From contig CAWCAG010000005.1 of the NCBI GenBank assembly GCA_963793425.1, positions 128,001 to 192,000 of the forward strand: a DNA stretch of 64,000 nt, written 5' to 3'. Below the pieces are notes generated by a model. The model did not search any database and was not told the origin of the DNA. It worked only from the letters and a program-made list of their open reading frames with translations. This DNA is from an uncultured cyanobacterium (lineage in GTDB: Bacteria; Cyanobacteriota; Cyanobacteriia; Cyanobacteriales; CAWCAG01). Below, piece after piece: positions 1 to 64,000 of the stretch. Position 1 is the stretch's first letter; the number at the start of each line of letters is the position of its first letter. The position numbers were made by a program, and so were the translations under genes.

Positions 1-3000
1 AGGGCCTCAACTTTAGCAGATTTTTGTTTCAAATCTTTGTAGAAAGCACCCATCAATCCTAAAGTACCTCGATCATCAACAGACCACAAACTTCCTAAGA
101 CTGACTTAGCTCCAGATAATACTGCTAAACCAGCGAAACCTAATTCTGCTTCCCTACTACCCAAAGCGGTTTGACAAGCACTCAAAACCAATAATTCGAT
201 TTGGGGGTCACTCCATCCGAGAGTTGGTAATTTGTCTAAGGTTAATTTATCATTCCATAAGTAAATGTAGGAATTAGCAGGTTTACCAGCTCTAAAGTTC
301 GCATGGGTAGCTAGATGCAAAATCCCCGGCTTTTCCTGTTTACGAGTAGTTTTGAGATTGCTTAAGGTAAATTCTTCATTAAGGAAAGCCTTGCCTTTCC
401 ATAATTTGTTGGTGATGGTAGATAGTTCGATTGGTACAGCGGGTAAGGGAGCTTGATTGGGGAATTCTTCTGCACCCATGGCTAGTATAGAAGTCTTTCT
501 TATGTCTCTGTAGTTTGTTTCTGTGAGGGAGAAACTCGGCATGAGACTGACACTATATTTTTTGATAATAAAATCATTGCCATCATGGAGAGCTGCCATT
601 GGTACAGAGCGTAAACCAGAGTCCATAATAAAAGCAAGATGATTGACCCCTTGTGCTTGCAATTTTTCTTCCACAGGAGCCAACAATATATCGTAAAGTT
701 GTTGGGATGCTCCTATGTAAGCACTAGGTTTGCTCATATGGAGAATTTTGCGACGTAGTTTTTCAACTGTGTATAAAATATTCCGGCGAGTTAAGTCTGG
801 CACTTGATGGCGAATTACTTCTCCATTTGGGGCGATCGCAACTATTTCCAGATAATCATCAGGGCTATGGTGTTCCTCGTTTGGTAATGATTCTTGGCTG
901 AAAGGGTTCGCTTCTAAGGTGTCTAATTCCCAAATGCCTTCTGATCTTGAACCTTGATTAGTTTGTTCACCACTATTTTGGGGTTTAAAGAAAGCATATA
1001 TAATAGCAGTCCTAACCCCTGTCGCTTTTTCCATTTTCTCCAAGGTAGCTTGGGTTTCTTGGAGAGTGACAGTGCGAGTTGCACTTAAACCTAAGTGATC
1101 AGCAAATTCGTTGCTAAAGTTAGTTTCGACATTCTTGATTTCTTGGGTGGCTAGTTCTAAGGTTTTGGGGTTGTTGGTAGTAATGCTATAGTTGGTTGAG
1201 CTTTGTTCGGCTTCTTCTTCGTCTTCTGCAACTGGGGTTTCTTGTTCCTCTTCTTGGTCAATAAAAGTAATTGGCTCAGGACTAGTGAAACTAATTCGCC
1301 CTCCTACACCATTTCCTGATGAGTCAGCATTGATGTCTCCTGTGGTGATGGGGCCAGCAGCCTTGAGGGTGACATTGCCACCATTACCAGGGGAACTCGT
1401 ATCAATAGTCCCGGCTGCGGTATTGATGCTGCCGTTACTAATAAGATTGATGGCACGACCAGGATTAATAATATTCCCAGTGATTAAGTTTTGACCAGCT
1501 TCTAGGGTGATGGTGGCGTTGTCTTCTCCTCGTAATGTTGCTCTAGTGGTGTCAATGGAGCCTAGGGGCGATCGCCAAGTTACCGGATCAAGGAAACTGA
1601 CATCACTGGAGAGAGTAATGCTACCACTGCTGTTGTCTCTACCAATGGTGATGGAGTTGAAACCGTTTTCTAAGGCATTGACTTCTGAAAGGAGGAGATC
1701 CAGGCTGCCTGTACCATCATCGCCATAACCCCCAAGAGTGATGTTTTGGCTAGGGGTATAGGGCTGCAAAAGTAAGTTTCCTGTACCAGAAACAGCATTG
1801 CTAAAGTTAAGTTCATCTCCTGTTAAGGCAACATCCCCTAAAATAATCAGGTTGTTACCATAACTTTGCCCTGCAATCCCTGTGGTGGTAACATCCCCCC
1901 CAACTTGGGTTGTGCCACCACCGTTACTGGTTAAGCTGGAAGCATTAAACAAACTCACTAAGTTGGTTGTTCCCCCACTACTCAGGAAAACATCTCCTAA
2001 TGGGGCTGTGTTTCCTACTGTACCCGTAAAGGTGATATTCCCTGTACCCGTAGTGATGGTAAAGGTGTTAGCACTTCCGCCGCTATTTGTAGTTTGGTTA
2101 AAAGTAACATTCCCCCCGCCAGTACCCCCTGTTGTGAGGATTGTTAAAGCGGGGTTGACAACAATGGCATCTCCAGAAAAGCTGACTTCGCCAGCATTCT
2201 GAGCATTACTAGAAGTGTTGATATTACCTGATAGTTGGGATTGACCTTGAGAAGCACTAATATTAACGTTACCACCGCTGCTATTAGGTGCTTGGCTAGA
2301 AGTATTAAGAGAAGCGACATTAACGTTGCCATTGGTGGCGGTGATGTTGATTTTTCCACCATTACTTAAGCTACTACTAGTATTGAGATTACCCACTGTC
2401 GCCTCTGCACCAGAAATAGTAATATCTCTACCTGGGGCCGTGATTCCTTGGTTGAGATCCATAATAAAAGAGCCAACTTGGTTCCCATCAGCATCAGCAG
2501 TAAAGGTGATGCTGCCTTCATTACCTGAAAAGTTTAAGGATAAACCGGGATCAATAATAATATCTCTGCTTGCTTCAAGAATTAAATTACCTCTTAATCC
2601 TTGTAAGGTATCTTCAGTCGTGGTGTAACCAGGGGCAAGGGCATTGTTAGAAAGGAGAGAAGCATCAAAGGGCGTTCCAGCCCCAGCACTAATTTGAAAG
2701 TCTTCTGGATCTAAAAGAATTGTACCTATTTCCCCATTGGTAGCATTGGTATCAATATCACCCAGAAAAAAGAGATTCTGTTTTCCAGAAACTTCGACAA
2801 AGCCCCCGCTACCCCCATTGTTCCCTGCTAGAGTGTTGACGGTTCCAGAGAAAGTGGTAGTATCTGTGGCCCAAAAGATGATTTTACCACCGTTACCTAT
2901 TCCTCCTGTACCAGAGAGGGTATTGGCTTGGAAAAGAGAGTCGCCACTAACATAAATGCGTTTAGCTTGCGGTAAGTTGCCTTGTCCTCTAGTATCTCCC

Positions 3001-4031
3001 CCAACTAAAATTTGACCTCCACCTCCATCCCCAGAGGCGTTAAGGTTGCTATGGAAAATACCTATTTGATCTCCTAAAATAGTAATGTTTCCCGCTGCTG
3101 TACCGGAAGCATTAAGATCGCCGGAGATGATGGTTGTACCGGGATCTGTAGGTATGGTTGTACCGGAAAAAGTTAACTCAACTACGCTGCCATTAGCTGT
3201 TAATCCTGTATCCACCCCTCCTGCCCCCGTTAACAAAGCGGGTATATCTAGAGGCGTAATTGGTAAAACCTGACCATGATTATTTCTAGGGGGTTGAATT
3301 TCTAGACTAAGTATTTGCCCTGGTTGAGAAATTGTAATTGTGCTGCTGTTAGGGACAGAGGTGATTAAAATCTCTCCTCCTGGAGTGTTGATATTGCCTG
3401 TGTTAATAACACTAGAGCCTAAGAGAATTAAGTCTTTCCCCGGTGCTAAACTTAAGTTTCCGGCATTGATAATTGCCCCTGAATTAGCAAAATCAAAGGC
3501 AAATTGAGTAGGATTGCCCGCTAAATCACCATAAGTATTATTACCAAAAGCTTCAAACCACTTATCGCCACTAAAGCCTATACCTGTGGCAGTAGTAGCG
3601 GTAAAATCTCCACCAACATTTAATTGCGAACCGGCTCCAAAAACAATGCCTGCCGGATTCATCAAGAATAAATTCGCATTACTACCACTTACTTGGATTA
3701 ACCCATTAATAATGGAAGCATCGCCCCCCACAATTCGGCTTAAAATGTTGCTAATACTAGGATCAGCAAGAAAGTTAGCAATTTGACTAGAGCTTAAACC
3801 AAATTGTTGAAAACTGTGAAATAAGTTACTTCCATCTAGAGAACGAGAGCCACCAACTATCTGGAATTCATTGCCCGCAGGGATAACTATTGTCCCTGTC
3901 CCATCAATTGCTGGTGTGACTGATTGCCCCCAACTAGGGCTGTGACTACCTAAAGCTAAACTAATTAGAATTGCTTTAGTACAAAACCCTATTTTTATTA
4001 AGTGATTTTTGATTTTTAGGGGGCCTTTCAT
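1..4031 (-). CDS. Filamentous haemagglutinin N-terminal (TPS) domain protein with C-terminal CHAT (caspase-like) domain; 3' end runs off the window
   Basis: Absent from the ORF track, probably because no stop lies in the window. ATG at 4031 reads MKGPLKIKNHLIKIG...GQSVTPAIDGTGT...NLFHSFQQFGL...INPAGI (TPS domain). Gly/Asn/Thr-rich repeats follow, then CHAT motifs GILHLATHA (~300-326) and IELLVLSACQTA (~165-200). I read the ends and sampled the middle. Confidence 0.9.
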   Translation of the reverse strand, partial: MKGPLKIKNHLIKIGFCTKAILISLALGSHSPSWGQSVTPAIDGTGTIVIPAGNEFQIVGGSRSLDGSNLFHSFQQFGLSSSQIANFLADPSISNILSRIVGGDASIINGLIQVSGSNANLFLMNPAGIVFGAGSQLNVGGDFTATTATGIGFSGDKWFEAFGNNTYGDLAGNPTQFAFDFANSGAIINAGNLSLAPGKDLILLGSSVINTGNINTPGGEILITSVPNSSTITISQPGQILSLEIQPPRNNHGQVLPITPLDIPALLTGAGGVDTGLTANGSVVELTFSGTTIPTDPGTTIISGDLNASGTAAGNITILGDQIGIFHSNLNASGDGGGGQILVGGDTRGQGNLPQAKRIYVSGDSLFQANTLSGTGGIGNGGKIIFWATDTTTFSGTVNTLAGNNGGSGGFVEVSGKQNLFFLGDIDTNATNGEIGTILLDPEDFQISAGAGTPFDASLLSNNALAPGYTTTEDTLQGLRGNLILEASRDIIIDPGLSLNFSGNEGSITFTADADGNQVGSFIMDLNQGITAPGRDITISGAEATVGNLNTSSSLSNGGKINITATNGNVNVASLNTSSQAPNSSGGNVNISASQGQSQLSGNINTSSNAQNAGEVSFSGDAIVVNPALTILTTGGTGGGNVTFNQTTNSGGSANTFTITTGTGNITFTGTVGNTAPLGDVFLSSGGTTNLVSLFNASSLTSNGGGTTQVGGDVTTTGIAGQSYGNNLIILGDVALTGDELNFSNAVSGTGNLLLQPYTPSQNITLGGYGDDGTGSLDLLLSEVNALENGFNSITIGRDNSSGSITLSSDVSFLDPVTWRSPLGSIDTTRATLRGEDNATITLEAGQNLITGNIINPGRAINLISNGSINTAAGTIDTSSPGNGGNVTLKAAGPITTGDINADSSGNGVGGRISFTSPEPITFIDQEEEQETPVAEDEEEAEQSSTNYSITTNNPKTLELATQEIKNVETNFSNEFADHLGLSATRTVTLQETQATLEKMEKATGVRTAIIYAFFKPQNSGEQTNQGSRSEGIWELDTLEANPFSQESLPNEEHHSPDDYLEIVAIAPNGEVIRHQVPDLTRRNILYTVEKLRRKILHMSKPSAYIGASQQLYDILLAPVEEKLQAQGVNHLAFIMDSGLRSVPMAALHDGNDFIIKKYSVSLMPSFSLTETNYRDIRKTSILAMGAEEFPNQAPLPAVPIELSTITNKLWKGKAFLNEEFTLSNLKTTRKQEKPGILHLATHANFRAGKPANSYIYLWNDKLTLDKLPTLGWSDPQIELLVLSACQTALGSREAELGFAGLAVLSGAKSVLGSLWSVDDRGTLGLMGAFYKDLKQKSAKVEA
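832..839. repeat. HIP1 octamer GCGATCGC (example; many copies across the window)
   Basis: Further examples at 1568-1575 and 11433-11440; characteristic of cyanobacteria. Confidence 0.9.
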
Positions 4032-4356
4032 GGATAGATCGCCCAATTTTCTTTAAGGGGTTAATTGTGACAGAATTACGCTAACTCAAGCTTAATTGAT
4101 TGACATACCAAAGAAGGAATATATTTTCTACTTAAGAAAATATATAAGTACATACAAAGGTAGACTTTCTTGTACTTAAGTAATTTTGCTCATTCAAAGT
4201 TTTGTCTCATCTATTTTGAAGAATTGCAATTCCACCATCTCATATTCTACAAGGAGAAATAAATTAAACCAGGGCGATATTGCTAAACATTCAGCTTTAA
4301 GCTTTCTTTATTTTAAGTGCTTTAAACTAATTTGGTAGTAAAAATATTATTTTTTT

Positions 4357-4400
4357 TGTATCTGGATATACATAAACTGTAGAGATATTACTTATAACAT
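4357..4400 (+). promoter_or_regulatory. NtcA-type binding site with downstream -10 box
   Basis: TGTA-TCTGGATA-TACA (4357-4372) matches GTA-N8-TAC with AT-rich flanks; TAACAT (TAN3T) at 4395-4400 lies 23 nt downstream. Confidence 0.55.
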
Positions 4401-4620
4401 CTATGGAAAGGCAAAACTTCCTAGCTACTTTCCCGTTAGGCAGCACTTAATAAGTAGAACTTGGCAATCTGATAAGAATTTCTGCTCTAGAAGTTACTTT
4501 CTTAACATTGAATTCAGTGTTAACATTTATTCATAGACTTAAATGAATAAAAAAACTTTTTACATAGATTTGAGTCAATAACAACTGCATCACTATATAT
4601 TTAGATTGTCATCTACTTTT

Positions 4621-4827
4621 ATGAACTACCTCATTTTCTATACCATCGGCATCAGTTCGATTTTGACAGGTGTTAGAACAAATGACGAAATTCACCGTTT
4701 AGCCTTAGTCTCAGCGGGTTTAATTGGCTTAAGTTGGGGATATTTTTCTAGCCCTGTACTACTTCAAGGGTTGGGTACAGTTTTGCTACTCGGTTTGTAT
4801 AAGCTTTATTTTGCCCATAAGGGTTAG
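4621..4827 (+). CDS. Small hydrophobic membrane protein (hypothetical)
   Basis: 68 aa from ATG 4621 with 2-3 hydrophobic segments; directly upstream of the antiporter. Confidence 0.6.
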   Translation: MNYLIFYTIGISSILTGVRTNDEIHRLALVSAGLIGLSWGYFSSPVLLQGLGTVLLLGLYKLYFAHKG

Positions 4828-4886
4828 CCTTCTACATCAATCCATCTGTAAACCTTTTAATAAATTAGCCAAAAGAAATTATTACC

Positions 4887-6290
4887 ATGTTTCCTTACCT
4901 AAACAATATCGATATTTGGGGGCTAACCTCAAATGCTCCTCTGCTAGCAACAGCAAATCCAGAACAAGGATCTTTTGTCCTCGCTGGGGTTTTACTCAGC
5001 TTAGTTGTGGTTTATGTAGCGAGTAAATTAGGAGGAGAGCTATCTAAGTCTGTGGACTTACCCCCTGTTTTAGGTGAATTAGTTGGGGGTGTTGTGGTTG
5101 GGGTTTCGGCTTTGCATTTGTTGGTTTTTCCGGAAGGAGGAGCGCAAGCTGCTGATTCCTTATTAATGACAATTTTACAGTTTATCGGTAACTTAAGCCC
5201 CGAAGCAGCACAGGAAGTTTTTGCGACCCAAAGTGAAGTTATTTCTGTTTTAGCAGAATTAGGGGTAATAATCCTCTTATTTGAAATTGGTTTAGAGTCC
5301 GACTTAAGGGAGTTACAAAAAGTTGGCTACCAAGCGGCTGTGGTGGCTGTGGTAGGTGTGGCGGCTCCTTTTTTAGCTGGTACAGCAGGATTAATGTTCT
5401 TTTTTGGTACACCTGTAATTCCGGCAATTTTTGCTGGGGCGGCTTTGACGGCTACTAGTATTGGTATTACTTCTAAAGTACTTTCAGAAATAGGACATCT
5501 TAAATCTAAAGAAGGGCAAATCATTGTTGGTGCAGCGGTTATTGATGATGTCTTAGGTATTATTGTTTTGGCGGTTGTAGCAAGTTTAGCTAAAACAGGA
5601 GAAGTAGATATTACTAATGTTATCTATTTAATCATCAGTGCCACAGCTTTCCTCCTGGGTGCTATTTTCTTAGGTAAGTTCTTCAACAGCAGTTTTGTTG
5701 CTATAGGTGAAAAGCTACAAACGAGGGGCAACCTAGTTATTCCGGCTATCACCTTTGCTTTCTTGATGGCTTTTCTCGCTAATGCAATTCACCTAGAAGC
5801 AATCCTGGGTGCTTTTGCCGCAGGTTTAGTTCTTGATGAAACTGACAAGCGTAAAGAGTTAGATCAACAAATAATGCCTATTGCCGATATTTTAGTACCG
5901 ATTTTCTTTGTAACCGTGGGTGCTAAAGCAGATTTAGGGGTTCTCAATCCTGCTGTCCCTGCAAACCGAGAAGGGCTAGTTATTGCCGCATTTTTAATTG
6001 TGGTAGCCATTTTTGGCAAAATTATCACCGGTTGGACAGTATTTGGTAAGGAGAAACTCAACCGCTTAGCCATTGGAGTAGGCATGATTCCCCGTGGAGA
6101 AGTGGGGCTAGTATTTGCCGGAATTGGTTCAGCTAGTGGTGTTTTGAGCAAACCTTTAGAAGCGGCGATTATTACTATGGTAATTTTAACAACTTTTATC
6201 GCCCCACCTTTTTTAAGGTTAGCATTTGGTGATCAAGAAGTAGATGATGTAGAAGAATCAGCAACTGAAGCGGCTGATGTTAAAGCCTAA
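4887..6290 (+). CDS. nhaS3: Na+/H+ antiporter, CPA2 family (NhaS3-like)
   Basis: 467 aa, multiple TM helices; motifs LAELGVIILLFEIGLESD, GAAVIDDVLG, GVGMIPRGEVG. Confidence 0.9.
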   Translation: MFPYLNNIDIWGLTSNAPLLATANPEQGSFVLAGVLLSLVVVYVASKLGGELSKSVDLPPVLGELVGGVVVGVSALHLLVFPEGGAQAADSLLMTILQFIGNLSPEAAQEVFATQSEVISVLAELGVIILLFEIGLESDLRELQKVGYQAAVVAVVGVAAPFLAGTAGLMFFFGTPVIPAIFAGAALTATSIGITSKVLSEIGHLKSKEGQIIVGAAVIDDVLGIIVLAVVASLAKTGEVDITNVIYLIISATAFLLGAIFLGKFFNSSFVAIGEKLQTRGNLVIPAITFAFLMAFLANAIHLEAILGAFAAGLVLDETDKRKELDQQIMPIADILVPIFFVTVGAKADLGVLNPAVPANREGLVIAAFLIVVAIFGKIITGWTVFGKEKLNRLAIGVGMIPRGEVGLVFAGIGSASGVLSKPLEAAIITMVILTTFIAPPFLRLAFGDQEVDDVEESATEAADVKA

Positions 6291-6358
6291 AGAGATTGAT
6301 AATTACTGGTAACACTTAGGTGATACTAGAACTAATTGAATCGTATCTCAAAATGCTG

Positions 6359-6391
6359 ATGGGTGGAAAGTTTGATGCTTCCACCCATTTT
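6359..6391 (+). terminator. Intrinsic terminator after the antiporter
   Basis: ATGGGTGGAA...TTCCACCCAT stem followed by a short T run. Confidence 0.6.
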
Positions 6392-6607
6392 GCTATATTG
6401 CTCACGACTTGGAAGCCTACAGAATGAGAAGTTGAGCTATTTTCCTTCAACATAAAGTAGACGCAGCACTAGTCTCAATTTTCATATGAGTTTAGTCATA
6501 ATTGCCCCAAGAGAGTTATAGATGAATAATGAATGCAATAGATTACTATTCATTTTTGAATTGCCATGTTAAAAACCCAGCATCAGTTCCCCCCAGGGCC
6601 ACAGGGA

Positions 6608-6712
6608 TACTTGCTATGGCTCAGAATATTGATTCATGGGGTTTTTGATTGGATACACTCAATTCTGATGAAACCCCATCTTGCTCTTCTTTTCAACCCT
6701 TTTGTCCTGTAC
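6608..6712 (-). mobile_element. IS4-family element left-end remnant (terminal repeat plus first transposase codons)
   Basis: Minus strand starts GTACAGGACAAAAG at 6712, identical to the end at 11032; ATG at 6637 reads MNQYSE then decays. Confidence 0.65.
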
Positions 6713-6956
6713 TTAGGTCAACAAGTGGTACTTTAGGACTATTAATTTTGGGAAAATAGTACCATGCTACTCCTTAGCAAAATCGCTTAATCTGTAAACA
6801 GGCAATCTTCAGGGACACAAATGTAAGCAATACTTAGACTATTTGTAGCAACTTTTGCTCTCGTCTTAAAGCTTGATTTAGCAACGATATAGATTTTGCG
6901 ACAAGACAAGGGAAAAATATTTAAACGAAGTGATTTGAGGGTTGAGTCAATAGGTT

Positions 6957-8888
6957 ATGGCAAATACTGTTTGTAAAAGTTGGTATCAAACTAATTTAGA
7001 AATCATTCAACAAGAAGTTGAGCGAATTCAGCAGCTTTTGGCAGCTTTTGTAAAAGGTGAAAAAACCGCAACTATCCCACCTCTTGCTATTCCAGAAACT
7101 TCAGCCCTGGGGCAACTCAGCTTCAAGCTGAACCTTTCTTCCTTTGAGCAGACCATTCTCTTACTCTGTGTGGGTATGGAAATTGACCCTTACTTCGCTA
7201 CCTTATGTGCCAAAGCTCAGGGCAACAGTCAACAAAACTTTCCCACATTTGGTTTAGCTCTATCTGTATTTCCTGATGCCAACTGGTCAGTCCTTTCTAC
7301 TCGAAGCTCTCTGCAACACTGGCAACTAGTCGAATTTGCCCCCGGTTTTTCCCTGACTCAAACAGCACTAAGAATAGACAAGCGCATCCTCTGTTATATA
7401 TTGGGAGAAACTTCTCAAGACGAAGCACTAGAAGGGATCGTTACCTTTCCCGATCAACAAATTCCTCTTACTCCTCTACCTCCCTCCCAACAAAACCTCA
7501 CCTCGCAACTAATTGCCACTTGGTCACAAGCTCAAGGTCGATTACCTTTATTGCAATTATGCGGTGCAGATTGGACAAGTAAAGTGCAGATTGCTGAGCA
7601 ACTTTGTCAACGTCTCAACCTCAATTTAGGCATCATCTCCCCTACTGTTCTTCCTAACAACCCCAAAGCAATACATCAACTGCAACGCCGATGGGAAAGA
7701 GAAGCCATCTTAAGTAATCTCGTACTATTGCTGCACTGCGACCAGATCTCATCAAGCGATCCCCTTGTCAATAAATCTATTTCTCTCTTTGTCGAAAACT
7801 TACATACCCCAATAATTGTTAGTACTTCTGAGCGCTTACAAACCCAGCAACGTCCTGTAGCCACCTTTGATGTTACTCCCCCTAGTTTTAGTGAACGAAA
7901 ACAAATTTGGCAGAGTCATCTCGGTACATTAGGTGAAGAGCTTAATGGCTCGGTAGACAAATTAGTTACCCAATTCAATCTTTCTCCCCAGCAGATTCGC
8001 TCTGCTTGTTTGCAAATCAACACCCCAGAACAAGGGAAAGCGACTCTAGAAAGCCATTTATGGGAGTTATGCCGTACCCAAGCCAGACCACGCCTCCAAG
8101 AGTTAGCCCAGCATATTGACACCAAAGCTAGTTGGGACGATTTAGTCTTAGCAGATAAACAGAAAGAAATCTTACAGGAGATACAGAGCCATCTGCGGCA
8201 ACGCAGTAAAGTGTATGAACAGTGGGGTTTTGCAGATAAGGAAAAAAGAGGATTAGGGCTGTGCGCCTTGTTTGCTGGAGAAAGCGGTACAGGTAAAACC
8301 ATGGCTGCCGGGGTCTTGGCTAAAACCTTAAACCTAGACTTATTCCGCATTGATTTGAGTGCTGTAGTTAGTAAGTATATTGGCGAAACGGAGAAAAACC
8401 TACGGCAGATTTTTGATGCGGCTGAGACAGGAGGAGCAATATTGCTTTTTGATGAGGCAGATGCCATTTTTGGCAAGCGCACTGAAGTCAAAAGTAGTCA
8501 TGATCGTCATGCTAATGTGGAGGTAAGTTATTTACTACAACGTCTTGAAGCTTACCAAGGGTTAGCTATTTTAACCTCTAATTTACCTGACTCCCTTGAT
8601 CAGGCTTTTCTAAGACGAATACGCTTCATTATCTCTTTCCCTTTCCCTAACCGCGATGCCAGAACAGAAATTTGGCGAAGAGTATTTCCCCCCCAAACTC
8701 CTACAGAAGGACTCGATTTTCTTAAATTAAGCCAATTAAGTATCACTGGGGGCTATATTCGTACTATCGCTCTTAATGCTGCTATGTTAGCGGCAGATGC
8801 AGATAAACCAGTGAAAATGGAACATATTATCCACGCTACCAAGAATGAGTATGCCAAGATGGGTCGCCCCTTAACAGCAGATTTCTAG
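6957..8888 (+). CDS. AAA+ ATPase of the eCIS-associated (Afp15/Pvc15-like) type
   Basis: Walker A GESGTGKT, DLSAVVSKYIGETEKNL, Walker B LLFDEADAIFGKR, DRHANVEVSYLLQR; N-terminal LSSFEQTILLLCVGMEID region. Confidence 0.88.
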   Translation: MANTVCKSWYQTNLEIIQQEVERIQQLLAAFVKGEKTATIPPLAIPETSALGQLSFKLNLSSFEQTILLLCVGMEIDPYFATLCAKAQGNSQQNFPTFGLALSVFPDANWSVLSTRSSLQHWQLVEFAPGFSLTQTALRIDKRILCYILGETSQDEALEGIVTFPDQQIPLTPLPPSQQNLTSQLIATWSQAQGRLPLLQLCGADWTSKVQIAEQLCQRLNLNLGIISPTVLPNNPKAIHQLQRRWEREAILSNLVLLLHCDQISSSDPLVNKSISLFVENLHTPIIVSTSERLQTQQRPVATFDVTPPSFSERKQIWQSHLGTLGEELNGSVDKLVTQFNLSPQQIRSACLQINTPEQGKATLESHLWELCRTQARPRLQELAQHIDTKASWDDLVLADKQKEILQEIQSHLRQRSKVYEQWGFADKEKRGLGLCALFAGESGTGKTMAAGVLAKTLNLDLFRIDLSAVVSKYIGETEKNLRQIFDAAETGGAILLFDEADAIFGKRTEVKSSHDRHANVEVSYLLQRLEAYQGLAILTSNLPDSLDQAFLRRIRFIISFPFPNRDARTEIWRRVFPPQTPTEGLDFLKLSQLSITGGYIRTIALNAAMLAADADKPVKMEHIIHATKNEYAKMGRPLTADF

Positions 8889-8948
8889 CTTCAATAGCGG
8901 CTCATACTAAGGTTACTAAATTATAAAATAAAAAAAGGTCTTTCAATC

Positions 8949-10970
8949 ATGTCTCAAAGTAGTGCTAAAGCTAAAGCTTCCTCCTGGCAACCGACTACTC
9001 ACGTCGCAGATAAAAATAGTTTTACTAGCCAACCTTTTCCTGTTAAAGCTAAAAATGACCAAGAAACAAAAGCTGACCATAACATGGAGGGCTACAAAGA
9101 GCCTCAACCAGGTGCGATAGTAAACAATATCAACCATTCACTCAAGTCAGGCTCTGCTCCTAGCGGTGAACCTTCACCTTCAACAGGTAGAGGAAGTATT
9201 CAAGCAAAACTGACTATAGGGGAACCAGGAGATAAATATGAACAGGAAGCAGATAGCGTTGCCGCAGAGGTAGTACAAAGACTAAGCAACCCAGCTTCTC
9301 ATGCTCCTAGTTTTGAGGGAGGGAGTAGCCAGATACAAAGGCAATCAGCAATACCGATACTTCCACAAAAGCGAGAATCTACAGCACCAATGCCGTTGGA
9401 CATGGCTGAAACTATCGGGCAAAGTAATAGTGAGTTTCAACAACCACTTAGGCGCAAAGGGGAAGCAAATGTAGTAGAGCCTCAAGAAGATTTGGAATCT
9501 TCGTTAAATCAAGCTAAAGGGGGAGGAAAAGCTTTAGATGACAGCTTTCGTGCCAAGGTTGAACCCATCATGGGAGCCGATTTTAGCGGAGTAAACATTC
9601 ACACTGATAGTCGCTCAGACCAACTGAATCGCTCGATCCAAGCCAAGGCATTTGCCACAGGTCAAGATGTATTCTTTCGGCAGGGAGAATATCAGCCTGG
9701 GACTAAGAGTGGACAGGAGTTGATTGCTCATGAGTTGACTCATGTGGTACAGCAGTCAACGTCTGCTCCTACTGCTATCCAAAGAAAACCTGAAGATGCG
9801 GTCAAGAAAGCAAATACAATTGGACAGGACAAAGTTAACCAAATTAAGAAAGAATGGGAAACGTATCGAAGTAAATTAACAAGCTATAAAGATAATGAAA
9901 AAAACAAACAAGAGTATGACGAGGCTGTCAAAGAGTGGCGCAAAGATCAGACTAAACAAAGACCCAAAGCTAAAGAATACGAGTACAGTTCGCTCCTCAA
10001 AAAACCTAAGAAGCCAAAAGGTTTAAAACTTAAGGAGTTTGCAAAATATGAAGCTTATGAAGAGTTTCAGAAAGATAAAACATCAAGGAGAGGACTATAC
10101 ACCAAAGAAGATCAAGTCTTGATTGACCGTTTGGCAGAATTAGATACAGACTATATTAATGAAGGAAAAAATGAGCCAATTTTTACATTTCCAGAGGTAG
10201 GGCTTATTGAGACAGAAAACGGAGAGAAAATTGAGCCGAAAGAATTATTATTAAATATAGAGAAAGTTGGGAAAATACAAATACTACTTTTTGAAACAGT
10301 AAATAAAGAGAGTGAAGATAACGTCTTAGCCTGGATGTCTCACGGAATTTGGCTTAGGGACAAGCCCAAGGTTGATTTGAATAAACAAGAAGAAGATCCA
10401 AACGATAAGATGGGACTTAGTTTTGCTGTCAAAGGTGGGGAAAATCTCTCATTTGTGGATCCAGATAAGGTAGCAGAAAATGCTGGTAAATCATTTGGGA
10501 AGTTCAAAGATAAAGTAAATGAAGACAAAGAAACCGACAAAGAAAATCCCTACAAAACCCCTCAAGTACCTAACATGGTATTAGGCGCTCATGAGGAATG
10601 GCTTGGCAAAGAATATGAACAAAGAGCTAGCAAAATAGTTAAAAAAGTAATTGATATTGGCTCTGTCGCTGTTCTAGCTAGCTTCGAAGCATCAGAAGAC
10701 TACAAGAGTACTGTTTCTGAGGCAACTAGTGGCGTATTTAAAAACTACATACTGATAGATGATCTTCTCGAAATTCTTAAAGGGGATGACAAACTAAAGC
10801 AATACAAAAATCTCTATATGTTGACCTGTAGAACGGATATAATAGGCAAAAAACAAAGTAAAGACAATTCAGACCCAGAGAAAATTACCGCACGAGAATC
10901 TCCAGGTTATCCAGAGCCTATTAGCCCAAACCAGCTAGACTATACACATGATAATGATAATAAAAACTAA
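8949..10970 (+). CDS. DUF4157 (eCIS core) domain protein with divergent C-terminal putative effector domain
   Basis: IQAKLTIGEPGDKYEQEAD repeat; GADFSGVNIHTD...AFATGQDVFF...LIAHELTHVVQQ (HExxH); K/E-rich linker; C-terminal SHG...LTCR. Confidence 0.9.
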   Translation: MSQSSAKAKASSWQPTTHVADKNSFTSQPFPVKAKNDQETKADHNMEGYKEPQPGAIVNNINHSLKSGSAPSGEPSPSTGRGSIQAKLTIGEPGDKYEQEADSVAAEVVQRLSNPASHAPSFEGGSSQIQRQSAIPILPQKRESTAPMPLDMAETIGQSNSEFQQPLRRKGEANVVEPQEDLESSLNQAKGGGKALDDSFRAKVEPIMGADFSGVNIHTDSRSDQLNRSIQAKAFATGQDVFFRQGEYQPGTKSGQELIAHELTHVVQQSTSAPTAIQRKPEDAVKKANTIGQDKVNQIKKEWETYRSKLTSYKDNEKNKQEYDEAVKEWRKDQTKQRPKAKEYEYSSLLKKPKKPKGLKLKEFAKYEAYEEFQKDKTSRRGLYTKEDQVLIDRLAELDTDYINEGKNEPIFTFPEVGLIETENGEKIEPKELLLNIEKVGKIQILLFETVNKESEDNVLAWMSHGIWLRDKPKVDLNKQEEDPNDKMGLSFAVKGGENLSFVDPDKVAENAGKSFGKFKDKVNEDKETDKENPYKTPQVPNMVLGAHEEWLGKEYEQRASKIVKKVIDIGSVAVLASFEASEDYKSTVSEATSGVFKNYILIDDLLEILKGDDKLKQYKNLYMLTCRTDIIGKKQSKDNSDPEKITARESPGYPEPISPNQLDYTHDNDNKN

Positions 10971-11031
10971 AGAACTTACTTCAACAATATGAGAAATAGT
11001 CATCATTTTGTGTCACGTAGCTATATCCTAA

Positions 11032-11297
11032 GTACAGGACAAAAGTTGTAAAGAGCGGCGAAACTCAGGGTAGTTTGCAGAACAAGGATTGAGAATAAGA
11101 TGGGCATTGCGTGGTCTAAACCAAGGCGAAAAATACTCTTGGCACGACGACCACGTTTTTTGAGGAGAATGGGATGAAATCGATGAAGCAACAGACCAGT
11201 TTTAAAAGACCAGCACAAAGCTAAAGTCACGCACAGCAAAGAGCTTGTGTAACCGTTCAGGGTCAAGAAGGTGGGTAGATTCAAGACGAAACTTTCT
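11032..11297 (-). mobile_element. IS4-family transposase C-terminal fragment with right terminal repeat (pseudogene)
   Basis: Frameshifted pieces read FRLESTHLLDPERLHKLFAV / TLALCWSFKTG...KKRGRRAKSIFRLGLDH / ...LQLLSCT*; ends in TTTTGTCCTGTAC. Confidence 0.85.
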
Positions 11298-11475
11298 GCG
11301 GGTCATGAAACCGTTGCGACTACGCTAGCTTGGACTTGGTATCTTTTAGGACCTCATCCTGAAGTCGGGGCAGGACAACATCTTTGTATTGGTAAAAGCT
11401 TTGCTGTGACCGAAGCAACAATTATTCTCGCTGCGATCGCTCAACGTTTTCAAATAGAGTTAGTTCCTCAACCAA
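11295..11475 (+). pseudogene. Cytochrome P450 fragment with large internal deletion
   Basis: I-helix SAGHETVATTLAWTWYLL..HPEV is joined directly to the heme-binding GAGQHLCIGKSFA motif. Confidence 0.8.
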
Positions 11476-11888
11476 GAGTTGAAGCCTATGCCCAACAGCA
11501 TTTAGCGGCTACTGAGCTAATTTTAAATTCATCAAAGTCTGCCAGGGACAAACTTAAGGACTATCTAATCAACCGCTTCCGGGCTGTACAAGAAGAACGA
11601 CTAGGAGGACTTCATGCTGCTGAATTAGCTAGGACTGTGATGTAGCTTAAACCACAGCTACAGCAAGAACAAGGCAAGTTGGTCAGAAACAATGTGTTAG
11701 GAATTTTACAAGAAGGTATACAAAAAAATGTCTTCCAGATTAATAATTTAGAGCAGGATCTCGAAGTGTTTTTATACTCAATCGGTTACTTTTTCCCCTT
11801 AGCTACGACGGAAAAGTACTACGAACCAGAAGAGGAAAAGCTTTGTTTAGTTATTGATTGGTTTATTCAGCAGTGGTGTTGCGAATAA
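11476..11888 (+). pseudogene. TetR-family regulator C-terminal fragment with in-frame stop
   Basis: SARDKLKDYLINRF...GILQEGIQKNVFQI is in one frame, split by TAG at 11643-11645; no HTH domain. Confidence 0.55.
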
Positions 11889-11978
11889 TGATCTTTGCTG
11901 CTGTCGCTAAGTTTCAAAACAGCTACAGAGCAATTAAGGTAAAATTTTAAATTAGATTTGCCAAGGAAGAATTAAGTA

Positions 11979-12950
11979 ATGACAACTGAAAGTAGTAGCG
12001 ATCGCAGTGCCAAAGCCCGCCAAATGTTAGGGATGAAAGGTGCTGCACCAGGAGAAAGTTCTATATGGAAAATTCGCTTGCAGTTGATGAAACCGATTAC
12101 CTGGATTCCTCTAATTTGGGGGGTGGTTTGTGGTGCGGCTTCTTCTGGGGGCTATAGCTGGACATTAGAAGATATTCTTAAAGCCGCTGCTTGTATGTTG
12201 CTTTCTGGACCATTAATGACAGGTTATACCCAAACCTTAAACGACTTCTACGACCGAGAAATTGATGCTATTAACGAGCCTTATCGCCCCATTCCTTCCG
12301 GGGTGATTTCTGTACCTCAAGTCATCAGCCAAATAATCATTCTCTTAGTTGCTGGCTTAGCTTTAGCCTATGGTTTAGATCGTTGGGCAAATCATGATTT
12401 TCCTATGGTTACTTGTTTAACCATTGGGGGAGCATTCCTTGCTTATATTTACTCTGCCCCACCATTAAAGTTGAAAAAAAATGGTTGGTTAGGTAACTAC
12501 GCTTTAGGGGCAAGTTATATCGCCTTACCTTGGTGGGCAGGTCATGCTTTATTTGGAGAGCTTAACTGGAAAATTGCCATCCTCACCCTCATTTATAGCC
12601 TAGCAGGATTGGGTATTGCCGTGGTTAATGATTTCAAGAGTGTGGAAGGGGACGAAGAGTTAGGTTTAAAATCTTTACCAGTCATGTTTGGCATCGGCAC
12701 AGCAGCCTGGATTTGCGTTTTAATGATTGATTTGTTCCAAGCAGGCATTGCTGGGTACTTAATCGCCATACACCAAAATCTCTATGCAGTGTTGCTAATA
12801 CTATTAATCATTCCCCAAATCACTTTCCAGGATATGTACTTCCTGCGCGATCCCCTCAAAAATGATGTTAAATACCAAGCCAGCGCTCAACCTTTCTTAG
12901 TTCTGGGAATGTTAGTAACAGGTTTAGCACTAGGTCACACCATTATTTAA
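11979..12950 (+). CDS. chlG: Chlorophyll synthase
   Basis: RLQLMKPITWIPLIWGVVCGAA, NDFYDREIDAINEPYRPIPSG, NDFKSVEGD. Confidence 0.98.
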   Translation: MTTESSSDRSAKARQMLGMKGAAPGESSIWKIRLQLMKPITWIPLIWGVVCGAASSGGYSWTLEDILKAAACMLLSGPLMTGYTQTLNDFYDREIDAINEPYRPIPSGVISVPQVISQIIILLVAGLALAYGLDRWANHDFPMVTCLTIGGAFLAYIYSAPPLKLKKNGWLGNYALGASYIALPWWAGHALFGELNWKIAILTLIYSLAGLGIAVVNDFKSVEGDEELGLKSLPVMFGIGTAAWICVLMIDLFQAGIAGYLIAIHQNLYAVLLILLIIPQITFQDMYFLRDPLKNDVKYQASAQPFLVLGMLVTGLALGHTII

Positions 12951-13002
12951 GTCAAAAGTTAAAACCAATCCCTGATAGCAAGGGATAAGCTGTAAATCAA
13001 TA

Positions 13003-13039
13003 ACTGATGCCTAACGGCAACGGCAAGCCGTACATTGAT
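13003..13039 (+). repeat. Dispersed 37-bp intergenic repeat (inverted copy at 51790-51826)
   Basis: ACTGATGCCTAACGGCAACGGCAAGCCGTACATTGAT; one mismatch to the reverse complement of 51790-51826. Confidence 0.85.
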
Positions 13040-13063
13040 CATTGATAACTAATAATTGAATAT

Positions 13064-14008
13064 ATGTCTGGTAGCGAAGTTAAAGCGGATTTGTGGATTA
13101 AAGAATACATCACTCCTTGGGATGTTTATGAACATGGTGTTACGAAAATTCTGGCTTATCAGAAAACGGCCTATCAAGAAATGTATATTGTAGAAACTGG
13201 AGCTTATGGTAAAGCTTTAGTCTTAGATGGTAAATGGCAATCTTGTACTGGGGATGAATTTCTTTATCATGAAGCCTTAGTGCAGCCAGCAGCGATCGCC
13301 CACCAATCACCGAAAAAAGTTCTTGTCCTTGGTGGTGGAGAAGGGGCCACAGTAAGGGAGGTGTTGCGTTGGCAAAGTATTGAACGGGTATTAATGATTG
13401 ATATTGATGCTGAGGTGGTGTCAGCTTGTCAAGAACATTTACCGGAGATGCACCAAAATGCTTTAGATGATCCTAGAGTGGAATTACTCATTGCTGATGC
13501 CTTAGAAGTACTGGACAACACCGCAGAAAAATGGGATATCATCATCTCTGATCTTTCTGATCCCATTGAAGAAGGGCCTTCTTTCCAGCTATTCACCAAA
13601 GAATACTTCAGCAAAATTCAGCGAGTTTTGGCTCCCGGAGGTTACGCAGTCATTCAAGCAGGGCCAGTAGCCCCAGCAGAAATAACCCTCCATGCCCGCT
13701 TAGTACGTACCTTACAAGCCGTATTCCCCCACGTCCATTCCTACGCTTCCCACGTCCCCACCTATGCCTCTCCTTGGGGTTTTGCCCTCTGTTCAGAAAC
13801 GGAAATAGCAACTCGCCCTGATCCCGAAGCAGTCGATCAACTATTGCAAGAAAAAACTAAGGGAGGATTGCGCTTAATTGATGGCATAACCCTATTGGGA
13901 ATGCTCCAAACCCCAACTTATATTCGCCAGGCGATCGCCCAACAAACCCAAATTTATACCCTCAAAGAACCCCCTAAGTTTTTCGGTAAAGGAACTTTAC
14001 AAAGCTAA
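13064..14008 (+). CDS. speE: Polyamine aminopropyltransferase (spermidine synthase family)
   Basis: LVLDGKWQSCTGDEFLYHEAL, VLVLGGGEGATVRE, DIIISDLSDP. Confidence 0.92.
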   Translation: MSGSEVKADLWIKEYITPWDVYEHGVTKILAYQKTAYQEMYIVETGAYGKALVLDGKWQSCTGDEFLYHEALVQPAAIAHQSPKKVLVLGGGEGATVREVLRWQSIERVLMIDIDAEVVSACQEHLPEMHQNALDDPRVELLIADALEVLDNTAEKWDIIISDLSDPIEEGPSFQLFTKEYFSKIQRVLAPGGYAVIQAGPVAPAEITLHARLVRTLQAVFPHVHSYASHVPTYASPWGFALCSETEIATRPDPEAVDQLLQEKTKGGLRLIDGITLLGMLQTPTYIRQAIAQQTQIYTLKEPPKFFGKGTLQS

Positions 14009-14050
14009 TTGGCGACAACTAACTAATAGTTGCTAATGGCTAAATACTCT

Positions 14051-14091
14051 ATCTCCCCAGCTCCCTAGCTCCCCATTCCCCCAGCTCCCCA
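14051..14091 (+). repeat. Short tandem octamer repeats (CTCCCCAG/CTCCCTAG), STRR-like
   Basis: Related runs at 41829-41878 (inverted), 43380-43431 and 51849-51881. Confidence 0.7.
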
Positions 14092-14300
14092 AGCAAAAAA
14101 GCACTCAAAGTAAAAAGTCTATACTTATAAAGGGAGTAAGCCCCCTACTGTTTTGCTGACGGGGGGTATAGAATTAAACACAATTATTGGTTTAGTAGTT
14201 ATATAGTGAAAGCTGCATCCCCAAAAATTGGATTTAGCTGATTTGGTCTGAAATTTATTTTGTCTACTACTTTTAACGCTCATTTTTGCCCTGGAAAAGC

Positions 14301-15494
14301 ATGAATATGTCCTTCAAGCAGCTATTTATTTATCTAGGTTTATTAGCCCTCGGCAGTGGTACAGGTTTCTTAGGTAGTTTCTATTTAATTTCTCAGGATT
14401 GGGAAAATAAGCAGTCTCCTGCTGTTATACCGGCCTCTTTACAATCTACATCTCTTCCTTCTGTTCCAACTTCTCAAGGTAACGTCAATTTTATTGCCGA
14501 TGCTGTCAAAAAAGTTGGCCCTGCGGTGGTTCGTATTGATTCTGCCCGCAGCTTTTCCTCGGAAAACATGAAACCCTTTGAACATCCTTTTTTCAAACGC
14601 TTCTTTGGTGAAGAAGGAGTTCCTGAATCCCGCCCCAGAGTGGAAAGGGGTACAGGTTCAGGATTTATTCTTAGTGATAATGGTCAGATTATTACCAATG
14701 CCCATGTGGTGGAAGGTTCGGATTTAGTTAAAGTGACTTTAAAGAATGGCCAAACCTATGAGGGTAAGGTGGTTGGTAGTGATCCTATGACTGATGTGGC
14801 TGTGGTTAAAATTAACCAAAAAAACTTACCCACAGTTAAAATAGGTCAAACCAAAGATTTAACTCCCGGAGAATGGGCGATCGCAATCGGTAATCCTTTG
14901 GGGCTGGATAATACCGTAACCGTAGGCATTGTTAGCGCTTTAGGTCGTTCTAGCGCCCAAGTGGGAGTTCCCCATAAAAGAGTTAGTTTTATTCAAACTG
15001 ATGCTGCTATTAACCCCGGCAACTCTGGTGGTCCTCTTGTCAATGCAGAAGGAGAAGTGATTGGTATTAATACAGCTATTCGGGCAGAAGCCCAGGGTTT
15101 AGGTTTCGCCATTCCCATCGAAACTGCCCAACGTATTGCCGAAGAGTTGTTTAGTAAAGGAGAAATTGCCCATCCTTACTTAGGCATTCAAATGGTCACT
15201 TTAGATCCAGAGGTTAAGGCAGAAATTAACCAAGATAGCGAACTTGGTTTACAAGTAGAAGAAGAACAAGGAGTTCTCATTGTTCGGGTTATTCCCGAAT
15301 CTCCGGCAGCCCAAGCTGGTTTCCAAGAAGGAGATGTTATTCGAGAGGTAGGACAAGAATCTGTGGCTACCGCAGCAGATGTTCAAACCCAGGTGGAAGC
15401 AAGCAAAATTGGTGAACTGTTGGAAGTTAAGGTAAAACGCCAAGGGGCTGTCAAGGCGATTAAGGTACGTCCGGGAGAGTTTCCTGTTGAGTAA
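14301..15494 (+). CDS. hhoB: HtrA/HhoA/HhoB family serine protease with PDZ domain
   Basis: N-terminal TM; GTGSGFI, TNAHVV, DVAVVK, IQTDAAINPGNSGGPL; C-terminal PDZ domain. Confidence 0.9.
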   Translation: MNMSFKQLFIYLGLLALGSGTGFLGSFYLISQDWENKQSPAVIPASLQSTSLPSVPTSQGNVNFIADAVKKVGPAVVRIDSARSFSSENMKPFEHPFFKRFFGEEGVPESRPRVERGTGSGFILSDNGQIITNAHVVEGSDLVKVTLKNGQTYEGKVVGSDPMTDVAVVKINQKNLPTVKIGQTKDLTPGEWAIAIGNPLGLDNTVTVGIVSALGRSSAQVGVPHKRVSFIQTDAAINPGNSGGPLVNAEGEVIGINTAIRAEAQGLGFAIPIETAQRIAEELFSKGEIAHPYLGIQMVTLDPEVKAEINQDSELGLQVEEEQGVLIVRVIPESPAAQAGFQEGDVIREVGQESVATAADVQTQVEASKIGELLEVKVKRQGAVKAIKVRPGEFPVE

Positions 15495-16170
15495 TGAGCC
15501 TTTGACGTAAAATAAATTCGGCGATCGCTAAATCTACAGGGGTAGTTACTTTAAGATTGGTTTCTTCCCCCTTGACAATTTGCACTGGTTTTTGACACTT
15601 TTCTAACAAAGCGGCATCATCGGTTACTTGCCAAGCTAATTTTCTGCCTCGTTGGTGGCATTCTTTCAATAGTTGTACTTCAAACCCTTGAGGTGTTTGG
15701 GCTGCCCAAAGCTTGCTCCGATCTGGAGTGCTTTGAATAAGTTGGTCAGCAACCACTTTGATTGTATCTTTAACAGGAACAGCCGCAATTAACCCCTGGC
15801 AACTAAGCAAAGCAGCGGCGCAACGGTTAAACAATTGTGGGGTTACTAAACATCTTGCCCCATCGTGAATCAAAACCCGTTTAGCTTCATCAGGTAGCTT
15901 TTGCAAACCATTGTAAACAGATTCTTGGCGAGTATTTCCCCCCGGAATCAGCATTACAGGTTTGGTTACATTAACCTCAGCAACAATAGCCTTAAAATCA
16001 GGAAAATCTTGGGGTTGACCAATAATACCAAGCCAACTAATTTCCTGGGCTTTTTCTGCTGCTAGCAACGTCCAGGCCAGTAAGGGTTTACCCAATAAAG
16101 TTAATAATAGTTTGTTGCGATCGCTGCCCATTCTACGACCCATTCCTGCGGCGGGAATTAATAAATACAT
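15460..16170 (-). CDS. ispD: 2-C-methyl-D-erythritol 4-phosphate cytidylyltransferase
   Basis: LIPAAGMGRRMG, GGNTRQESV, VLIHDGAR, AQTPQGF, TDDAAL, NLKVTTPVDL. Confidence 0.97.
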   Translation of the reverse strand: MYLLIPAAGMGRRMGSDRNKLLLTLLGKPLLAWTLLAAEKAQEISWLGIIGQPQDFPDFKAIVAEVNVTKPVMLIPGGNTRQESVYNGLQKLPDEAKRVLIHDGARCLVTPQLFNRCAAALLSCQGLIAAVPVKDTIKVVADQLIQSTPDRSKLWAAQTPQGFEVQLLKECHQRGRKLAWQVTDDAALLEKCQKPVQIVKGEETNLKVTTPVDLAIAEFILRQRLITQQETLPDVP

Positions 16171-16380
16171 AGTGAAAGTAGTAGCTTGTTGTTGCCTAAC
16201 AGCTTATCCCGCCTCGTCAACCTCAACAAGTTATATTAAACCCCAGGTACATTTGGTCTATTTGCATATTTCTACTAGTGGTCTGTCATTTTTGCTTTTG
16301 TGCGTTAACAATCTCTAAAACTCTTTTAGGACAAGGTATAAAAAAGCGAGTAACCCATATTATCGAGATTGACAGACTAC

Positions 16381-16408
16381 TAGCCACTAGCCACTAGCGA
16401 TTAGCAAA
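16381..16408 (+). repeat. Heptamer tandem repeats (TAGCCAC/TAGCGAT/TAGCAAA)
   Basis: Four tandem heptamers; a similar run lies at 41887-41928. Confidence 0.6.
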
Positions 16409-16452
16409 AACCAAAATTTAGGCTGTACCTTATTAGACTAGGAATTACTGTT

Positions 16453-16785
16453 TTAACATGGTGCATAGTCAGCAATAAATTGTCTTTTAAAAGGGGACTT
16501 AAATGCCAAAACTATATCCTGTTTAGGAACTCCTGCTTCTACTAATTCGTTGGCTACTCCGATTTCTGTGCCATCACTCTGAATCCAAATTTTGTTATCT
16601 TTGATGTCAATGTGGATTAAGCTGCCATATTCTCTTTCTTGGTCGTACCAGCCTACCAACATTACTAAGTAATGATTGTGTTCAGAATCAAAGATTAGTT
16701 GCACTTCTGCTGCATCATCTTGTAGGTGAGTAGTACGTCTTTTTAATATTTCTTGGACTACTTTTTTATAGTTCAAAGTTTCCAT
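16453..16785 (-). CDS. xisI: XisI family protein
   Basis: LIFDSEHNHYLVMLVGW, IHIDIKDNKIWIQSDGTEIGVANELVEAGVPKQDIVLAF. Confidence 0.93.
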   Translation of the reverse strand: METLNYKKVVQEILKRRTTHLQDDAAEVQLIFDSEHNHYLVMLVGWYDQEREYGSLIHIDIKDNKIWIQSDGTEIGVANELVEAGVPKQDIVLAFKSPFKRQFIADYAPC

Positions 16786-16990
16786 GAATATGTCTCCTGT
16801 TGCTACGCAGTTTTTTTCCTATTTCATCTATTATGTCTCGGTCTTTTTGTTAATGAGTAATGAGCAATAACTCATGAGTTCATGACTGTTATCAATCATG
16901 TTTTTATAAATTAACTTATTTCGTCTCTAAAGCAATTTAAAGTAATGTTCAAAGTTATTGTTTCAAGGGATCTACAATTAAAAAACAAAT

Positions 16991-17299
16991 ATGTATTCAA
17001 TTGAATATACTGAAGAAGCGTTGACAGATTTGGAGTATTTTCGTAAATCAGAACGTCAACTGATTCTCGATCAAGTAGATGGTCAACTTACTTATGAACC
17101 AAATGTTGAAACCAATAATCGTAAACGTCTCCGCCCTAATCAGGTTGCAGAATGGGAATTACGTATTGGTAAGTATAGGGTGTTTTATGATGTTACTACT
17201 CAAGTAAATACAGAAGTTGTCAAAATTGTTAAGGTTGAGGCTGTAGGATTTAAGGAACACAATCAATTATTTATTAGGGGAAAGGAGTTTAAGTTGTGA
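16991..17299 (+). CDS. Type II toxin, RelE/ParE family
   Basis: YSIEYTEEALTDL...WELRIGKYRVFYDV...V.AVG.K. Confidence 0.85.
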   Translation: MYSIEYTEEALTDLEYFRKSERQLILDQVDGQLTYEPNVETNNRKRLRPNQVAEWELRIGKYRVFYDVTTQVNTEVVKIVKVEAVGFKEHNQLFIRGKEFKL

Positions 17300-17541
17300 A
17301 AGTGATTAATATTTCCATTGATTCAACTTTCCTTAGCAACCTTCTTAAGGAAGCGATGAAGGAGAATATTATTTTGCGGACTGCTGAGGGTAGAGAATTT
17401 ATTCTGGCGGAGATTAATGATTTTGATAGGGAGATTGAATTAAGTCGGCAAAATCAAGATTTGATGGCGTTTTTAGAGCAACGGGGGCGAGAAACAAAGA
17501 CTGTTTCAGCCCAGGAAGCGAGACGGAGGTTAGGTTTGTAG
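17296..17541 (+). CDS. Putative antitoxin (Phd-like, downstream of toxin)
   Basis: GTGA overlap with the toxin; 81 aa; LSNLLKEAMKENIILRT..G.EFIL; C-terminal SAQEARRRLGL. Confidence 0.75.
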   Translation: MKVINISIDSTFLSNLLKEAMKENIILRTAEGREFILAEINDFDREIELSRQNQDLMAFLEQRGRETKTVSAQEARRRLGL

Positions 17542-17696
17542 AGGAATTAGACGGAAGTTTCTTTTTCTAGGTACAGTGTTGTTAGAAAATGAATAAGTAA
17601 TTTCTCTTACGTGTATATGCTATTTTAAATGAGGAATAGCAATAATATTTTTCGTGGGTGCGTTGTGGTTAGGAGTAAATTTATTTGTTTTAACCT

Positions 17697-20600
17697 ATGG
17701 ATGAACAGCGTACCGAAGCTTATTTAAACCTGATTGATGAGATTCTCAACTGTCCTCATGAGGAAGCATTTGAGAGGTTAAATGCCCATCCTGATTTGCT
17801 GGATGCTGGGTTGTTGCAGGTGATGTTTCAAGTTGCTGATATCTTAATCATCAGGGAAATGAGAATACGGCAAATGTTTTACTTAATTTTGCTCAACAGT
17901 TAATAAAAGCTTTAAGAAGCACTTCTCCTGTTGTTGTTTCAGAAAAGGAAAGACAGGCAAGATTAAATTTTCTCATAAAGGTACTTCAAGCAACAGATGA
18001 TAGCCAAGGCAATCCTCAAATAGTTTATCCTCTCCTGCAAGCTAATCAAGATAAACTTGATGATACCTTTGCGGAGATTTTGCGACTTTGGGCAGAAGCT
18101 AACTTTGCTGAAGTAGAGGAAGTACAAGCACTAGATATTGCTGCTGTTATTGTTCATTTTAGTAACTTGATTCAGCAATTTCCTTTAGGTAGCAGAGCAA
18201 GTAACCTAGAAATTGCCATTAAGGTTATCAAATAGTCCAAACAGTTTATACTCGCGAGGCTTTTCCACAAAATTGGGCAGAAGCTAAAAACAACTTAGGT
18301 AATACTTATATAAACAGAATCAGAGGAGAAAAAGCTGACAATATCGAAATTGCTATTTCTGCTCTATCAAGCTGCTTTAGAGGTACGTACCTCGTAGAGC
18401 TTTTCCACAATACTGGGCAGATAACCCAAAACAACCTGGGTATTGCTTACGTAGATAGAATCAGAGGGGAGAAAGGCAGAAAATCTTGAAGCAGCATATT
18501 GCTGCTTATCAAGCTGCTTTATCCGTACGTACCCGTGAAGCTTTTCCACAAGATTGGGAAAATGAATCCTTGGCTGGCATGGATGGAGAGTAGGAAGTGA
18601 GCTAATGCTTTCTAACTGTTATTCAGGAGAAAAACTATACTGCGGGATTTGAAACTTTTACAAAAATGGTAGATCTGTTTAGAACAATTTAGGAAAGAAC
18701 AAAGATGGCAAAGTATGAAGACAAGCAGTAATTTCTCAAGGTAGTTCATACTTTATTGCAAGATGAAGATAAGCTAGACGATATTTTTGTGGCTGATGTT
18801 TTGGAAACGGAGCAAAAGTAGATTAGCTGAAGCGGAAGGAAGAAGTGCGTATCGAAGCTTATTTGAACCTGATTAATAGCGCTTCGGTCAAGAGTTTCCG
18901 GTAGAGGGAAAGTAAAAGAAATGATTACCGGTTACAAAGCAGTCATATATCCGTGAAAATGCTAGATTTTGGATAGCCACACAGAATGTACTAGGTTTAG
19001 CGTATCAAAAAAGAATTAGAGGGACAAGAGAAGAAAATCTTGAAGCTTCTATCTCAGCTTGCCAAGCTGCTTTGTCGGTTTGCACTCGTGAAGCTCTTCC
19101 TCAAGATTGGGCAATGAGCCAAAGCACCCTAGGTATTGCATATGAAGGAAGAATCAGGGGGGAGATGGCGAAAAATATCGAATCAGCTATTTCTGCTTAT
19201 CAAGCTGCTTTATCTGTTCGTACTCGTGAAGCTTTTCCTACAAGATTGGGCAATGACCCAAAGTACTCTAGGTAATGCTTATAGAGAAAGAATTAGAGGA
19301 GAGAAGGCAGAAAATATCGAATCAGCTATTTCTGCTTATCAAGCTACTTTATCTGTTTATACTCGTGAAGCTTTTCCTCAAGATTGGGCAGTGACCCAAA
19401 TCCGCCTGGGCAATATCTACGCTAAAAGAATCAGGGGAGAAAAAGAGAAGAATATTGAAGTTGCCATATTAGCTTGTCAGGCTGCATCCGAGGTACGTAC
19501 CCGTGAAGCTTTTCCTCAAGATTGGGCAATGATGCAACACAGCCTGGGGAATGCATACAGAGAAAGAATCAGAGGAGATAAGGCAGAAAATATTGAAGCA
19601 GCTATTTCTGCTTTTCAAGCTGCTTTATCTGTTCATACTCGTAAAGCTTTTCCTCAAGATTGGGCAATGATCCAACAGAACCTGGGTAATGCTTACAGAG
19701 AAAGAATTAGAGGAGAAAAAGCGGAAAATATCGAAGCAGCTATTTCTGCTTGTCAAGCTGCTTTATCTGTTCATACTCGCGAAGCTTTTCCTAAAGGATG
19801 GGCAATGACCAAAAATACCTTGGGTAGTGCATACAGAGTAAAATTAAGAGGGGAGATAGCCAAAAATCTTGAAATGGCTATCTCTACTTTCCAAGGTGCT
19901 TTATCTGTTTGTACCCATGAAGCTTTTCCTGAAGAGTGGGCAATGATACAAAACAACTTGGGAAACGCATACAGAGACAGAATCAAAGGAGATAGGGAAG
20001 ACAATCTCGAAACGGCAATTTCTGCTTTTCAAGCTGCTTTAGATGTACGCACCCAAGAAGCTTATCCTACAGGCTGGGCAGATGACTCAAAACAACTTAT
20101 GCACTACATACATAGAGAGAATCAGAGGAAAGAGAAAGGAGAATATAGAAGCTGCTATCTCTGCTTGTCAATCAGCCTTATCAGATCTATACCCATGAGG
20201 CTTTCCCTCAAAAATGGGCGTGGAGCAAAGGTAATCTGGGTACTGCATATATAAAGAGAATCAAAGGAAGGAGGGAAGACAATCTCGAAACGGCTATCTC
20301 TGCTTGTCAATCAGCCTTATCAGTTCATACCCACCAAGCTTTTCCTGAAGTCTATGTGAACAACTTCCTTCAATTTAGGCTTAGCTTATCGAAATGTAAC
20401 CAAAGGCTCATAGAGGCTTATGATAAGTTGAAAAAGGCTATTGAAGCTGCGGAGTCCTTGCGTGAGGAAATAGTTTCTGACAGTGAAGCTAAGCAGAAAC
20501 AAGCAGAAAAATCAAGCCAGTCTCTATCAAGTTATGGTGCTAACTTGCCTAGATTTAAATAAGCTCGATGAAGCCTTTGAATATGTAGAACGTAGCAAAA

Positions 20601-22021
20601 ACCGTAACTTAGTAGAACAAATTTTAGAGCGCGATCGCAACACAATTTTCCCACCAGAAGTAGCCAAGCAACTAGAAAAATTCCGCGATGAAATAGCTAG
20701 CGGGCAGCAACAAATTCAGTCAGGAAAAGCAGAAAATCATCAAGAATTAGCTGAATATCTCCAGCAATTGCGACAGCAGCGTAATCAATTGCAGGATAAA
20801 TATCTGTCTGTGGGTTCTGGTTTCAAATTTGAGCAACTCCAGGCAAATTTAGCTGAAAATACAGCAATTATTGAGTGGTATCTTACTTCTGAAGAAATAG
20901 TTGCTTTTGTATTGGCACCAGAGATTCTCAAGCTTGCTGTTTGGCGATCTACAAAAGAAGATCATAAGGCTTTAGATAATTGGTCGGAGCTAATGAGTAT
21001 CTAAACGAATATTACACTAACAAAACCAACTGGCGCAACAAACTCCCTTCCCGCCTCAACAAATCTTGCAGAAATTCTACACTTAGAAGAAATCCTCAAG
21101 TTAATTCCTAAAACCTACTCTCGCCTCATTCTCATTCCCCATAGATATCTCCATCTCTTTCCCCTCCACGCATTACAAAGCAAAAGACAAACAACCAAAG
21201 GCGAAATTACAGGCACATTAATGGAACTATTCCCCGATGGTGTCAGCTACGCCCCCAGTTGCCAACTCCTGCAACAACTGCAAACCAGACAACGCCCCAA
21301 CTTCCAATCCCTCTTCGCTATCCAAAACCCCACAGAAGACTTAACCTACACCGACTTAGAAGTAGAAAAAATCTCCTCTCTCTTTTCCTCCCAAATCTTA
21401 CCCGGCAAACAAGCCACTAAAACCGCCTTAACAGAAGCCAAAAACCAACTACAAACGGCTAACTATCTCCACTTCTCCTGTCACGGTACTTTTAACTTGC
21501 AATCACCCCAAGACTCATTTTTACTCCTAGCGGATACTGAAGATTCAGAAGGGAAAATAGATTTAAACAAATGCCTCACTTTGGGCAACCTGTTTGAGAG
21601 AGATTTCAATCTCCCTAACTGTCGTCTCGTTGTTCTTTCTGCTTGTGAAACAGGCTTAGTTGACTTCAATAACACCAGCGATGAATATATCGGTTTACCT
21701 AGCGGTTTTCTTTATGCCGGAAGTTCTAATGTTGTCAGTAGTTTGTGGACGGTAAGTGACTTATCTACTGCTTTCTTGATGCTCAAGTTTATCCAAAATC
21801 TCCAAGCCAAAGAAAATATTTCTGTTCCCCTTGCCCTTAACCAAGCACAATTATGGTTGCGGGATGCGACGAAAGAAGAGTTACAAGTTTGGACTGAGGG
21901 GTTAAATTTAGATAGTACTTGGAGTGAGGAAGTAGATGATTTACTTGCAGGAATGAAACCCCAAGAAAAGCATTTTCAATCTCCTTTTTATTGGGCTGCG
22001 TTTACGGCTGTTGGTATTTAG
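17697..22021 (+). pseudogene. TPR-repeat plus CHAT (caspase-like) protein, multiply frameshifted
   Basis: N-terminal MDEQRTEAYLNLI domain; 40-aa repeats TREAFPQDWAMTQ..LGNAY..RIRGEKAENIE.AI (120-bp period); AFEYVERSKNRNL; ILIPHRYLHLFPLHAL; LHFSCHG and LVVLSACETG; PFYWAAF. Split across several ORF-track fragments. Confidence 0.88.
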
Positions 22022-22031
22022 GAAAATAATC

Positions 22032-22376
22032 ATGTCAATATACGAAGAAAAAGTTAACAACTTTGTTCATTTATTGAAAACTCAACCCAGTTTATTTGCA
22101 GAGGTAAACAGGGATGAATTAGAGAAGATAATTTCATCTCAACAAGAAGATATTAGAGCAATTTCTAATACTATTACTGATTTTTGCCAAGGGTATCCCC
22201 AAGTAGAAGATGCTTTGAGAGAGCTTAAACCAATAAGTAGAAGTTCTAAAGGGCCAGGAAAGACAAAAGCTAATCCTAATATTCCTGACTACGAACACGA
22301 TAAAAAATCAATAATCAACGCGATTCAACAAAGTTCTAGCGGTGAAAACAAAAAAGAAAAGCCAGACAAAAAATAA
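22032..22376 (+). CDS. Small helical protein downstream of CHAT gene (CATASP-like by context)
   Basis: ATG 10 nt after the CHAT stop; 114 aa; helical N-terminal part, SRSSKGPG linker, short C-terminal helix. Confidence 0.75.
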   Translation: MSIYEEKVNNFVHLLKTQPSLFAEVNRDELEKIISSQQEDIRAISNTITDFCQGYPQVEDALRELKPISRSSKGPGKTKANPNIPDYEHDKKSIINAIQQSSSGENKKEKPDKK

Positions 22377-22393
22377 CGCGCTATAAAAAATCA

Positions 22394-22929
22394 TGTCTTT
22401 GGTGCGTTACGGCGCAATATGTTTATATTTAAGTAATAGCTGAGATTATTTTAATGTGCCTAACACACCCTACTCAACTGATTAAATGGAAACCGTCATT
22501 CTTTTCAAAAAAGTCCGTTTAAACGGACTTAAAATATGAGACGGAGAATTAATTCTCCGGCTCCGGCTATGAAGTTTGTCTTTGGTGCGTTACGGCGCAA
22601 TATGTTTATATTTAAGTAATAGCTGAGATTATTTTAATGTGCCTAACACACCCTACTCAACTGATTAAATGGAAACCGTCATTCTTTTCAAAAAAGTCCG
22701 TTTAAACGGACTTAAAATATGAGACGGAGAATTAATTCTCCGGCTCCGGCTATGAAGTTTGTCTTTGGTGCGTTACGGCGCAATATGTTTATATTTAAGT
22801 AATAGCTGAGATTATTTTAATGCGCCTAACACACCCTACTCAACTGATTAAATGAAAACCATCATTCTTTTCAAAAAAGTCCGTTTAAACGGACTTAAAA
22901 TATGAGACGGAGAATTAATTCTCCGGCTC
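22394..22929. repeat. Tandem array of about 2.9 x 183-bp near-identical palindrome-rich units (REP/BIME-like)
   Basis: Units start at 22394, 22577 and 22760. Each has GGTGCGTTACGGCGC...GTGCCTAACACACCCTAC, AAGTCCGTTTAAACGGACTT and CGGAGAATTAATTCTCCG. Confidence 0.95.
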
Positions 22930-22955
22930 TCTCTATCACCAGCGATAAATGATCA

Positions 22956-24320
22956 ATGACAAAAGTTGCTTACCCAAAACTAACTCTCTACGCTTTTCAT
23001 CTTCGCCATAACTTAGCCCAAGGTGAAATAAATCCTGTCAGTAATGCTAATGGTTTGTGGTTGAAATGCCAGGAATTAGGACAAAAACTGGGCATTCCTA
23101 AACTAGAAGCATTACCAAGTTTAATACCAGCAGCAGACTCGCAAGTTACAGGAAATCTGTTACCCGCGAATACTACTTTTACTGCTATTGAACACAACAC
23201 GAATCTACATTTAAGGGGAGAAGTTACCCCTCTATTAATTCACGATACTTATGCCCTGGATTTAACCCTACGTTACCCACAACCAGAAGTAGGAATTGCC
23301 AACTTAAAAGGATTAAACCCCGATAATTGTTTACTACCGAGTTACATTAATGCTTCCCTCGGACAAACCTTGGTTTTATTTGTTCAACCTGTAGGCAAAG
23401 TTACCAAAGAAGCAGATTTTGCTTTAAATTGTGTGGAAGCTTTATTAACTCCAAAAACCTATCAGGAATTACAACTTACTTGCCAAGCAAAAGGGAATTT
23501 ATTAGGTGGTTCTCTCTTTGAATTTAATAACGACGCAACTTCTCCTCAACAACAATGTCATCTTCTGGTATGGTTAAATAGTTCTGAACAAACCAACAAG
23601 TTAGAAGAATCCGGAGAATATTATTACCCTTTAATTGACCTCTTGCTTTGTCGCAGTAAAATAATTTATGCTAACTCCCAAGCTACTTGGTGTTATCAAC
23701 AAGCTAGGCAAGATTACCAACGCTTAGAAGCTAATGTTAATGAGTTTAATCAGCTTAAAGAACGCTCCGTTAAAGATATTTATCCTCAACTGCAACAACA
23801 ACTTAGAGATTTACCAGAAATTGCTTTTAGTTATGGACGTAGTTTACGAGATTTAGAAATACAAAAAACCACCATAAAAACTAATAGCAAAAACTATAAA
23901 TTAAATCTTGATAAATTAAACAAGCTTTGCTTGAAAGAAGACAACTTAGAATTATTTCACAACTTCCTCAATTTAGCCGAAACCACTTCCATTGAACAAA
24001 TCGAAACCAATTTAGCCTATCTTGCCCCCGCCCAAACCTTATTTAACCAGATGATCGAAACCATACGAGGCAGCGTAGAAATTGAACAAGCAAAGCGTGA
24101 ACGCAGCTTAGAAATAACTATCCAAGTTTTTGGGGTGGGGCTGGCAACGGCAGGAATAGTCTCGGCTGCTGTTGGAGAATATAAAGACACACCTATTGTT
24201 ATCGCACCTCAAAAACCAACTCATCCCGCTGTTAACAACCTTTTATTGAGTCTTGTAGCAGGTGCGATCGCCGCATCCATTACTCGGTTATTTGTGGGAC
24301 TTCGTTATAAAAATAAGTAA
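22956..24320 (+). CDS. Hypothetical protein: alpha/beta N-domain, long helical region, two C-terminal TM segments (CATRA-like)
   Basis: 454 aa; PKLTLYAFHLR, IHDTYALDLTL, SLGQTLVL, LIDLLLCRSKIIY; TM segments VFGVGLATAGIVSAAV and LLLSLVAGAIAASITRLFV. Confidence 0.8.
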   Translation: MTKVAYPKLTLYAFHLRHNLAQGEINPVSNANGLWLKCQELGQKLGIPKLEALPSLIPAADSQVTGNLLPANTTFTAIEHNTNLHLRGEVTPLLIHDTYALDLTLRYPQPEVGIANLKGLNPDNCLLPSYINASLGQTLVLFVQPVGKVTKEADFALNCVEALLTPKTYQELQLTCQAKGNLLGGSLFEFNNDATSPQQQCHLLVWLNSSEQTNKLEESGEYYYPLIDLLLCRSKIIYANSQATWCYQQARQDYQRLEANVNEFNQLKERSVKDIYPQLQQQLRDLPEIAFSYGRSLRDLEIQKTTIKTNSKNYKLNLDKLNKLCLKEDNLELFHNFLNLAETTSIEQIETNLAYLAPAQTLFNQMIETIRGSVEIEQAKRERSLEITIQVFGVGLATAGIVSAAVGEYKDTPIVIAPQKPTHPAVNNLLLSLVAGAIAASITRLFVGLRYKNK

Positions 24321-24476
24321 CAAGTAATAGATAATATCAATTATCCTTATTGCCTATTGTCTATGGTTTTTTGCTATTACTTTCATTCTTATCTATCGTA
24401 AGGGTACTTATTACGTAACACAAAGCGGTATAAGATTTATTTAATAGTTGCGAATATATCAAAAGGATCTGACAAT

Positions 24477-26675
24477 ATGACTGTTGCTACAGGGATTCCT
24501 AGCTTTTGTCAAGGCATTCAACACTTTAGTGAAGAACTACCTGAATTTAATAAATATGGACAAAAACCCGCTATTGGGCAAGGAAAGACAGCTATCTCTT
24601 CCCCTAGTGATAGTAATGCTGTTTACCAAACCCTCCTTGGGGCAGATGCGCTACGTTACTTAACCCTGCAAATAACTTCTTCTAAATCTTCCGGACATCC
24701 TGGTGGCTTTGCTAGTATTGCTGATTGTATTGCGGCATTAGTCATGTTGGGCTACAAAAACATCCTCACAGAAGTAGGACACCATGCCCCAGGATTTTAT
24801 AGCAATGTGTTCCTAGATCGTTCCTTAGAAGCAATGGGCATTGAAACAGTCCAACAAATGCGCGATCGCTACCGAGAAACCCATGGACTTTTAGGCCACC
24901 TCTCAGGGCAAATTCCAGGACTTCTTAGCCCGGCGGGGCCTTTGGGACAGGGACAGCATTTTGCTATGGCAGGGGCAAAGCTTCATCCTGACCTACTTTT
25001 CCCTGTTACCATTGGTGATGGAGGTATTGGGGAACCTTATGTGATGAGTAGCTTTGGGCATTTTAATACTGCTTATCCTCAAGTTACCAACTTCTTGCCC
25101 ATCTTAGTTTGGAATGGTTACTCTCAAGAACATCACAGCATGGTTTCCACCAAAACTAATCAGGAGATGATTGACTACTGGGCAGGGAATGGTTTTAAGA
25201 ATATATTCCTTCTGGATGCTAAGGAATACGACGATGCTAACCAAAAGGGTGATTATGTAGATAGCACTATGTTTTCTTGGGAAAATCGCCTCAAGTTTAC
25301 TCAAGCAATGTTAGAAACCGCCGACAAAGCAGCTAAGTCTGCCCTGGGCGGCACATTGACAGTACTGATTGTGAAACAGCTTAAAGGGGCAGGAGTTCAC
25401 AAAAGAGGCGCACAGTCCCATAACCTCTATCCTGGAGATACCACTGATAAAGATTATATCGTCAGTGCCTTAAAGGCCAGGGCTTTGACCCCAGAAGGCT
25501 GGCAATTGGTACGCAACAATTGGGAACAAGCAGGAGGCGGCCCCGCCTCTCAAGTTGCTGTAACTGAGAAGGTTTTGCCCTTGCCGGAATTAGGAGACTT
25601 ACCTTTAAAAGAATTTCCTGTCGGTGGAGACAAGCAAATTGCTACTACTGCTATGGGTGCGATCGCCGCTTATGTGGGTAAGCAAGACTCTAATTTCATC
25701 GTTGCCAATGCAGATGGTAATGCGGCATCGGGAATTAACAACATTAACATTGCCCTGAAAATCATCCACCCCACCACCGATGAAACCTACTATCAACAGC
25801 CTCAAGGTCAAGTATACGAACCCTTAAGCGAAGATGCTTGTGCAGGTTTGGCAGCCGGTTTAGCTTTATTCGGCTCTCGTAGTCTTTGGTGTTCCTATGA
25901 ATCTTTTGCTATCAACGGTTTACCTATTTGGCAAACCGTTACCCAAGCCATGGCAGAGTTACGCCGCCCCACTCCTTCCACCATCACCCTTTTTACCGCC
26001 GGGGCATTGGAACAAGGGCGCAATGGTTGGACACATCAAAGGCCAGAAATTGAAAACTACTTTGCAGGAATGATGCGTAATGGTAATATTTTCCCTTTAT
26101 TCCCCTGCGATGCTAATAGTATTCAAGCTTGTTATGAATGGGCATTAGGTACTAAAAACAAAGGAGTTACCATCACTGCAAGTAAGTCACCCTTGCCGAT
26201 TCGTACTAGCTTGGCACAAACTCGTCAGGCATTACAACAAGGTGCGGTGGTATTACAAGAAAGCGAAGGTAGTAAGAAAGTTGTTTTTGCTGTGATTGGG
26301 GATATGACTTTGCTGCCAGTTTATGAAGCAGCAGCACAATTAAAGGCTGAAGGCATTGGTACAAAGATTGTGACGGTAATTAGTCCCCGTCGCTTGTATC
26401 GTCCCAGCGATACAGCTTCTGACACTTGCAGCGAAGCAGATAATAGTTTTATTGATGATGCAAAGTTTGAGGAGTTGTTTGCTGGGGATGCTTTACTAGG
26501 TATCACCGGGGGTAGCAGTGCGATGTTGGAACCCATCATGCTACGTAGCAATAGCAAGCGAGACACCTTTGCTTGGAAGCGAGGGGAAACTGCTTCTAGT
26601 GCAACCAAGGTGATGGAAATTAATGGTTTGACGGCTGAAGCTTTTGTGAAGCGGGCGAAAGAGTTGATTAGTTAG
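24477..26675 (+). CDS. Phosphoketolase-like thiamine-diphosphate enzyme (transketolase superfamily)
   Basis: SGHPGGF, GPLGQGQHFA, ThDP motif GDGG...WNG, YEPLSEDAC, EQGRNGWTHQRP. Confidence 0.88.
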   Translation: MTVATGIPSFCQGIQHFSEELPEFNKYGQKPAIGQGKTAISSPSDSNAVYQTLLGADALRYLTLQITSSKSSGHPGGFASIADCIAALVMLGYKNILTEVGHHAPGFYSNVFLDRSLEAMGIETVQQMRDRYRETHGLLGHLSGQIPGLLSPAGPLGQGQHFAMAGAKLHPDLLFPVTIGDGGIGEPYVMSSFGHFNTAYPQVTNFLPILVWNGYSQEHHSMVSTKTNQEMIDYWAGNGFKNIFLLDAKEYDDANQKGDYVDSTMFSWENRLKFTQAMLETADKAAKSALGGTLTVLIVKQLKGAGVHKRGAQSHNLYPGDTTDKDYIVSALKARALTPEGWQLVRNNWEQAGGGPASQVAVTEKVLPLPELGDLPLKEFPVGGDKQIATTAMGAIAAYVGKQDSNFIVANADGNAASGINNINIALKIIHPTTDETYYQQPQGQVYEPLSEDACAGLAAGLALFGSRSLWCSYESFAINGLPIWQTVTQAMAELRRPTPSTITLFTAGALEQGRNGWTHQRPEIENYFAGMMRNGNIFPLFPCDANSIQACYEWALGTKNKGVTITASKSPLPIRTSLAQTRQALQQGAVVLQESEGSKKVVFAVIGDMTLLPVYEAAAQLKAEGIGTKIVTVISPRRLYRPSDTASDTCSEADNSFIDDAKFEELFAGDALLGITGGSSAMLEPIMLRSNSKRDTFAWKRGETASSATKVMEINGLTAEAFVKRAKELIS

Positions 26676-26698
26676 GTTAATATCATTATCCCTATTTT

Positions 26699-26789
26699 GG
26701 CGTTGCTGAATCAAGAATGTTAATCAACAAATCACGCTACTTATTCCGTAGACAGTTGCACTAAAAACGTTTACGCATTCAGCAACGCC
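26699..26789. mobile_element. MITE-like element with 13-bp terminal inverted repeats
   Basis: GGCGTTGCTGAAT (26699-26711) and ATTCAGCAACGCC (26777-26789). Confidence 0.7.
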
Positions 26790-26791
26790 TC

Positions 26792-26998
26792 CTAGCGTTT
26801 ATCTCGTTTGACAATTAGCCAAGTTACCCAACTAGTAATTCCGCCAAGAATTAGACTTGCGATCGCAATTATGGCAAAATGATAGGTTGATTTTAGATAA
26901 TCAGGTTTTTGTTCGATTATGATTACATCTCCGACTGGGTTTTGCAAAGCTGCGGAGGTGATTGAAGCTACACCTAAGCCTACTCCTGCTAAGGCTTC
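26792..26998 (-). pseudogene. Orphan C-terminal 2-TM fragment paralogous to 22956-24320
   Basis: EALAGVGLGVASITSAALQNPVGDVIIIEQKPDY...AIASLILGGITSWVTWLIVKRDKR*; no start codon, with an in-frame TAG directly upstream. Confidence 0.6.
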
Positions 26999-27152
26999 CT
27001 ATAGACCAAATGTACCTCATAAGTCTGATAAATGTTTCAAGAAAAACGCGATAAATAACTTTCCCTTGTTTCTTACCGAAAGTTAGATATCGCGTTCTGC
27101 ACCAGGAGCAAAATTGATAACGTCTTGTAGAGATTGACGTTATATAAAAAGC

Positions 27153-27581
27153 TTATTTATCCATGTGGAGTAACTTGTAATAAAAAGATTGCGGAAAATC
27201 TGTATCACCGTTTTTTTGATGGCTAAAGATAATATCAATTAAATAATTAACAAATTCTGAATTAAGAATCAAAACTTTATAACTCAACTCGGCACTACCA
27301 TCAAACTGAACAATGCAATAAGTAAATTGGGAAGGAATAAAGTTAACATCCGTAGACCAACTAGCTACAAAAGAAATGTTTTTTCCCCCAGCTATTTTCC
27401 TTTCCCCTTCTAAATGCCCTTTCTGATAGAGATTGAGGGCAAGAGGTAAAAAACTGCGTCGGCTACTCTTACAGTAAGGATTAAAAATAGCGACAGTTTT
27501 AGATTGAATTGGTTTAAGTTTATCAAGAGAAGGAGACAATTGCTGATAACCCTCAACAGAATTTAATACAGTACTAACCAT
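27153..27581 (-). CDS. ebsA: EbsA-like protein (type IV pilus/secretion-associated family)
   Basis: FNPYC..SRRSFLPLALNLYQKGHLEGERKIAGG.NISFVASW; QFDGSAELSY; DFPQSFYYKLL. Confidence 0.75.
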   Translation of the reverse strand: MVSTVLNSVEGYQQLSPSLDKLKPIQSKTVAIFNPYCKSSRRSFLPLALNLYQKGHLEGERKIAGGKNISFVASWSTDVNFIPSQFTYCIVQFDGSAELSYKVLILNSEFVNYLIDIIFSHQKNGDTDFPQSFYYKLLHMDK

Positions 27582-27656
27582 TTTTGCTACCCCGATTATT
27601 TAAGATGTACAAATTACTGAAGGAAAAACAGGAATAAAAGCGGAGAAAACTCTCTT

Positions 27657-28055
27657 TTAGTTGAGCGCAAGTTTAGCTTTGATTTGAGCAACAAAATCTT
27701 GATGATCTATTACTGGTTTAGGAATGTAGCCATCTGCCCCGCTGGTTTCTAAAAAGTACTCGCGATCGCAACTCTCACCATTGGCTGTGACTAAGATAAC
27801 TGGTACTTGGGCAGTATGGGGATGGGCTTTAAGCATTTGGGTAATGGCAATACCATCAACAGGTTTACCTTGGTAGTAGCTATTATTTAAAGAAACATCC
27901 ATGAGAATAATGTCTGCTTCTTTTTGTTGGACAATTTGCATTACTTCTTCGACATTTTCCGTATGCTTAGCTGCTAAGCCACCTTGTTTAGTAAGTATTT
28001 TTTGAAAAACTTTCCAATTAATAGGATCGTCTTCCACAACTAAAACAGTTTTCAT
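27657..28055 (-). CDS. Single-domain response regulator (cyanobacterial DivK-like)
   Basis: VLVVEDD, ILMDVSL..SYYQGKPVDG, VILVTA, GADGYIPKP. Confidence 0.9.
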   Translation of the reverse strand: MKTVLVVEDDPINWKVFQKILTKQGGLAAKHTENVEEVMQIVQQKEADIILMDVSLNNSYYQGKPVDGIAITQMLKAHPHTAQVPVILVTANGESCDREYFLETSGADGYIPKPVIDHQDFVAQIKAKLALN

Positions 28056-28143
28056 TCCTGACAAAATATTGGTGAGTGTATTGTTAAGGTAGATGCAGAT
28101 TTGGTGGAAGATTGCCCCCTTAGTCGAGCAATCCTGGCGAAAA

Positions 28144-28305
28144 TTAGCTTTCCGCTTTTTTACTATCTTTCAAAAGATATTTAGCTAAAGCATCAGCTAA
28201 TTGTTCTTCTGGTTCTTTTTTCTTGGGCTTTTCCTCTTCTTTAGCGAGAAGTTGGCTGCAAAGCAAACTAACACTTAAAAAAGTTAAAACTGGTAGAAGC
28301 ATCAT
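28144..28305 (-). CDS. Small 53-aa protein with hydrophobic N-terminus (not in ORF track)
   Basis: MMLLPVLTFLSVSLLCSQLLAKEEEKPKKKEPEEQLADALAKYLLKDSKKAES*; GAGG RBS upstream. Confidence 0.6.
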   Translation of the reverse strand: MMLLPVLTFLSVSLLCSQLLAKEEEKPKKKEPEEQLADALAKYLLKDSKKAES

Positions 28306-28599
28306 GATAATTCCTCTTCATAAATATTTAGTTTTTAGTAAGACCTTGTGATTAGTTGAACGTCCCTTGGTTGAGTGACTATATTTAGTTTGCTGAATAA
28401 CTGAGGAAAAGTCGATACAGTAAAGTTCAGGAATGGGACTTGGCGACAAGGCGAAGGTTAAGAGGTGGTTGGGTAAAAGTAAGTCTGGGTAGTTAATGTA
28501 GCCGATGGCAAGCTGACAACAATCTCTGCTTTTCCCTCCCTGGACTTAAAAGTTACAGAAAAAGTCAAGAAAGTTCAGGTAGACTGTAAAAAAATCAGG

Positions 28600-31500
28600 A
28601 TGTATAGCTCAATTATGAACTCTGAGGAGGCTTTCAAAGTTGCAGACGCAGTTGCCTTAGCGAAGACAGGGAAACATTTAACAGAGACTCAAACCGCTGT
28701 TTTTAAAGGAACTTGGGACAACAAAACCTATGAAGAAATAGCTGAAGAATATAGGTTTAGTTCAGGATACTTGAAAAGAGATGTCGGACCCAAGTTATGG
28801 CAACTGCTTTCCCATGAACAGGAAAACAAGGTTACTAAGAAGAATTTGCGGGCGGCGATCGCTTGGCTAAAAGACTATCAAGTTACTACCCCACCTCCTC
28901 AACCTGAGTCCATTGTTTCAGAATCAAAAACTCTCCCTCAAACCAACCAAGATTGGGGAGAAGCCCCGGATATTGAAACCTTTTACGGCCGCACAGAGGA
29001 ACTTACTCAACTGAAACAAAGGATTGTTGTTGACAAAGTTCGTCTCGTCGCTATTTTAGGCATGGGAGGCATTGGCAAAACCTCCATATCTGTACAATTG
29101 GCACAACAAATCCGAGCAGAATTTGATTATACTATTTGGCGATCGCTCCATAATGCCCCCCCGGTAAAAGAGATTATTAGCGAAATTTGCCAATTTCTTT
29201 CCCCCCAACAAGAGATTGATCTGCCCCAAAACGTAAATCAGCAAATTAACCAGCTAATGACATATTTGCGTTCTTCGGCTTGCTTGTTGGTATTAGATAA
29301 TGCTGAATCTCTTCTCCAAGCTAGCAAGGTGGGGCATTATCAACCTGGTTATGACGATTATGGGGAATTATTTAAACGCATCGGTAACTCCTCTCACCAA
29401 AGTTGCCTAATCTTAACCAGCCGGGAAAAACCCAAAGAAGTTGCCCTCTTAGAAGGACAAACCCCTAAAGTCTGTTCCTGGGCTTTAAGGGGGTTAGAAG
29501 AGAGGGAAGGTCAAAAAATTCTCCAAGATAAAGGTTGTTCTGGTTCCCAGACCCAGGAAGAACAACTCCTGACCTATTATGCCGGTCATCCTTTAGCCCT
29601 AAAACTTGTTGCTACTAACATCAGGGATTTTTATGGGGGACAAATAGGAGAATTATTAACTCAAATTCAACAGGGGGCCGCCCAATTTGCTGATATTAGC
29701 GACTTACTAGAACAACAACTTAGCCGCCTTTCTGGGGCAGAACAAGAAGTTATGTATTGGTTGGCGATTAACCGTGAACCTACTTCTCTGGCAACCCTAC
29801 AAGAAGATATTGTCACCACCGAAGCGAAAAGACAACTCCAAAACTCCCTGATTTCTTTAACGAGGCGATCTCTGGTAGAAAAGGAACGGCAAACTAATGA
29901 TTTCACTCAACAGCCGGCGGTGAGGGAATATATCCTAGAAAGATTTATGCAGCAGATCACCGCAGAAATAGAAACTGAGAAAATCTGCTTATTTATGAGT
30001 CATGCTTTAATTAAAGCCCAAGCGAAAGATTACATTAGGGAAAGCCAACAAAGAATTATTCTCCAACCCGTAGCAGAAAGTTTAGTTGAGAAATATAAAC
30101 AGCCCCAGGAAATTGCTGCCAAACTACAACAAATCCTGGGCATAATTAAAAGCAAATATCACAACTTACCGGGTTACGGCGGTGGTAACATCATCAACCT
30201 TTGCCAGGAATTAAAACTTAACTTAGCTGCCTATGACTTTTCCCAATTAACCATTTGGCAAGCTTATCTCCAAGATGCCCACTTGCAAAACGTTAACTTT
30301 GCTGGGGCTGACTTGGCCAAATCTGTCTTTGCCAAAACTTTAGGCAGTTCTTTAGTTGTAGCTTTGGGTAAAAGAGGCATCCTCGCCACAGGAGATGCCG
30401 CCGGTCAAATTTTGCTTTGGCAAGTAGCTAATGGGCAACAACTTCTCAGTTGCCAAGGACAAACCGGACGAGTAAAGACATTAGCTTTTAATCCCCCAGG
30501 TGATCTCCTCGCCAGTGGTGGGGAAGATTGTCGCTTACGACTTTGGCAAGTGGCAACGGGTCAATGTTTACAAATTTGGTCAGGACACGAAAACCCCATT
30601 AACTGCCTAAGTTTTAGTGAGGATAATTCCTTCCTCGCCAGCGGCAGTGATGACCAAACCATCAAGATTTGGGACATTAAAACTGGGGAATGTTTGCAGA
30701 CCCTTTGTGGCCATAACAAGAGAATTCATAGCCTCTGTTTCAGCCCCAACAACCAGATCCTTGCTAGTAGCAGCGATGACCAAACTGTGAGGATTTGGGA
30801 CATTAAAACTGGGGAATGCTTACAACCTTTTTTTGGTGATAGCAGTTGGCTTGGAGCTGTCACCTTAGCGGTACAACCTTACCCTTTAGGAGAATATCAC
30901 CCAGGAGATCGCCCAGAAGCTTGTTTCGTTGCTGCCACTAGTGATGACCAGATCATTCAACTTTGGGATATCAATCAAGGCCGCTGTTTTCGTACTCTCC
31001 AAGGTCATGAAGATAACCTTTCTGCTTTTGCTTTCAACCCTGATAGTCAAATCTTAGCCAGTAGCAGCGATGATGGCAAAGTTAAACTTTGGGACATTCC
31101 TAGCCGAACCTGTCGAAGAACTCTCAACATTGGCGAAAATGTTTATTCTTTAACCTTCAGCCCTGACCAACCAATTTTAGCCATTGGCAGCGAAGATCAA
31201 ACCGTTCAGCTTTGGGATCTTAATCTTGGTAAATGTCTTAGAACCTTACGAGGGCAACGTAACAAGATTATCTCCTTCGCCCTTAACCCAGACCAACAAA
31301 TCTTAGCTACGGGCAGCGAAGACAAAACTGTGCAGCTATGGGATCTTAACACGGGTAGCTGCGCTAAAATACTTGCTGGCCACCTTGATTGGGTTTGTTC
31401 TCTGGCCTTTTCCCCTAATCAGCAGGTTTTAGCAACAGGTAGCTATGACCACACCATCAAATTATGGCCCATCACCCCAGCAGAGGGCAATGAGAACACA

Positions 31501-32235
31501 ACTCTCCGGGGCCATACCGACAAAATTAAGGTAGTAGTTTTTAGTCACGATGGTAAAATCCTGGCTACGGGTAGCGATGATTGCACTATCAAACTCTGGG
31601 ATACTACCACAGGACAATGCCTCCATACCTTTTCAGGTCATAATCGCTGGATTAGTAGCATCGCCTTTAATCACAACGGTAGTATTTTAGCTAGTAGTAG
31701 CTATGACCGCACCATTAAACTCTGGGATGTTACCACAGGACAATGCCTCCATACTCTTTGTGGTCATAGCGATCGCATTCATACCCTCAGTTTCAATCCC
31801 ACCCAACTTACCTTAGCCAGTGGTAGTCATGACCAAAGCATCAAACTCTGGGACTTAAATAATGGTGAATGTTGGCAAACTTGGCCCAGCCGCAGCCAAA
31901 TAATTCAAGCAGTAACTTTTAATCCCCAAGGACAATTATTTGTTGCAGGAAGTTGTGATCATCAGATCCAGTGGTGGCAACCAGATCACGAAGAAGTTAC
32001 CACCTTCTCGAAATGCAACAATCCCATTTGGTTAGTTAACTTTAGTCCCTTTGGTAAGATGATCATCAGCGCTAGCCAAGACCGTACTATTGAACTTTGG
32101 AACCGGGAAACTAGCCAATGCCTAAAAACCCTAAGAACTGATAAACCCTACGACGGTACTAATATTCAAGGAGTTACGGGCATCACCCCAGCCCAACAAG
32201 CCACCTTGAAAGCTTTAGGGGCGCATTCCTTTTAG
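28600..32235 (+). CDS. STAND NTPase: N-terminal HTH-like domain, NB-ARC, pentapeptide-like segment, WD40 repeats
   Basis: DWGEAPD, GMGGIGKT, WRSLHNAP, LLVLDNAE, GHPLALK; about 14 WD repeats (LASGSDDQTIKIWD); KPYDGTNI terminus. Confidence 0.93.
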   Translation: MYSSIMNSEEAFKVADAVALAKTGKHLTETQTAVFKGTWDNKTYEEIAEEYRFSSGYLKRDVGPKLWQLLSHEQENKVTKKNLRAAIAWLKDYQVTTPPPQPESIVSESKTLPQTNQDWGEAPDIETFYGRTEELTQLKQRIVVDKVRLVAILGMGGIGKTSISVQLAQQIRAEFDYTIWRSLHNAPPVKEIISEICQFLSPQQEIDLPQNVNQQINQLMTYLRSSACLLVLDNAESLLQASKVGHYQPGYDDYGELFKRIGNSSHQSCLILTSREKPKEVALLEGQTPKVCSWALRGLEEREGQKILQDKGCSGSQTQEEQLLTYYAGHPLALKLVATNIRDFYGGQIGELLTQIQQGAAQFADISDLLEQQLSRLSGAEQEVMYWLAINREPTSLATLQEDIVTTEAKRQLQNSLISLTRRSLVEKERQTNDFTQQPAVREYILERFMQQITAEIETEKICLFMSHALIKAQAKDYIRESQQRIILQPVAESLVEKYKQPQEIAAKLQQILGIIKSKYHNLPGYGGGNIINLCQELKLNLAAYDFSQLTIWQAYLQDAHLQNVNFAGADLAKSVFAKTLGSSLVVALGKRGILATGDAAGQILLWQVANGQQLLSCQGQTGRVKTLAFNPPGDLLASGGEDCRLRLWQVATGQCLQIWSGHENPINCLSFSEDNSFLASGSDDQTIKIWDIKTGECLQTLCGHNKRIHSLCFSPNNQILASSSDDQTVRIWDIKTGECLQPFFGDSSWLGAVTLAVQPYPLGEYHPGDRPEACFVAATSDDQIIQLWDINQGRCFRTLQGHEDNLSAFAFNPDSQILASSSDDGKVKLWDIPSRTCRRTLNIGENVYSLTFSPDQPILAIGSEDQTVQLWDLNLGKCLRTLRGQRNKIISFALNPDQQILATGSEDKTVQLWDLNTGSCAKILAGHLDWVCSLAFSPNQQVLATGSYDHTIKLWPITPAEGNENTTLRGHTDKIKVVVFSHDGKILATGSDDCTIKLWDTTTGQCLHTFSGHNRWISSIAFNHNGSILASSSYDRTIKLWDVTTGQCLHTLCGHSDRIHTLSFNPTQLTLASGSHDQSIKLWDLNNGECWQTWPSRSQIIQAVTFNPQGQLFVAGSCDHQIQWWQPDHEEVTTFSKCNNPIWLVNFSPFGKMIISASQDRTIELWNRETSQCLKTLRTDKPYDGTNIQGVTGITPAQQATLKALGAHSF

Positions 32236-32465
32236 TAGTGATGGCTTCTCACCTTATACTTCATCTAAATCTTCAATGCTTTCACGGAAGAAAAAGTTCT
32301 TAGATTATGGCATTAATAAAGTGATAGCTACCTAAATCATCAAAGAAACTTACTATTTTCCTTCAACGTCAACCCTAACTGCATAACTATTAGTAGCTAG
32401 GATATAAATATTATTAGCTGACCTTTGCTCCTTACCCTTCCCTGAAAAATTGGGAGTGTTGATTT

Positions 32466-33686
32466 GTGACTGACTCATTATCCAACTATTACAACCGCGA
32501 AACCACTTCAGATGAGGATTTTCTCTATACTCATCTACGAGAATGCGCCCAAAGAGAAACTCCTGAAAAGCTGATTGCTCGTTTCCGCCTCCTCTTCATC
32601 GAAGGAAGCAATTATCCTAATACCCAAATTCGTTTGTCATTAGAAAGAATCATCCTTTCGGATTTTGCCGCTAGGGAGTTTAAGTTTATCCTCAATCGTA
32701 GTTGCTATATTTTCATCAATAGTTGGTTAAAACAGCCGCGCTTCAAAACTGCTATTCCTCGCTTAATTGCAATTTTCAACACCTTACCAAATCAAGCTGC
32801 CACTTCTCGCACCACCCAACGTCTTCGCTCTTTAATCAGAAATTTTCAGCAAACTGAGCAATACCGTTCCTTAAGACATTTAGCCGAAGTCTTCGCCCAA
32901 AGCAGCCAGCATAACCACACAGAAGCAACTCCTTTAAGAAGCTTTATCGGTCGCTACCCTTGTCTTTATGAACATTGTTTGCTTACCAATGATAGCAACG
33001 ACGAGCAACGGCAAAAAATTCGGCTCATCAAAGAGCAAGCGCAACGGAAGTTTGAAGTAGATTTATCTAAATATGTCACCTACCAGAAGTTGCAACGTTC
33101 CCAAAATCACCTGACGAACCCTACTTTACTTAGTGATGGGGAATTAAACTATGCGATCCAACATTTCACCGGCAAAGTTGACAATAGCAACACCTATCGC
33201 GACTTGGCCACAAGATTTCGTACCTCAAGCCGTTGGACACCTTGCTACCGAACCTTTAAAGAAGAATTATACGACCACTTAACCGCTTCGATTGACCCCA
33301 GATATGGTAATGGTCATTTTAACCGACGACTTTATGAACATTTGCAAACTACCCTGGTAGAAAATGACTCTCAGCAACTTAGTGAAAATCTCCTCCACAA
33401 AACCTGTCGCAAGCTCTTAGATTTCCTCGTAGTAGAAAGTAGCGAAAACCCTGCTCACTACGTTTTCTCTGATATCATCACTAACTTAGGTGCAACACCA
33501 ACAGTTGGTTTATTGCTCAAAGTTGTTTTACTCTGTGATAAAGTTAAGCCTTATTTAGAAAAGCAATTTGCTATTCTGTTTAATCACTACGAGAGTTTTA
33601 CCAAAAACAAAGTTGTTTGGTTAGTGAAGTCTTTGGAAAACCTAAATATTGCCTTTAGCACTCATTTTGGTTCAATTAAAGTTTAA
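32466..33686 (+). CDS. Conserved cyanobacterial hypothetical protein (all-helical)
   Basis: 406 aa ORF; FKFILNRSCYIFIN.W, RYPCLYEH, NPTLLSD, LENLNIAFSTHFG. Confidence 0.75.
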   Translation: MTDSLSNYYNRETTSDEDFLYTHLRECAQRETPEKLIARFRLLFIEGSNYPNTQIRLSLERIILSDFAAREFKFILNRSCYIFINSWLKQPRFKTAIPRLIAIFNTLPNQAATSRTTQRLRSLIRNFQQTEQYRSLRHLAEVFAQSSQHNHTEATPLRSFIGRYPCLYEHCLLTNDSNDEQRQKIRLIKEQAQRKFEVDLSKYVTYQKLQRSQNHLTNPTLLSDGELNYAIQHFTGKVDNSNTYRDLATRFRTSSRWTPCYRTFKEELYDHLTASIDPRYGNGHFNRRLYEHLQTTLVENDSQQLSENLLHKTCRKLLDFLVVESSENPAHYVFSDIITNLGATPTVGLLLKVVLLCDKVKPYLEKQFAILFNHYESFTKNKVVWLVKSLENLNIAFSTHFGSIKV

Positions 33687-33736
33687 AGTCATTGAACATT
33701 AAACATTAAACATTTGTCGTTGGTTAACAACAGATT

Positions 33737-34786
33737 TTAGACAGGGAGTTCAAAATCACCTTGACAGTAAGCTGTCAGAATCTTGATGCAGTTTGCGATC
33801 GCACCTAAATGAGCAATTTCGTAACCGTGGGTATTTTCAGTAGGAAATCCTAAACAAGCACCTCTAGCTATATGTCCGAATTTCATAGCAATAGAAGCGT
33901 CACTACCAAAACCGCTAATAGCTGCGAGTTGTAGAGGCACACTAGCTTGATCTGCGGCTTTCCTAATTTCTTGGTTTAATCCTTCATCATAAATGCCATA
34001 ACCATCTTGGGAAAGCAACACAGGAAAGCTGCCCGGTAAGATAGGATATTCTGGGGACAAAGGACAAATTTCCAAGGCAATTAAGGAGTCTAATTTTTGA
34101 TTTCTAGTAAAATACAATGCTCCAACTGCTCCGACTTCTTCTTTCGCTGAAGCGACTAAATAAACATCTTTAACGGGGTTTTTTATTTGTTGAGCTAAGG
34201 CAAATAAAATAGCAACAGAAGCTTTATTATCTAAAGTATAACTACCAATATAATCTTTAATACGTAGAGGCTTCTTCCGATGTTTTCCTACCACCACTCT
34301 ACTACCTGGTCGTACTCCCAATCCTGCTAATTCTTCTGGGCTACGTTTGGTTTCTACCCAAGCATTTTCCCACTTCAAAGGGGCATTATCTTGTAAAGCT
34401 TTTTGAGGAGATTCGTGAGAGACATGGCGAGAACCAAAAGAAAGAATTCCGGCAATGGTTTCCCCATCACCAATAATATCAACAACTCCTTCTCCATAAA
34501 CCCAAGGGAAAGAACCTCCTAAGCGACGAACATCTAAACAACCATCTTGATCAATATTCTTAACTATGGCTCCAATTTCATCTTTATGGGCGGTTATGGC
34601 GATCGCCCTTTGAGGATTTTGCCCCGGAATTCTAGCAATTATATTTCCGGCGCGATCTTGCCATACTTCTACTCCAAACTGAGTAAATTTTCGTTGCAAC
34701 AAAACATCAATTTCTGTTTCCATGCCGCTAGGAGAATGATGGAAAACTAGTTCTTCGATTGTGGTAAATAACTCGTCGTATTGCAT
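33737..34786 (-). CDS. M42 family metallo-aminopeptidase
   Basis: HSPSGME, TAHKDEIG, LDNKAS, EEVG, GSDA, NTHGYE. Confidence 0.9.
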   Translation of the reverse strand: MQYDELFTTIEELVFHHSPSGMETEIDVLLQRKFTQFGVEVWQDRAGNIIARIPGQNPQRAIAITAHKDEIGAIVKNIDQDGCLDVRRLGGSFPWVYGEGVVDIIGDGETIAGILSFGSRHVSHESPQKALQDNAPLKWENAWVETKRSPEELAGLGVRPGSRVVVGKHRKKPLRIKDYIGSYTLDNKASVAILFALAQQIKNPVKDVYLVASAKEEVGAVGALYFTRNQKLDSLIALEICPLSPEYPILPGSFPVLLSQDGYGIYDEGLNQEIRKAADQASVPLQLAAISGFGSDASIAMKFGHIARGACLGFPTENTHGYEIAHLGAIANCIKILTAYCQGDFELPV

Positions 34787-34845
34787 TTAGGGTAGGGATG
34801 TGGGATCTGGGGAGCTAGACTGATCATTGACGAGCCAAAACGCAA

Positions 34846-35325
34846 TTAACAACGAAGAATCGACCATTGCTCAGGATTGGACTTATTTACTACCTTCACA
34901 TCCGAGTAGGTTTTGATCCATAAACTCGCCCCACAATCCTGGGGCTTTTCCGGACAATAAATGATCTGACAATAGCCAAATATCTCTAATTCATGACCAC
35001 GAATGCTCCTTGAACCATGTCTGACCGTTACAACATCTTTCAAGGCTACTTCAGCCCCTTGTTGAGCAATCCTCTTCTCGTTAGTAGTGATGTGGTTTTT
35101 ATTGACATAAATAGTTTTTGGTCCCCGTCCCTTTGTGGTACTCCAACGAGGTTTAGGTCCTCTAGTGCCACGAGAAATCTTGGGTTTGCCCTTGTATAAA
35201 GGTATCACCCAACCTGTCCGCTTTTTGTAAGCGCCTTTAATGCGTTGTTGTTGAAGTAAGTAGAGAACTCTTCTTTGAGAGACTCTCAACATTTCGGCAG
35301 CAATAGAGGTGTTGATGAATTCCAT
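34846..35325 (-). CDS. HTH (excisionase-like) DNA-binding protein with uncharacterised C-terminal domain
   Basis: INTSIAAEMLRVSQRRVLYLLQQQRIKGAYK...WVIP; C-terminal IYVNKNHI...YCPEKPQDCGASLWIKT. Confidence 0.75.
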   Translation of the reverse strand: MEFINTSIAAEMLRVSQRRVLYLLQQQRIKGAYKKRTGWVIPLYKGKPKISRGTRGPKPRWSTTKGRGPKTIYVNKNHITTNEKRIAQQGAEVALKDVVTVRHGSRSIRGHELEIFGYCQIIYCPEKPQDCGASLWIKTYSDVKVVNKSNPEQWSILRC

Positions 35326-35660
35326 GGGAAAATGGGGTTTTAAACTCTTCTCGAATAGTATTTTAGCTAAAAAGGGACTGAAAAGCAATCTTTTTTTTGC
35401 AAAACTTAAAATCAGGAAAAAAGATTGCCCTTCAACTTGAAGTTACAATACCTACAATGGGCTTATCTGATAGAGACGCTTGCGCGATAGCTACCATCAA
35501 CTCATCAATATAATGTCGCTACAAGATTCTCAAGCGCTTGTCATGGAAAAAAAGTCAAGTTGCTGTAACATTCCCTCAGATTCCCATTAATGTTAATCTG
35601 AAAGGTGGCAAATTTCACAATTACTTAAGAGTTCCTCTAGCTTACTCACAAGCTAACTAA

Positions 35661-37127
<1,467 letters not shown>

Positions 37128-37150
37128 AGTAACAAGTTACAGGTTAGGAG

Positions 37151-37193
37151 GAGCAACCCAGTACTGATAATCTTCTAGGGGGGTTGCTCTTTT
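37151..37193 (+). other. Intergenic stem-loop between atpD and atpC
   Basis: GAGCAACCC (37151-37159) and GGGTTGCTC (37181-37189), followed by TTTT. Confidence 0.5.
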
Positions 37194-37228
37194 ACCAACA
37201 ACTAATAATCAAGAAGCAATAACTAAAA

Positions 37229-37639
37229 ATGACATTAACAGTGCGCGTAGTTTCTCCAGATAAAACTGTCTGGGATGCTGAAGCAGAAGAAGTGGTTTTG
37301 CCTAGTACCACAGGACAACTAGGAATATTGAGCAATCACGCTCCTCTTTTAACGGCCTTAGATATCGGTGTAATGCGGGTTCGTCCTGGTAAAGATTGGA
37401 CTGCGATCGCCTTAATGGGGGGTTTTGCTGAAGTCGAAAATAATACAGTAACTATTTTAGTTAATGGGGCTGAAGCAGGAGAAAGCATTGATAAAGAAGC
37501 AGCTCGTAGCGCTTTTGAAACAGCCCAGCAGCGCGTTGACGAACTAAGTCAGGGAGAAGACCGCCAAGAACAAATTAAGGCTCTACAAGCTTTAAAGAGG
37601 TCTAGGGCAAGGTTTCAAGCCGCCGGTGGTATGGCTTGA
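37229..37639 (+). CDS. atpC: F0F1 ATP synthase subunit epsilon
   Basis: [32 protein letters not shown]. Confidence 0.98.
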
Positions 37640-37664
37640 CTTAAAGTCAATTTACATAAGACAA

Positions 37665-37703
37665 AAATTGGGACAGACTCATTTGTTAAGTCTGTCCCAA
37701 TTT
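37665..37703. terminator. Bidirectional intrinsic terminator
   Basis: Perfect 15-bp stem AAATTGGGACAGACT / AGTCTGTCCCAATTT between convergent genes. Confidence 0.85.
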
Positions 37704-37737
37704 CTTTTGGAAATGAAAATTGAAATGAAAACAAAAT

Positions 37738-38052
37738 TCAATTACTGCCGCTAAATACCACTTCGGGAAATTTAGTTTGGGCCATTGTCATTGAAACCTT
37801 TTTACCTTCCTCTTGCCAATAGTTAATGACTTCAGTGGCGTTATTAAGTATATCAATGCGCTCTTCTTCAGAAATCCAATGTTTAGATTCCATTTGGTCT
37901 TTTAACTGTTCCCAGGCATCATCCCTAGGCCAAAAGTAGTAAGCGGTTAAAGGGCTACTCCCCTTGCCTACTACTTGATCTACAGCAATTGCTACGTTCT
38001 TGTCTAACCAAAGAACTTTTAAAATAAACCTTGACTCCAAGTACACCTCCAA
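37738..38052 (-). CDS. ycf65: 30S ribosomal protein PSRP-3 (Ycf65)
   Basis: [47 protein letters not shown]. Confidence 0.93.
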
Positions 38053-38131
38053 CGGAGTGATTAAGCTACCCTCAAATTTATGCAGTCTCTAATTATATAG
38101 CAATTCTAGTTTTAATTGATTAAAATGTCTT

Positions 38132-38242
38132 AGGACTTACGCAGTGAAACGAAAAATCGATAGTTTCAGGCAGAGGGTTGGCGCTTATGGTTACTGTAGA
38201 CGAAGGGAACAGAGGATTACAGGCACTGAGTGCGTAAGTCCT
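38132..38242. mobile_element. MITE-like element with 12-bp terminal inverted repeats
   Basis: AGGACTTACGCA (38132-38143) and TGCGTAAGTCCT (38231-38242). Confidence 0.72.
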
Positions 38243-38348
38243 GTATTATTGTTTACCCCAAGCCGATATCGAGAAACATCATAACTATAAAACCCAATAC
38301 TATTCCCATAGAAGAGGTCTAATGTTTAATAATAGGCTGTCTTGCTTA

Positions 38349-39020
38349 TTATTGTTTAATCTGATGACGTAACCAAGCAAACCAAGTCTCTAAGCCCTGT
38401 CCTGTTTCGGCAGAGAGGGGAATAATAGTGATATGGGGGTTCATCTGGCGTACATTAGCTTCAATGCGTTCCAGATCCACTTTTAAATAGGGTACTAAGT
38501 CAGTTTTGGTAATTAGTAAGCAGTCTGCTTCTTGGAACATGATGGGGTATTTGAGGGGTTTGTCTTCTCCTTCTGTTACACTAAGCAGAGCAACTTTGCC
38601 ATGTTCTCCTACCTCAAATTCTGCTGGACAAACTAAGTTGCCGACGTTTTCTACCATTACTAAGTCAAACTCAAAAGGATTATATTCTTCTGCTAAAGTG
38701 TGGATGCCTCCAGCAACCATTTTTGAGTCTAGGTGACAGGAACGCCCGGTATTAATGGCAATGACAGGAATGTTATACTGTCGTAGGCGTTCAGCATCTA
38801 ATTCTGTGGTCATATCTCCTTCGATTACTGCCATCTTTAATTCCTGATTGAGGGCAGCTAAGGTGCGTTCCAATAACACTGTTTTTCCGGCCCCAGGACT
38901 ACTCATTAAATTGAGACAAGTAATTCCCCATTTGTCAAAATGGCTGCGGTTATGATCTGCCCCTGTTTGGTTTGCATGGAGTAGATTAATTTCTAAAGCA
39001 GCATCGAAAGTTTGGTGCAT
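38349..39020 (-). CDS. hypB: Nickel incorporation GTPase HypB (short, GhaB-like)
   Basis: [39 protein letters not shown]; lacks a His-rich N-terminus. Confidence 0.93.
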
Positions 39021-39022
39021 TT

Positions 39023-39403
39023 TCAGTTATCAATTTGGTTGGCTTTTATATGGTTATGGGAATATTCTATGTGATCAATTTTTAATTCTCTTCCTGAACG
39101 GATGTCTTCCATCGGACTTTTACAAGCGGGACAGGTATATTGTTGACCAATCTTTGGTTGATATTCTTGTTGACATTGGTGACAAAAAGCAACTAAGGGA
39201 GTTTCTTTAATTACTAGTTTTGTTCCCGCCAAAAAAGTGTTTTGGGTTTGCACTTCAAAAGCAAACTGTAAGCTAGCAGGTTCAACACAGGTGAAGGTTC
39301 CCACTATTAAATGAATAGTTTCAATCTTGGTTCTTTTGAGTTGGTTATTTTGCCAATCTTTCACTGTCAAAATGAGAGATTTAGTCATATCAATTTCGTG
39401 CAT
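39023..39403 (-). CDS. hypA: Nickel metallochaperone HypA (GhaA-like)
   Basis: MHE N-terminus, [14 protein letters not shown] and CPAC Zn motifs, SGREL. Confidence 0.93.
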
Positions 39404-39411
39404 TTTGGATT

Positions 39412-40731
39412 TTATAAAGTAAATTCAGCGAAGTCTCCTGATGAATTCGTGTTCTTAGCATTACTTTGAGCTTGTTGAAACTCAGAACTGTGAATTAATT
39501 CTTGAAAAGAAAGTTGGGGATTTTGTTGCAAGATATTCAGGACACTAATAAAATCTCTGACAACTTCCCTTGGTGTAGAAAGTTTTTCCGCCCCTAAACG
39601 CTGTGTTACTGCTTGTTTGAATTCTTGTATCTGAGTTTTGGTAATGCTCTTTTTATATTTATAATGAATGCTATGAACAGAAGCTAGCCTTTGTAAAAGT
39701 TGGTCTAACTCTTCAGAATTTAGAGCTTCTAAATTAATAACCGGAGCAGAATTGTCTTGCAATCCTTCTTTAACAAAACGACTTTTCGCTAAGCGAGTAC
39801 GCCAAGCTTCATCACTATAAAGTCCCCGACGGGTATCTTCAATAAAAGTTGGAGTTCCCCCAATAACTATACTTAAGTGTTCTGCTTTTCCTTGCATCAC
39901 ATCATTAAATATTGCTAGTAATTTATCGTAATTACTTTGACGAGAACGGGTATGGGCAATTTTGTATAAATGAACTGTTTCATCTAGTAAAACAATTAAC
40001 CCTTTGTAACCAATATCAAAACAAAATTGGGCAAATAATTTAATATAATCGTACCAAGTATCATCATCAATAATTACCTTAACTCCTAAAGCTTGTTTAG
40101 CTTCGGTTTTAGTCGCAAATTCTCCCCTTAACCAACGCAAAGCCGCATCTTGTTTATCGCTATCATCTTCGCGATAACCCCGCCAATAAGCAATAATCAC
40201 ATTAGCAAAATCAAAGCCATGAACCAAACCTTCTAAATTATCAACAACTTCCCGAATTTTCAACTCAACTCGCTCATCAAAATCATCTTCCCCAGGATGT
40301 TTACCCGTTGCTTGAGCTACTTGAGATAAAATTGAACTAAGCCACTTTTCTAAAATCAAGGCGATCGCACCACCATTAGGATTAGTGCGGGTAGCCAAAT
40401 TTTTCATCAATTCCCGATAAGTAGCCAAAGCCTGGTTTTTGCTTCCTGCCAAACGTCTTTCTGCGGAAATATCTGCATCAGCAACCACAAAACCTTTTTC
40501 CATAGCTTGGTTACGCAAAAGCTGTAGCAAAAAGCTTTTCCCTGCCCCATAACGCCCTACCACAAAGCGAAAAGCTGCCCCTCCTTCCCCGACATTTTCC
40601 AAATCTTGAGCTAAAGCAGCTACTTCTTTATCCCTACCCACCGCAATATGTTCTAAGCCAATTCGCGGTACAACTCCTGCTGCTAAGGCATTAAGGAGGG
40701 CTGTTGATACCCGTTTGGAAACTTTCTGCAT
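39412..40731 (-). CDS. P-loop ATPase, DUF2791/BrxD-like
   Basis: ALAAGVVPRIGLEHIAVGR, GRYGAGKS, LRWLRGE, GYKGLIVLLDE, TPREVVRDF. Confidence 0.85.
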   Translation of the reverse strand: MQKVSKRVSTALLNALAAGVVPRIGLEHIAVGRDKEVAALAQDLENVGEGGAAFRFVVGRYGAGKSFLLQLLRNQAMEKGFVVADADISAERRLAGSKNQALATYRELMKNLATRTNPNGGAIALILEKWLSSILSQVAQATGKHPGEDDFDERVELKIREVVDNLEGLVHGFDFANVIIAYWRGYREDDSDKQDAALRWLRGEFATKTEAKQALGVKVIIDDDTWYDYIKLFAQFCFDIGYKGLIVLLDETVHLYKIAHTRSRQSNYDKLLAIFNDVMQGKAEHLSIVIGGTPTFIEDTRRGLYSDEAWRTRLAKSRFVKEGLQDNSAPVINLEALNSEELDQLLQRLASVHSIHYKYKKSITKTQIQEFKQAVTQRLGAEKLSTPREVVRDFISVLNILQQNPQLSFQELIHSSEFQQAQSNAKNTNSSGDFAEFTL

Positions 40732-40796
40732 TGTTATTGTTATCTATACTTAAGAATTATTAGACTAAACCAAAGTTTGTTTACTTGGTGCATTTT

Positions 40797-41828
40797 ATGA
40801 GTTCTTCAAATTCTACACCTGCCTCCCCCCAAATGCCTCCTCAAGCTAAAATGATGCAAATGGTAACAGGATGTTGGCTTTCTCAATGTATCTATGTTGC
40901 CGCAAAACTAAATTTAGCGGATCTCCTTAAAGATGGTTCTCGCTCTTGCGACAATTTAGCAGAGGCTACAGGAACTAACAGTAATTCCCTTTATCGTTTA
41001 CTCCGAGCTTTAGCTAGTGTAGATATTTTTGCTCAAACAGAACCGGGACATTTTCAACTTACCCCTTTAGCTGCTACTTTACAAAGCGATAGTTCTAACT
41101 CCCTCAAAAGTTTTGCTCTTCTGATTGGAGGAGAAGGTTATCAAATGTGGGGTGAACTTCCCTACAGTGTTGAGACAGGAAAAGAAGCCTATACAAAGCA
41201 ACGCGGTATGCCTTTGTTTACTTACTACCAAGAAAATCCGCAAGCAGCAGCAATATTCAATCAAGCCATGACAAATTTGTCGGCTTTAGAGCAAGCGGCG
41301 GTTGTAGAAGCTTATGATTTCACAGGCATTAACAAATTGGTTGACGTAGCTGGAGGTTGTGGTAGTCAGCTTGCTACTATTCTGCAAGCATATCCTCAAA
41401 TGCAGGGAATATTGCTGGATCTCCCGAAAGTTATCGCCCCAGCCGAAGCTTTCTTGACAGAAAAAGCAGTAAGCGATCGCACTCAATTAGTTCCCGGAAA
41501 TTTCTTTGAGGAAATCCCATCAGGAGGAGATGCTTACCTTCTCAAACACATTATTCACGATTGGGAAGATCCTCAAGCACTTACCATCCTCCAACGTTGT
41601 TACCAAGCAATGCCCGAAGGAGGGCGTTTGTTAATTATTGAGGAAATAATTCCTCCTGATAATCAACCTTCCACTACTAAGTTCTGGGACTTAACTATGT
41701 TGATCATGTGTGGTGGCAAAGAACGAACGGCTCAAGAGTACCAACAGTTGCTCAAAGCCGCTAATTTTGCATTAAATCGCATTGTACCGACAAAATCAAA
41801 TGTTAGTGTGATTGAGGCGGTTAAGTAG
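40797..41828 (+). CDS. SAM-dependent O-methyltransferase (family 2, dimerisation domain)
   Basis: LYRLLRALAS, LVDVAGGCG, GNFF, LKHIIHDW, GGKERT. Confidence 0.92.
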   Translation: MSSSNSTPASPQMPPQAKMMQMVTGCWLSQCIYVAAKLNLADLLKDGSRSCDNLAEATGTNSNSLYRLLRALASVDIFAQTEPGHFQLTPLAATLQSDSSNSLKSFALLIGGEGYQMWGELPYSVETGKEAYTKQRGMPLFTYYQENPQAAAIFNQAMTNLSALEQAAVVEAYDFTGINKLVDVAGGCGSQLATILQAYPQMQGILLDLPKVIAPAEAFLTEKAVSDRTQLVPGNFFEEIPSGGDAYLLKHIIHDWEDPQALTILQRCYQAMPEGGRLLIIEEIIPPDNQPSTTKFWDLTMLIMCGGKERTAQEYQQLLKAANFALNRIVPTKSNVSVIEAVK

Positions 41829-41928
41829 CTGGGGAGCTGGGGAAATGGGGAGCTAGGGAGCTAGGCAGCTGGGGAGATAGAATAATTAGCAACTAGCGAT
41901 TAGCAACTAGCAAATTAGCAAATTAGCA

Positions 41929-42378
41929 ATGAACAACACAAAACTACCAATAATTGGTTGGCGAGAATATCTTGCTTTACCAGAATTAGGCATTGAGCAA
42001 ATTAAAGCTAAAATTGATACCGGGGCACGTTCCTCCGCTCTCCATGCTTTTGATATTGAAACTTTTGAACGTGATGGTAAACAAAGAGTTCGTTTCAAAG
42101 TACATCCCAATCAAAAAGATACTCAATCTGTAGTCAGTGCAGAAGCCGAAATATTGGATCAACGAGAAGTACGCAACTCCGGAGGCAAAGCGGAATTACG
42201 CATCTTTATTCAAACAACTGTAGAATTAGGGGGGCGTAGCTGGGCTGTGGAGTTGACCTTAACTAACCGCGATGCCATGGGTTTCCGTATGTTACTAGGT
42301 CGTCAAGGGGTGCGGGAAAAATTTTTGGTTGATACCAATAATTCCTTTATCCAAAGTGGCCAAGAAATGAAAAAATAG
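41929..42378 (+). CDS. RimK-associated retropepsin-like protease (RimB / 'ATP-dependent zinc protease' family)
   Basis: IGWRE, AKIDTGARSSALHA, TLTNRDAMGFRMLLGR. Confidence 0.9.
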   Translation: MNNTKLPIIGWREYLALPELGIEQIKAKIDTGARSSALHAFDIETFERDGKQRVRFKVHPNQKDTQSVVSAEAEILDQREVRNSGGKAELRIFIQTTVELGGRSWAVELTLTNRDAMGFRMLLGRQGVREKFLVDTNNSFIQSGQEMKK

Positions 42379-42402
42379 AAGCACTGGATAGGTAAGTAAC
42401 CC

Positions 42403-43308
42403 GTGAAAATAGCAATTTTATCTCAGGATGGCTCTCTTTATTCCACAAGGCGTTTAAAGGAAGCTGGAGAAACACAAGGACATGAAATAAAGGTGGTTAA
42501 TTACTTGCGTTGTTATATGAATATAACTTCCCACCGACCAACAGTTATGTATCAAGGACAGCCTTTAGAAAACTTTGATGCAATTATTCCTCGCATTGGT
42601 GCATCTAAAACCTTTTATGGTACTGCGGTAGTGAGGCAGTTTGAAGTCATGGGAGTTTTTAGTACCAATGAATCCCAAGCTATTTCTCGTTCCCGTGATA
42701 AGTTGCGTTGTTTGCAGATTTTAGCCAAGGATGGTATTGGCTTGCCAGTGACGGGTTTTGCCCATGCTACCCAAGATATTGATGGCTTAATTGAAACTGT
42801 AGGGGGCGCACCTTTAGTCATTAAATTATTAGAAGGAACCCAAGGTATCGGGGTAGTCTTAGCAGAAACCACCCAAGCCGCTAAATCTGTAATAGAAGCT
42901 TTTCGGGGTTTGGATGCCAACATTTTGGTACAAGAATACATTAAAGAAGCCGGAGGAGCAGATTTACGCTGCTTTGTAGTTGGCAACAAAGTTATTGCCT
43001 CCATGAAGCGTCAAGGGGCAAAGGGAGAATTTCGTTCTAACCTGCATCGCGGTGGAAATGCAGAAAAGATTAAACTCACTCCAGAAGAACGTAGTACAGC
43101 GATTAGGGCAGCTAAAGCCATGGGTTTAAGGGTAGCAGGAGTAGACTTATTGCGTTCTAATCATGGCCCTGTCGTCATGGAAGTTAACTCGTCTCCGGGA
43201 TTAGAAGGCATTGAAAAAGCTACTGAGGTTAATGTTGCCGGGAAAATTATTGAATATGTTAGCAAGAGTGCTATTCCCGGAGCAACTCGCGATCGCATTA
43301 AATATTAA
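42403..43308 (+). CDS. rimK: Ribosomal protein S6-L-glutamate ligase / alpha-L-glutamate ligase
   Basis: [53 protein letters not shown]. Confidence 0.96.
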
Positions 43309-43464
43309 AAACAAAAACACCTAATGTAGGATTACTCTGATTAAGTATAGAATTACCTCAACCCCTATCCCCTGAACCCTCCTACTGCCTACTTTCTGCT
43401 CCTTGCTCCCTACTCCCTGCTCCCTACCCCCACCAATAATTTATGCAACCAAACAAAATCTGGA

Positions 43465-44421
43465 ATGAGTGACAACACAATTGAAATTGCTGGAGTGGCG
43501 ATCGCCCCAGGAAAATGCCATCGCTTAGAAATTCCTGTAGCTAATTTGCCTACCCAAACCATGCTTTCTCTCCCTGTTAATGTAATTAATGGCGAACAAT
43601 CTGGTCCAAAACTTTGGTTAAGTGCCGCCATTCATGGCGATGAAATCAATGGTGTAGAAATTATCCGCCAAATAGTAGCCAACGTTGAACCGAAAAAATT
43701 ACGAGGAACTATTATCGCTGTCCCCATCGTTAATGTGTTTGGTTTCATTGAACAATCGCGCTACCTTCCTGATCGCCGGGACTTAAATCGTTCCTTCCCC
43801 GGTTCCACTACAGGCTCTTTAGCAGCCCGTTTAGCCAACTTATTTATGGAGAAAATTGTTAGCTGTTCCACCCACGGCATAGATTTACATACAGCCTCTT
43901 CCGCCCGTACTAATTTACCCCAAATCCGCGCTAACTTAGAAGATGAAGAAACCTATCAAGTTGCCAAAGCTTTCGGCGCACCCATCATTATGCACGCCTC
44001 AACCCGTGATGGCTCTCTGCGTCAAGCAGCCACAAAACGCGGTATACCCGTTTTACTTTATGAAGCCGGGGAAGCTTTAAGGTTTGATCCTGAAGCAATT
44101 CGCGTTGGTGTAGAAGGAATAATGGGAGTGATGAATTTCCTACAAATGTATTCCTATCCCCCACCAAAGAATCCCAGAAACTCTTTAGAAGCAGAGAATA
44201 GTAGGTGGATACGGGCTTCAAGAAGTGGCATTTTCCATTTAGAAGTGGAGTTAGGGGAAAAAGTAGAGAAGAAACAAAAATTAGGTTCTATTTTCGATGC
44301 TTTTGGTGAAAATCAGACTAAAGTAAATGCTAGTTGTGACGGCATAGTTATTGGTCATACTCAAAATCCTTTGGTTAATCAAGGAGATGGTATTGTGCAT
44401 CTGGCAATCTTAGAAAGATAG
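43465..44421 (+). CDS. Succinylglutamate desuccinylase/aspartoacylase family (M14) protein
   Basis: AIHGDEING, DLNRSFPG, IDLHT, YEAGE; C-terminal biotinyl-like domain. Confidence 0.92.
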   Translation: MSDNTIEIAGVAIAPGKCHRLEIPVANLPTQTMLSLPVNVINGEQSGPKLWLSAAIHGDEINGVEIIRQIVANVEPKKLRGTIIAVPIVNVFGFIEQSRYLPDRRDLNRSFPGSTTGSLAARLANLFMEKIVSCSTHGIDLHTASSARTNLPQIRANLEDEETYQVAKAFGAPIIMHASTRDGSLRQAATKRGIPVLLYEAGEALRFDPEAIRVGVEGIMGVMNFLQMYSYPPPKNPRNSLEAENSRWIRASRSGIFHLEVELGEKVEKKQKLGSIFDAFGENQTKVNASCDGIVIGHTQNPLVNQGDGIVHLAILER

Positions 44422-44431
44422 ATTTTGCATA

Positions 44432-44472
44432 AAAACCTGGCTATAGACACGAATAAATAAATAGCAGGTTTT
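44432..44472 (+). terminator. Probable terminator after the rimK cluster
   Basis: AAAACCTG(G)CTAT...ATAGCAGGTTTT imperfect stem. Confidence 0.45.
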
Positions 44473-44835
44473 CACCTGAGTAAACTTTTTCTAACTGCAA
44501 ATACAATCGGCGAATCGTGAGTAGTTAGAACTTATACAAATAATCTCTCAAAGTAAACATGATCTCAAACGCGATCGCAAATCTAACTAGCAGAAAATAG
44601 TCTTAACACCAACAAAGCTTAGAATCATGAACCAAATAGGCATCTGTGCTACAACCAAACAAAAACTTCAAGAAAAAGGGGCAATTTTCGAGGAAGTTGG
44701 TATTTTTTAAGCAAAATTTATTTGACAAAGCTGGTTCAAAATTAAAACTCCCTAAATTAAATAATTAAAAACACGAAAGTTCAATAAAATGTAACGATAA
44801 TTCTTATATCAACCTAATTTAATTAGGAGTTAATT

Positions 44836-46116
44836 TTGAGTCCAAGCAATCTCCTGGAAAATCCCCTCCAGGTTCCATCAGGGGAAAACAATCAGCCATC
44901 TTTTACTTTTAACCCAGAACAGTTCGATGCTAACGTTATGGGAACCTATGGGCGTTTCCCCATCGCCCTAGAAAAAGGTAAAGGTTGTCGCGTTTGGGAT
45001 ACTGAAGGTAAAGCCTATTTAGATTTTGTCGCTGGTATCGCTACTTGTACTTTAGGCCACTCCCATCCTGCCTTAATTGAAGCTGTTACTCAACAAATCC
45101 AGAAGTTACATCACGTTTCCAATCTCTACTATATTCCTGAACAAGGACAATTAGCCCAGTGGATTGTGGAACATTCTTGTGCTGATAAAGTCTTTTTCTG
45201 TAATTCTGGGGCAGAAGCTAACGAAGCCGCTATTAAATTAGCCCGCAAATATGCCCACCAAGTTTTAGAAATTGACCAGCCAGTAATTTTGACAGCCAAA
45301 GCTAGTTTTCATGGTCGCACCTTAGCTACAATTACGGCGACAGGACAGCCCAAATATCAAAAGAATTTTCATCCCCTTGTGGATGGTTTTGAATATGTCC
45401 CTTACAACGATATTACCGCTTTAGAAAATGCGATCTCAGATATCGATGAAGGTAATCGTCGCGTAGCGGCAATTATGTTAGAACCTTTGCAAGGGGAAGG
45501 CGGAGTACGTCCAGGAGAGTTGGAGTACTTCTTGCGTATCAGCCAAATTTGTCAAGAAACAGGCATCCTCCTCATCTTAGATGAAGTACAGGTGGGTATG
45601 GGTCGTACTGGCAAGATATGGGGATATGAAAACGTCGGTATTGAACCAGATGTTTTCACTAGTGCTAAAGGTTTAGCTGGAGGCATTCCGATCGGGGCGA
45701 TGATGTGCAAAGAATCCTGTGCTGTCTTCCAACCGGGAGATCATGCTAGTACTTTCGGAGGCAATCCCTTTGCTTGTGCTGCGGCGATTGCTGTAGGTGA
45801 AACTTTAGAACGAGAGAATATTTTACAAAATGTCCAAGCTAGGGGAGAGCAGCTAAGGACAAAGTTAAGGGCGATCGCTTTGCAGTATCCTAACTTGTTT
45901 GCTGAAGTTAGGGGCTGGGGCTTAATTAATGGCCTAGTGTTGCAAGAAGAAGCGGAATTAACTTCTCTTGATATTGTCAAAGCTGCTTTAGAAGCAGGAC
46001 TTTTGATTGCTCCTGCGGGACCTAAAGTTTTGCGCTTTGTACCACCTTTGATTGTCTCTGCCCAAGAGGTAGATGAAGCAACAAATATCTTGGAAGGAGT
46101 ATTGGCAAAAATCTAG
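44836..46116 (+). CDS. argD: Acetylornithine aminotransferase
   Basis: FFCNSGAEANEAAIK, SFHGRT, EPLQGEGG, DEVQVGMGRTG, AKGLAGG; AGGAG RBS. Confidence 0.94.
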   Translation: MSPSNLLENPLQVPSGENNQPSFTFNPEQFDANVMGTYGRFPIALEKGKGCRVWDTEGKAYLDFVAGIATCTLGHSHPALIEAVTQQIQKLHHVSNLYYIPEQGQLAQWIVEHSCADKVFFCNSGAEANEAAIKLARKYAHQVLEIDQPVILTAKASFHGRTLATITATGQPKYQKNFHPLVDGFEYVPYNDITALENAISDIDEGNRRVAAIMLEPLQGEGGVRPGELEYFLRISQICQETGILLILDEVQVGMGRTGKIWGYENVGIEPDVFTSAKGLAGGIPIGAMMCKESCAVFQPGDHASTFGGNPFACAAAIAVGETLERENILQNVQARGEQLRTKLRAIALQYPNLFAEVRGWGLINGLVLQEEAELTSLDIVKAALEAGLLIAPAGPKVLRFVPPLIVSAQEVDEATNILEGVLAKI

Positions 46117-46152
46117 GAATTGAGTTTTTGTAGGGACGTTGATTTTGCGTCC

Positions 46153-46428
46153 CTATTCCCGTAACCAGTCGCCGCAATGTTTAGCGTAGTAGCTTAAAAT
46201 GGCTTCAACCTGTTCTTGATTGCTAGCCAGAAAATCTTCTGTGTAACTAAGTAACAAACCTTCAACTTGGCTTTGATTGTAATCAAACTCAGAAGAAGTT
46301 TGGGGGATTAAATTAGTTTGTATTCCTTCAACTTGTTGCAAGTGAGCAGCAATTTCCCGATATTTAGTTAAAGATAATCCAGGACAACTAATTTTTTCTA
46401 GTTTCTTGGTTGGGGGTGATTGAGACAC
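46153..46428 (-). CDS. Conserved cyanobacterial hypothetical protein
   Basis: CPGLSLTKYREIAAHLQQVEG...FDYNQSQVEGL; GGAGG RBS before GTG. Confidence 0.75.
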   Translation of the reverse strand: MSQSPPTKKLEKISCPGLSLTKYREIAAHLQQVEGIQTNLIPQTSSEFDYNQSQVEGLLLSYTEDFLASNQEQVEAILSYYAKHCGDWLRE

Positions 46429-46451
46429 AAAATTAATCCTCCAACCCCAGT

Positions 46452-47354
46452 TTAACTAGCAGGATTAGCAGGATCGCCTTGTGCAGTAATTGGCTTCTCT
46501 CCAACTCTCCTGCTCACCTCAACTCCTAACTGTTGTAAAATAACCACAGGTTGCGGCCCACTTGTCATTTCAATACGCTTAACTAGCACTTGCCCGTTAG
46601 CTAAATAATCTCCAACTTTGACATAGCGCTGAAATTCGCTATCTGGTTCTTGAACAATTGCTTGGGGAACTCCTCCTGCTTGAACAACTCCAGTAATTTC
46701 AACCGCCCTTGCTAAGGTGGGTTGAGGCGGTGGAGGTAATTCGGGAATTGGTAAAGGAGGTTTGTTGAGGGAAGGCTCTCTGATAGTTGCTTTGGGTGTG
46801 GGGGGAGTAGCATTACCGTTACGGTTATTTGTACCGCCGTTACCAGTGTTGTTAGGGCTAGTAGGTTTACTGGGAAGAATATTGGTATTAGGAGGACTTG
46901 TTCTAGGAGTAGTCCTGTTTGTCTTGGTTCCTGAACCTGTACTACCTGTTTTGCCTGTATTGCCTGTATTACCTCCACCTCTTGTAGGAGGAATGGAACC
47001 GACAGAAGGTACAGAAGAAACCGTTTTACCAGGAATAGGAGAAACTTTAACCACCGGTTCTATGGAGATAGTATCAAAAGGATCGGTGCGCCCTTTTTGA
47101 ATCTGCCTGACTCTCTCAGGGGCAGAAGTGGATTGGATTAGCCCTGTGGGTACTGCCTTGGCTTTTTTGGGGTCAACTTTACCATCTACTGATTTCACAG
47201 CTTTTTCTGGCTTGACTTCTGGGTTAGAAGCTTGTTCCGGGGAAGCTGGGGCTACAACTTCTTCATCCCCTCCTCCTAGGAAAGGAATATTACTACATCC
47301 CCCTGTTAAGATAGTGAATGTTCCGAGCAATACGACTAAAGAAGCTTTTTTCAT
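46452..47354 (-). CDS. Pro/Thr-rich lipoprotein with PilP-like C-terminal domain
   Basis: Lipobox LTGGC; GRTDPF; C-terminal VEITGVVQAGG..QAIVQEP....RYVKVGDYLANGQVLVKRI. Confidence 0.65.
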   Translation of the reverse strand: MKKASLVVLLGTFTILTGGCSNIPFLGGGDEEVVAPASPEQASNPEVKPEKAVKSVDGKVDPKKAKAVPTGLIQSTSAPERVRQIQKGRTDPFDTISIEPVVKVSPIPGKTVSSVPSVGSIPPTRGGGNTGNTGKTGSTGSGTKTNRTTPRTSPPNTNILPSKPTSPNNTGNGGTNNRNGNATPPTPKATIREPSLNKPPLPIPELPPPPQPTLARAVEITGVVQAGGVPQAIVQEPDSEFQRYVKVGDYLANGQVLVKRIEMTSGPQPVVILQQLGVEVSRRVGEKPITAQGDPANPAS

Positions 47355-47483
47355 AACTATTTCCCTGAGCCTAAGCAGAAGATACCAGAATAGATGGCGA
47401 ATAAAAAGATTAGTAATTTGAACTATATTTTGTCTATTTATATATTAACTTTCTTAAGTCCTTCTTTATAGAAATTTATTTTT

Positions 47484-48260
47484 TTAATCTTCCCCCTTAA
47501 GCATGAGTTTTTTCAACAAATTGAGGCCTTTTTTGACGCGGCGAGATACGGTTACCACACTAATTCCCAAAATTTCCGCTACTTCTTTCTGGGTTAAGTC
47601 ATGGAGAAAGACAAATTCTAAGACATCTCTAGTCCGCTTTTCTATTTGAACTAAACCTTGTTGGAGGCGAATGCGATCTTCTTGAGCCAATTGGAAACTA
47701 CGATATTTTTGATCTGGAACGAGATCCCCTAAGCTAATACAACCTTCTTCTTCATTACCCACAGGTAAATCTAAGCTCAAAGGTTCACGATTTTGATAAG
47801 CAAGTTTAATGTCTTGCCACTCTACTAAGGAAATATCTAACTCAGCAGCAATTTCTGCATCTTGGGGTTGGCGATTCAGTTTTTCTCGCAACCTACGAGT
47901 TACCCCTACCGCTTGTTGACGCAATTCTAGCCAACGCCGGGGAATGCGAACAGAACAACCTTTGTCTCTTAAGTAATGTTGAATTTCTCCCCTAATGTGG
48001 GGAATGGCAAAGGAGCTAAAAGCATTGCCTTTATCTACATTAAATCTCTCAATGGCTCTAATCAGACCCAAACTGCCAACTTGAAGTAAATCATCATAGC
48101 TTTCACTACACTGATTAACCCAGTGATGAGCTTCTTTCCTGACTAAACCAAAATTGAGTCGTACTATTTGATTACGCAGTTCAGCATTCTGAGAGAATTT
48201 GTATGCCCGCAGCATTTCTAAACTTTCTTGCTTGAGTTCTGGGGATACTTGAGTAGACAT
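47484..48260 (-). CDS. sigF: RNA polymerase sigma factor SigF
   Basis: LNFGLVRKEAHHW, DDLLQVGSLGLIRAIERF, RGEIQHYLRDK, SFQLAQEDRIRL, DLTQKE. Confidence 0.96.
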   Translation of the reverse strand: MSTQVSPELKQESLEMLRAYKFSQNAELRNQIVRLNFGLVRKEAHHWVNQCSESYDDLLQVGSLGLIRAIERFNVDKGNAFSSFAIPHIRGEIQHYLRDKGCSVRIPRRWLELRQQAVGVTRRLREKLNRQPQDAEIAAELDISLVEWQDIKLAYQNREPLSLDLPVGNEEEGCISLGDLVPDQKYRSFQLAQEDRIRLQQGLVQIEKRTRDVLEFVFLHDLTQKEVAEILGISVVTVSRRVKKGLNLLKKLMLKGED

Positions 48261-48866
48261 GGCGAGTTCAATCTTAATGTTTGTAGAAGCACATCCTATT
48301 CAGATGCTTAGATACTAACTTTCTACCCTACCAGTAAGTCAATACGTCTTTCAGTTGATAGTGCTAGGATCGCTTGTTTCTTGATTAAAAAGGTATTTTT
48401 AGATTCAAAAGCACTTGCTTGGGATATCGTTAGGCATTTTTCGGAGCTAACAAATTCCCAGAATGCTTAGCTAAATGTTTGAGCTATATTAATCTTAAGC
48501 GCTTTTCCTCGCTTAAGAAATAATTAATGGGGGCAATGAAGAATTCAAGGCGATTGGGGTTGCTGTTAGCATCTCTTTAACTAGCTTATGCTCTTTTCTG
48601 GCTAAATGCCAATAGCATTTTTATCTCCCCTCTGAAAATTTTCTTGTCTCCAAAAAGAAAAGCCCGCCCCAAATTTCTCTTTAAACAGTTTGAGAAATTA
48701 GGACGGGATCAAGATTATCTTCTCAATAAAATTTAGGCAATGGGCAATTTGTTATGAATGAATGAGTAACTTAGCTTTTATTTAGCAAGATGTTATTTCT
48801 CAAAAACCCCGACAAATGAGGGGGCAAAAAAAGTTGCCCACAGCCAATGAGTCTAAGCAAAGAGAA

Positions 48867-49697
48867 TTAAACGTCACTATCTATGCGACCATAGAAAATA
48901 CCGCGAACCTTCACTTGTTCTGGCTCTTCAGCCCCTAAGTCAGTAGCAGAAGTTTGCTGACTGACAAAAGTTCCAGCAACTTCTCCTGTTTCACCGTCAA
49001 GATTAGAAATTTGTAAAGACATTGTACCTTTACCACTGTCAAGCTGTTTGACGTTAGCACGGGTTAGTTCTTCATTATCGGCTTGAGAAGGAAGAGCAAC
49101 AGCATTATCATAACCACTGGCTACACCACGACCTTTAGGATCTAGGAAAACAGCACCTCGGTAAGAAGGAACATCAAATGTTCCCCTCAAGTCTGTGGAG
49201 GTGTTAATTCTGTCTATGCCAGCATCAGTTTTAGCAATTAAGTTTTTGATCGTAAACAAGAAAGGAACTTGTTCGCCCCCAGGAAGCAATACGGTAATTG
49301 CCTGGAAGTCGATACCATCGTTTTCTGTAAAAGTTAATACTCCATTTTCATCAAAAGTCAGATCCCCACTAACTTGATCCAGGGTAGTTGTATCTCTGGT
49401 GAGAACTTTCCCCGCTACAAATTCTGGTTCTTGACGCTTATTAGTAGGTTCTTCCAAAACATAATAATCGGTAGGTTGTAAACATAACTCAACAAAACGA
49501 TAGGCTTTGCTTTTGTCTACAGAAATATAGCCACGACTGGTTGTTGACAACTGAGGGCAGGTGTTAGCAATACCAGTGTTAACTATTTGCTCGTAAGTTA
49601 ACGAGCTTCTATCAAGGTCTTCGGGGCTTCCACTACAAGCTGTTAAAAAACCTAAGCACAAAGCCACAAAAACCGCAATAAATGTGCGATACCTCAT
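48867..49697 (-). CDS. psbO: Photosystem II manganese-stabilising protein
   Basis: MRYRTFI lipoprotein-type signal; TGIANTCP, DGIDFQ, PGGEQVPFLFT, FLDPKGRG..SGYDNAVALP. Confidence 0.98.
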   Translation of the reverse strand: MRYRTFIAVFVALCLGFLTACSGSPEDLDRSSLTYEQIVNTGIANTCPQLSTTSRGYISVDKSKAYRFVELCLQPTDYYVLEEPTNKRQEPEFVAGKVLTRDTTTLDQVSGDLTFDENGVLTFTENDGIDFQAITVLLPGGEQVPFLFTIKNLIAKTDAGIDRINTSTDLRGTFDVPSYRGAVFLDPKGRGVASGYDNAVALPSQADNEELTRANVKQLDSGKGTMSLQISNLDGETGEVAGTFVSQQTSATDLGAEEPEQVKVRGIFYGRIDSDV

Positions 49698-49941
49698 AGT
49701 TAACCTCAATTCATTAGTCTCTTGATGGGATCTACTCCTAGCCAAACTGAATTAAGCAGCTTGAACTAAAAACAAATCAATCATTAATGTAAATTTATGG
49801 AGTCATAGCTAACTCCTTAAATATGCTATTGGGGTTTACTATACCAAGTAGAGGCGACGCTTCTAGCAAACCTTGCTTTAGTTACCAAGGTTATTGATAA
49901 AATTTGTTCACTTCAAAACAATCTTCTGCGAGCCTAATTGA

Positions 49942-50268
49942 ATGAATTGCGATAGAAAAGAATTAGACTTGAGTCATCTACCGAAACAACAGCAAGAAAT
50001 TGTCGATCTGACTTGGGCTTTAGCAAGACAGCATCAGGAAGACAGTTATAACTTGCTATCTTTGTTACGAACTTTGGAGCTTTTGCACCGGGAAATTCGC
50101 GAAGAATTGTTTCAACCCTCCCTACCTGATAATCGTCAAAAACTTTACAATCTTGTTAAGGATATTGAAGAAACTGGTGGCTGGCCTTATATTGAACGGA
50201 TGCGGCTAAATGCTTTGTTGAACAACTGGTTAGAAGCCTTGGCGAGGGAACAGGAAAAGAAAGTTTAG
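49942..50268 (+). CDS. Conserved cyanobacterial hypothetical protein
   Basis: LLSLLRTLELLHREIRE.LFQPSLPDNRQKLY.L.KDIEE.GGWPYIERM. Confidence 0.8.
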   Translation: MNCDRKELDLSHLPKQQQEIVDLTWALARQHQEDSYNLLSLLRTLELLHREIREELFQPSLPDNRQKLYNLVKDIEETGGWPYIERMRLNALLNNWLEALAREQEKKV

Positions 50269-50339
50269 GGCAGTTAGTTATCAATCACCAAGCAGAAAAG
50301 CTAAGATGCTAGATGCCCATTACTAATTATTAAATCTTC

Positions 50340-51776
50340 ATGTCCGTTGCCATAAAACCTATCAAGTTTGGTACTGATGGTTGGCGAGGTTTAATCGCCG
50401 CTGATTTTACTTTTGATCGCGTTGCTTTACTTGCGCCTTTAGCCGCCAAAGTTTTAGCTGATACCTTCCAAGGAGGTGCTGAAAATAACTTAATTATTGT
50501 GGGCTATGATCGGCGATTTATGGCCGAAGATTTTGCCCAGGTAGCAGCCGAAGCTTTACAAACAGCCGGGTTTGATGTTTTGTTATCTACCACCTATGCC
50601 CCCACGCCAGCTTTTAGTTGGGCTGCTAAAGCAAAAAATGCTTTGGGGGCTTTAGTTATGACAGCAAGCCATAATCCGGCTGGTTATTTGGGGTTAAAAG
50701 TTAAAGGGGCTTTTGGGGGGTCAGTTTCTCCAGAAGTAACTCAGGAAATCGAAGCCTTATTAACCCAGCCTCCCCAAATTCAGAGGGGGGAGGGTAGTTT
50801 ACAAACTTTTGACCCTTGGCCCAGTTATTGTGAAGGTCTGCGGGGTAAGGTTGATATCGCTGCTATTAAAGAGGCGATCGCTTCTGGTAAGTTAGCTATT
50901 TTTGCTGATGTGATGCACGGTGCAGCCGCAACTGGATTACAAAGGTTGTTAGAGGTAGAAGTTACAGAAATTAATAGTGAGCGCGACCCTCTTTTTGGTG
51001 GAAGTGCGCCAGAGCCTTTGCCGAAATACCTCTCCCAACTATTCCGTACTATTCGCACTGCGGCGAGGCAGGGAGAGAGTGAGTTAAGGGTAGGATTGAT
51101 TTTTGATGGAGATAGCGATCGCATCGCCGCAACAGACGGACAAGGTAACTTCCTTAGTTCCCAAATTTTGATCCCCATTTTGATTAATCATCTAGCTAAA
51201 GGTAAGGGGCTTACCGGAGAAGTGGTCAAAACCGTTAGCGGTTCCGATATTATTCCTCGGTTGGCTGAGTTATATGATTTACCAGTTCATCAAACTCCCA
51301 TTGGCTACAAATATATTGCTGATCGGATGTTAACTGAAGAGGTTTTAATTGGTGGGGAAGAATCTGGAGGTATTGGTTATGGAAGTCATATACCTGAACG
51401 GGATGCTCTTTTGTCAGCTCTGTATGTGCTAGAAGCCGTTGTCGAGTCAGGAAAAGACTTAAGTACCCTCTACAGTCAATTACAAGAAAAGACAGGCTTC
51501 AAAGCCGCTTATGACCGCATTGACTTACCCCTGGCAAGTATGGAAGTACGAAGCAAGTTGTTAGAAAGATTAGAAAAAGAGCCTCTTAAAAAGGTAGCCG
51601 GTAAAAAGGTTAGTGACTGTCTTGACGTTGATGGTTACAAGTTCCGTTTAGCTGACAATAGTTGGTTATTGATTCGTTTTAGTGGCACAGAGCCAGTTTT
51701 ACGCCTCTACTGCGAAGCAAGCAACCTAACTGAAGTCCGTAAAACCTTAGCTTGGGCAAAAGACTGGGCAAGCTAG
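50340..51776 (+). CDS. Phosphoglucomutase/phosphomannomutase family protein
   Basis: KFGTDGWRG, TASHNP, FDGDSDR, GGEESGG, RFSGTEP. Confidence 0.95.
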   Translation: MSVAIKPIKFGTDGWRGLIAADFTFDRVALLAPLAAKVLADTFQGGAENNLIIVGYDRRFMAEDFAQVAAEALQTAGFDVLLSTTYAPTPAFSWAAKAKNALGALVMTASHNPAGYLGLKVKGAFGGSVSPEVTQEIEALLTQPPQIQRGEGSLQTFDPWPSYCEGLRGKVDIAAIKEAIASGKLAIFADVMHGAAATGLQRLLEVEVTEINSERDPLFGGSAPEPLPKYLSQLFRTIRTAARQGESELRVGLIFDGDSDRIAATDGQGNFLSSQILIPILINHLAKGKGLTGEVVKTVSGSDIIPRLAELYDLPVHQTPIGYKYIADRMLTEEVLIGGEESGGIGYGSHIPERDALLSALYVLEAVVESGKDLSTLYSQLQEKTGFKAAYDRIDLPLASMEVRSKLLERLEKEPLKKVAGKKVSDCLDVDGYKFRLADNSWLLIRFSGTEPVLRLYCEASNLTEVRKTLAWAKDWAS

Positions 51777-51789
51777 TCAATGATCAGTT

Positions 51790-51826
51790 ATCAATGTACA
51801 GCTTGCCGTTGCCGTTAGGCATCAGT
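51790..51826 (-). repeat. Dispersed 37-bp intergenic repeat (second copy)
   Basis: Reverse complement of 13003-13039 with one mismatch. Confidence 0.85.
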
Positions 51827-51893
51827 AATTTAGTTCGTTCTATATTCTTCCCCAGCTCCCTACTCCCTGCTCCCCGCTCCCTTCTTGAAAATA

Positions 51894-52472
51894 ATGACAA
51901 AACTCATTGTTGCCACTAGTAATCCTGGAAAATTGCAAGAAATGCAGGAATATTTGACTGATACTCAGTGGGAGTTGCAGTTAAAGCCCCAGGAAATAGA
52001 AATAGAAGAAACGGGCAAAACTTTCTTGGAGAATGCTTGTTTAAAAGCTTCCCAAGTAGCCAAAATCATCAAAGAGTGGGCGATCGCTGATGATTCTGGT
52101 TTGGCTGTAGAGGCTTTAAATGGCGCTCCGGGGGTTTATTCGGCTCGTTATGCCCCCACAGATGAAGAAAGGATTTCTCGGCTTTTAAAAGAGTTAACAG
52201 AAGCGAATAACCGCCAAGCAAAGTTTGTTTGCGCCCTGGCGATCGCTTGTCCGGATGGTTCTATTGCTTTACAAACAGAAGGGATCTGTCCTGGAGAAAT
52301 TACCTTCGAGCCTCGCGGTAAAAATGGTTTTGGTTACGATCCTATTTTTTACGTTCCCGAAGCAGAATTGACTTTCGCAGAAATGGAACCAGACCTCAAA
52401 AATAAATTAAGTCATCGAGGTAGGGCTTTTCAACAACTATCTCAAAATCCTATCTTTAAACAACACCAATGA
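51894..52472 (+). CDS. rdgB: Non-canonical purine NTP pyrophosphatase (RdgB/HAM1)
   Basis: ATSNPGK, ADDSGL, PGVYSARY, GFGYDPIF, SHRGRA. Confidence 0.95.
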   Translation: MTKLIVATSNPGKLQEMQEYLTDTQWELQLKPQEIEIEETGKTFLENACLKASQVAKIIKEWAIADDSGLAVEALNGAPGVYSARYAPTDEERISRLLKELTEANNRQAKFVCALAIACPDGSIALQTEGICPGEITFEPRGKNGFGYDPIFYVPEAELTFAEMEPDLKNKLSHRGRAFQQLSQNPIFKQHQ

Positions 52473-52523
52473 TCAATGTACGGTAACGGCAAACCTTACA
52501 TTGATCATTGATTATTGAATTAG

Positions 52524-52874
<351 letters not shown>

Positions 52875-53033
52875 TTAAATTGAATTTTTAATTAATCTAA
52901 ATTAATTTCGTGACCACTTTATGGCACTAGCATGACATTTTCTAACATCCTCAACCAAGTTGTTTTGGTGACAAACCATACAATTTGTTGGAGGTTACTG
53001 GTAGTTTAACTAAAAATACTATTAACTCATAAA

Positions 53034-53321
53034 ATGGGTACTTCATCAGAACAACAAGTTATTTTAATTACCGGAGCTTCTACAGGTATCGGTGCAGCTT
53101 TGGCACAGGAGTTAGCTCAGCAATTTCACGGAATTCACTTGGTTTTGGCAGCCCGTAGTCAAGATAAGATGCTACAAGTGGCTGCTGAGTTTGATGTTTT
53201 GAGAATGGAGTTATTGTTACCCAGGCATCTCAAGCTTTTGAACGTAGACGCTGACTTAGTATTCCCTAGAGAACAAGAGTTGTTTACAAATCATAAAAAA
53301 CTTTCTAGACAAAATAAGTGA
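53034..53321 (+). pseudogene. Truncated short-chain dehydrogenase/reductase
   Basis: VILITGASTGIG...LVLAARS Rossmann start; SDR character is lost after about aa 52; no NAG or YxxxK motif. Confidence 0.7.
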
Positions 53322-53441
53322 TTATACTGGTAAATTTTGTTTTAGATAATGGCAATATTAAGGGCAGTACAGCATCTACAAAGCATCCACAAGGGTACAG
53401 ACTTCCTTTGAGAATTTCAATGTTATCAGGAGTACATAGAC

Positions 53442-53606
53442 ATGGCTAAACTTTCTAACCAACCATTACAACCAAATCCCTTCGTTACTTATCGTGATCC
53501 CATCACAGGTAAGTGGCTGGTAGAAAAACCACAGATTGAGAAGAAAAAAGAGAAACCAATTTCCTCCGTTGCTACTTGGCCTAGGCTGGTTCAAAAGAGT
53601 GCTTGA
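53442..53606 (+). CDS. Small 54-aa protein (not in ORF track)
   Basis: AGGAG RBS at 53428; MAKLSNQPLQPNPFVTYRDPITGKWLVEKPQIEKKKEKPISSVATWPRLVQKSA*. Confidence 0.65.
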   Translation: MAKLSNQPLQPNPFVTYRDPITGKWLVEKPQIEKKKEKPISSVATWPRLVQKSA

Positions 53607-53853
53607 AGTTTTTTGTACAGCAAAATAGTCGAACTTCAGATTCCCAGGTTGAATTTTGTTTTGGTATCTCGACAAGAAAATAGCAAATTCAACATTTCCT
53701 GGGATTTTTTCTCAAAATTATGATCTCTAACTATTAAGCTGTGAGCTAAGGCGTTGATTGAAATTAGGGGTTCAGGCTCAAAAGTGATTTGTTTAGGCGG
53801 CCATCATAGGTAATAATCTTGTTAAAGAACCTAAACAAAGGGTATTACGAAAC

Positions 53854-54732
53854 TTGATTAACCTAGCCAATTATCGAAAGAGCTTGGCAATTTTTGGCAT
53901 TAGCTCTTTATTACCTACCTTAGCAGTTCTGCCTGCTTGCAATGCAATTCAAAAACAACAGCAAGAAAATGTTCTTAATAAATTTGCAGGTAATTGGCAA
54001 GTTGTTAGCGCCCGTTTAGGAAATGAAGTAGATGAAAATCCTGGGGGAGCAATTCAATTAGAAGTTAGTGACAATAAGCTTGTTGGTGGTTTAATTGGTG
54101 GTCCTTCAGTAGAACTTAAAGCAGTTAAAGGGGGAAATCTTGAGGGCCAACTTAATATTGGTATTGCTGAACAAAATATTCAAGTTCCTGTCACAGTAGA
54201 AATTGCTGAAGACAAAAAGCTAACCATGGTTATTCTTACCAGTGAAGTAGATACCAGCAGCTTACCTGTACAATGGCATCAAGAATTTACCGAAGATGTT
54301 ATTTATGTAGCCGAAAAAACTCCTGCATCTTCAACTTCAGAATTAGAAGAGGTAAAAACCCCTGAATTAGAAGCACAAAAAAATATTGGTGTTCTTACTG
54401 AAGCTAAACAAGGCTTTTTTGTTGAGTTTGGTACTTTTACTTCTAAAATGAATAACTTAGGGTTAGATATTCCCTCAGACACTAAACATTATTCCTATAG
54501 AGTTAAAGAATTAGATAACAGCCTCGCTCAGTCTTTAGCTATTCCGAAAGAAGAAGGACTGAGAAGCTACACAGGAGGAATCTTTGCTACTCCCATTGAA
54601 GGGACAACTCGCATGACTACAACAACAATAGTTTGCCAAAGCAACCAACCCTCCCAAACTCCCCCTGATTCCCCCGCCTTAATAGAAGGAATACCTCAAT
54701 GTCCTGAAGGATTTCAATCTATTAGCGAATAA
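53854..54732 (+). CDS. Lipoprotein with C-terminal type IV pilin-like G/H domain
   Basis: LPAC lipobox; EAQKNIGVLTEAKQGFFVEFGTF...LRSYTGG...CQSNQP...CPEG. Confidence 0.75.
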   Translation: MINLANYRKSLAIFGISSLLPTLAVLPACNAIQKQQQENVLNKFAGNWQVVSARLGNEVDENPGGAIQLEVSDNKLVGGLIGGPSVELKAVKGGNLEGQLNIGIAEQNIQVPVTVEIAEDKKLTMVILTSEVDTSSLPVQWHQEFTEDVIYVAEKTPASSTSELEEVKTPELEAQKNIGVLTEAKQGFFVEFGTFTSKMNNLGLDIPSDTKHYSYRVKELDNSLAQSLAIPKEEGLRSYTGGIFATPIEGTTRMTTTTIVCQSNQPSQTPPDSPALIEGIPQCPEGFQSISE

Positions 54733-54784
54733 GATTAAACATAGGTCTACTTTTTAATCTACTCCCTACTCCCTACTCAAAAGT

Positions 54785-57460
54785 ATGAGTCGTTCTCAAA
54801 AAGCATCTACCGTCAAAACTGATACAGAAATTCCCAACGCTGATTACCGTGAATTAGAACGGGAAAACTTGACCCCAATGATGCAACATTATACTCAAAC
54901 AAAAGATGAGTATGCCAACTGTTTGTTGCTTTATCGGGTAGGGGACTTTTTTGAATGCTTCTTTCAGGATGCTATTACCATTTCCCGTGAGTTGGAGTTA
55001 GTACTCACAAGTAAGGAAGCTGGCAAAGAAATTGGGCGAGTACCCATGACAGGTGTACCCCACCATGCCTTAGATCGCTACAGTACCATGTTGTTGGAAA
55101 AAGGTTATGGGGTTGTTGTTTGTGATCAAGTTGAAGATGCTGCCCAAGCTAAGGCGGAAAAGCGTATGGTACGCAGGGAAGTGCAGAGGTTGCTTACTCC
55201 TGGCACTTTATTAGATGAAGGAATGCTGAATGCCCGGCGCAACAATTTCCTTGGGGCAGTGGTAATTGCTAAAAATAACTGGGGTTTAGCTTATGCTGAT
55301 GTTTCTACTGGGGAATTTTATACAACCCAAGGGAAAAATTTAGAAGCTTTAAACTTAGAATTGCTACGCCTGCAACCATCGGAAATATTAGTTCCTACCA
55401 ATGCTCCAGATCTCAACACCTTACTACGACCAGGGGAAAAGTCAGCTTACTTACCAGAATGCCTCCCAGACTCCTTTTGCTACTCCTTACGTTCCCAAAC
55501 TCCTTTTACCCTCGCCGAAGCTAAGCAGCGACTCCTAGAACAATTTAGGGTGCGATCGCTAGAAGGAATGGGGTGTGAACATCTTCCTTTATGTATTAGA
55601 GCATCTGGGGGTTTGTTGGAGTATGTAGAAACTACGATTAGGAGCAAGAAAAGGAATCCTAGTGGGGAAGATGTTCCTTTGCAACCTCTTCGCACCTATA
55701 CTATTGAGGATTTCTTAATTCTAGATCAGCAAACCCGCCGCAACTTAGAAATTACCCAAACGGTTCGGGATTGTACTTTTCATGGTTCCCTCCTTTGGGC
55801 CTTAGATCGTTGCAACACGGCAATGGGAGGGAGGGCATTGCGCCGTTGGTTATTGCAACCGCTGCTGGATCTCCAAGGCATTAAAGCTAGGCAGGATACA
55901 ATCCAGGAGTTGAGGGAAAATAGCAGTCTGCGTCAAGATTTGCGCCAACTCCTACGACAAATTTATGATTTAGAAAGATTGACGGGAAAAGCGGGTTCAG
56001 GAACTGCCAATGCTAGAGATTTGGTATCTTTGGCAGATTCTCTTTTGAAGTTAACGGATTTGGCAGAACTAGCTTCTAGTGGTTCTTCTGCCTATCTTAA
56101 AGCAATACAAAAAGTTCCGCCAGAGTTAGAAAAGTTAGGTAGATACATTGCAGCTAGTTTGGTTGATTCTCCTCCTCAACACCTCAAGGAAGGAGGGGTG
56201 ATTCGGCCAGGAGTTAATCCTCAATTAGATGAAATGCGGGCTTCTTTGGAAGAAGATCGTACTTGGATTGCTAACCTCGAAGTGACACAACAGCAACGTA
56301 CTGGCGTATCTAATTTAAAAGTGGGTTATAACAAAACCTTTGGTTATTACATTAGTATGCCCCGCAGTAAGTCAGCCCAAGCCCCTAAAGATTTTACTCG
56401 CAAACAAACTCTTACTAATGAAGAACGCTACATTACTCCGGAGTTGAAAGAAAGGGAAACTAGAATCCTCACGGCTAAAGATGATCTTAATCGTTTGGAA
56501 TATGAGATTTTTGTGGCTTTGCGGGGGGAAGTTGCCCTACTCGCCAGAGAAATTCGGACTACCGCTAAAGCTGTTGCGGCCATTGATGTCCTTTGTGGTT
56601 TAGCAGAAGTGGCAGTTTATCAAGGTTACTGCCGCCCCCAAATGGAGTCGGGACGAGAAATTGCTATCTCCGCAGGGAGACATCCAGTGGTAGAACAAAG
56701 TCTTCCTCCAGGTTTCTTTGTTCCCAATTCTACTCAAATGGGTTATGTCCAAGAGGAAAAAAAGCACCAAAATGACCCGGATTTAATTATTCTCACCGGA
56801 CCTAATGCTAGTGGCAAAAGCTGTTATTTACGCCAAGTCGGGCTGATTCAACTTATGGCCCAAATTGGTAGCTTTGTCCCAGCTAGACAGGCAAAATTAG
56901 CTGTATGTGATCGCATTTTTACTCGCGTTGGTGCGGTGGACGATTTAGCCACAGGGCAATCTACTTTTATGGTAGAAATGAATGAAACTGCTAATATTCT
57001 TAATCATGCCACAGCAAAATCTTTAGTTTTGTTAGATGAAATAGGCCGGGGGACAGCAACCTTTGATGGACTTTCCATTGCTTGGGCAGTAGCTGAATAT
57101 TTAGCCACAGAAATTCGTTCTCGCACTATTTTTGCCACCCATTACCATGAACTTAATGAGTTAGCTTCAATTCTTGCCAACGTTGCTAACTATCAGGTTA
57201 CAGTTAAGGAACTTCCCGACAAAATCATTTTCTTACATCAAGTACGTCCCGGAGGTGCAGATCGCTCCTATGGTATAGAAGCAGGACGTTTAGCCGGGTT
57301 GCCCAATTCTGTAATTCAACGGGCTAAACAAGTGATGGGACAAATTGAGAAACATAGTAAAATTGCCCTAGGTTTGAGGAAAGGAATTAAACAGAGACAG
57401 CCAGTTTCTAGTCAGTCATCTAATGATCAGTTAGTGGATCAGTTAGATATTTTTGAGTAA
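54785..57460 (+). CDS. mutS: DNA mismatch repair protein MutS
   Basis: [49 protein letters not shown]. Confidence 0.98.
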
Positions 57461-57598
57461 GAACAGTTTTGTTTTTAACAGTTGATTGCAGCTTTATGTG
57501 CTAGCTATAGGTAGATACTATACCAATTATCTTGTTTGAATAGAGAGCTTGTATATTTCCAATTTTAGAAAAGCTGACCTGTTCCCGAATAAAACCCT

Positions 57599-58330
57599 AT
57601 GTATAATCTGCAAAAGTTTACTCTCCAAGAAATGACTCAATGTGGTATGCACCTCCGTGAGTTAAATTCCCAAAGTAGCAGTATGGAGAAAGTAGCTAAT
57701 CGAGTGGTCGATTATTTTTATGAAAACTTTATTAATGAAGAAACAAATGAAAAAGCTTTTGCTCTGGTACGCTTTTTCAAAACCCATGCCTATGAACATT
57801 TGGAACCAAAGCTGCAAGAATACGCTCAAATAATGTTAGGTGATCAACTATTATCACCTCAAACAAAATGTCTAACTTTATTAGCCACAAAAGGAAATCT
57901 TCCTGAGTGGAACTCCAGACATAAATCCATAGGGCATCAAGCTATTCCTTTAGCTAGCGAACAGTTAGTCACCCAAGCCCCAATGATTTCTCAACTATTA
58001 AGACAATTTGGTTTGAAAACTGCTACACTTCTTAACCCAGATCCACAATTGTTGGTAGACCTAGAGCAAAAAACCTATAATGTTTTCTATATACCTCAAG
58101 CTTTAGGTAGTAAATACATACCTGCTCAAGAAAAATTTGTCATTCCGTATCAAATTCAATCGGTGCTAGGGTTTGGTGGTATGTTACCTGATGGCAATCT
58201 ATTTGCCGTTATTCTCTTTTCTCAGGTGCAAATTCCCCAGGATACAGCTACCCTTTTCAAAGTCTTAGCTCTCAGTGTTAAAATGGCGATTCTACCTTTT
58301 ACTGAAGATACTGTCTTTACGAAGATTTAA
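57599..58330 (+). CDS. Hypothetical protein (possible GAF-like sensory domain) upstream of a histidine kinase
   Basis: 243 aa; ALVRFFKTH, CLTLLAT, SIGHQAIPL, YIPAQ.FVIPY.IQSVLGFGG.LP.G.LFAVILFS. Confidence 0.75.
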   Translation: MYNLQKFTLQEMTQCGMHLRELNSQSSSMEKVANRVVDYFYENFINEETNEKAFALVRFFKTHAYEHLEPKLQEYAQIMLGDQLLSPQTKCLTLLATKGNLPEWNSRHKSIGHQAIPLASEQLVTQAPMISQLLRQFGLKTATLLNPDPQLLVDLEQKTYNVFYIPQALGSKYIPAQEKFVIPYQIQSVLGFGGMLPDGNLFAVILFSQVQIPQDTATLFKVLALSVKMAILPFTEDTVFTKI

Positions 58331-58372
58331 CCTAATTAGAGTTCAATAAACCTATAGCCATCCTTAAGCATT

Positions 58373-59860
58373 ATGAAAATTGAGGAAGTTGAGCAACTTA
58401 GGTATCAGGTGGCGGCCTTAGAAGAGTTGCTAGCAGCCTATGAATTTACCACAACAGAAAAATCTAATAAGTTGGAGCAAGCTTTAGAAAATCTGCGAGA
58501 TAGGGCCCAACAATTAGAACACGCCCAAGAAACCCTGCATATTCTCCAATCTATACTTGATAGTATGGGAGATGGGGTGGCTGTGGTTAATGAAGAAGGG
58601 AAGTTTATCTTTTTCAACCCGGCCGCAGAAAAGATTCTCGGTGTTAGTCACACTAATGCTTCTTTGAGAGATTGGGTTCAAAGAAGTAATTTTTATTTGC
58701 CAGATCAGATCACCGTTTACCCGGAAGCAGAATATCCTTGGCAGCTAGCTGCACTTGGTGAGTCTGTTGATACAGCAGAGATGTTTTTGTGCAGTACAGC
58801 AGAACCAGAAGGAATTTGGCTTAGTGTTAACGCTAGACCTCTTAAAAGCGGAGATGGCAATTATAAAGGGGGGGTAGTGGTCTTTCGAGATATTAGCACC
58901 AGAAAGCTGATTGAGGAATCTTTACGCTCCTCTAGCGCTTGTTTTCAAGAGCAAGCAGAACAACTAGAACATACCCTACAAAAGCTTCGTAAAACCCAAG
59001 CACAATTGATTCAGACAGAAAAAATGTCCGGTTTGGGGCAAATGGTCGCAGGAGTAGCCCATGAAATTAATAACCCCATTAATTTTATTTATGGCAACTT
59101 AGTTCATTTGGGGCATTATAGCCAAGATTTGCTTAACTTACTTGGGTTATATGAAAAACATTGTCCTCCTTGTCTAGAAATTCAAAAAGCATCAGAAGAT
59201 ATAGAAATAGACTATTTAAAAGAAGATATTCCTAAAATTCTTTCCTCAATGGCTATTGGGACTGAACGTATCCAGCAAATTGTTGTTTCTTTGCAAAACT
59301 TTTCTCGGTTAGATAGTCCTAGTTTACAGGCGGTTGACCTCCACGAAGGACTAGATAATAGCCTCATGATTTTACAGAATCGCTTGAAAGAAAGGTCTGA
59401 TCAAGCAGCTATTGAAGTAATTAAAGACTATGAAGATTTGCCTTTGGTTGAGTGTTATGCAGGGCAAATTAACCAAGTATTTATGAATATTTTAAGCAAT
59501 GCTATTGATGCTTTAGAGGAAAAAGAAAATCAGCAATTAGTTAATAATAGTTTGGTTGGCTCGAAAATAATTACTATTCGTACCGAGAAAGTTGGGGAGA
59601 ATCAAGTCGCTATTTATATTGCTGATAATGCGTTGGGGATGTCAGAAAAAGTTAGACAACATATTTTTGATCCTTTTTTTACTACTAAAGAAGTGGGTAA
59701 AGGGACAGGGTTAGGAATGTCTATTAGCTATCAAATAATCGTTGATAATCACAAAGGTAAGCTTGTGTGTGAATCAGAGTTAGGCAAAGGAACAAAATTC
59801 ACGATTGAATTAGCAATTCGCCATCACAAGCTGGGGTATAGGTTAGCAAAAAATAGTTAG
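58373..59860 (+). CDS. PAS-domain sensor histidine kinase (NtrB-like)
   Basis: PAS domain ILDSMGDGV...VVFRDIS; H-box VAHEINNP; NQVFMNILSNAIDA; DPFFTTKEVGKGTGLG. Confidence 0.93.
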   Translation: MKIEEVEQLRYQVAALEELLAAYEFTTTEKSNKLEQALENLRDRAQQLEHAQETLHILQSILDSMGDGVAVVNEEGKFIFFNPAAEKILGVSHTNASLRDWVQRSNFYLPDQITVYPEAEYPWQLAALGESVDTAEMFLCSTAEPEGIWLSVNARPLKSGDGNYKGGVVVFRDISTRKLIEESLRSSSACFQEQAEQLEHTLQKLRKTQAQLIQTEKMSGLGQMVAGVAHEINNPINFIYGNLVHLGHYSQDLLNLLGLYEKHCPPCLEIQKASEDIEIDYLKEDIPKILSSMAIGTERIQQIVVSLQNFSRLDSPSLQAVDLHEGLDNSLMILQNRLKERSDQAAIEVIKDYEDLPLVECYAGQINQVFMNILSNAIDALEEKENQQLVNNSLVGSKIITIRTEKVGENQVAIYIADNALGMSEKVRQHIFDPFFTTKEVGKGTGLGMSISYQIIVDNHKGKLVCESELGKGTKFTIELAIRHHKLGYRLAKNS

Positions 59861-59871
59861 GAAGCAAGAGA

Positions 59872-60648
59872 ATGGCCCAGGTCTATAAAGTTAATAAGCT
59901 GAGGGTGCAGCAATACAATTCAGCGAAAGAATTAGCTAAGGATGCAGCAGACAATGTTAGGGATTATTTACAGCTTCTTTTAGAAGAAAAAGAGCAAGCT
60001 AATGTGGTTTTAGCAACAGGAAAATCTCAGCTTGAATTCTTAGACAACTTACTTACTTTGGGAGGATTAAATTGGTCGAAAATTACGTGTTTCCACTTAG
60101 ATGAATATTTAGGTATCTCTGCTAATCATCAAGCTAGTTTTCGTCATTATCTTCAGGAAAAGGTAGAAAAAAAAGTTCATCCCAGAAGTTTTTATTATTT
60201 AGTAGGAGATGCCCTTGAACCTTTAAAAGAATGCGAACGTTATAGTAAGTTACTACAAGACCAAGGGATTGATCTTTGCTGTCTTGGGATTGGAGAAAAC
60301 GGTCATTTAGCTTTTAATGACCCTTCTGTAGCTAACTTTAACGATCCCTACTGGGTTAAATTAGTTAAATTAGACCAGCTTAATCGTCAGCAACAAGTAA
60401 ATCAGGGTCATTTTGCTACTCTTGAGGCTGTACCTAATTATGCTCTTACTTTGACCATTACAGCTATTTGTACTGCTGCAAAAATAATTTGTCTTGCTCC
60501 GGAATTACGTAAAGCTGCGGTAGTAAAAAAGATGTTATTAGGAGATATTAGTATTGATTGTCCCGCTTCAATTCTCCGCAGACAAGCAAACGCAACTTTA
60601 TTTCTTGATGGAAATTCTGCTAGTCTGCTACCAGAGAAAATATTTTAG
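59872..60648 (+). CDS. nagB: Glucosamine-6-phosphate deaminase family protein
   Basis: LATGKSQ, FHLDEY, LGIGENGHLAFNDP, CPASILR. Confidence 0.88.
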   Translation: MAQVYKVNKLRVQQYNSAKELAKDAADNVRDYLQLLLEEKEQANVVLATGKSQLEFLDNLLTLGGLNWSKITCFHLDEYLGISANHQASFRHYLQEKVEKKVHPRSFYYLVGDALEPLKECERYSKLLQDQGIDLCCLGIGENGHLAFNDPSVANFNDPYWVKLVKLDQLNRQQQVNQGHFATLEAVPNYALTLTITAICTAAKIICLAPELRKAAVVKKMLLGDISIDCPASILRRQANATLFLDGNSASLLPEKIF

Positions 60649-60830
60649 TCATCAGCGTATCAGAAAAGACTAATAGTTGTACATCAAAATTACTCTATGA
60701 AATTACAATTGAGTACAAAATCTCAGTCAAAGGGAATACTATAATAATAGACTAGTTTGCTTTTGCTAAGTGGCAATTCAAGAAGAAAAATTATTCTTAA
60801 TTTAAGTATCAGAACAACTTTTAGTCAATT

Positions 60831-64000: not shown

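Follow-up and report, generated by a model that had tools for sequence, protein, structure and literature searches.

A probable decayed copy of a conserved three-gene TPR-CHAT protease module in an uncultured cyanobacterium

The window analysed during this work is a stretch of 64,000 nucleotides from an uncultured cyanobacterium. In line with the initial annotation, it contains three co-oriented coding regions on the forward strand: a region for a TPR-CHAT protease (17697-22021), itself broken; a gene for a small partner protein of 114 aa (22032..22376); and an open reading frame (ORF) for an effector-type protein of 454 aa (22956..24320). Directly upstream and outside this module lies a forward-strand gene for a ParE-family toxin of 102 aa (16991..17299; PF05016 ParE_toxin, E 5.5e-6), whose stop is overlapped by an 81-aa ORF in the same orientation (17296..17541). 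The toxin half of the adjoining toxin–antitoxin pair that had been proposed is thus recognizable, whereas the second ORF, a possible antitoxin, matches no family. The locus had also been seen as part of a defence island, a view that we do not retain since the flanking genes are of the housekeeping kind (IspD, HtrA, spermidine synthase, a phosphoketolase-like gene, a response regulator and ATP synthase beta); in addition, PADLOC gave only generic matches in the surroundings of the locus.

The most substantial correction concerns the protease. The His and Cys motifs described as intact are indeed present in the CHAT domain (21005..22021, forward strand; PF12770, E 1.2e-52), where the HFSCHG motif begins at nt 21470 and the LSACETG motif at nt 21635, and the alignment columns of the two catalytic residues do not vary in any of 66 sequences. 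However, they do not belong to one continuous gene. The coding region is scattered over all three forward frames in at least nine stop-to-stop pieces, and a frameshift-aware alignment to intact orthologues revealed at least ten frame changes, so that, with an internal insert in addition, no open frame for a full-length CHAT enzyme is found. The 5' piece (17697..18557, forward strand), which encodes an N-terminal helical domain and about 2.5 TPR units, carries those near 17839-17845 and 18222, and one near 18470-18490. It is followed by a non-coding-like insert of 368 nt (18558..18925), unique in the genome and devoid of TPR homology, which ends in a degenerate second TPR-CHAT N-terminus. This remnant, at 18839-18904, was read by eye from the DNA as a peptide and is supported by weak blastx matches; metagenome contigs join position 18730 to 17600. 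The TPR repeats resume as a tandem array of 9.5 copies with a 138-nt period (18925..20350, forward strand; frame changes near 19243, 20084 and 20184), which leads to a linker region (20350..21004, forward strand; near 20365, 20400, 20521 and 20991) and to the CHAT domain, itself shifted near 21064. Once the frame is corrected along the orthologues, it holds no true nonsense codon. All the frame changes being indels, some room is left for a consensus artefact.

Could the protease gene be intact in the organism? In that case, the frame changes would be consensus or assembly artefacts of a repeat-rich and strain-variable region, and the window would hold a working system. Such an explanation would account for the fact that every disruption is an indel of 1-2 nt, and the corrected linker and CHAT part remain 62-64% identical to orthologues. 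Moreover, a roughly 95% identical variant is present on contigs of four metagenome runs from one study, with indels (at 20359, 20395, 20522, 21065, 20913-20989 and 20043-20326) that were inferred by arithmetic to cancel the frame changes of the window at these places. But since this variant is about 5% apart in substitutions, it represents a separate allele rather than a corrected version of the window sequence. Elsewhere, the assembly looks sound: it contains 109 stop-to-stop ORFs that reach 1000 aa or more, and other TPR-CHAT genes, of 1145-1611 aa, are open in this genome, which has about 19 CHAT loci. In addition, several of the indel sites lie outside homopolymers, and the structural rearrangement that left the remnant of a second N-terminus is not producible by indel errors. 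Taken together, these observations make an intact gene improbable.

The small gene starts, as initially noted, 10 nt past the stop of the CHAT frame (22032 versus 22021), and an alternative TTG start at 22011 would extend its product to 121 aa. The protein is modelled as a five-helix bundle followed by a disordered basic-G-P-G linker and a short C-terminal helix. The exposed basic linker that had been predicted is borne out by the structure model, where S-K-G-P-G lies within residues 68-79 at a pLDDT below 50. The linker columns of 131 aligned small proteins contain a basic residue in 100 cases, a proline in 74 and a glycine in 86, the three occurring together in just 45 of them. A fold search with the small protein returned no match at E≤0.001, and its matches in the Atlas were confined to unnamed cyanobacterial clusters. 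A homotypic pairing of its helical domain with the N-terminal domain of the TPR-CHAT protease was considered and rejected (hhalign probability of 0.1%).

A 183-bp tandem repeat (22394..22929; 2.9 copies, 99% identical), each unit of which contains three short palindromes, fills the interval that separates the small gene from the gene of the 454-aa protein. This repeat shows up as 170-nt contigs whose depth is 1.65-2.1 times that of the flanks, and it accounts for an enrichment of terminator-like hairpins. An Rfam search of positions 16000-25000 yielded two chance-level matches only, both inside the repeat, and a promoter scan found promoter-like sites without enrichment. Given the rearrangement and the frameshifts of the protease gene, and given that this array of 536 bp parts the two downstream genes, the putative switch discussed below is most likely inactive in this genome, although the ORFs of the small protein and of the 454-aa protein are open and conserved.

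For the 454-aa protein, the AF2 model (pLDDT 86.4, pTM 0.80) predicts an alpha/beta head (residues 1-220), a stalk of three long helices (223-398) and a C-terminal helix (424-453). Together with hydrophobic segments at about 384-407 and 424-449, it agrees with the initial description of an alpha/beta N-domain, a long helical region and two C-terminal transmembrane segments. The motifs listed in that description, SLFEF and HLLVWL among them, correspond to conserved columns of the family. Such a predicted architecture is reminiscent of the CorA/ZntB/Mrs2 metal-ion channels, in which a cytoplasmic alpha/beta head is followed by a long stalk helix that continues as the first of two membrane helices. 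The top PDB matches of the model in Foldseek are almost all CorA-family chains (probability up to 0.97, E 3.8e-4), at a global TM of 0.15-0.26. A GMN motif after the first membrane helix is a feature of CorA/MIT channels, whereas none is present in residues 381-454 of the cyanobacterial protein. The family also differs from CorA in having no sequence match to any solved chain, its profile having hit only coiled coils, at chance level, when run against solved structures. Finally, neither the small protein nor the 454-aa protein has a match in PADLOC or NCBIfam.

The three genes nevertheless form a conserved unit, as the initial annotation had supposed from their layout. In 67 of the 71 homologous loci whose upstream flank reaches 1500 nt or more, a CHAT-coding stretch lies on the same strand and no farther than 3 kb upstream; most of these stretches are single ORFs of about 1000-2200 aa. 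Similarly, a profile of the small protein detected an ORF no farther than 1.5 kb upstream in 73 of the 75 loci that have 500 nt or more of flank. Since 55 of these loci served to build the profile, only the remaining ones are independent detections. The neighbourhood survey that had been suggested thus gives a clear answer: the downstream genes do adjoin TPR-CHAT genes. Besides, the distances between 454-type proteins parallel those between the adjacent CHAT domains (Mantel r of 0.89 over 56 loci, reached by none of 999 permutations). The order of the genes can vary, since a Pseudanabaena plasmid carries them as small, 454-type and CHAT-TPR. Fusions also connect the parts with each other: in a single ORF of 1249 aa, TPR and a partial CHAT are joined to the 454-type module, and one protein (P0274) joins the small-protein domain to CHAT and has no match to the 454-aa family profile. 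In some relatives, the membrane tail is replaced by a CHAT domain (N-module plus CHAT in P0116) or by a Death-like domain and a trypsin (N-module, bDLD1 and Trypsin_2 in P0125).

The proteins of intact copies are a TPR-CHAT protease of 1000-2200 aa, a small protein of about 115 aa, in which a disordered linker with a conserved basic-[GA]-P-G motif connects a five-helix bundle to a short C-terminal helix, and a head-stalk-hairpin protein of about 460 aa. The module with its two fixed partners occurs in 49 of 301 sampled cyanobacterial genomes, and the family is confined to one order. It is fairly conserved across heterocystous genera (58% identity), which would suit a physiological role too. 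A behaviour of the conflict type is suggested by family copies on seven cyanobacterial plasmids, by at least five matches in each of several genomes (up to eight in G012) and by many fragments that contain stop codons. The module is missing from the closest relatives of the window, and a genome of the same genus has only a 28% identical paralogue. On balance, we favour the view that a three-gene module kept in filamentous cyanobacteria of one order has decayed at this locus, and that its intact copies (CHAT protease, small protein and membrane protein) would constitute a caspase-dependent conflict switch.

How does this family relate to CATRA, the system to which the locus had been likened? 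PMC8195603 credits the CATRA systems to Kaur et al. 2020 and Burroughs & Aravind 2020; the word CATRA is absent from the passages found in Kaur et al. 2020 (PMC7159879). As described in PMC8195603 and PMC12657218, the gene context of these systems combines a TPR-bearing caspase-fold protease, a small protein and an effector position whose occupant can be exchanged, and the latter source presents their phyletic spread as restricted. The cyanobacterial family has the same layout: a caspase-fold TPR protease is encoded next to a small protein, the effector position varies, and the spread is likewise restricted. In contrast, the effector of this family is a two-helix membrane hairpin. The profile similarity that had been anticipated did not materialize. 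The Pfam models CATRA-N (PF20269), CATRA-C (PF20270) and CATASP (PF20271) match no protein of the window at E≤0.01 and give no six-frame match in the whole genome. They are also absent among the 25 most frequent of the 127 families matched (E≤5) by 74 large members, and among the 25 most frequent of the 89 families matched at the same threshold by 56 small members. CATRA-N, the sole CATRA model run on the 301 cyanobacterial genomes, had no match there and none in five Streptomyces replicons (9.2 Mb), and as it matched nothing, control genomes included, the sensitivity of this search is unproven. The annotation around two Streptomyces CHAT matches contains no CATRA names.

The structural comparison in the Atlas points in another direction. 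The 454-aa protein aligns over 378 residues with an actinobacterial cluster in which 98% of the members have CATRA-N and 96% CATRA-C, with a TM of 0.65 by query and 0.55 by target; this one comparison, between two predicted models, is the sole positive link to CATRA. The CATRA-like character initially assigned to the module is retained for the three-gene layout and, tentatively, for the predicted structure, but not for profiles. A family devoid of any evolutionary relation to CATRA would owe this match to a common head-stalk-hairpin architecture, also seen in CorA, DUF3422 and others. The silence of the three Pfam models at every level tried would then be expected, as would the unnamed cyanobacterial clusters found with the small protein; in the same vein, the Atlas search also lists DUF3422 (TM of 0.51-0.55) and MJ0711_N (TM of 0.49). 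We consider this reading unlikely, although it deserves some weight: among the named structural matches the CATRA cluster ranks first, and the gene context is common to both. A literature search on DUF3422 and CorA-like proteins provided nothing useful. The module is probably a distant relative of CATRA, that is, an unnamed CATRA-like and caspase-dependent system with a predicted CorA-like two-helix membrane effector.

Two other protease-based systems may be compared with the module. In Craspase (type III-E), the TPR-CHAT protease Csx29 cuts Csx30, and the TPR-CHAT protease described here may similarly cut a partner encoded beside its own gene. The CHAT fragment weakly matches the Csx29 model of NCBIfam (NF041237; E 5.8e-18), but its 65.1 bits fall short of the curated cut-off of 300 bits, which speaks against its assignment to Csx29. 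In addition, the module has no CRISPR or gRAMP context and its partner proteins no detected family match. In bacterial gasdermin systems, a protein that permeabilises the membrane is set free by a caspase-like protease encoded next to it, and the logic that we propose for the module would be the same. However, the 454-aa protein is modelled by AF2 as a helical head-stalk-hairpin and not as a gasdermin fold, and the module has a separate small protein between protease and effector. Bacterial gasdermin systems are named in a legend of PMC12657218.

Following this logic, the TPR array or the N-domain would sense a trigger, and the CHAT protease would then cut either the small protein at its exposed linker or the effector itself. 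Cleavage would free the membrane protein, which could oligomerise and permeabilise the membrane. We infer that the module is a caspase-dependent conflict switch of the abortive-infection or cell-death type, analogous to the ternary CATRA systems that were defined by computation; a literature search found no experiments on any member of the family. A more precise version, which we put forward tentatively and hold to be possible rather than probable, is that the small protein acts as a protease-cleavable latch that keeps the CorA-like effector shut, and that cutting at basic-G-P-G by the TPR-CHAT protease would open a lethal pore. The head and stalk would then serve as a general adaptor, also carrying Death-like domain plus trypsin or CHAT effectors.

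HetF is a CHAT protease with a role in Anabaena and offers a parallel for a different function, in which the module would provide filamentous cyanobacteria with a physiological circuit of regulated proteolysis that gates a CorA-like ion channel or a membrane-remodelling protein, and would serve neither immunity nor death. The chromosomal position of the locus among housekeeping genes, the lack of a PADLOC match, the conservation across heterocystous genera of a single order and the CorA-like architecture of the 454-aa protein would all suit such a circuit. Nevertheless, it would fit poorly with the multiple divergent paralogues per genome and their many decayed fragments, with the swapping of the effector position for CHAT or Death-like domain plus trypsin, with copies on mobilizable and conjugative plasmids, and with the absence of the module from the closest relatives. 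For these reasons, we see little likelihood in a purely physiological function and prefer the conflict switch.

To conclude, caspase-like proteases are abundant in multicellular cyanobacteria and, to our knowledge, almost none of them has a known substrate. As one protease clade is accompanied by two fixed partners in 49 of the 301 genomes, it comes with a defined pair of candidate substrate and effector. Because the copy in the window is broken, it is mainly useful as a record of how such systems decay, and the intact orthologues are the copies worth studying. The module would bring the CATRA idea, so far computational only, into a new phylum and link it with a membrane effector. If the small protein does act as a latch, multicellular cyanobacteria would possess a caspase-latch-channel death switch built from parts that are unrelated to gasdermins.

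The association of a TPR-CHAT protease, a small protein and a 454-aa protein proposed by the initial annotation proves to be a genuine, conserved and uncharacterised three-gene module. The 454-aa protein (454-type) has 253 homologues in a word-based search (E≤0.001); those bearing a name are all cyanobacterial 'hypothetical proteins', and none of the 253 carries a Pfam domain except the CHAT-fused form. Linkage was surveyed at 79 loci from reference genomes, the CHAT count being limited to the 71 whose upstream flank measures 1500 nt or more. At 67 of these 71 loci, a co-oriented CHAT-coding stretch begins or runs no farther than 3 kb upstream (missing at L039, L047, L065 and L074). The small protein is found upstream at 52/71 loci by tblastn and, by profile, at 73 of the 75 loci whose flank reaches 500 nt (no match at L039 and L065); its family comprises 345 representative clusters in an exhaustive search (E≤0.001). 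The trio also occurs in a different gene order on a Pseudanabaena plasmid. Moreover, distances between 454-type proteins correlate with those between the neighbouring CHAT domains (Mantel r 0.89, 56 loci, 0/999 permutations), a correlation to which shared species history contributes.

The 454-type family profile matches 49 of 301 sampled cyanobacterial genomes (34/134 genera), all from the order of the window's organism, where multiple copies are frequent and many are fragments with stops. The window's genome holds a single full copy, plus a short fragment on a different contig. This fragment (G000:C9:140608-140865) matches the membrane-tail end of the profile (E 1.9e-9) with one internal TAA, and is probably all that remains of a second copy. 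The sole match in a same-genus genome is a paralogue with 28% identity, and a quick tree places the window copy on a long branch within a well-supported clade whose members come mostly from heterocystous genera.

Both downstream ORFs are open in the ORF listing. The 454-aa ORF (22956-24320, plus strand) was modelled with AF2 from a 74-row alignment (pLDDT 86.4, pTM 0.80) as an alpha/beta head (residues 1-220) followed by long helices (223-267, 272-324 and 332-398), a low-confidence loop and a final helix (424-453), with hydrophobic segments at 384-407 and 424-449. Of 58 highly conserved columns, it deviates at 4, which belong to a single motif; a deviation of this size is within the normal range for the family. 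The small-protein ORF (22032-22376, plus strand) encodes 114 aa, or 121 aa if the TTG at 22011 is the start. Its AF2 model (pLDDT 73) predicts a five-helix bundle (3-65), a disordered linker (68-79) and a helix (91-102). The linker is the site of the family's best-conserved non-helical columns: among 131 sequences, a basic residue is present in 100, Pro in 74, Gly in 86 and all three together in 45. The window's protein has a Phe where a Trp stands in 128/131 sequences. The spacer between the two genes measures 579 nt and is occupied by a 183-bp tandem repeat (22394-22929; 2.9 copies, 99% identity); at orthologous loci, it is below 250 nt in most cases and below 400 nt in all but one (L013, 405 nt). 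The repeat unit has a depth of 1.65-2.1x its flanks in metagenome contigs. Each unit contains three short perfect palindromes, and a 50-63 nt portion of its positions 115-177 is present at five further genome sites.

The protease gene had been taken as a single gene; in this copy, it is rearranged and frameshifted. The His- and Cys-containing CHAT motifs named in the initial annotation are present, and their catalytic columns are invariant in all 66 aligned sequences. The CHAT domain itself (21005-22021, plus strand; PF12770, E 1.2e-52) is the terminal piece of a TPR-CHAT stretch (17697-22021) that the ORF listing distributes across all three plus frames. Using a frameshift-aware script aligning intact orthologues to the window DNA, frame changes were mapped in the N-terminal domain (~17839-17845 and ~18222), in the mid-stretch tandem TPR array of 138-nt period (~19243, ~20084 and ~20184) and in the linker and CHAT portion (~20365-20371, ~20400-20406, ~20521, ~20985-20994 and ~21064). 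The reading frame shifts at ~18470-18490 as well. The corrected frame contains no nonsense codon in this alignment, the apparent stop at 21002 being due to a frameshift, and its linker and CHAT portion is 62-64% identical to orthologues. Segment 18558-18925, which occurs once in the genome, has no TPR homology and is closed by a degenerate N-terminus typical of TPR-CHAT proteins (18839-18904; weak blastx match and by-eye DNA reading). The protease stretch is therefore composite: it opens with the 5' portion of one gene, continues through intergenic-like DNA that carries what is left of another gene's start, and ends with a TPR array, linker and CHAT domain. In Mastigocoleus testarum (locus L017, 1434-9442), a tandem pair of TPR-CHAT genes precedes the small and 454-type genes, an arrangement from which the composite could have arisen.

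Alternatively, the frame changes could be an artefact of the local consensus. The window's assembly is not error-prone overall: 109 of its stop-to-stop ORFs reach 1000 aa or more, and other CHAT genes of 1145-1611 aa are open. Metagenome contigs aligned to the locus (four runs of one study) show 0-3 differences in 1501 nt from the window across the 454-aa gene; across the CHAT region, they represent a ~95% variant whose indels fall at the window's frame-change sites. From the arithmetic of indel positions rather than contig sequence, this variant appears to be open where the window shifts frame. In contigs from two of the four runs, 18730 is joined directly to 17600, a sign that strains differ by a rearrangement here. 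The stretches concerned are 17600-17702 and 18565-18730 of the window, and near this junction an 11-nt identity is found within the window (18727-18737 and 17596-17606). On balance, we consider the breakage of the protease gene very probably genuine.

The defence-island setting initially suggested was not borne out. XisI, a ParE-family toxin and an 81-aa ORF without assignment lie upstream of the module, housekeeping genes occupy both flanks farther out, and PADLOC returned generic matches only (for example AAA to IetA and HtrA to protease models). Elsewhere in the window, a winged-helix and AAA ATPase gene (IetA-like in PADLOC, E 2.1e-30) is followed by a gene whose 673-aa product contains an eCIS_core domain (6957-10967). 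A 124-aa ORF (11271-11642) matches only the end of a cytochrome P450 profile (positions 405-444 of 462) and may be a gene fragment. A 1211-aa protein (28600-32232) has a long WD40 array as its C-terminal half, its N-terminal ~540 residues being outside the displayed WD40 stretches. The window ends (1-4886, 4.9 kb; 60649-64000, 3.4 kb) contain no ORF of at least 150 aa.

The nearest described analogue of the module is CATRA, the computationally defined caspase-linked ternary systems, as the initial reading had it, although no sequence model supports membership. The Pfam models CATRA-N, CATRA-C and CATASP match neither the window's proteins nor its genome in six frames. They are not among the 25 families listed of 127 for 74 large members, nor among the 25 listed of 89 for 56 small members (both E≤5). 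CATRA-N found no match in the 301 cyanobacterial genomes or in five Streptomyces replicons, this model matching nothing anywhere it was tried. The one positive signal came from predicted structure. When the 454-aa protein's Atlas model was searched against the Atlas, it aligned over 378 residues (TM 0.65 by query, 0.55 by target) with a cluster from actinobacteria that bears the name 'CATRA conflict system CASPASE/TPR repeat-associated protein', ranked above DUF3422 (TM 0.51-0.55). CATRA is described as phyletically restricted in PMC12657218, and a 2026 preprint spells out the abbreviation.

Judging solely from architecture and context, the protease would cut a latch or the effector, upon which the membrane protein would permeabilise the cell. 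Fusions and swaps occur in the family. The membrane tail is replaced by a CHAT domain in homologue P0116 and by a bacterial Death-like domain (bDLD1) with a trypsin-like peptidase in P0125, and one relative is a single 1249-aa ORF in which TPRs and a partial CHAT are joined to the 454-type module. The small-protein domain is fused to a CHAT protease in P0274. Nine of the 56 small proteins, those of Coleofasciculus and Symploca type, carry it C-terminal to DUF2887. These nine are 321-410 aa long (N-terminal DUF2887, best E 2.1e-83; small-protein domain at the C-terminus) and are encoded upstream of the 454-type gene (L023, L024, L031, L032, L034, L057, L058, L066 and L069). Together, these fusions and swaps form the pattern expected for a conflict system that keeps its adaptor constant and varies its effector.
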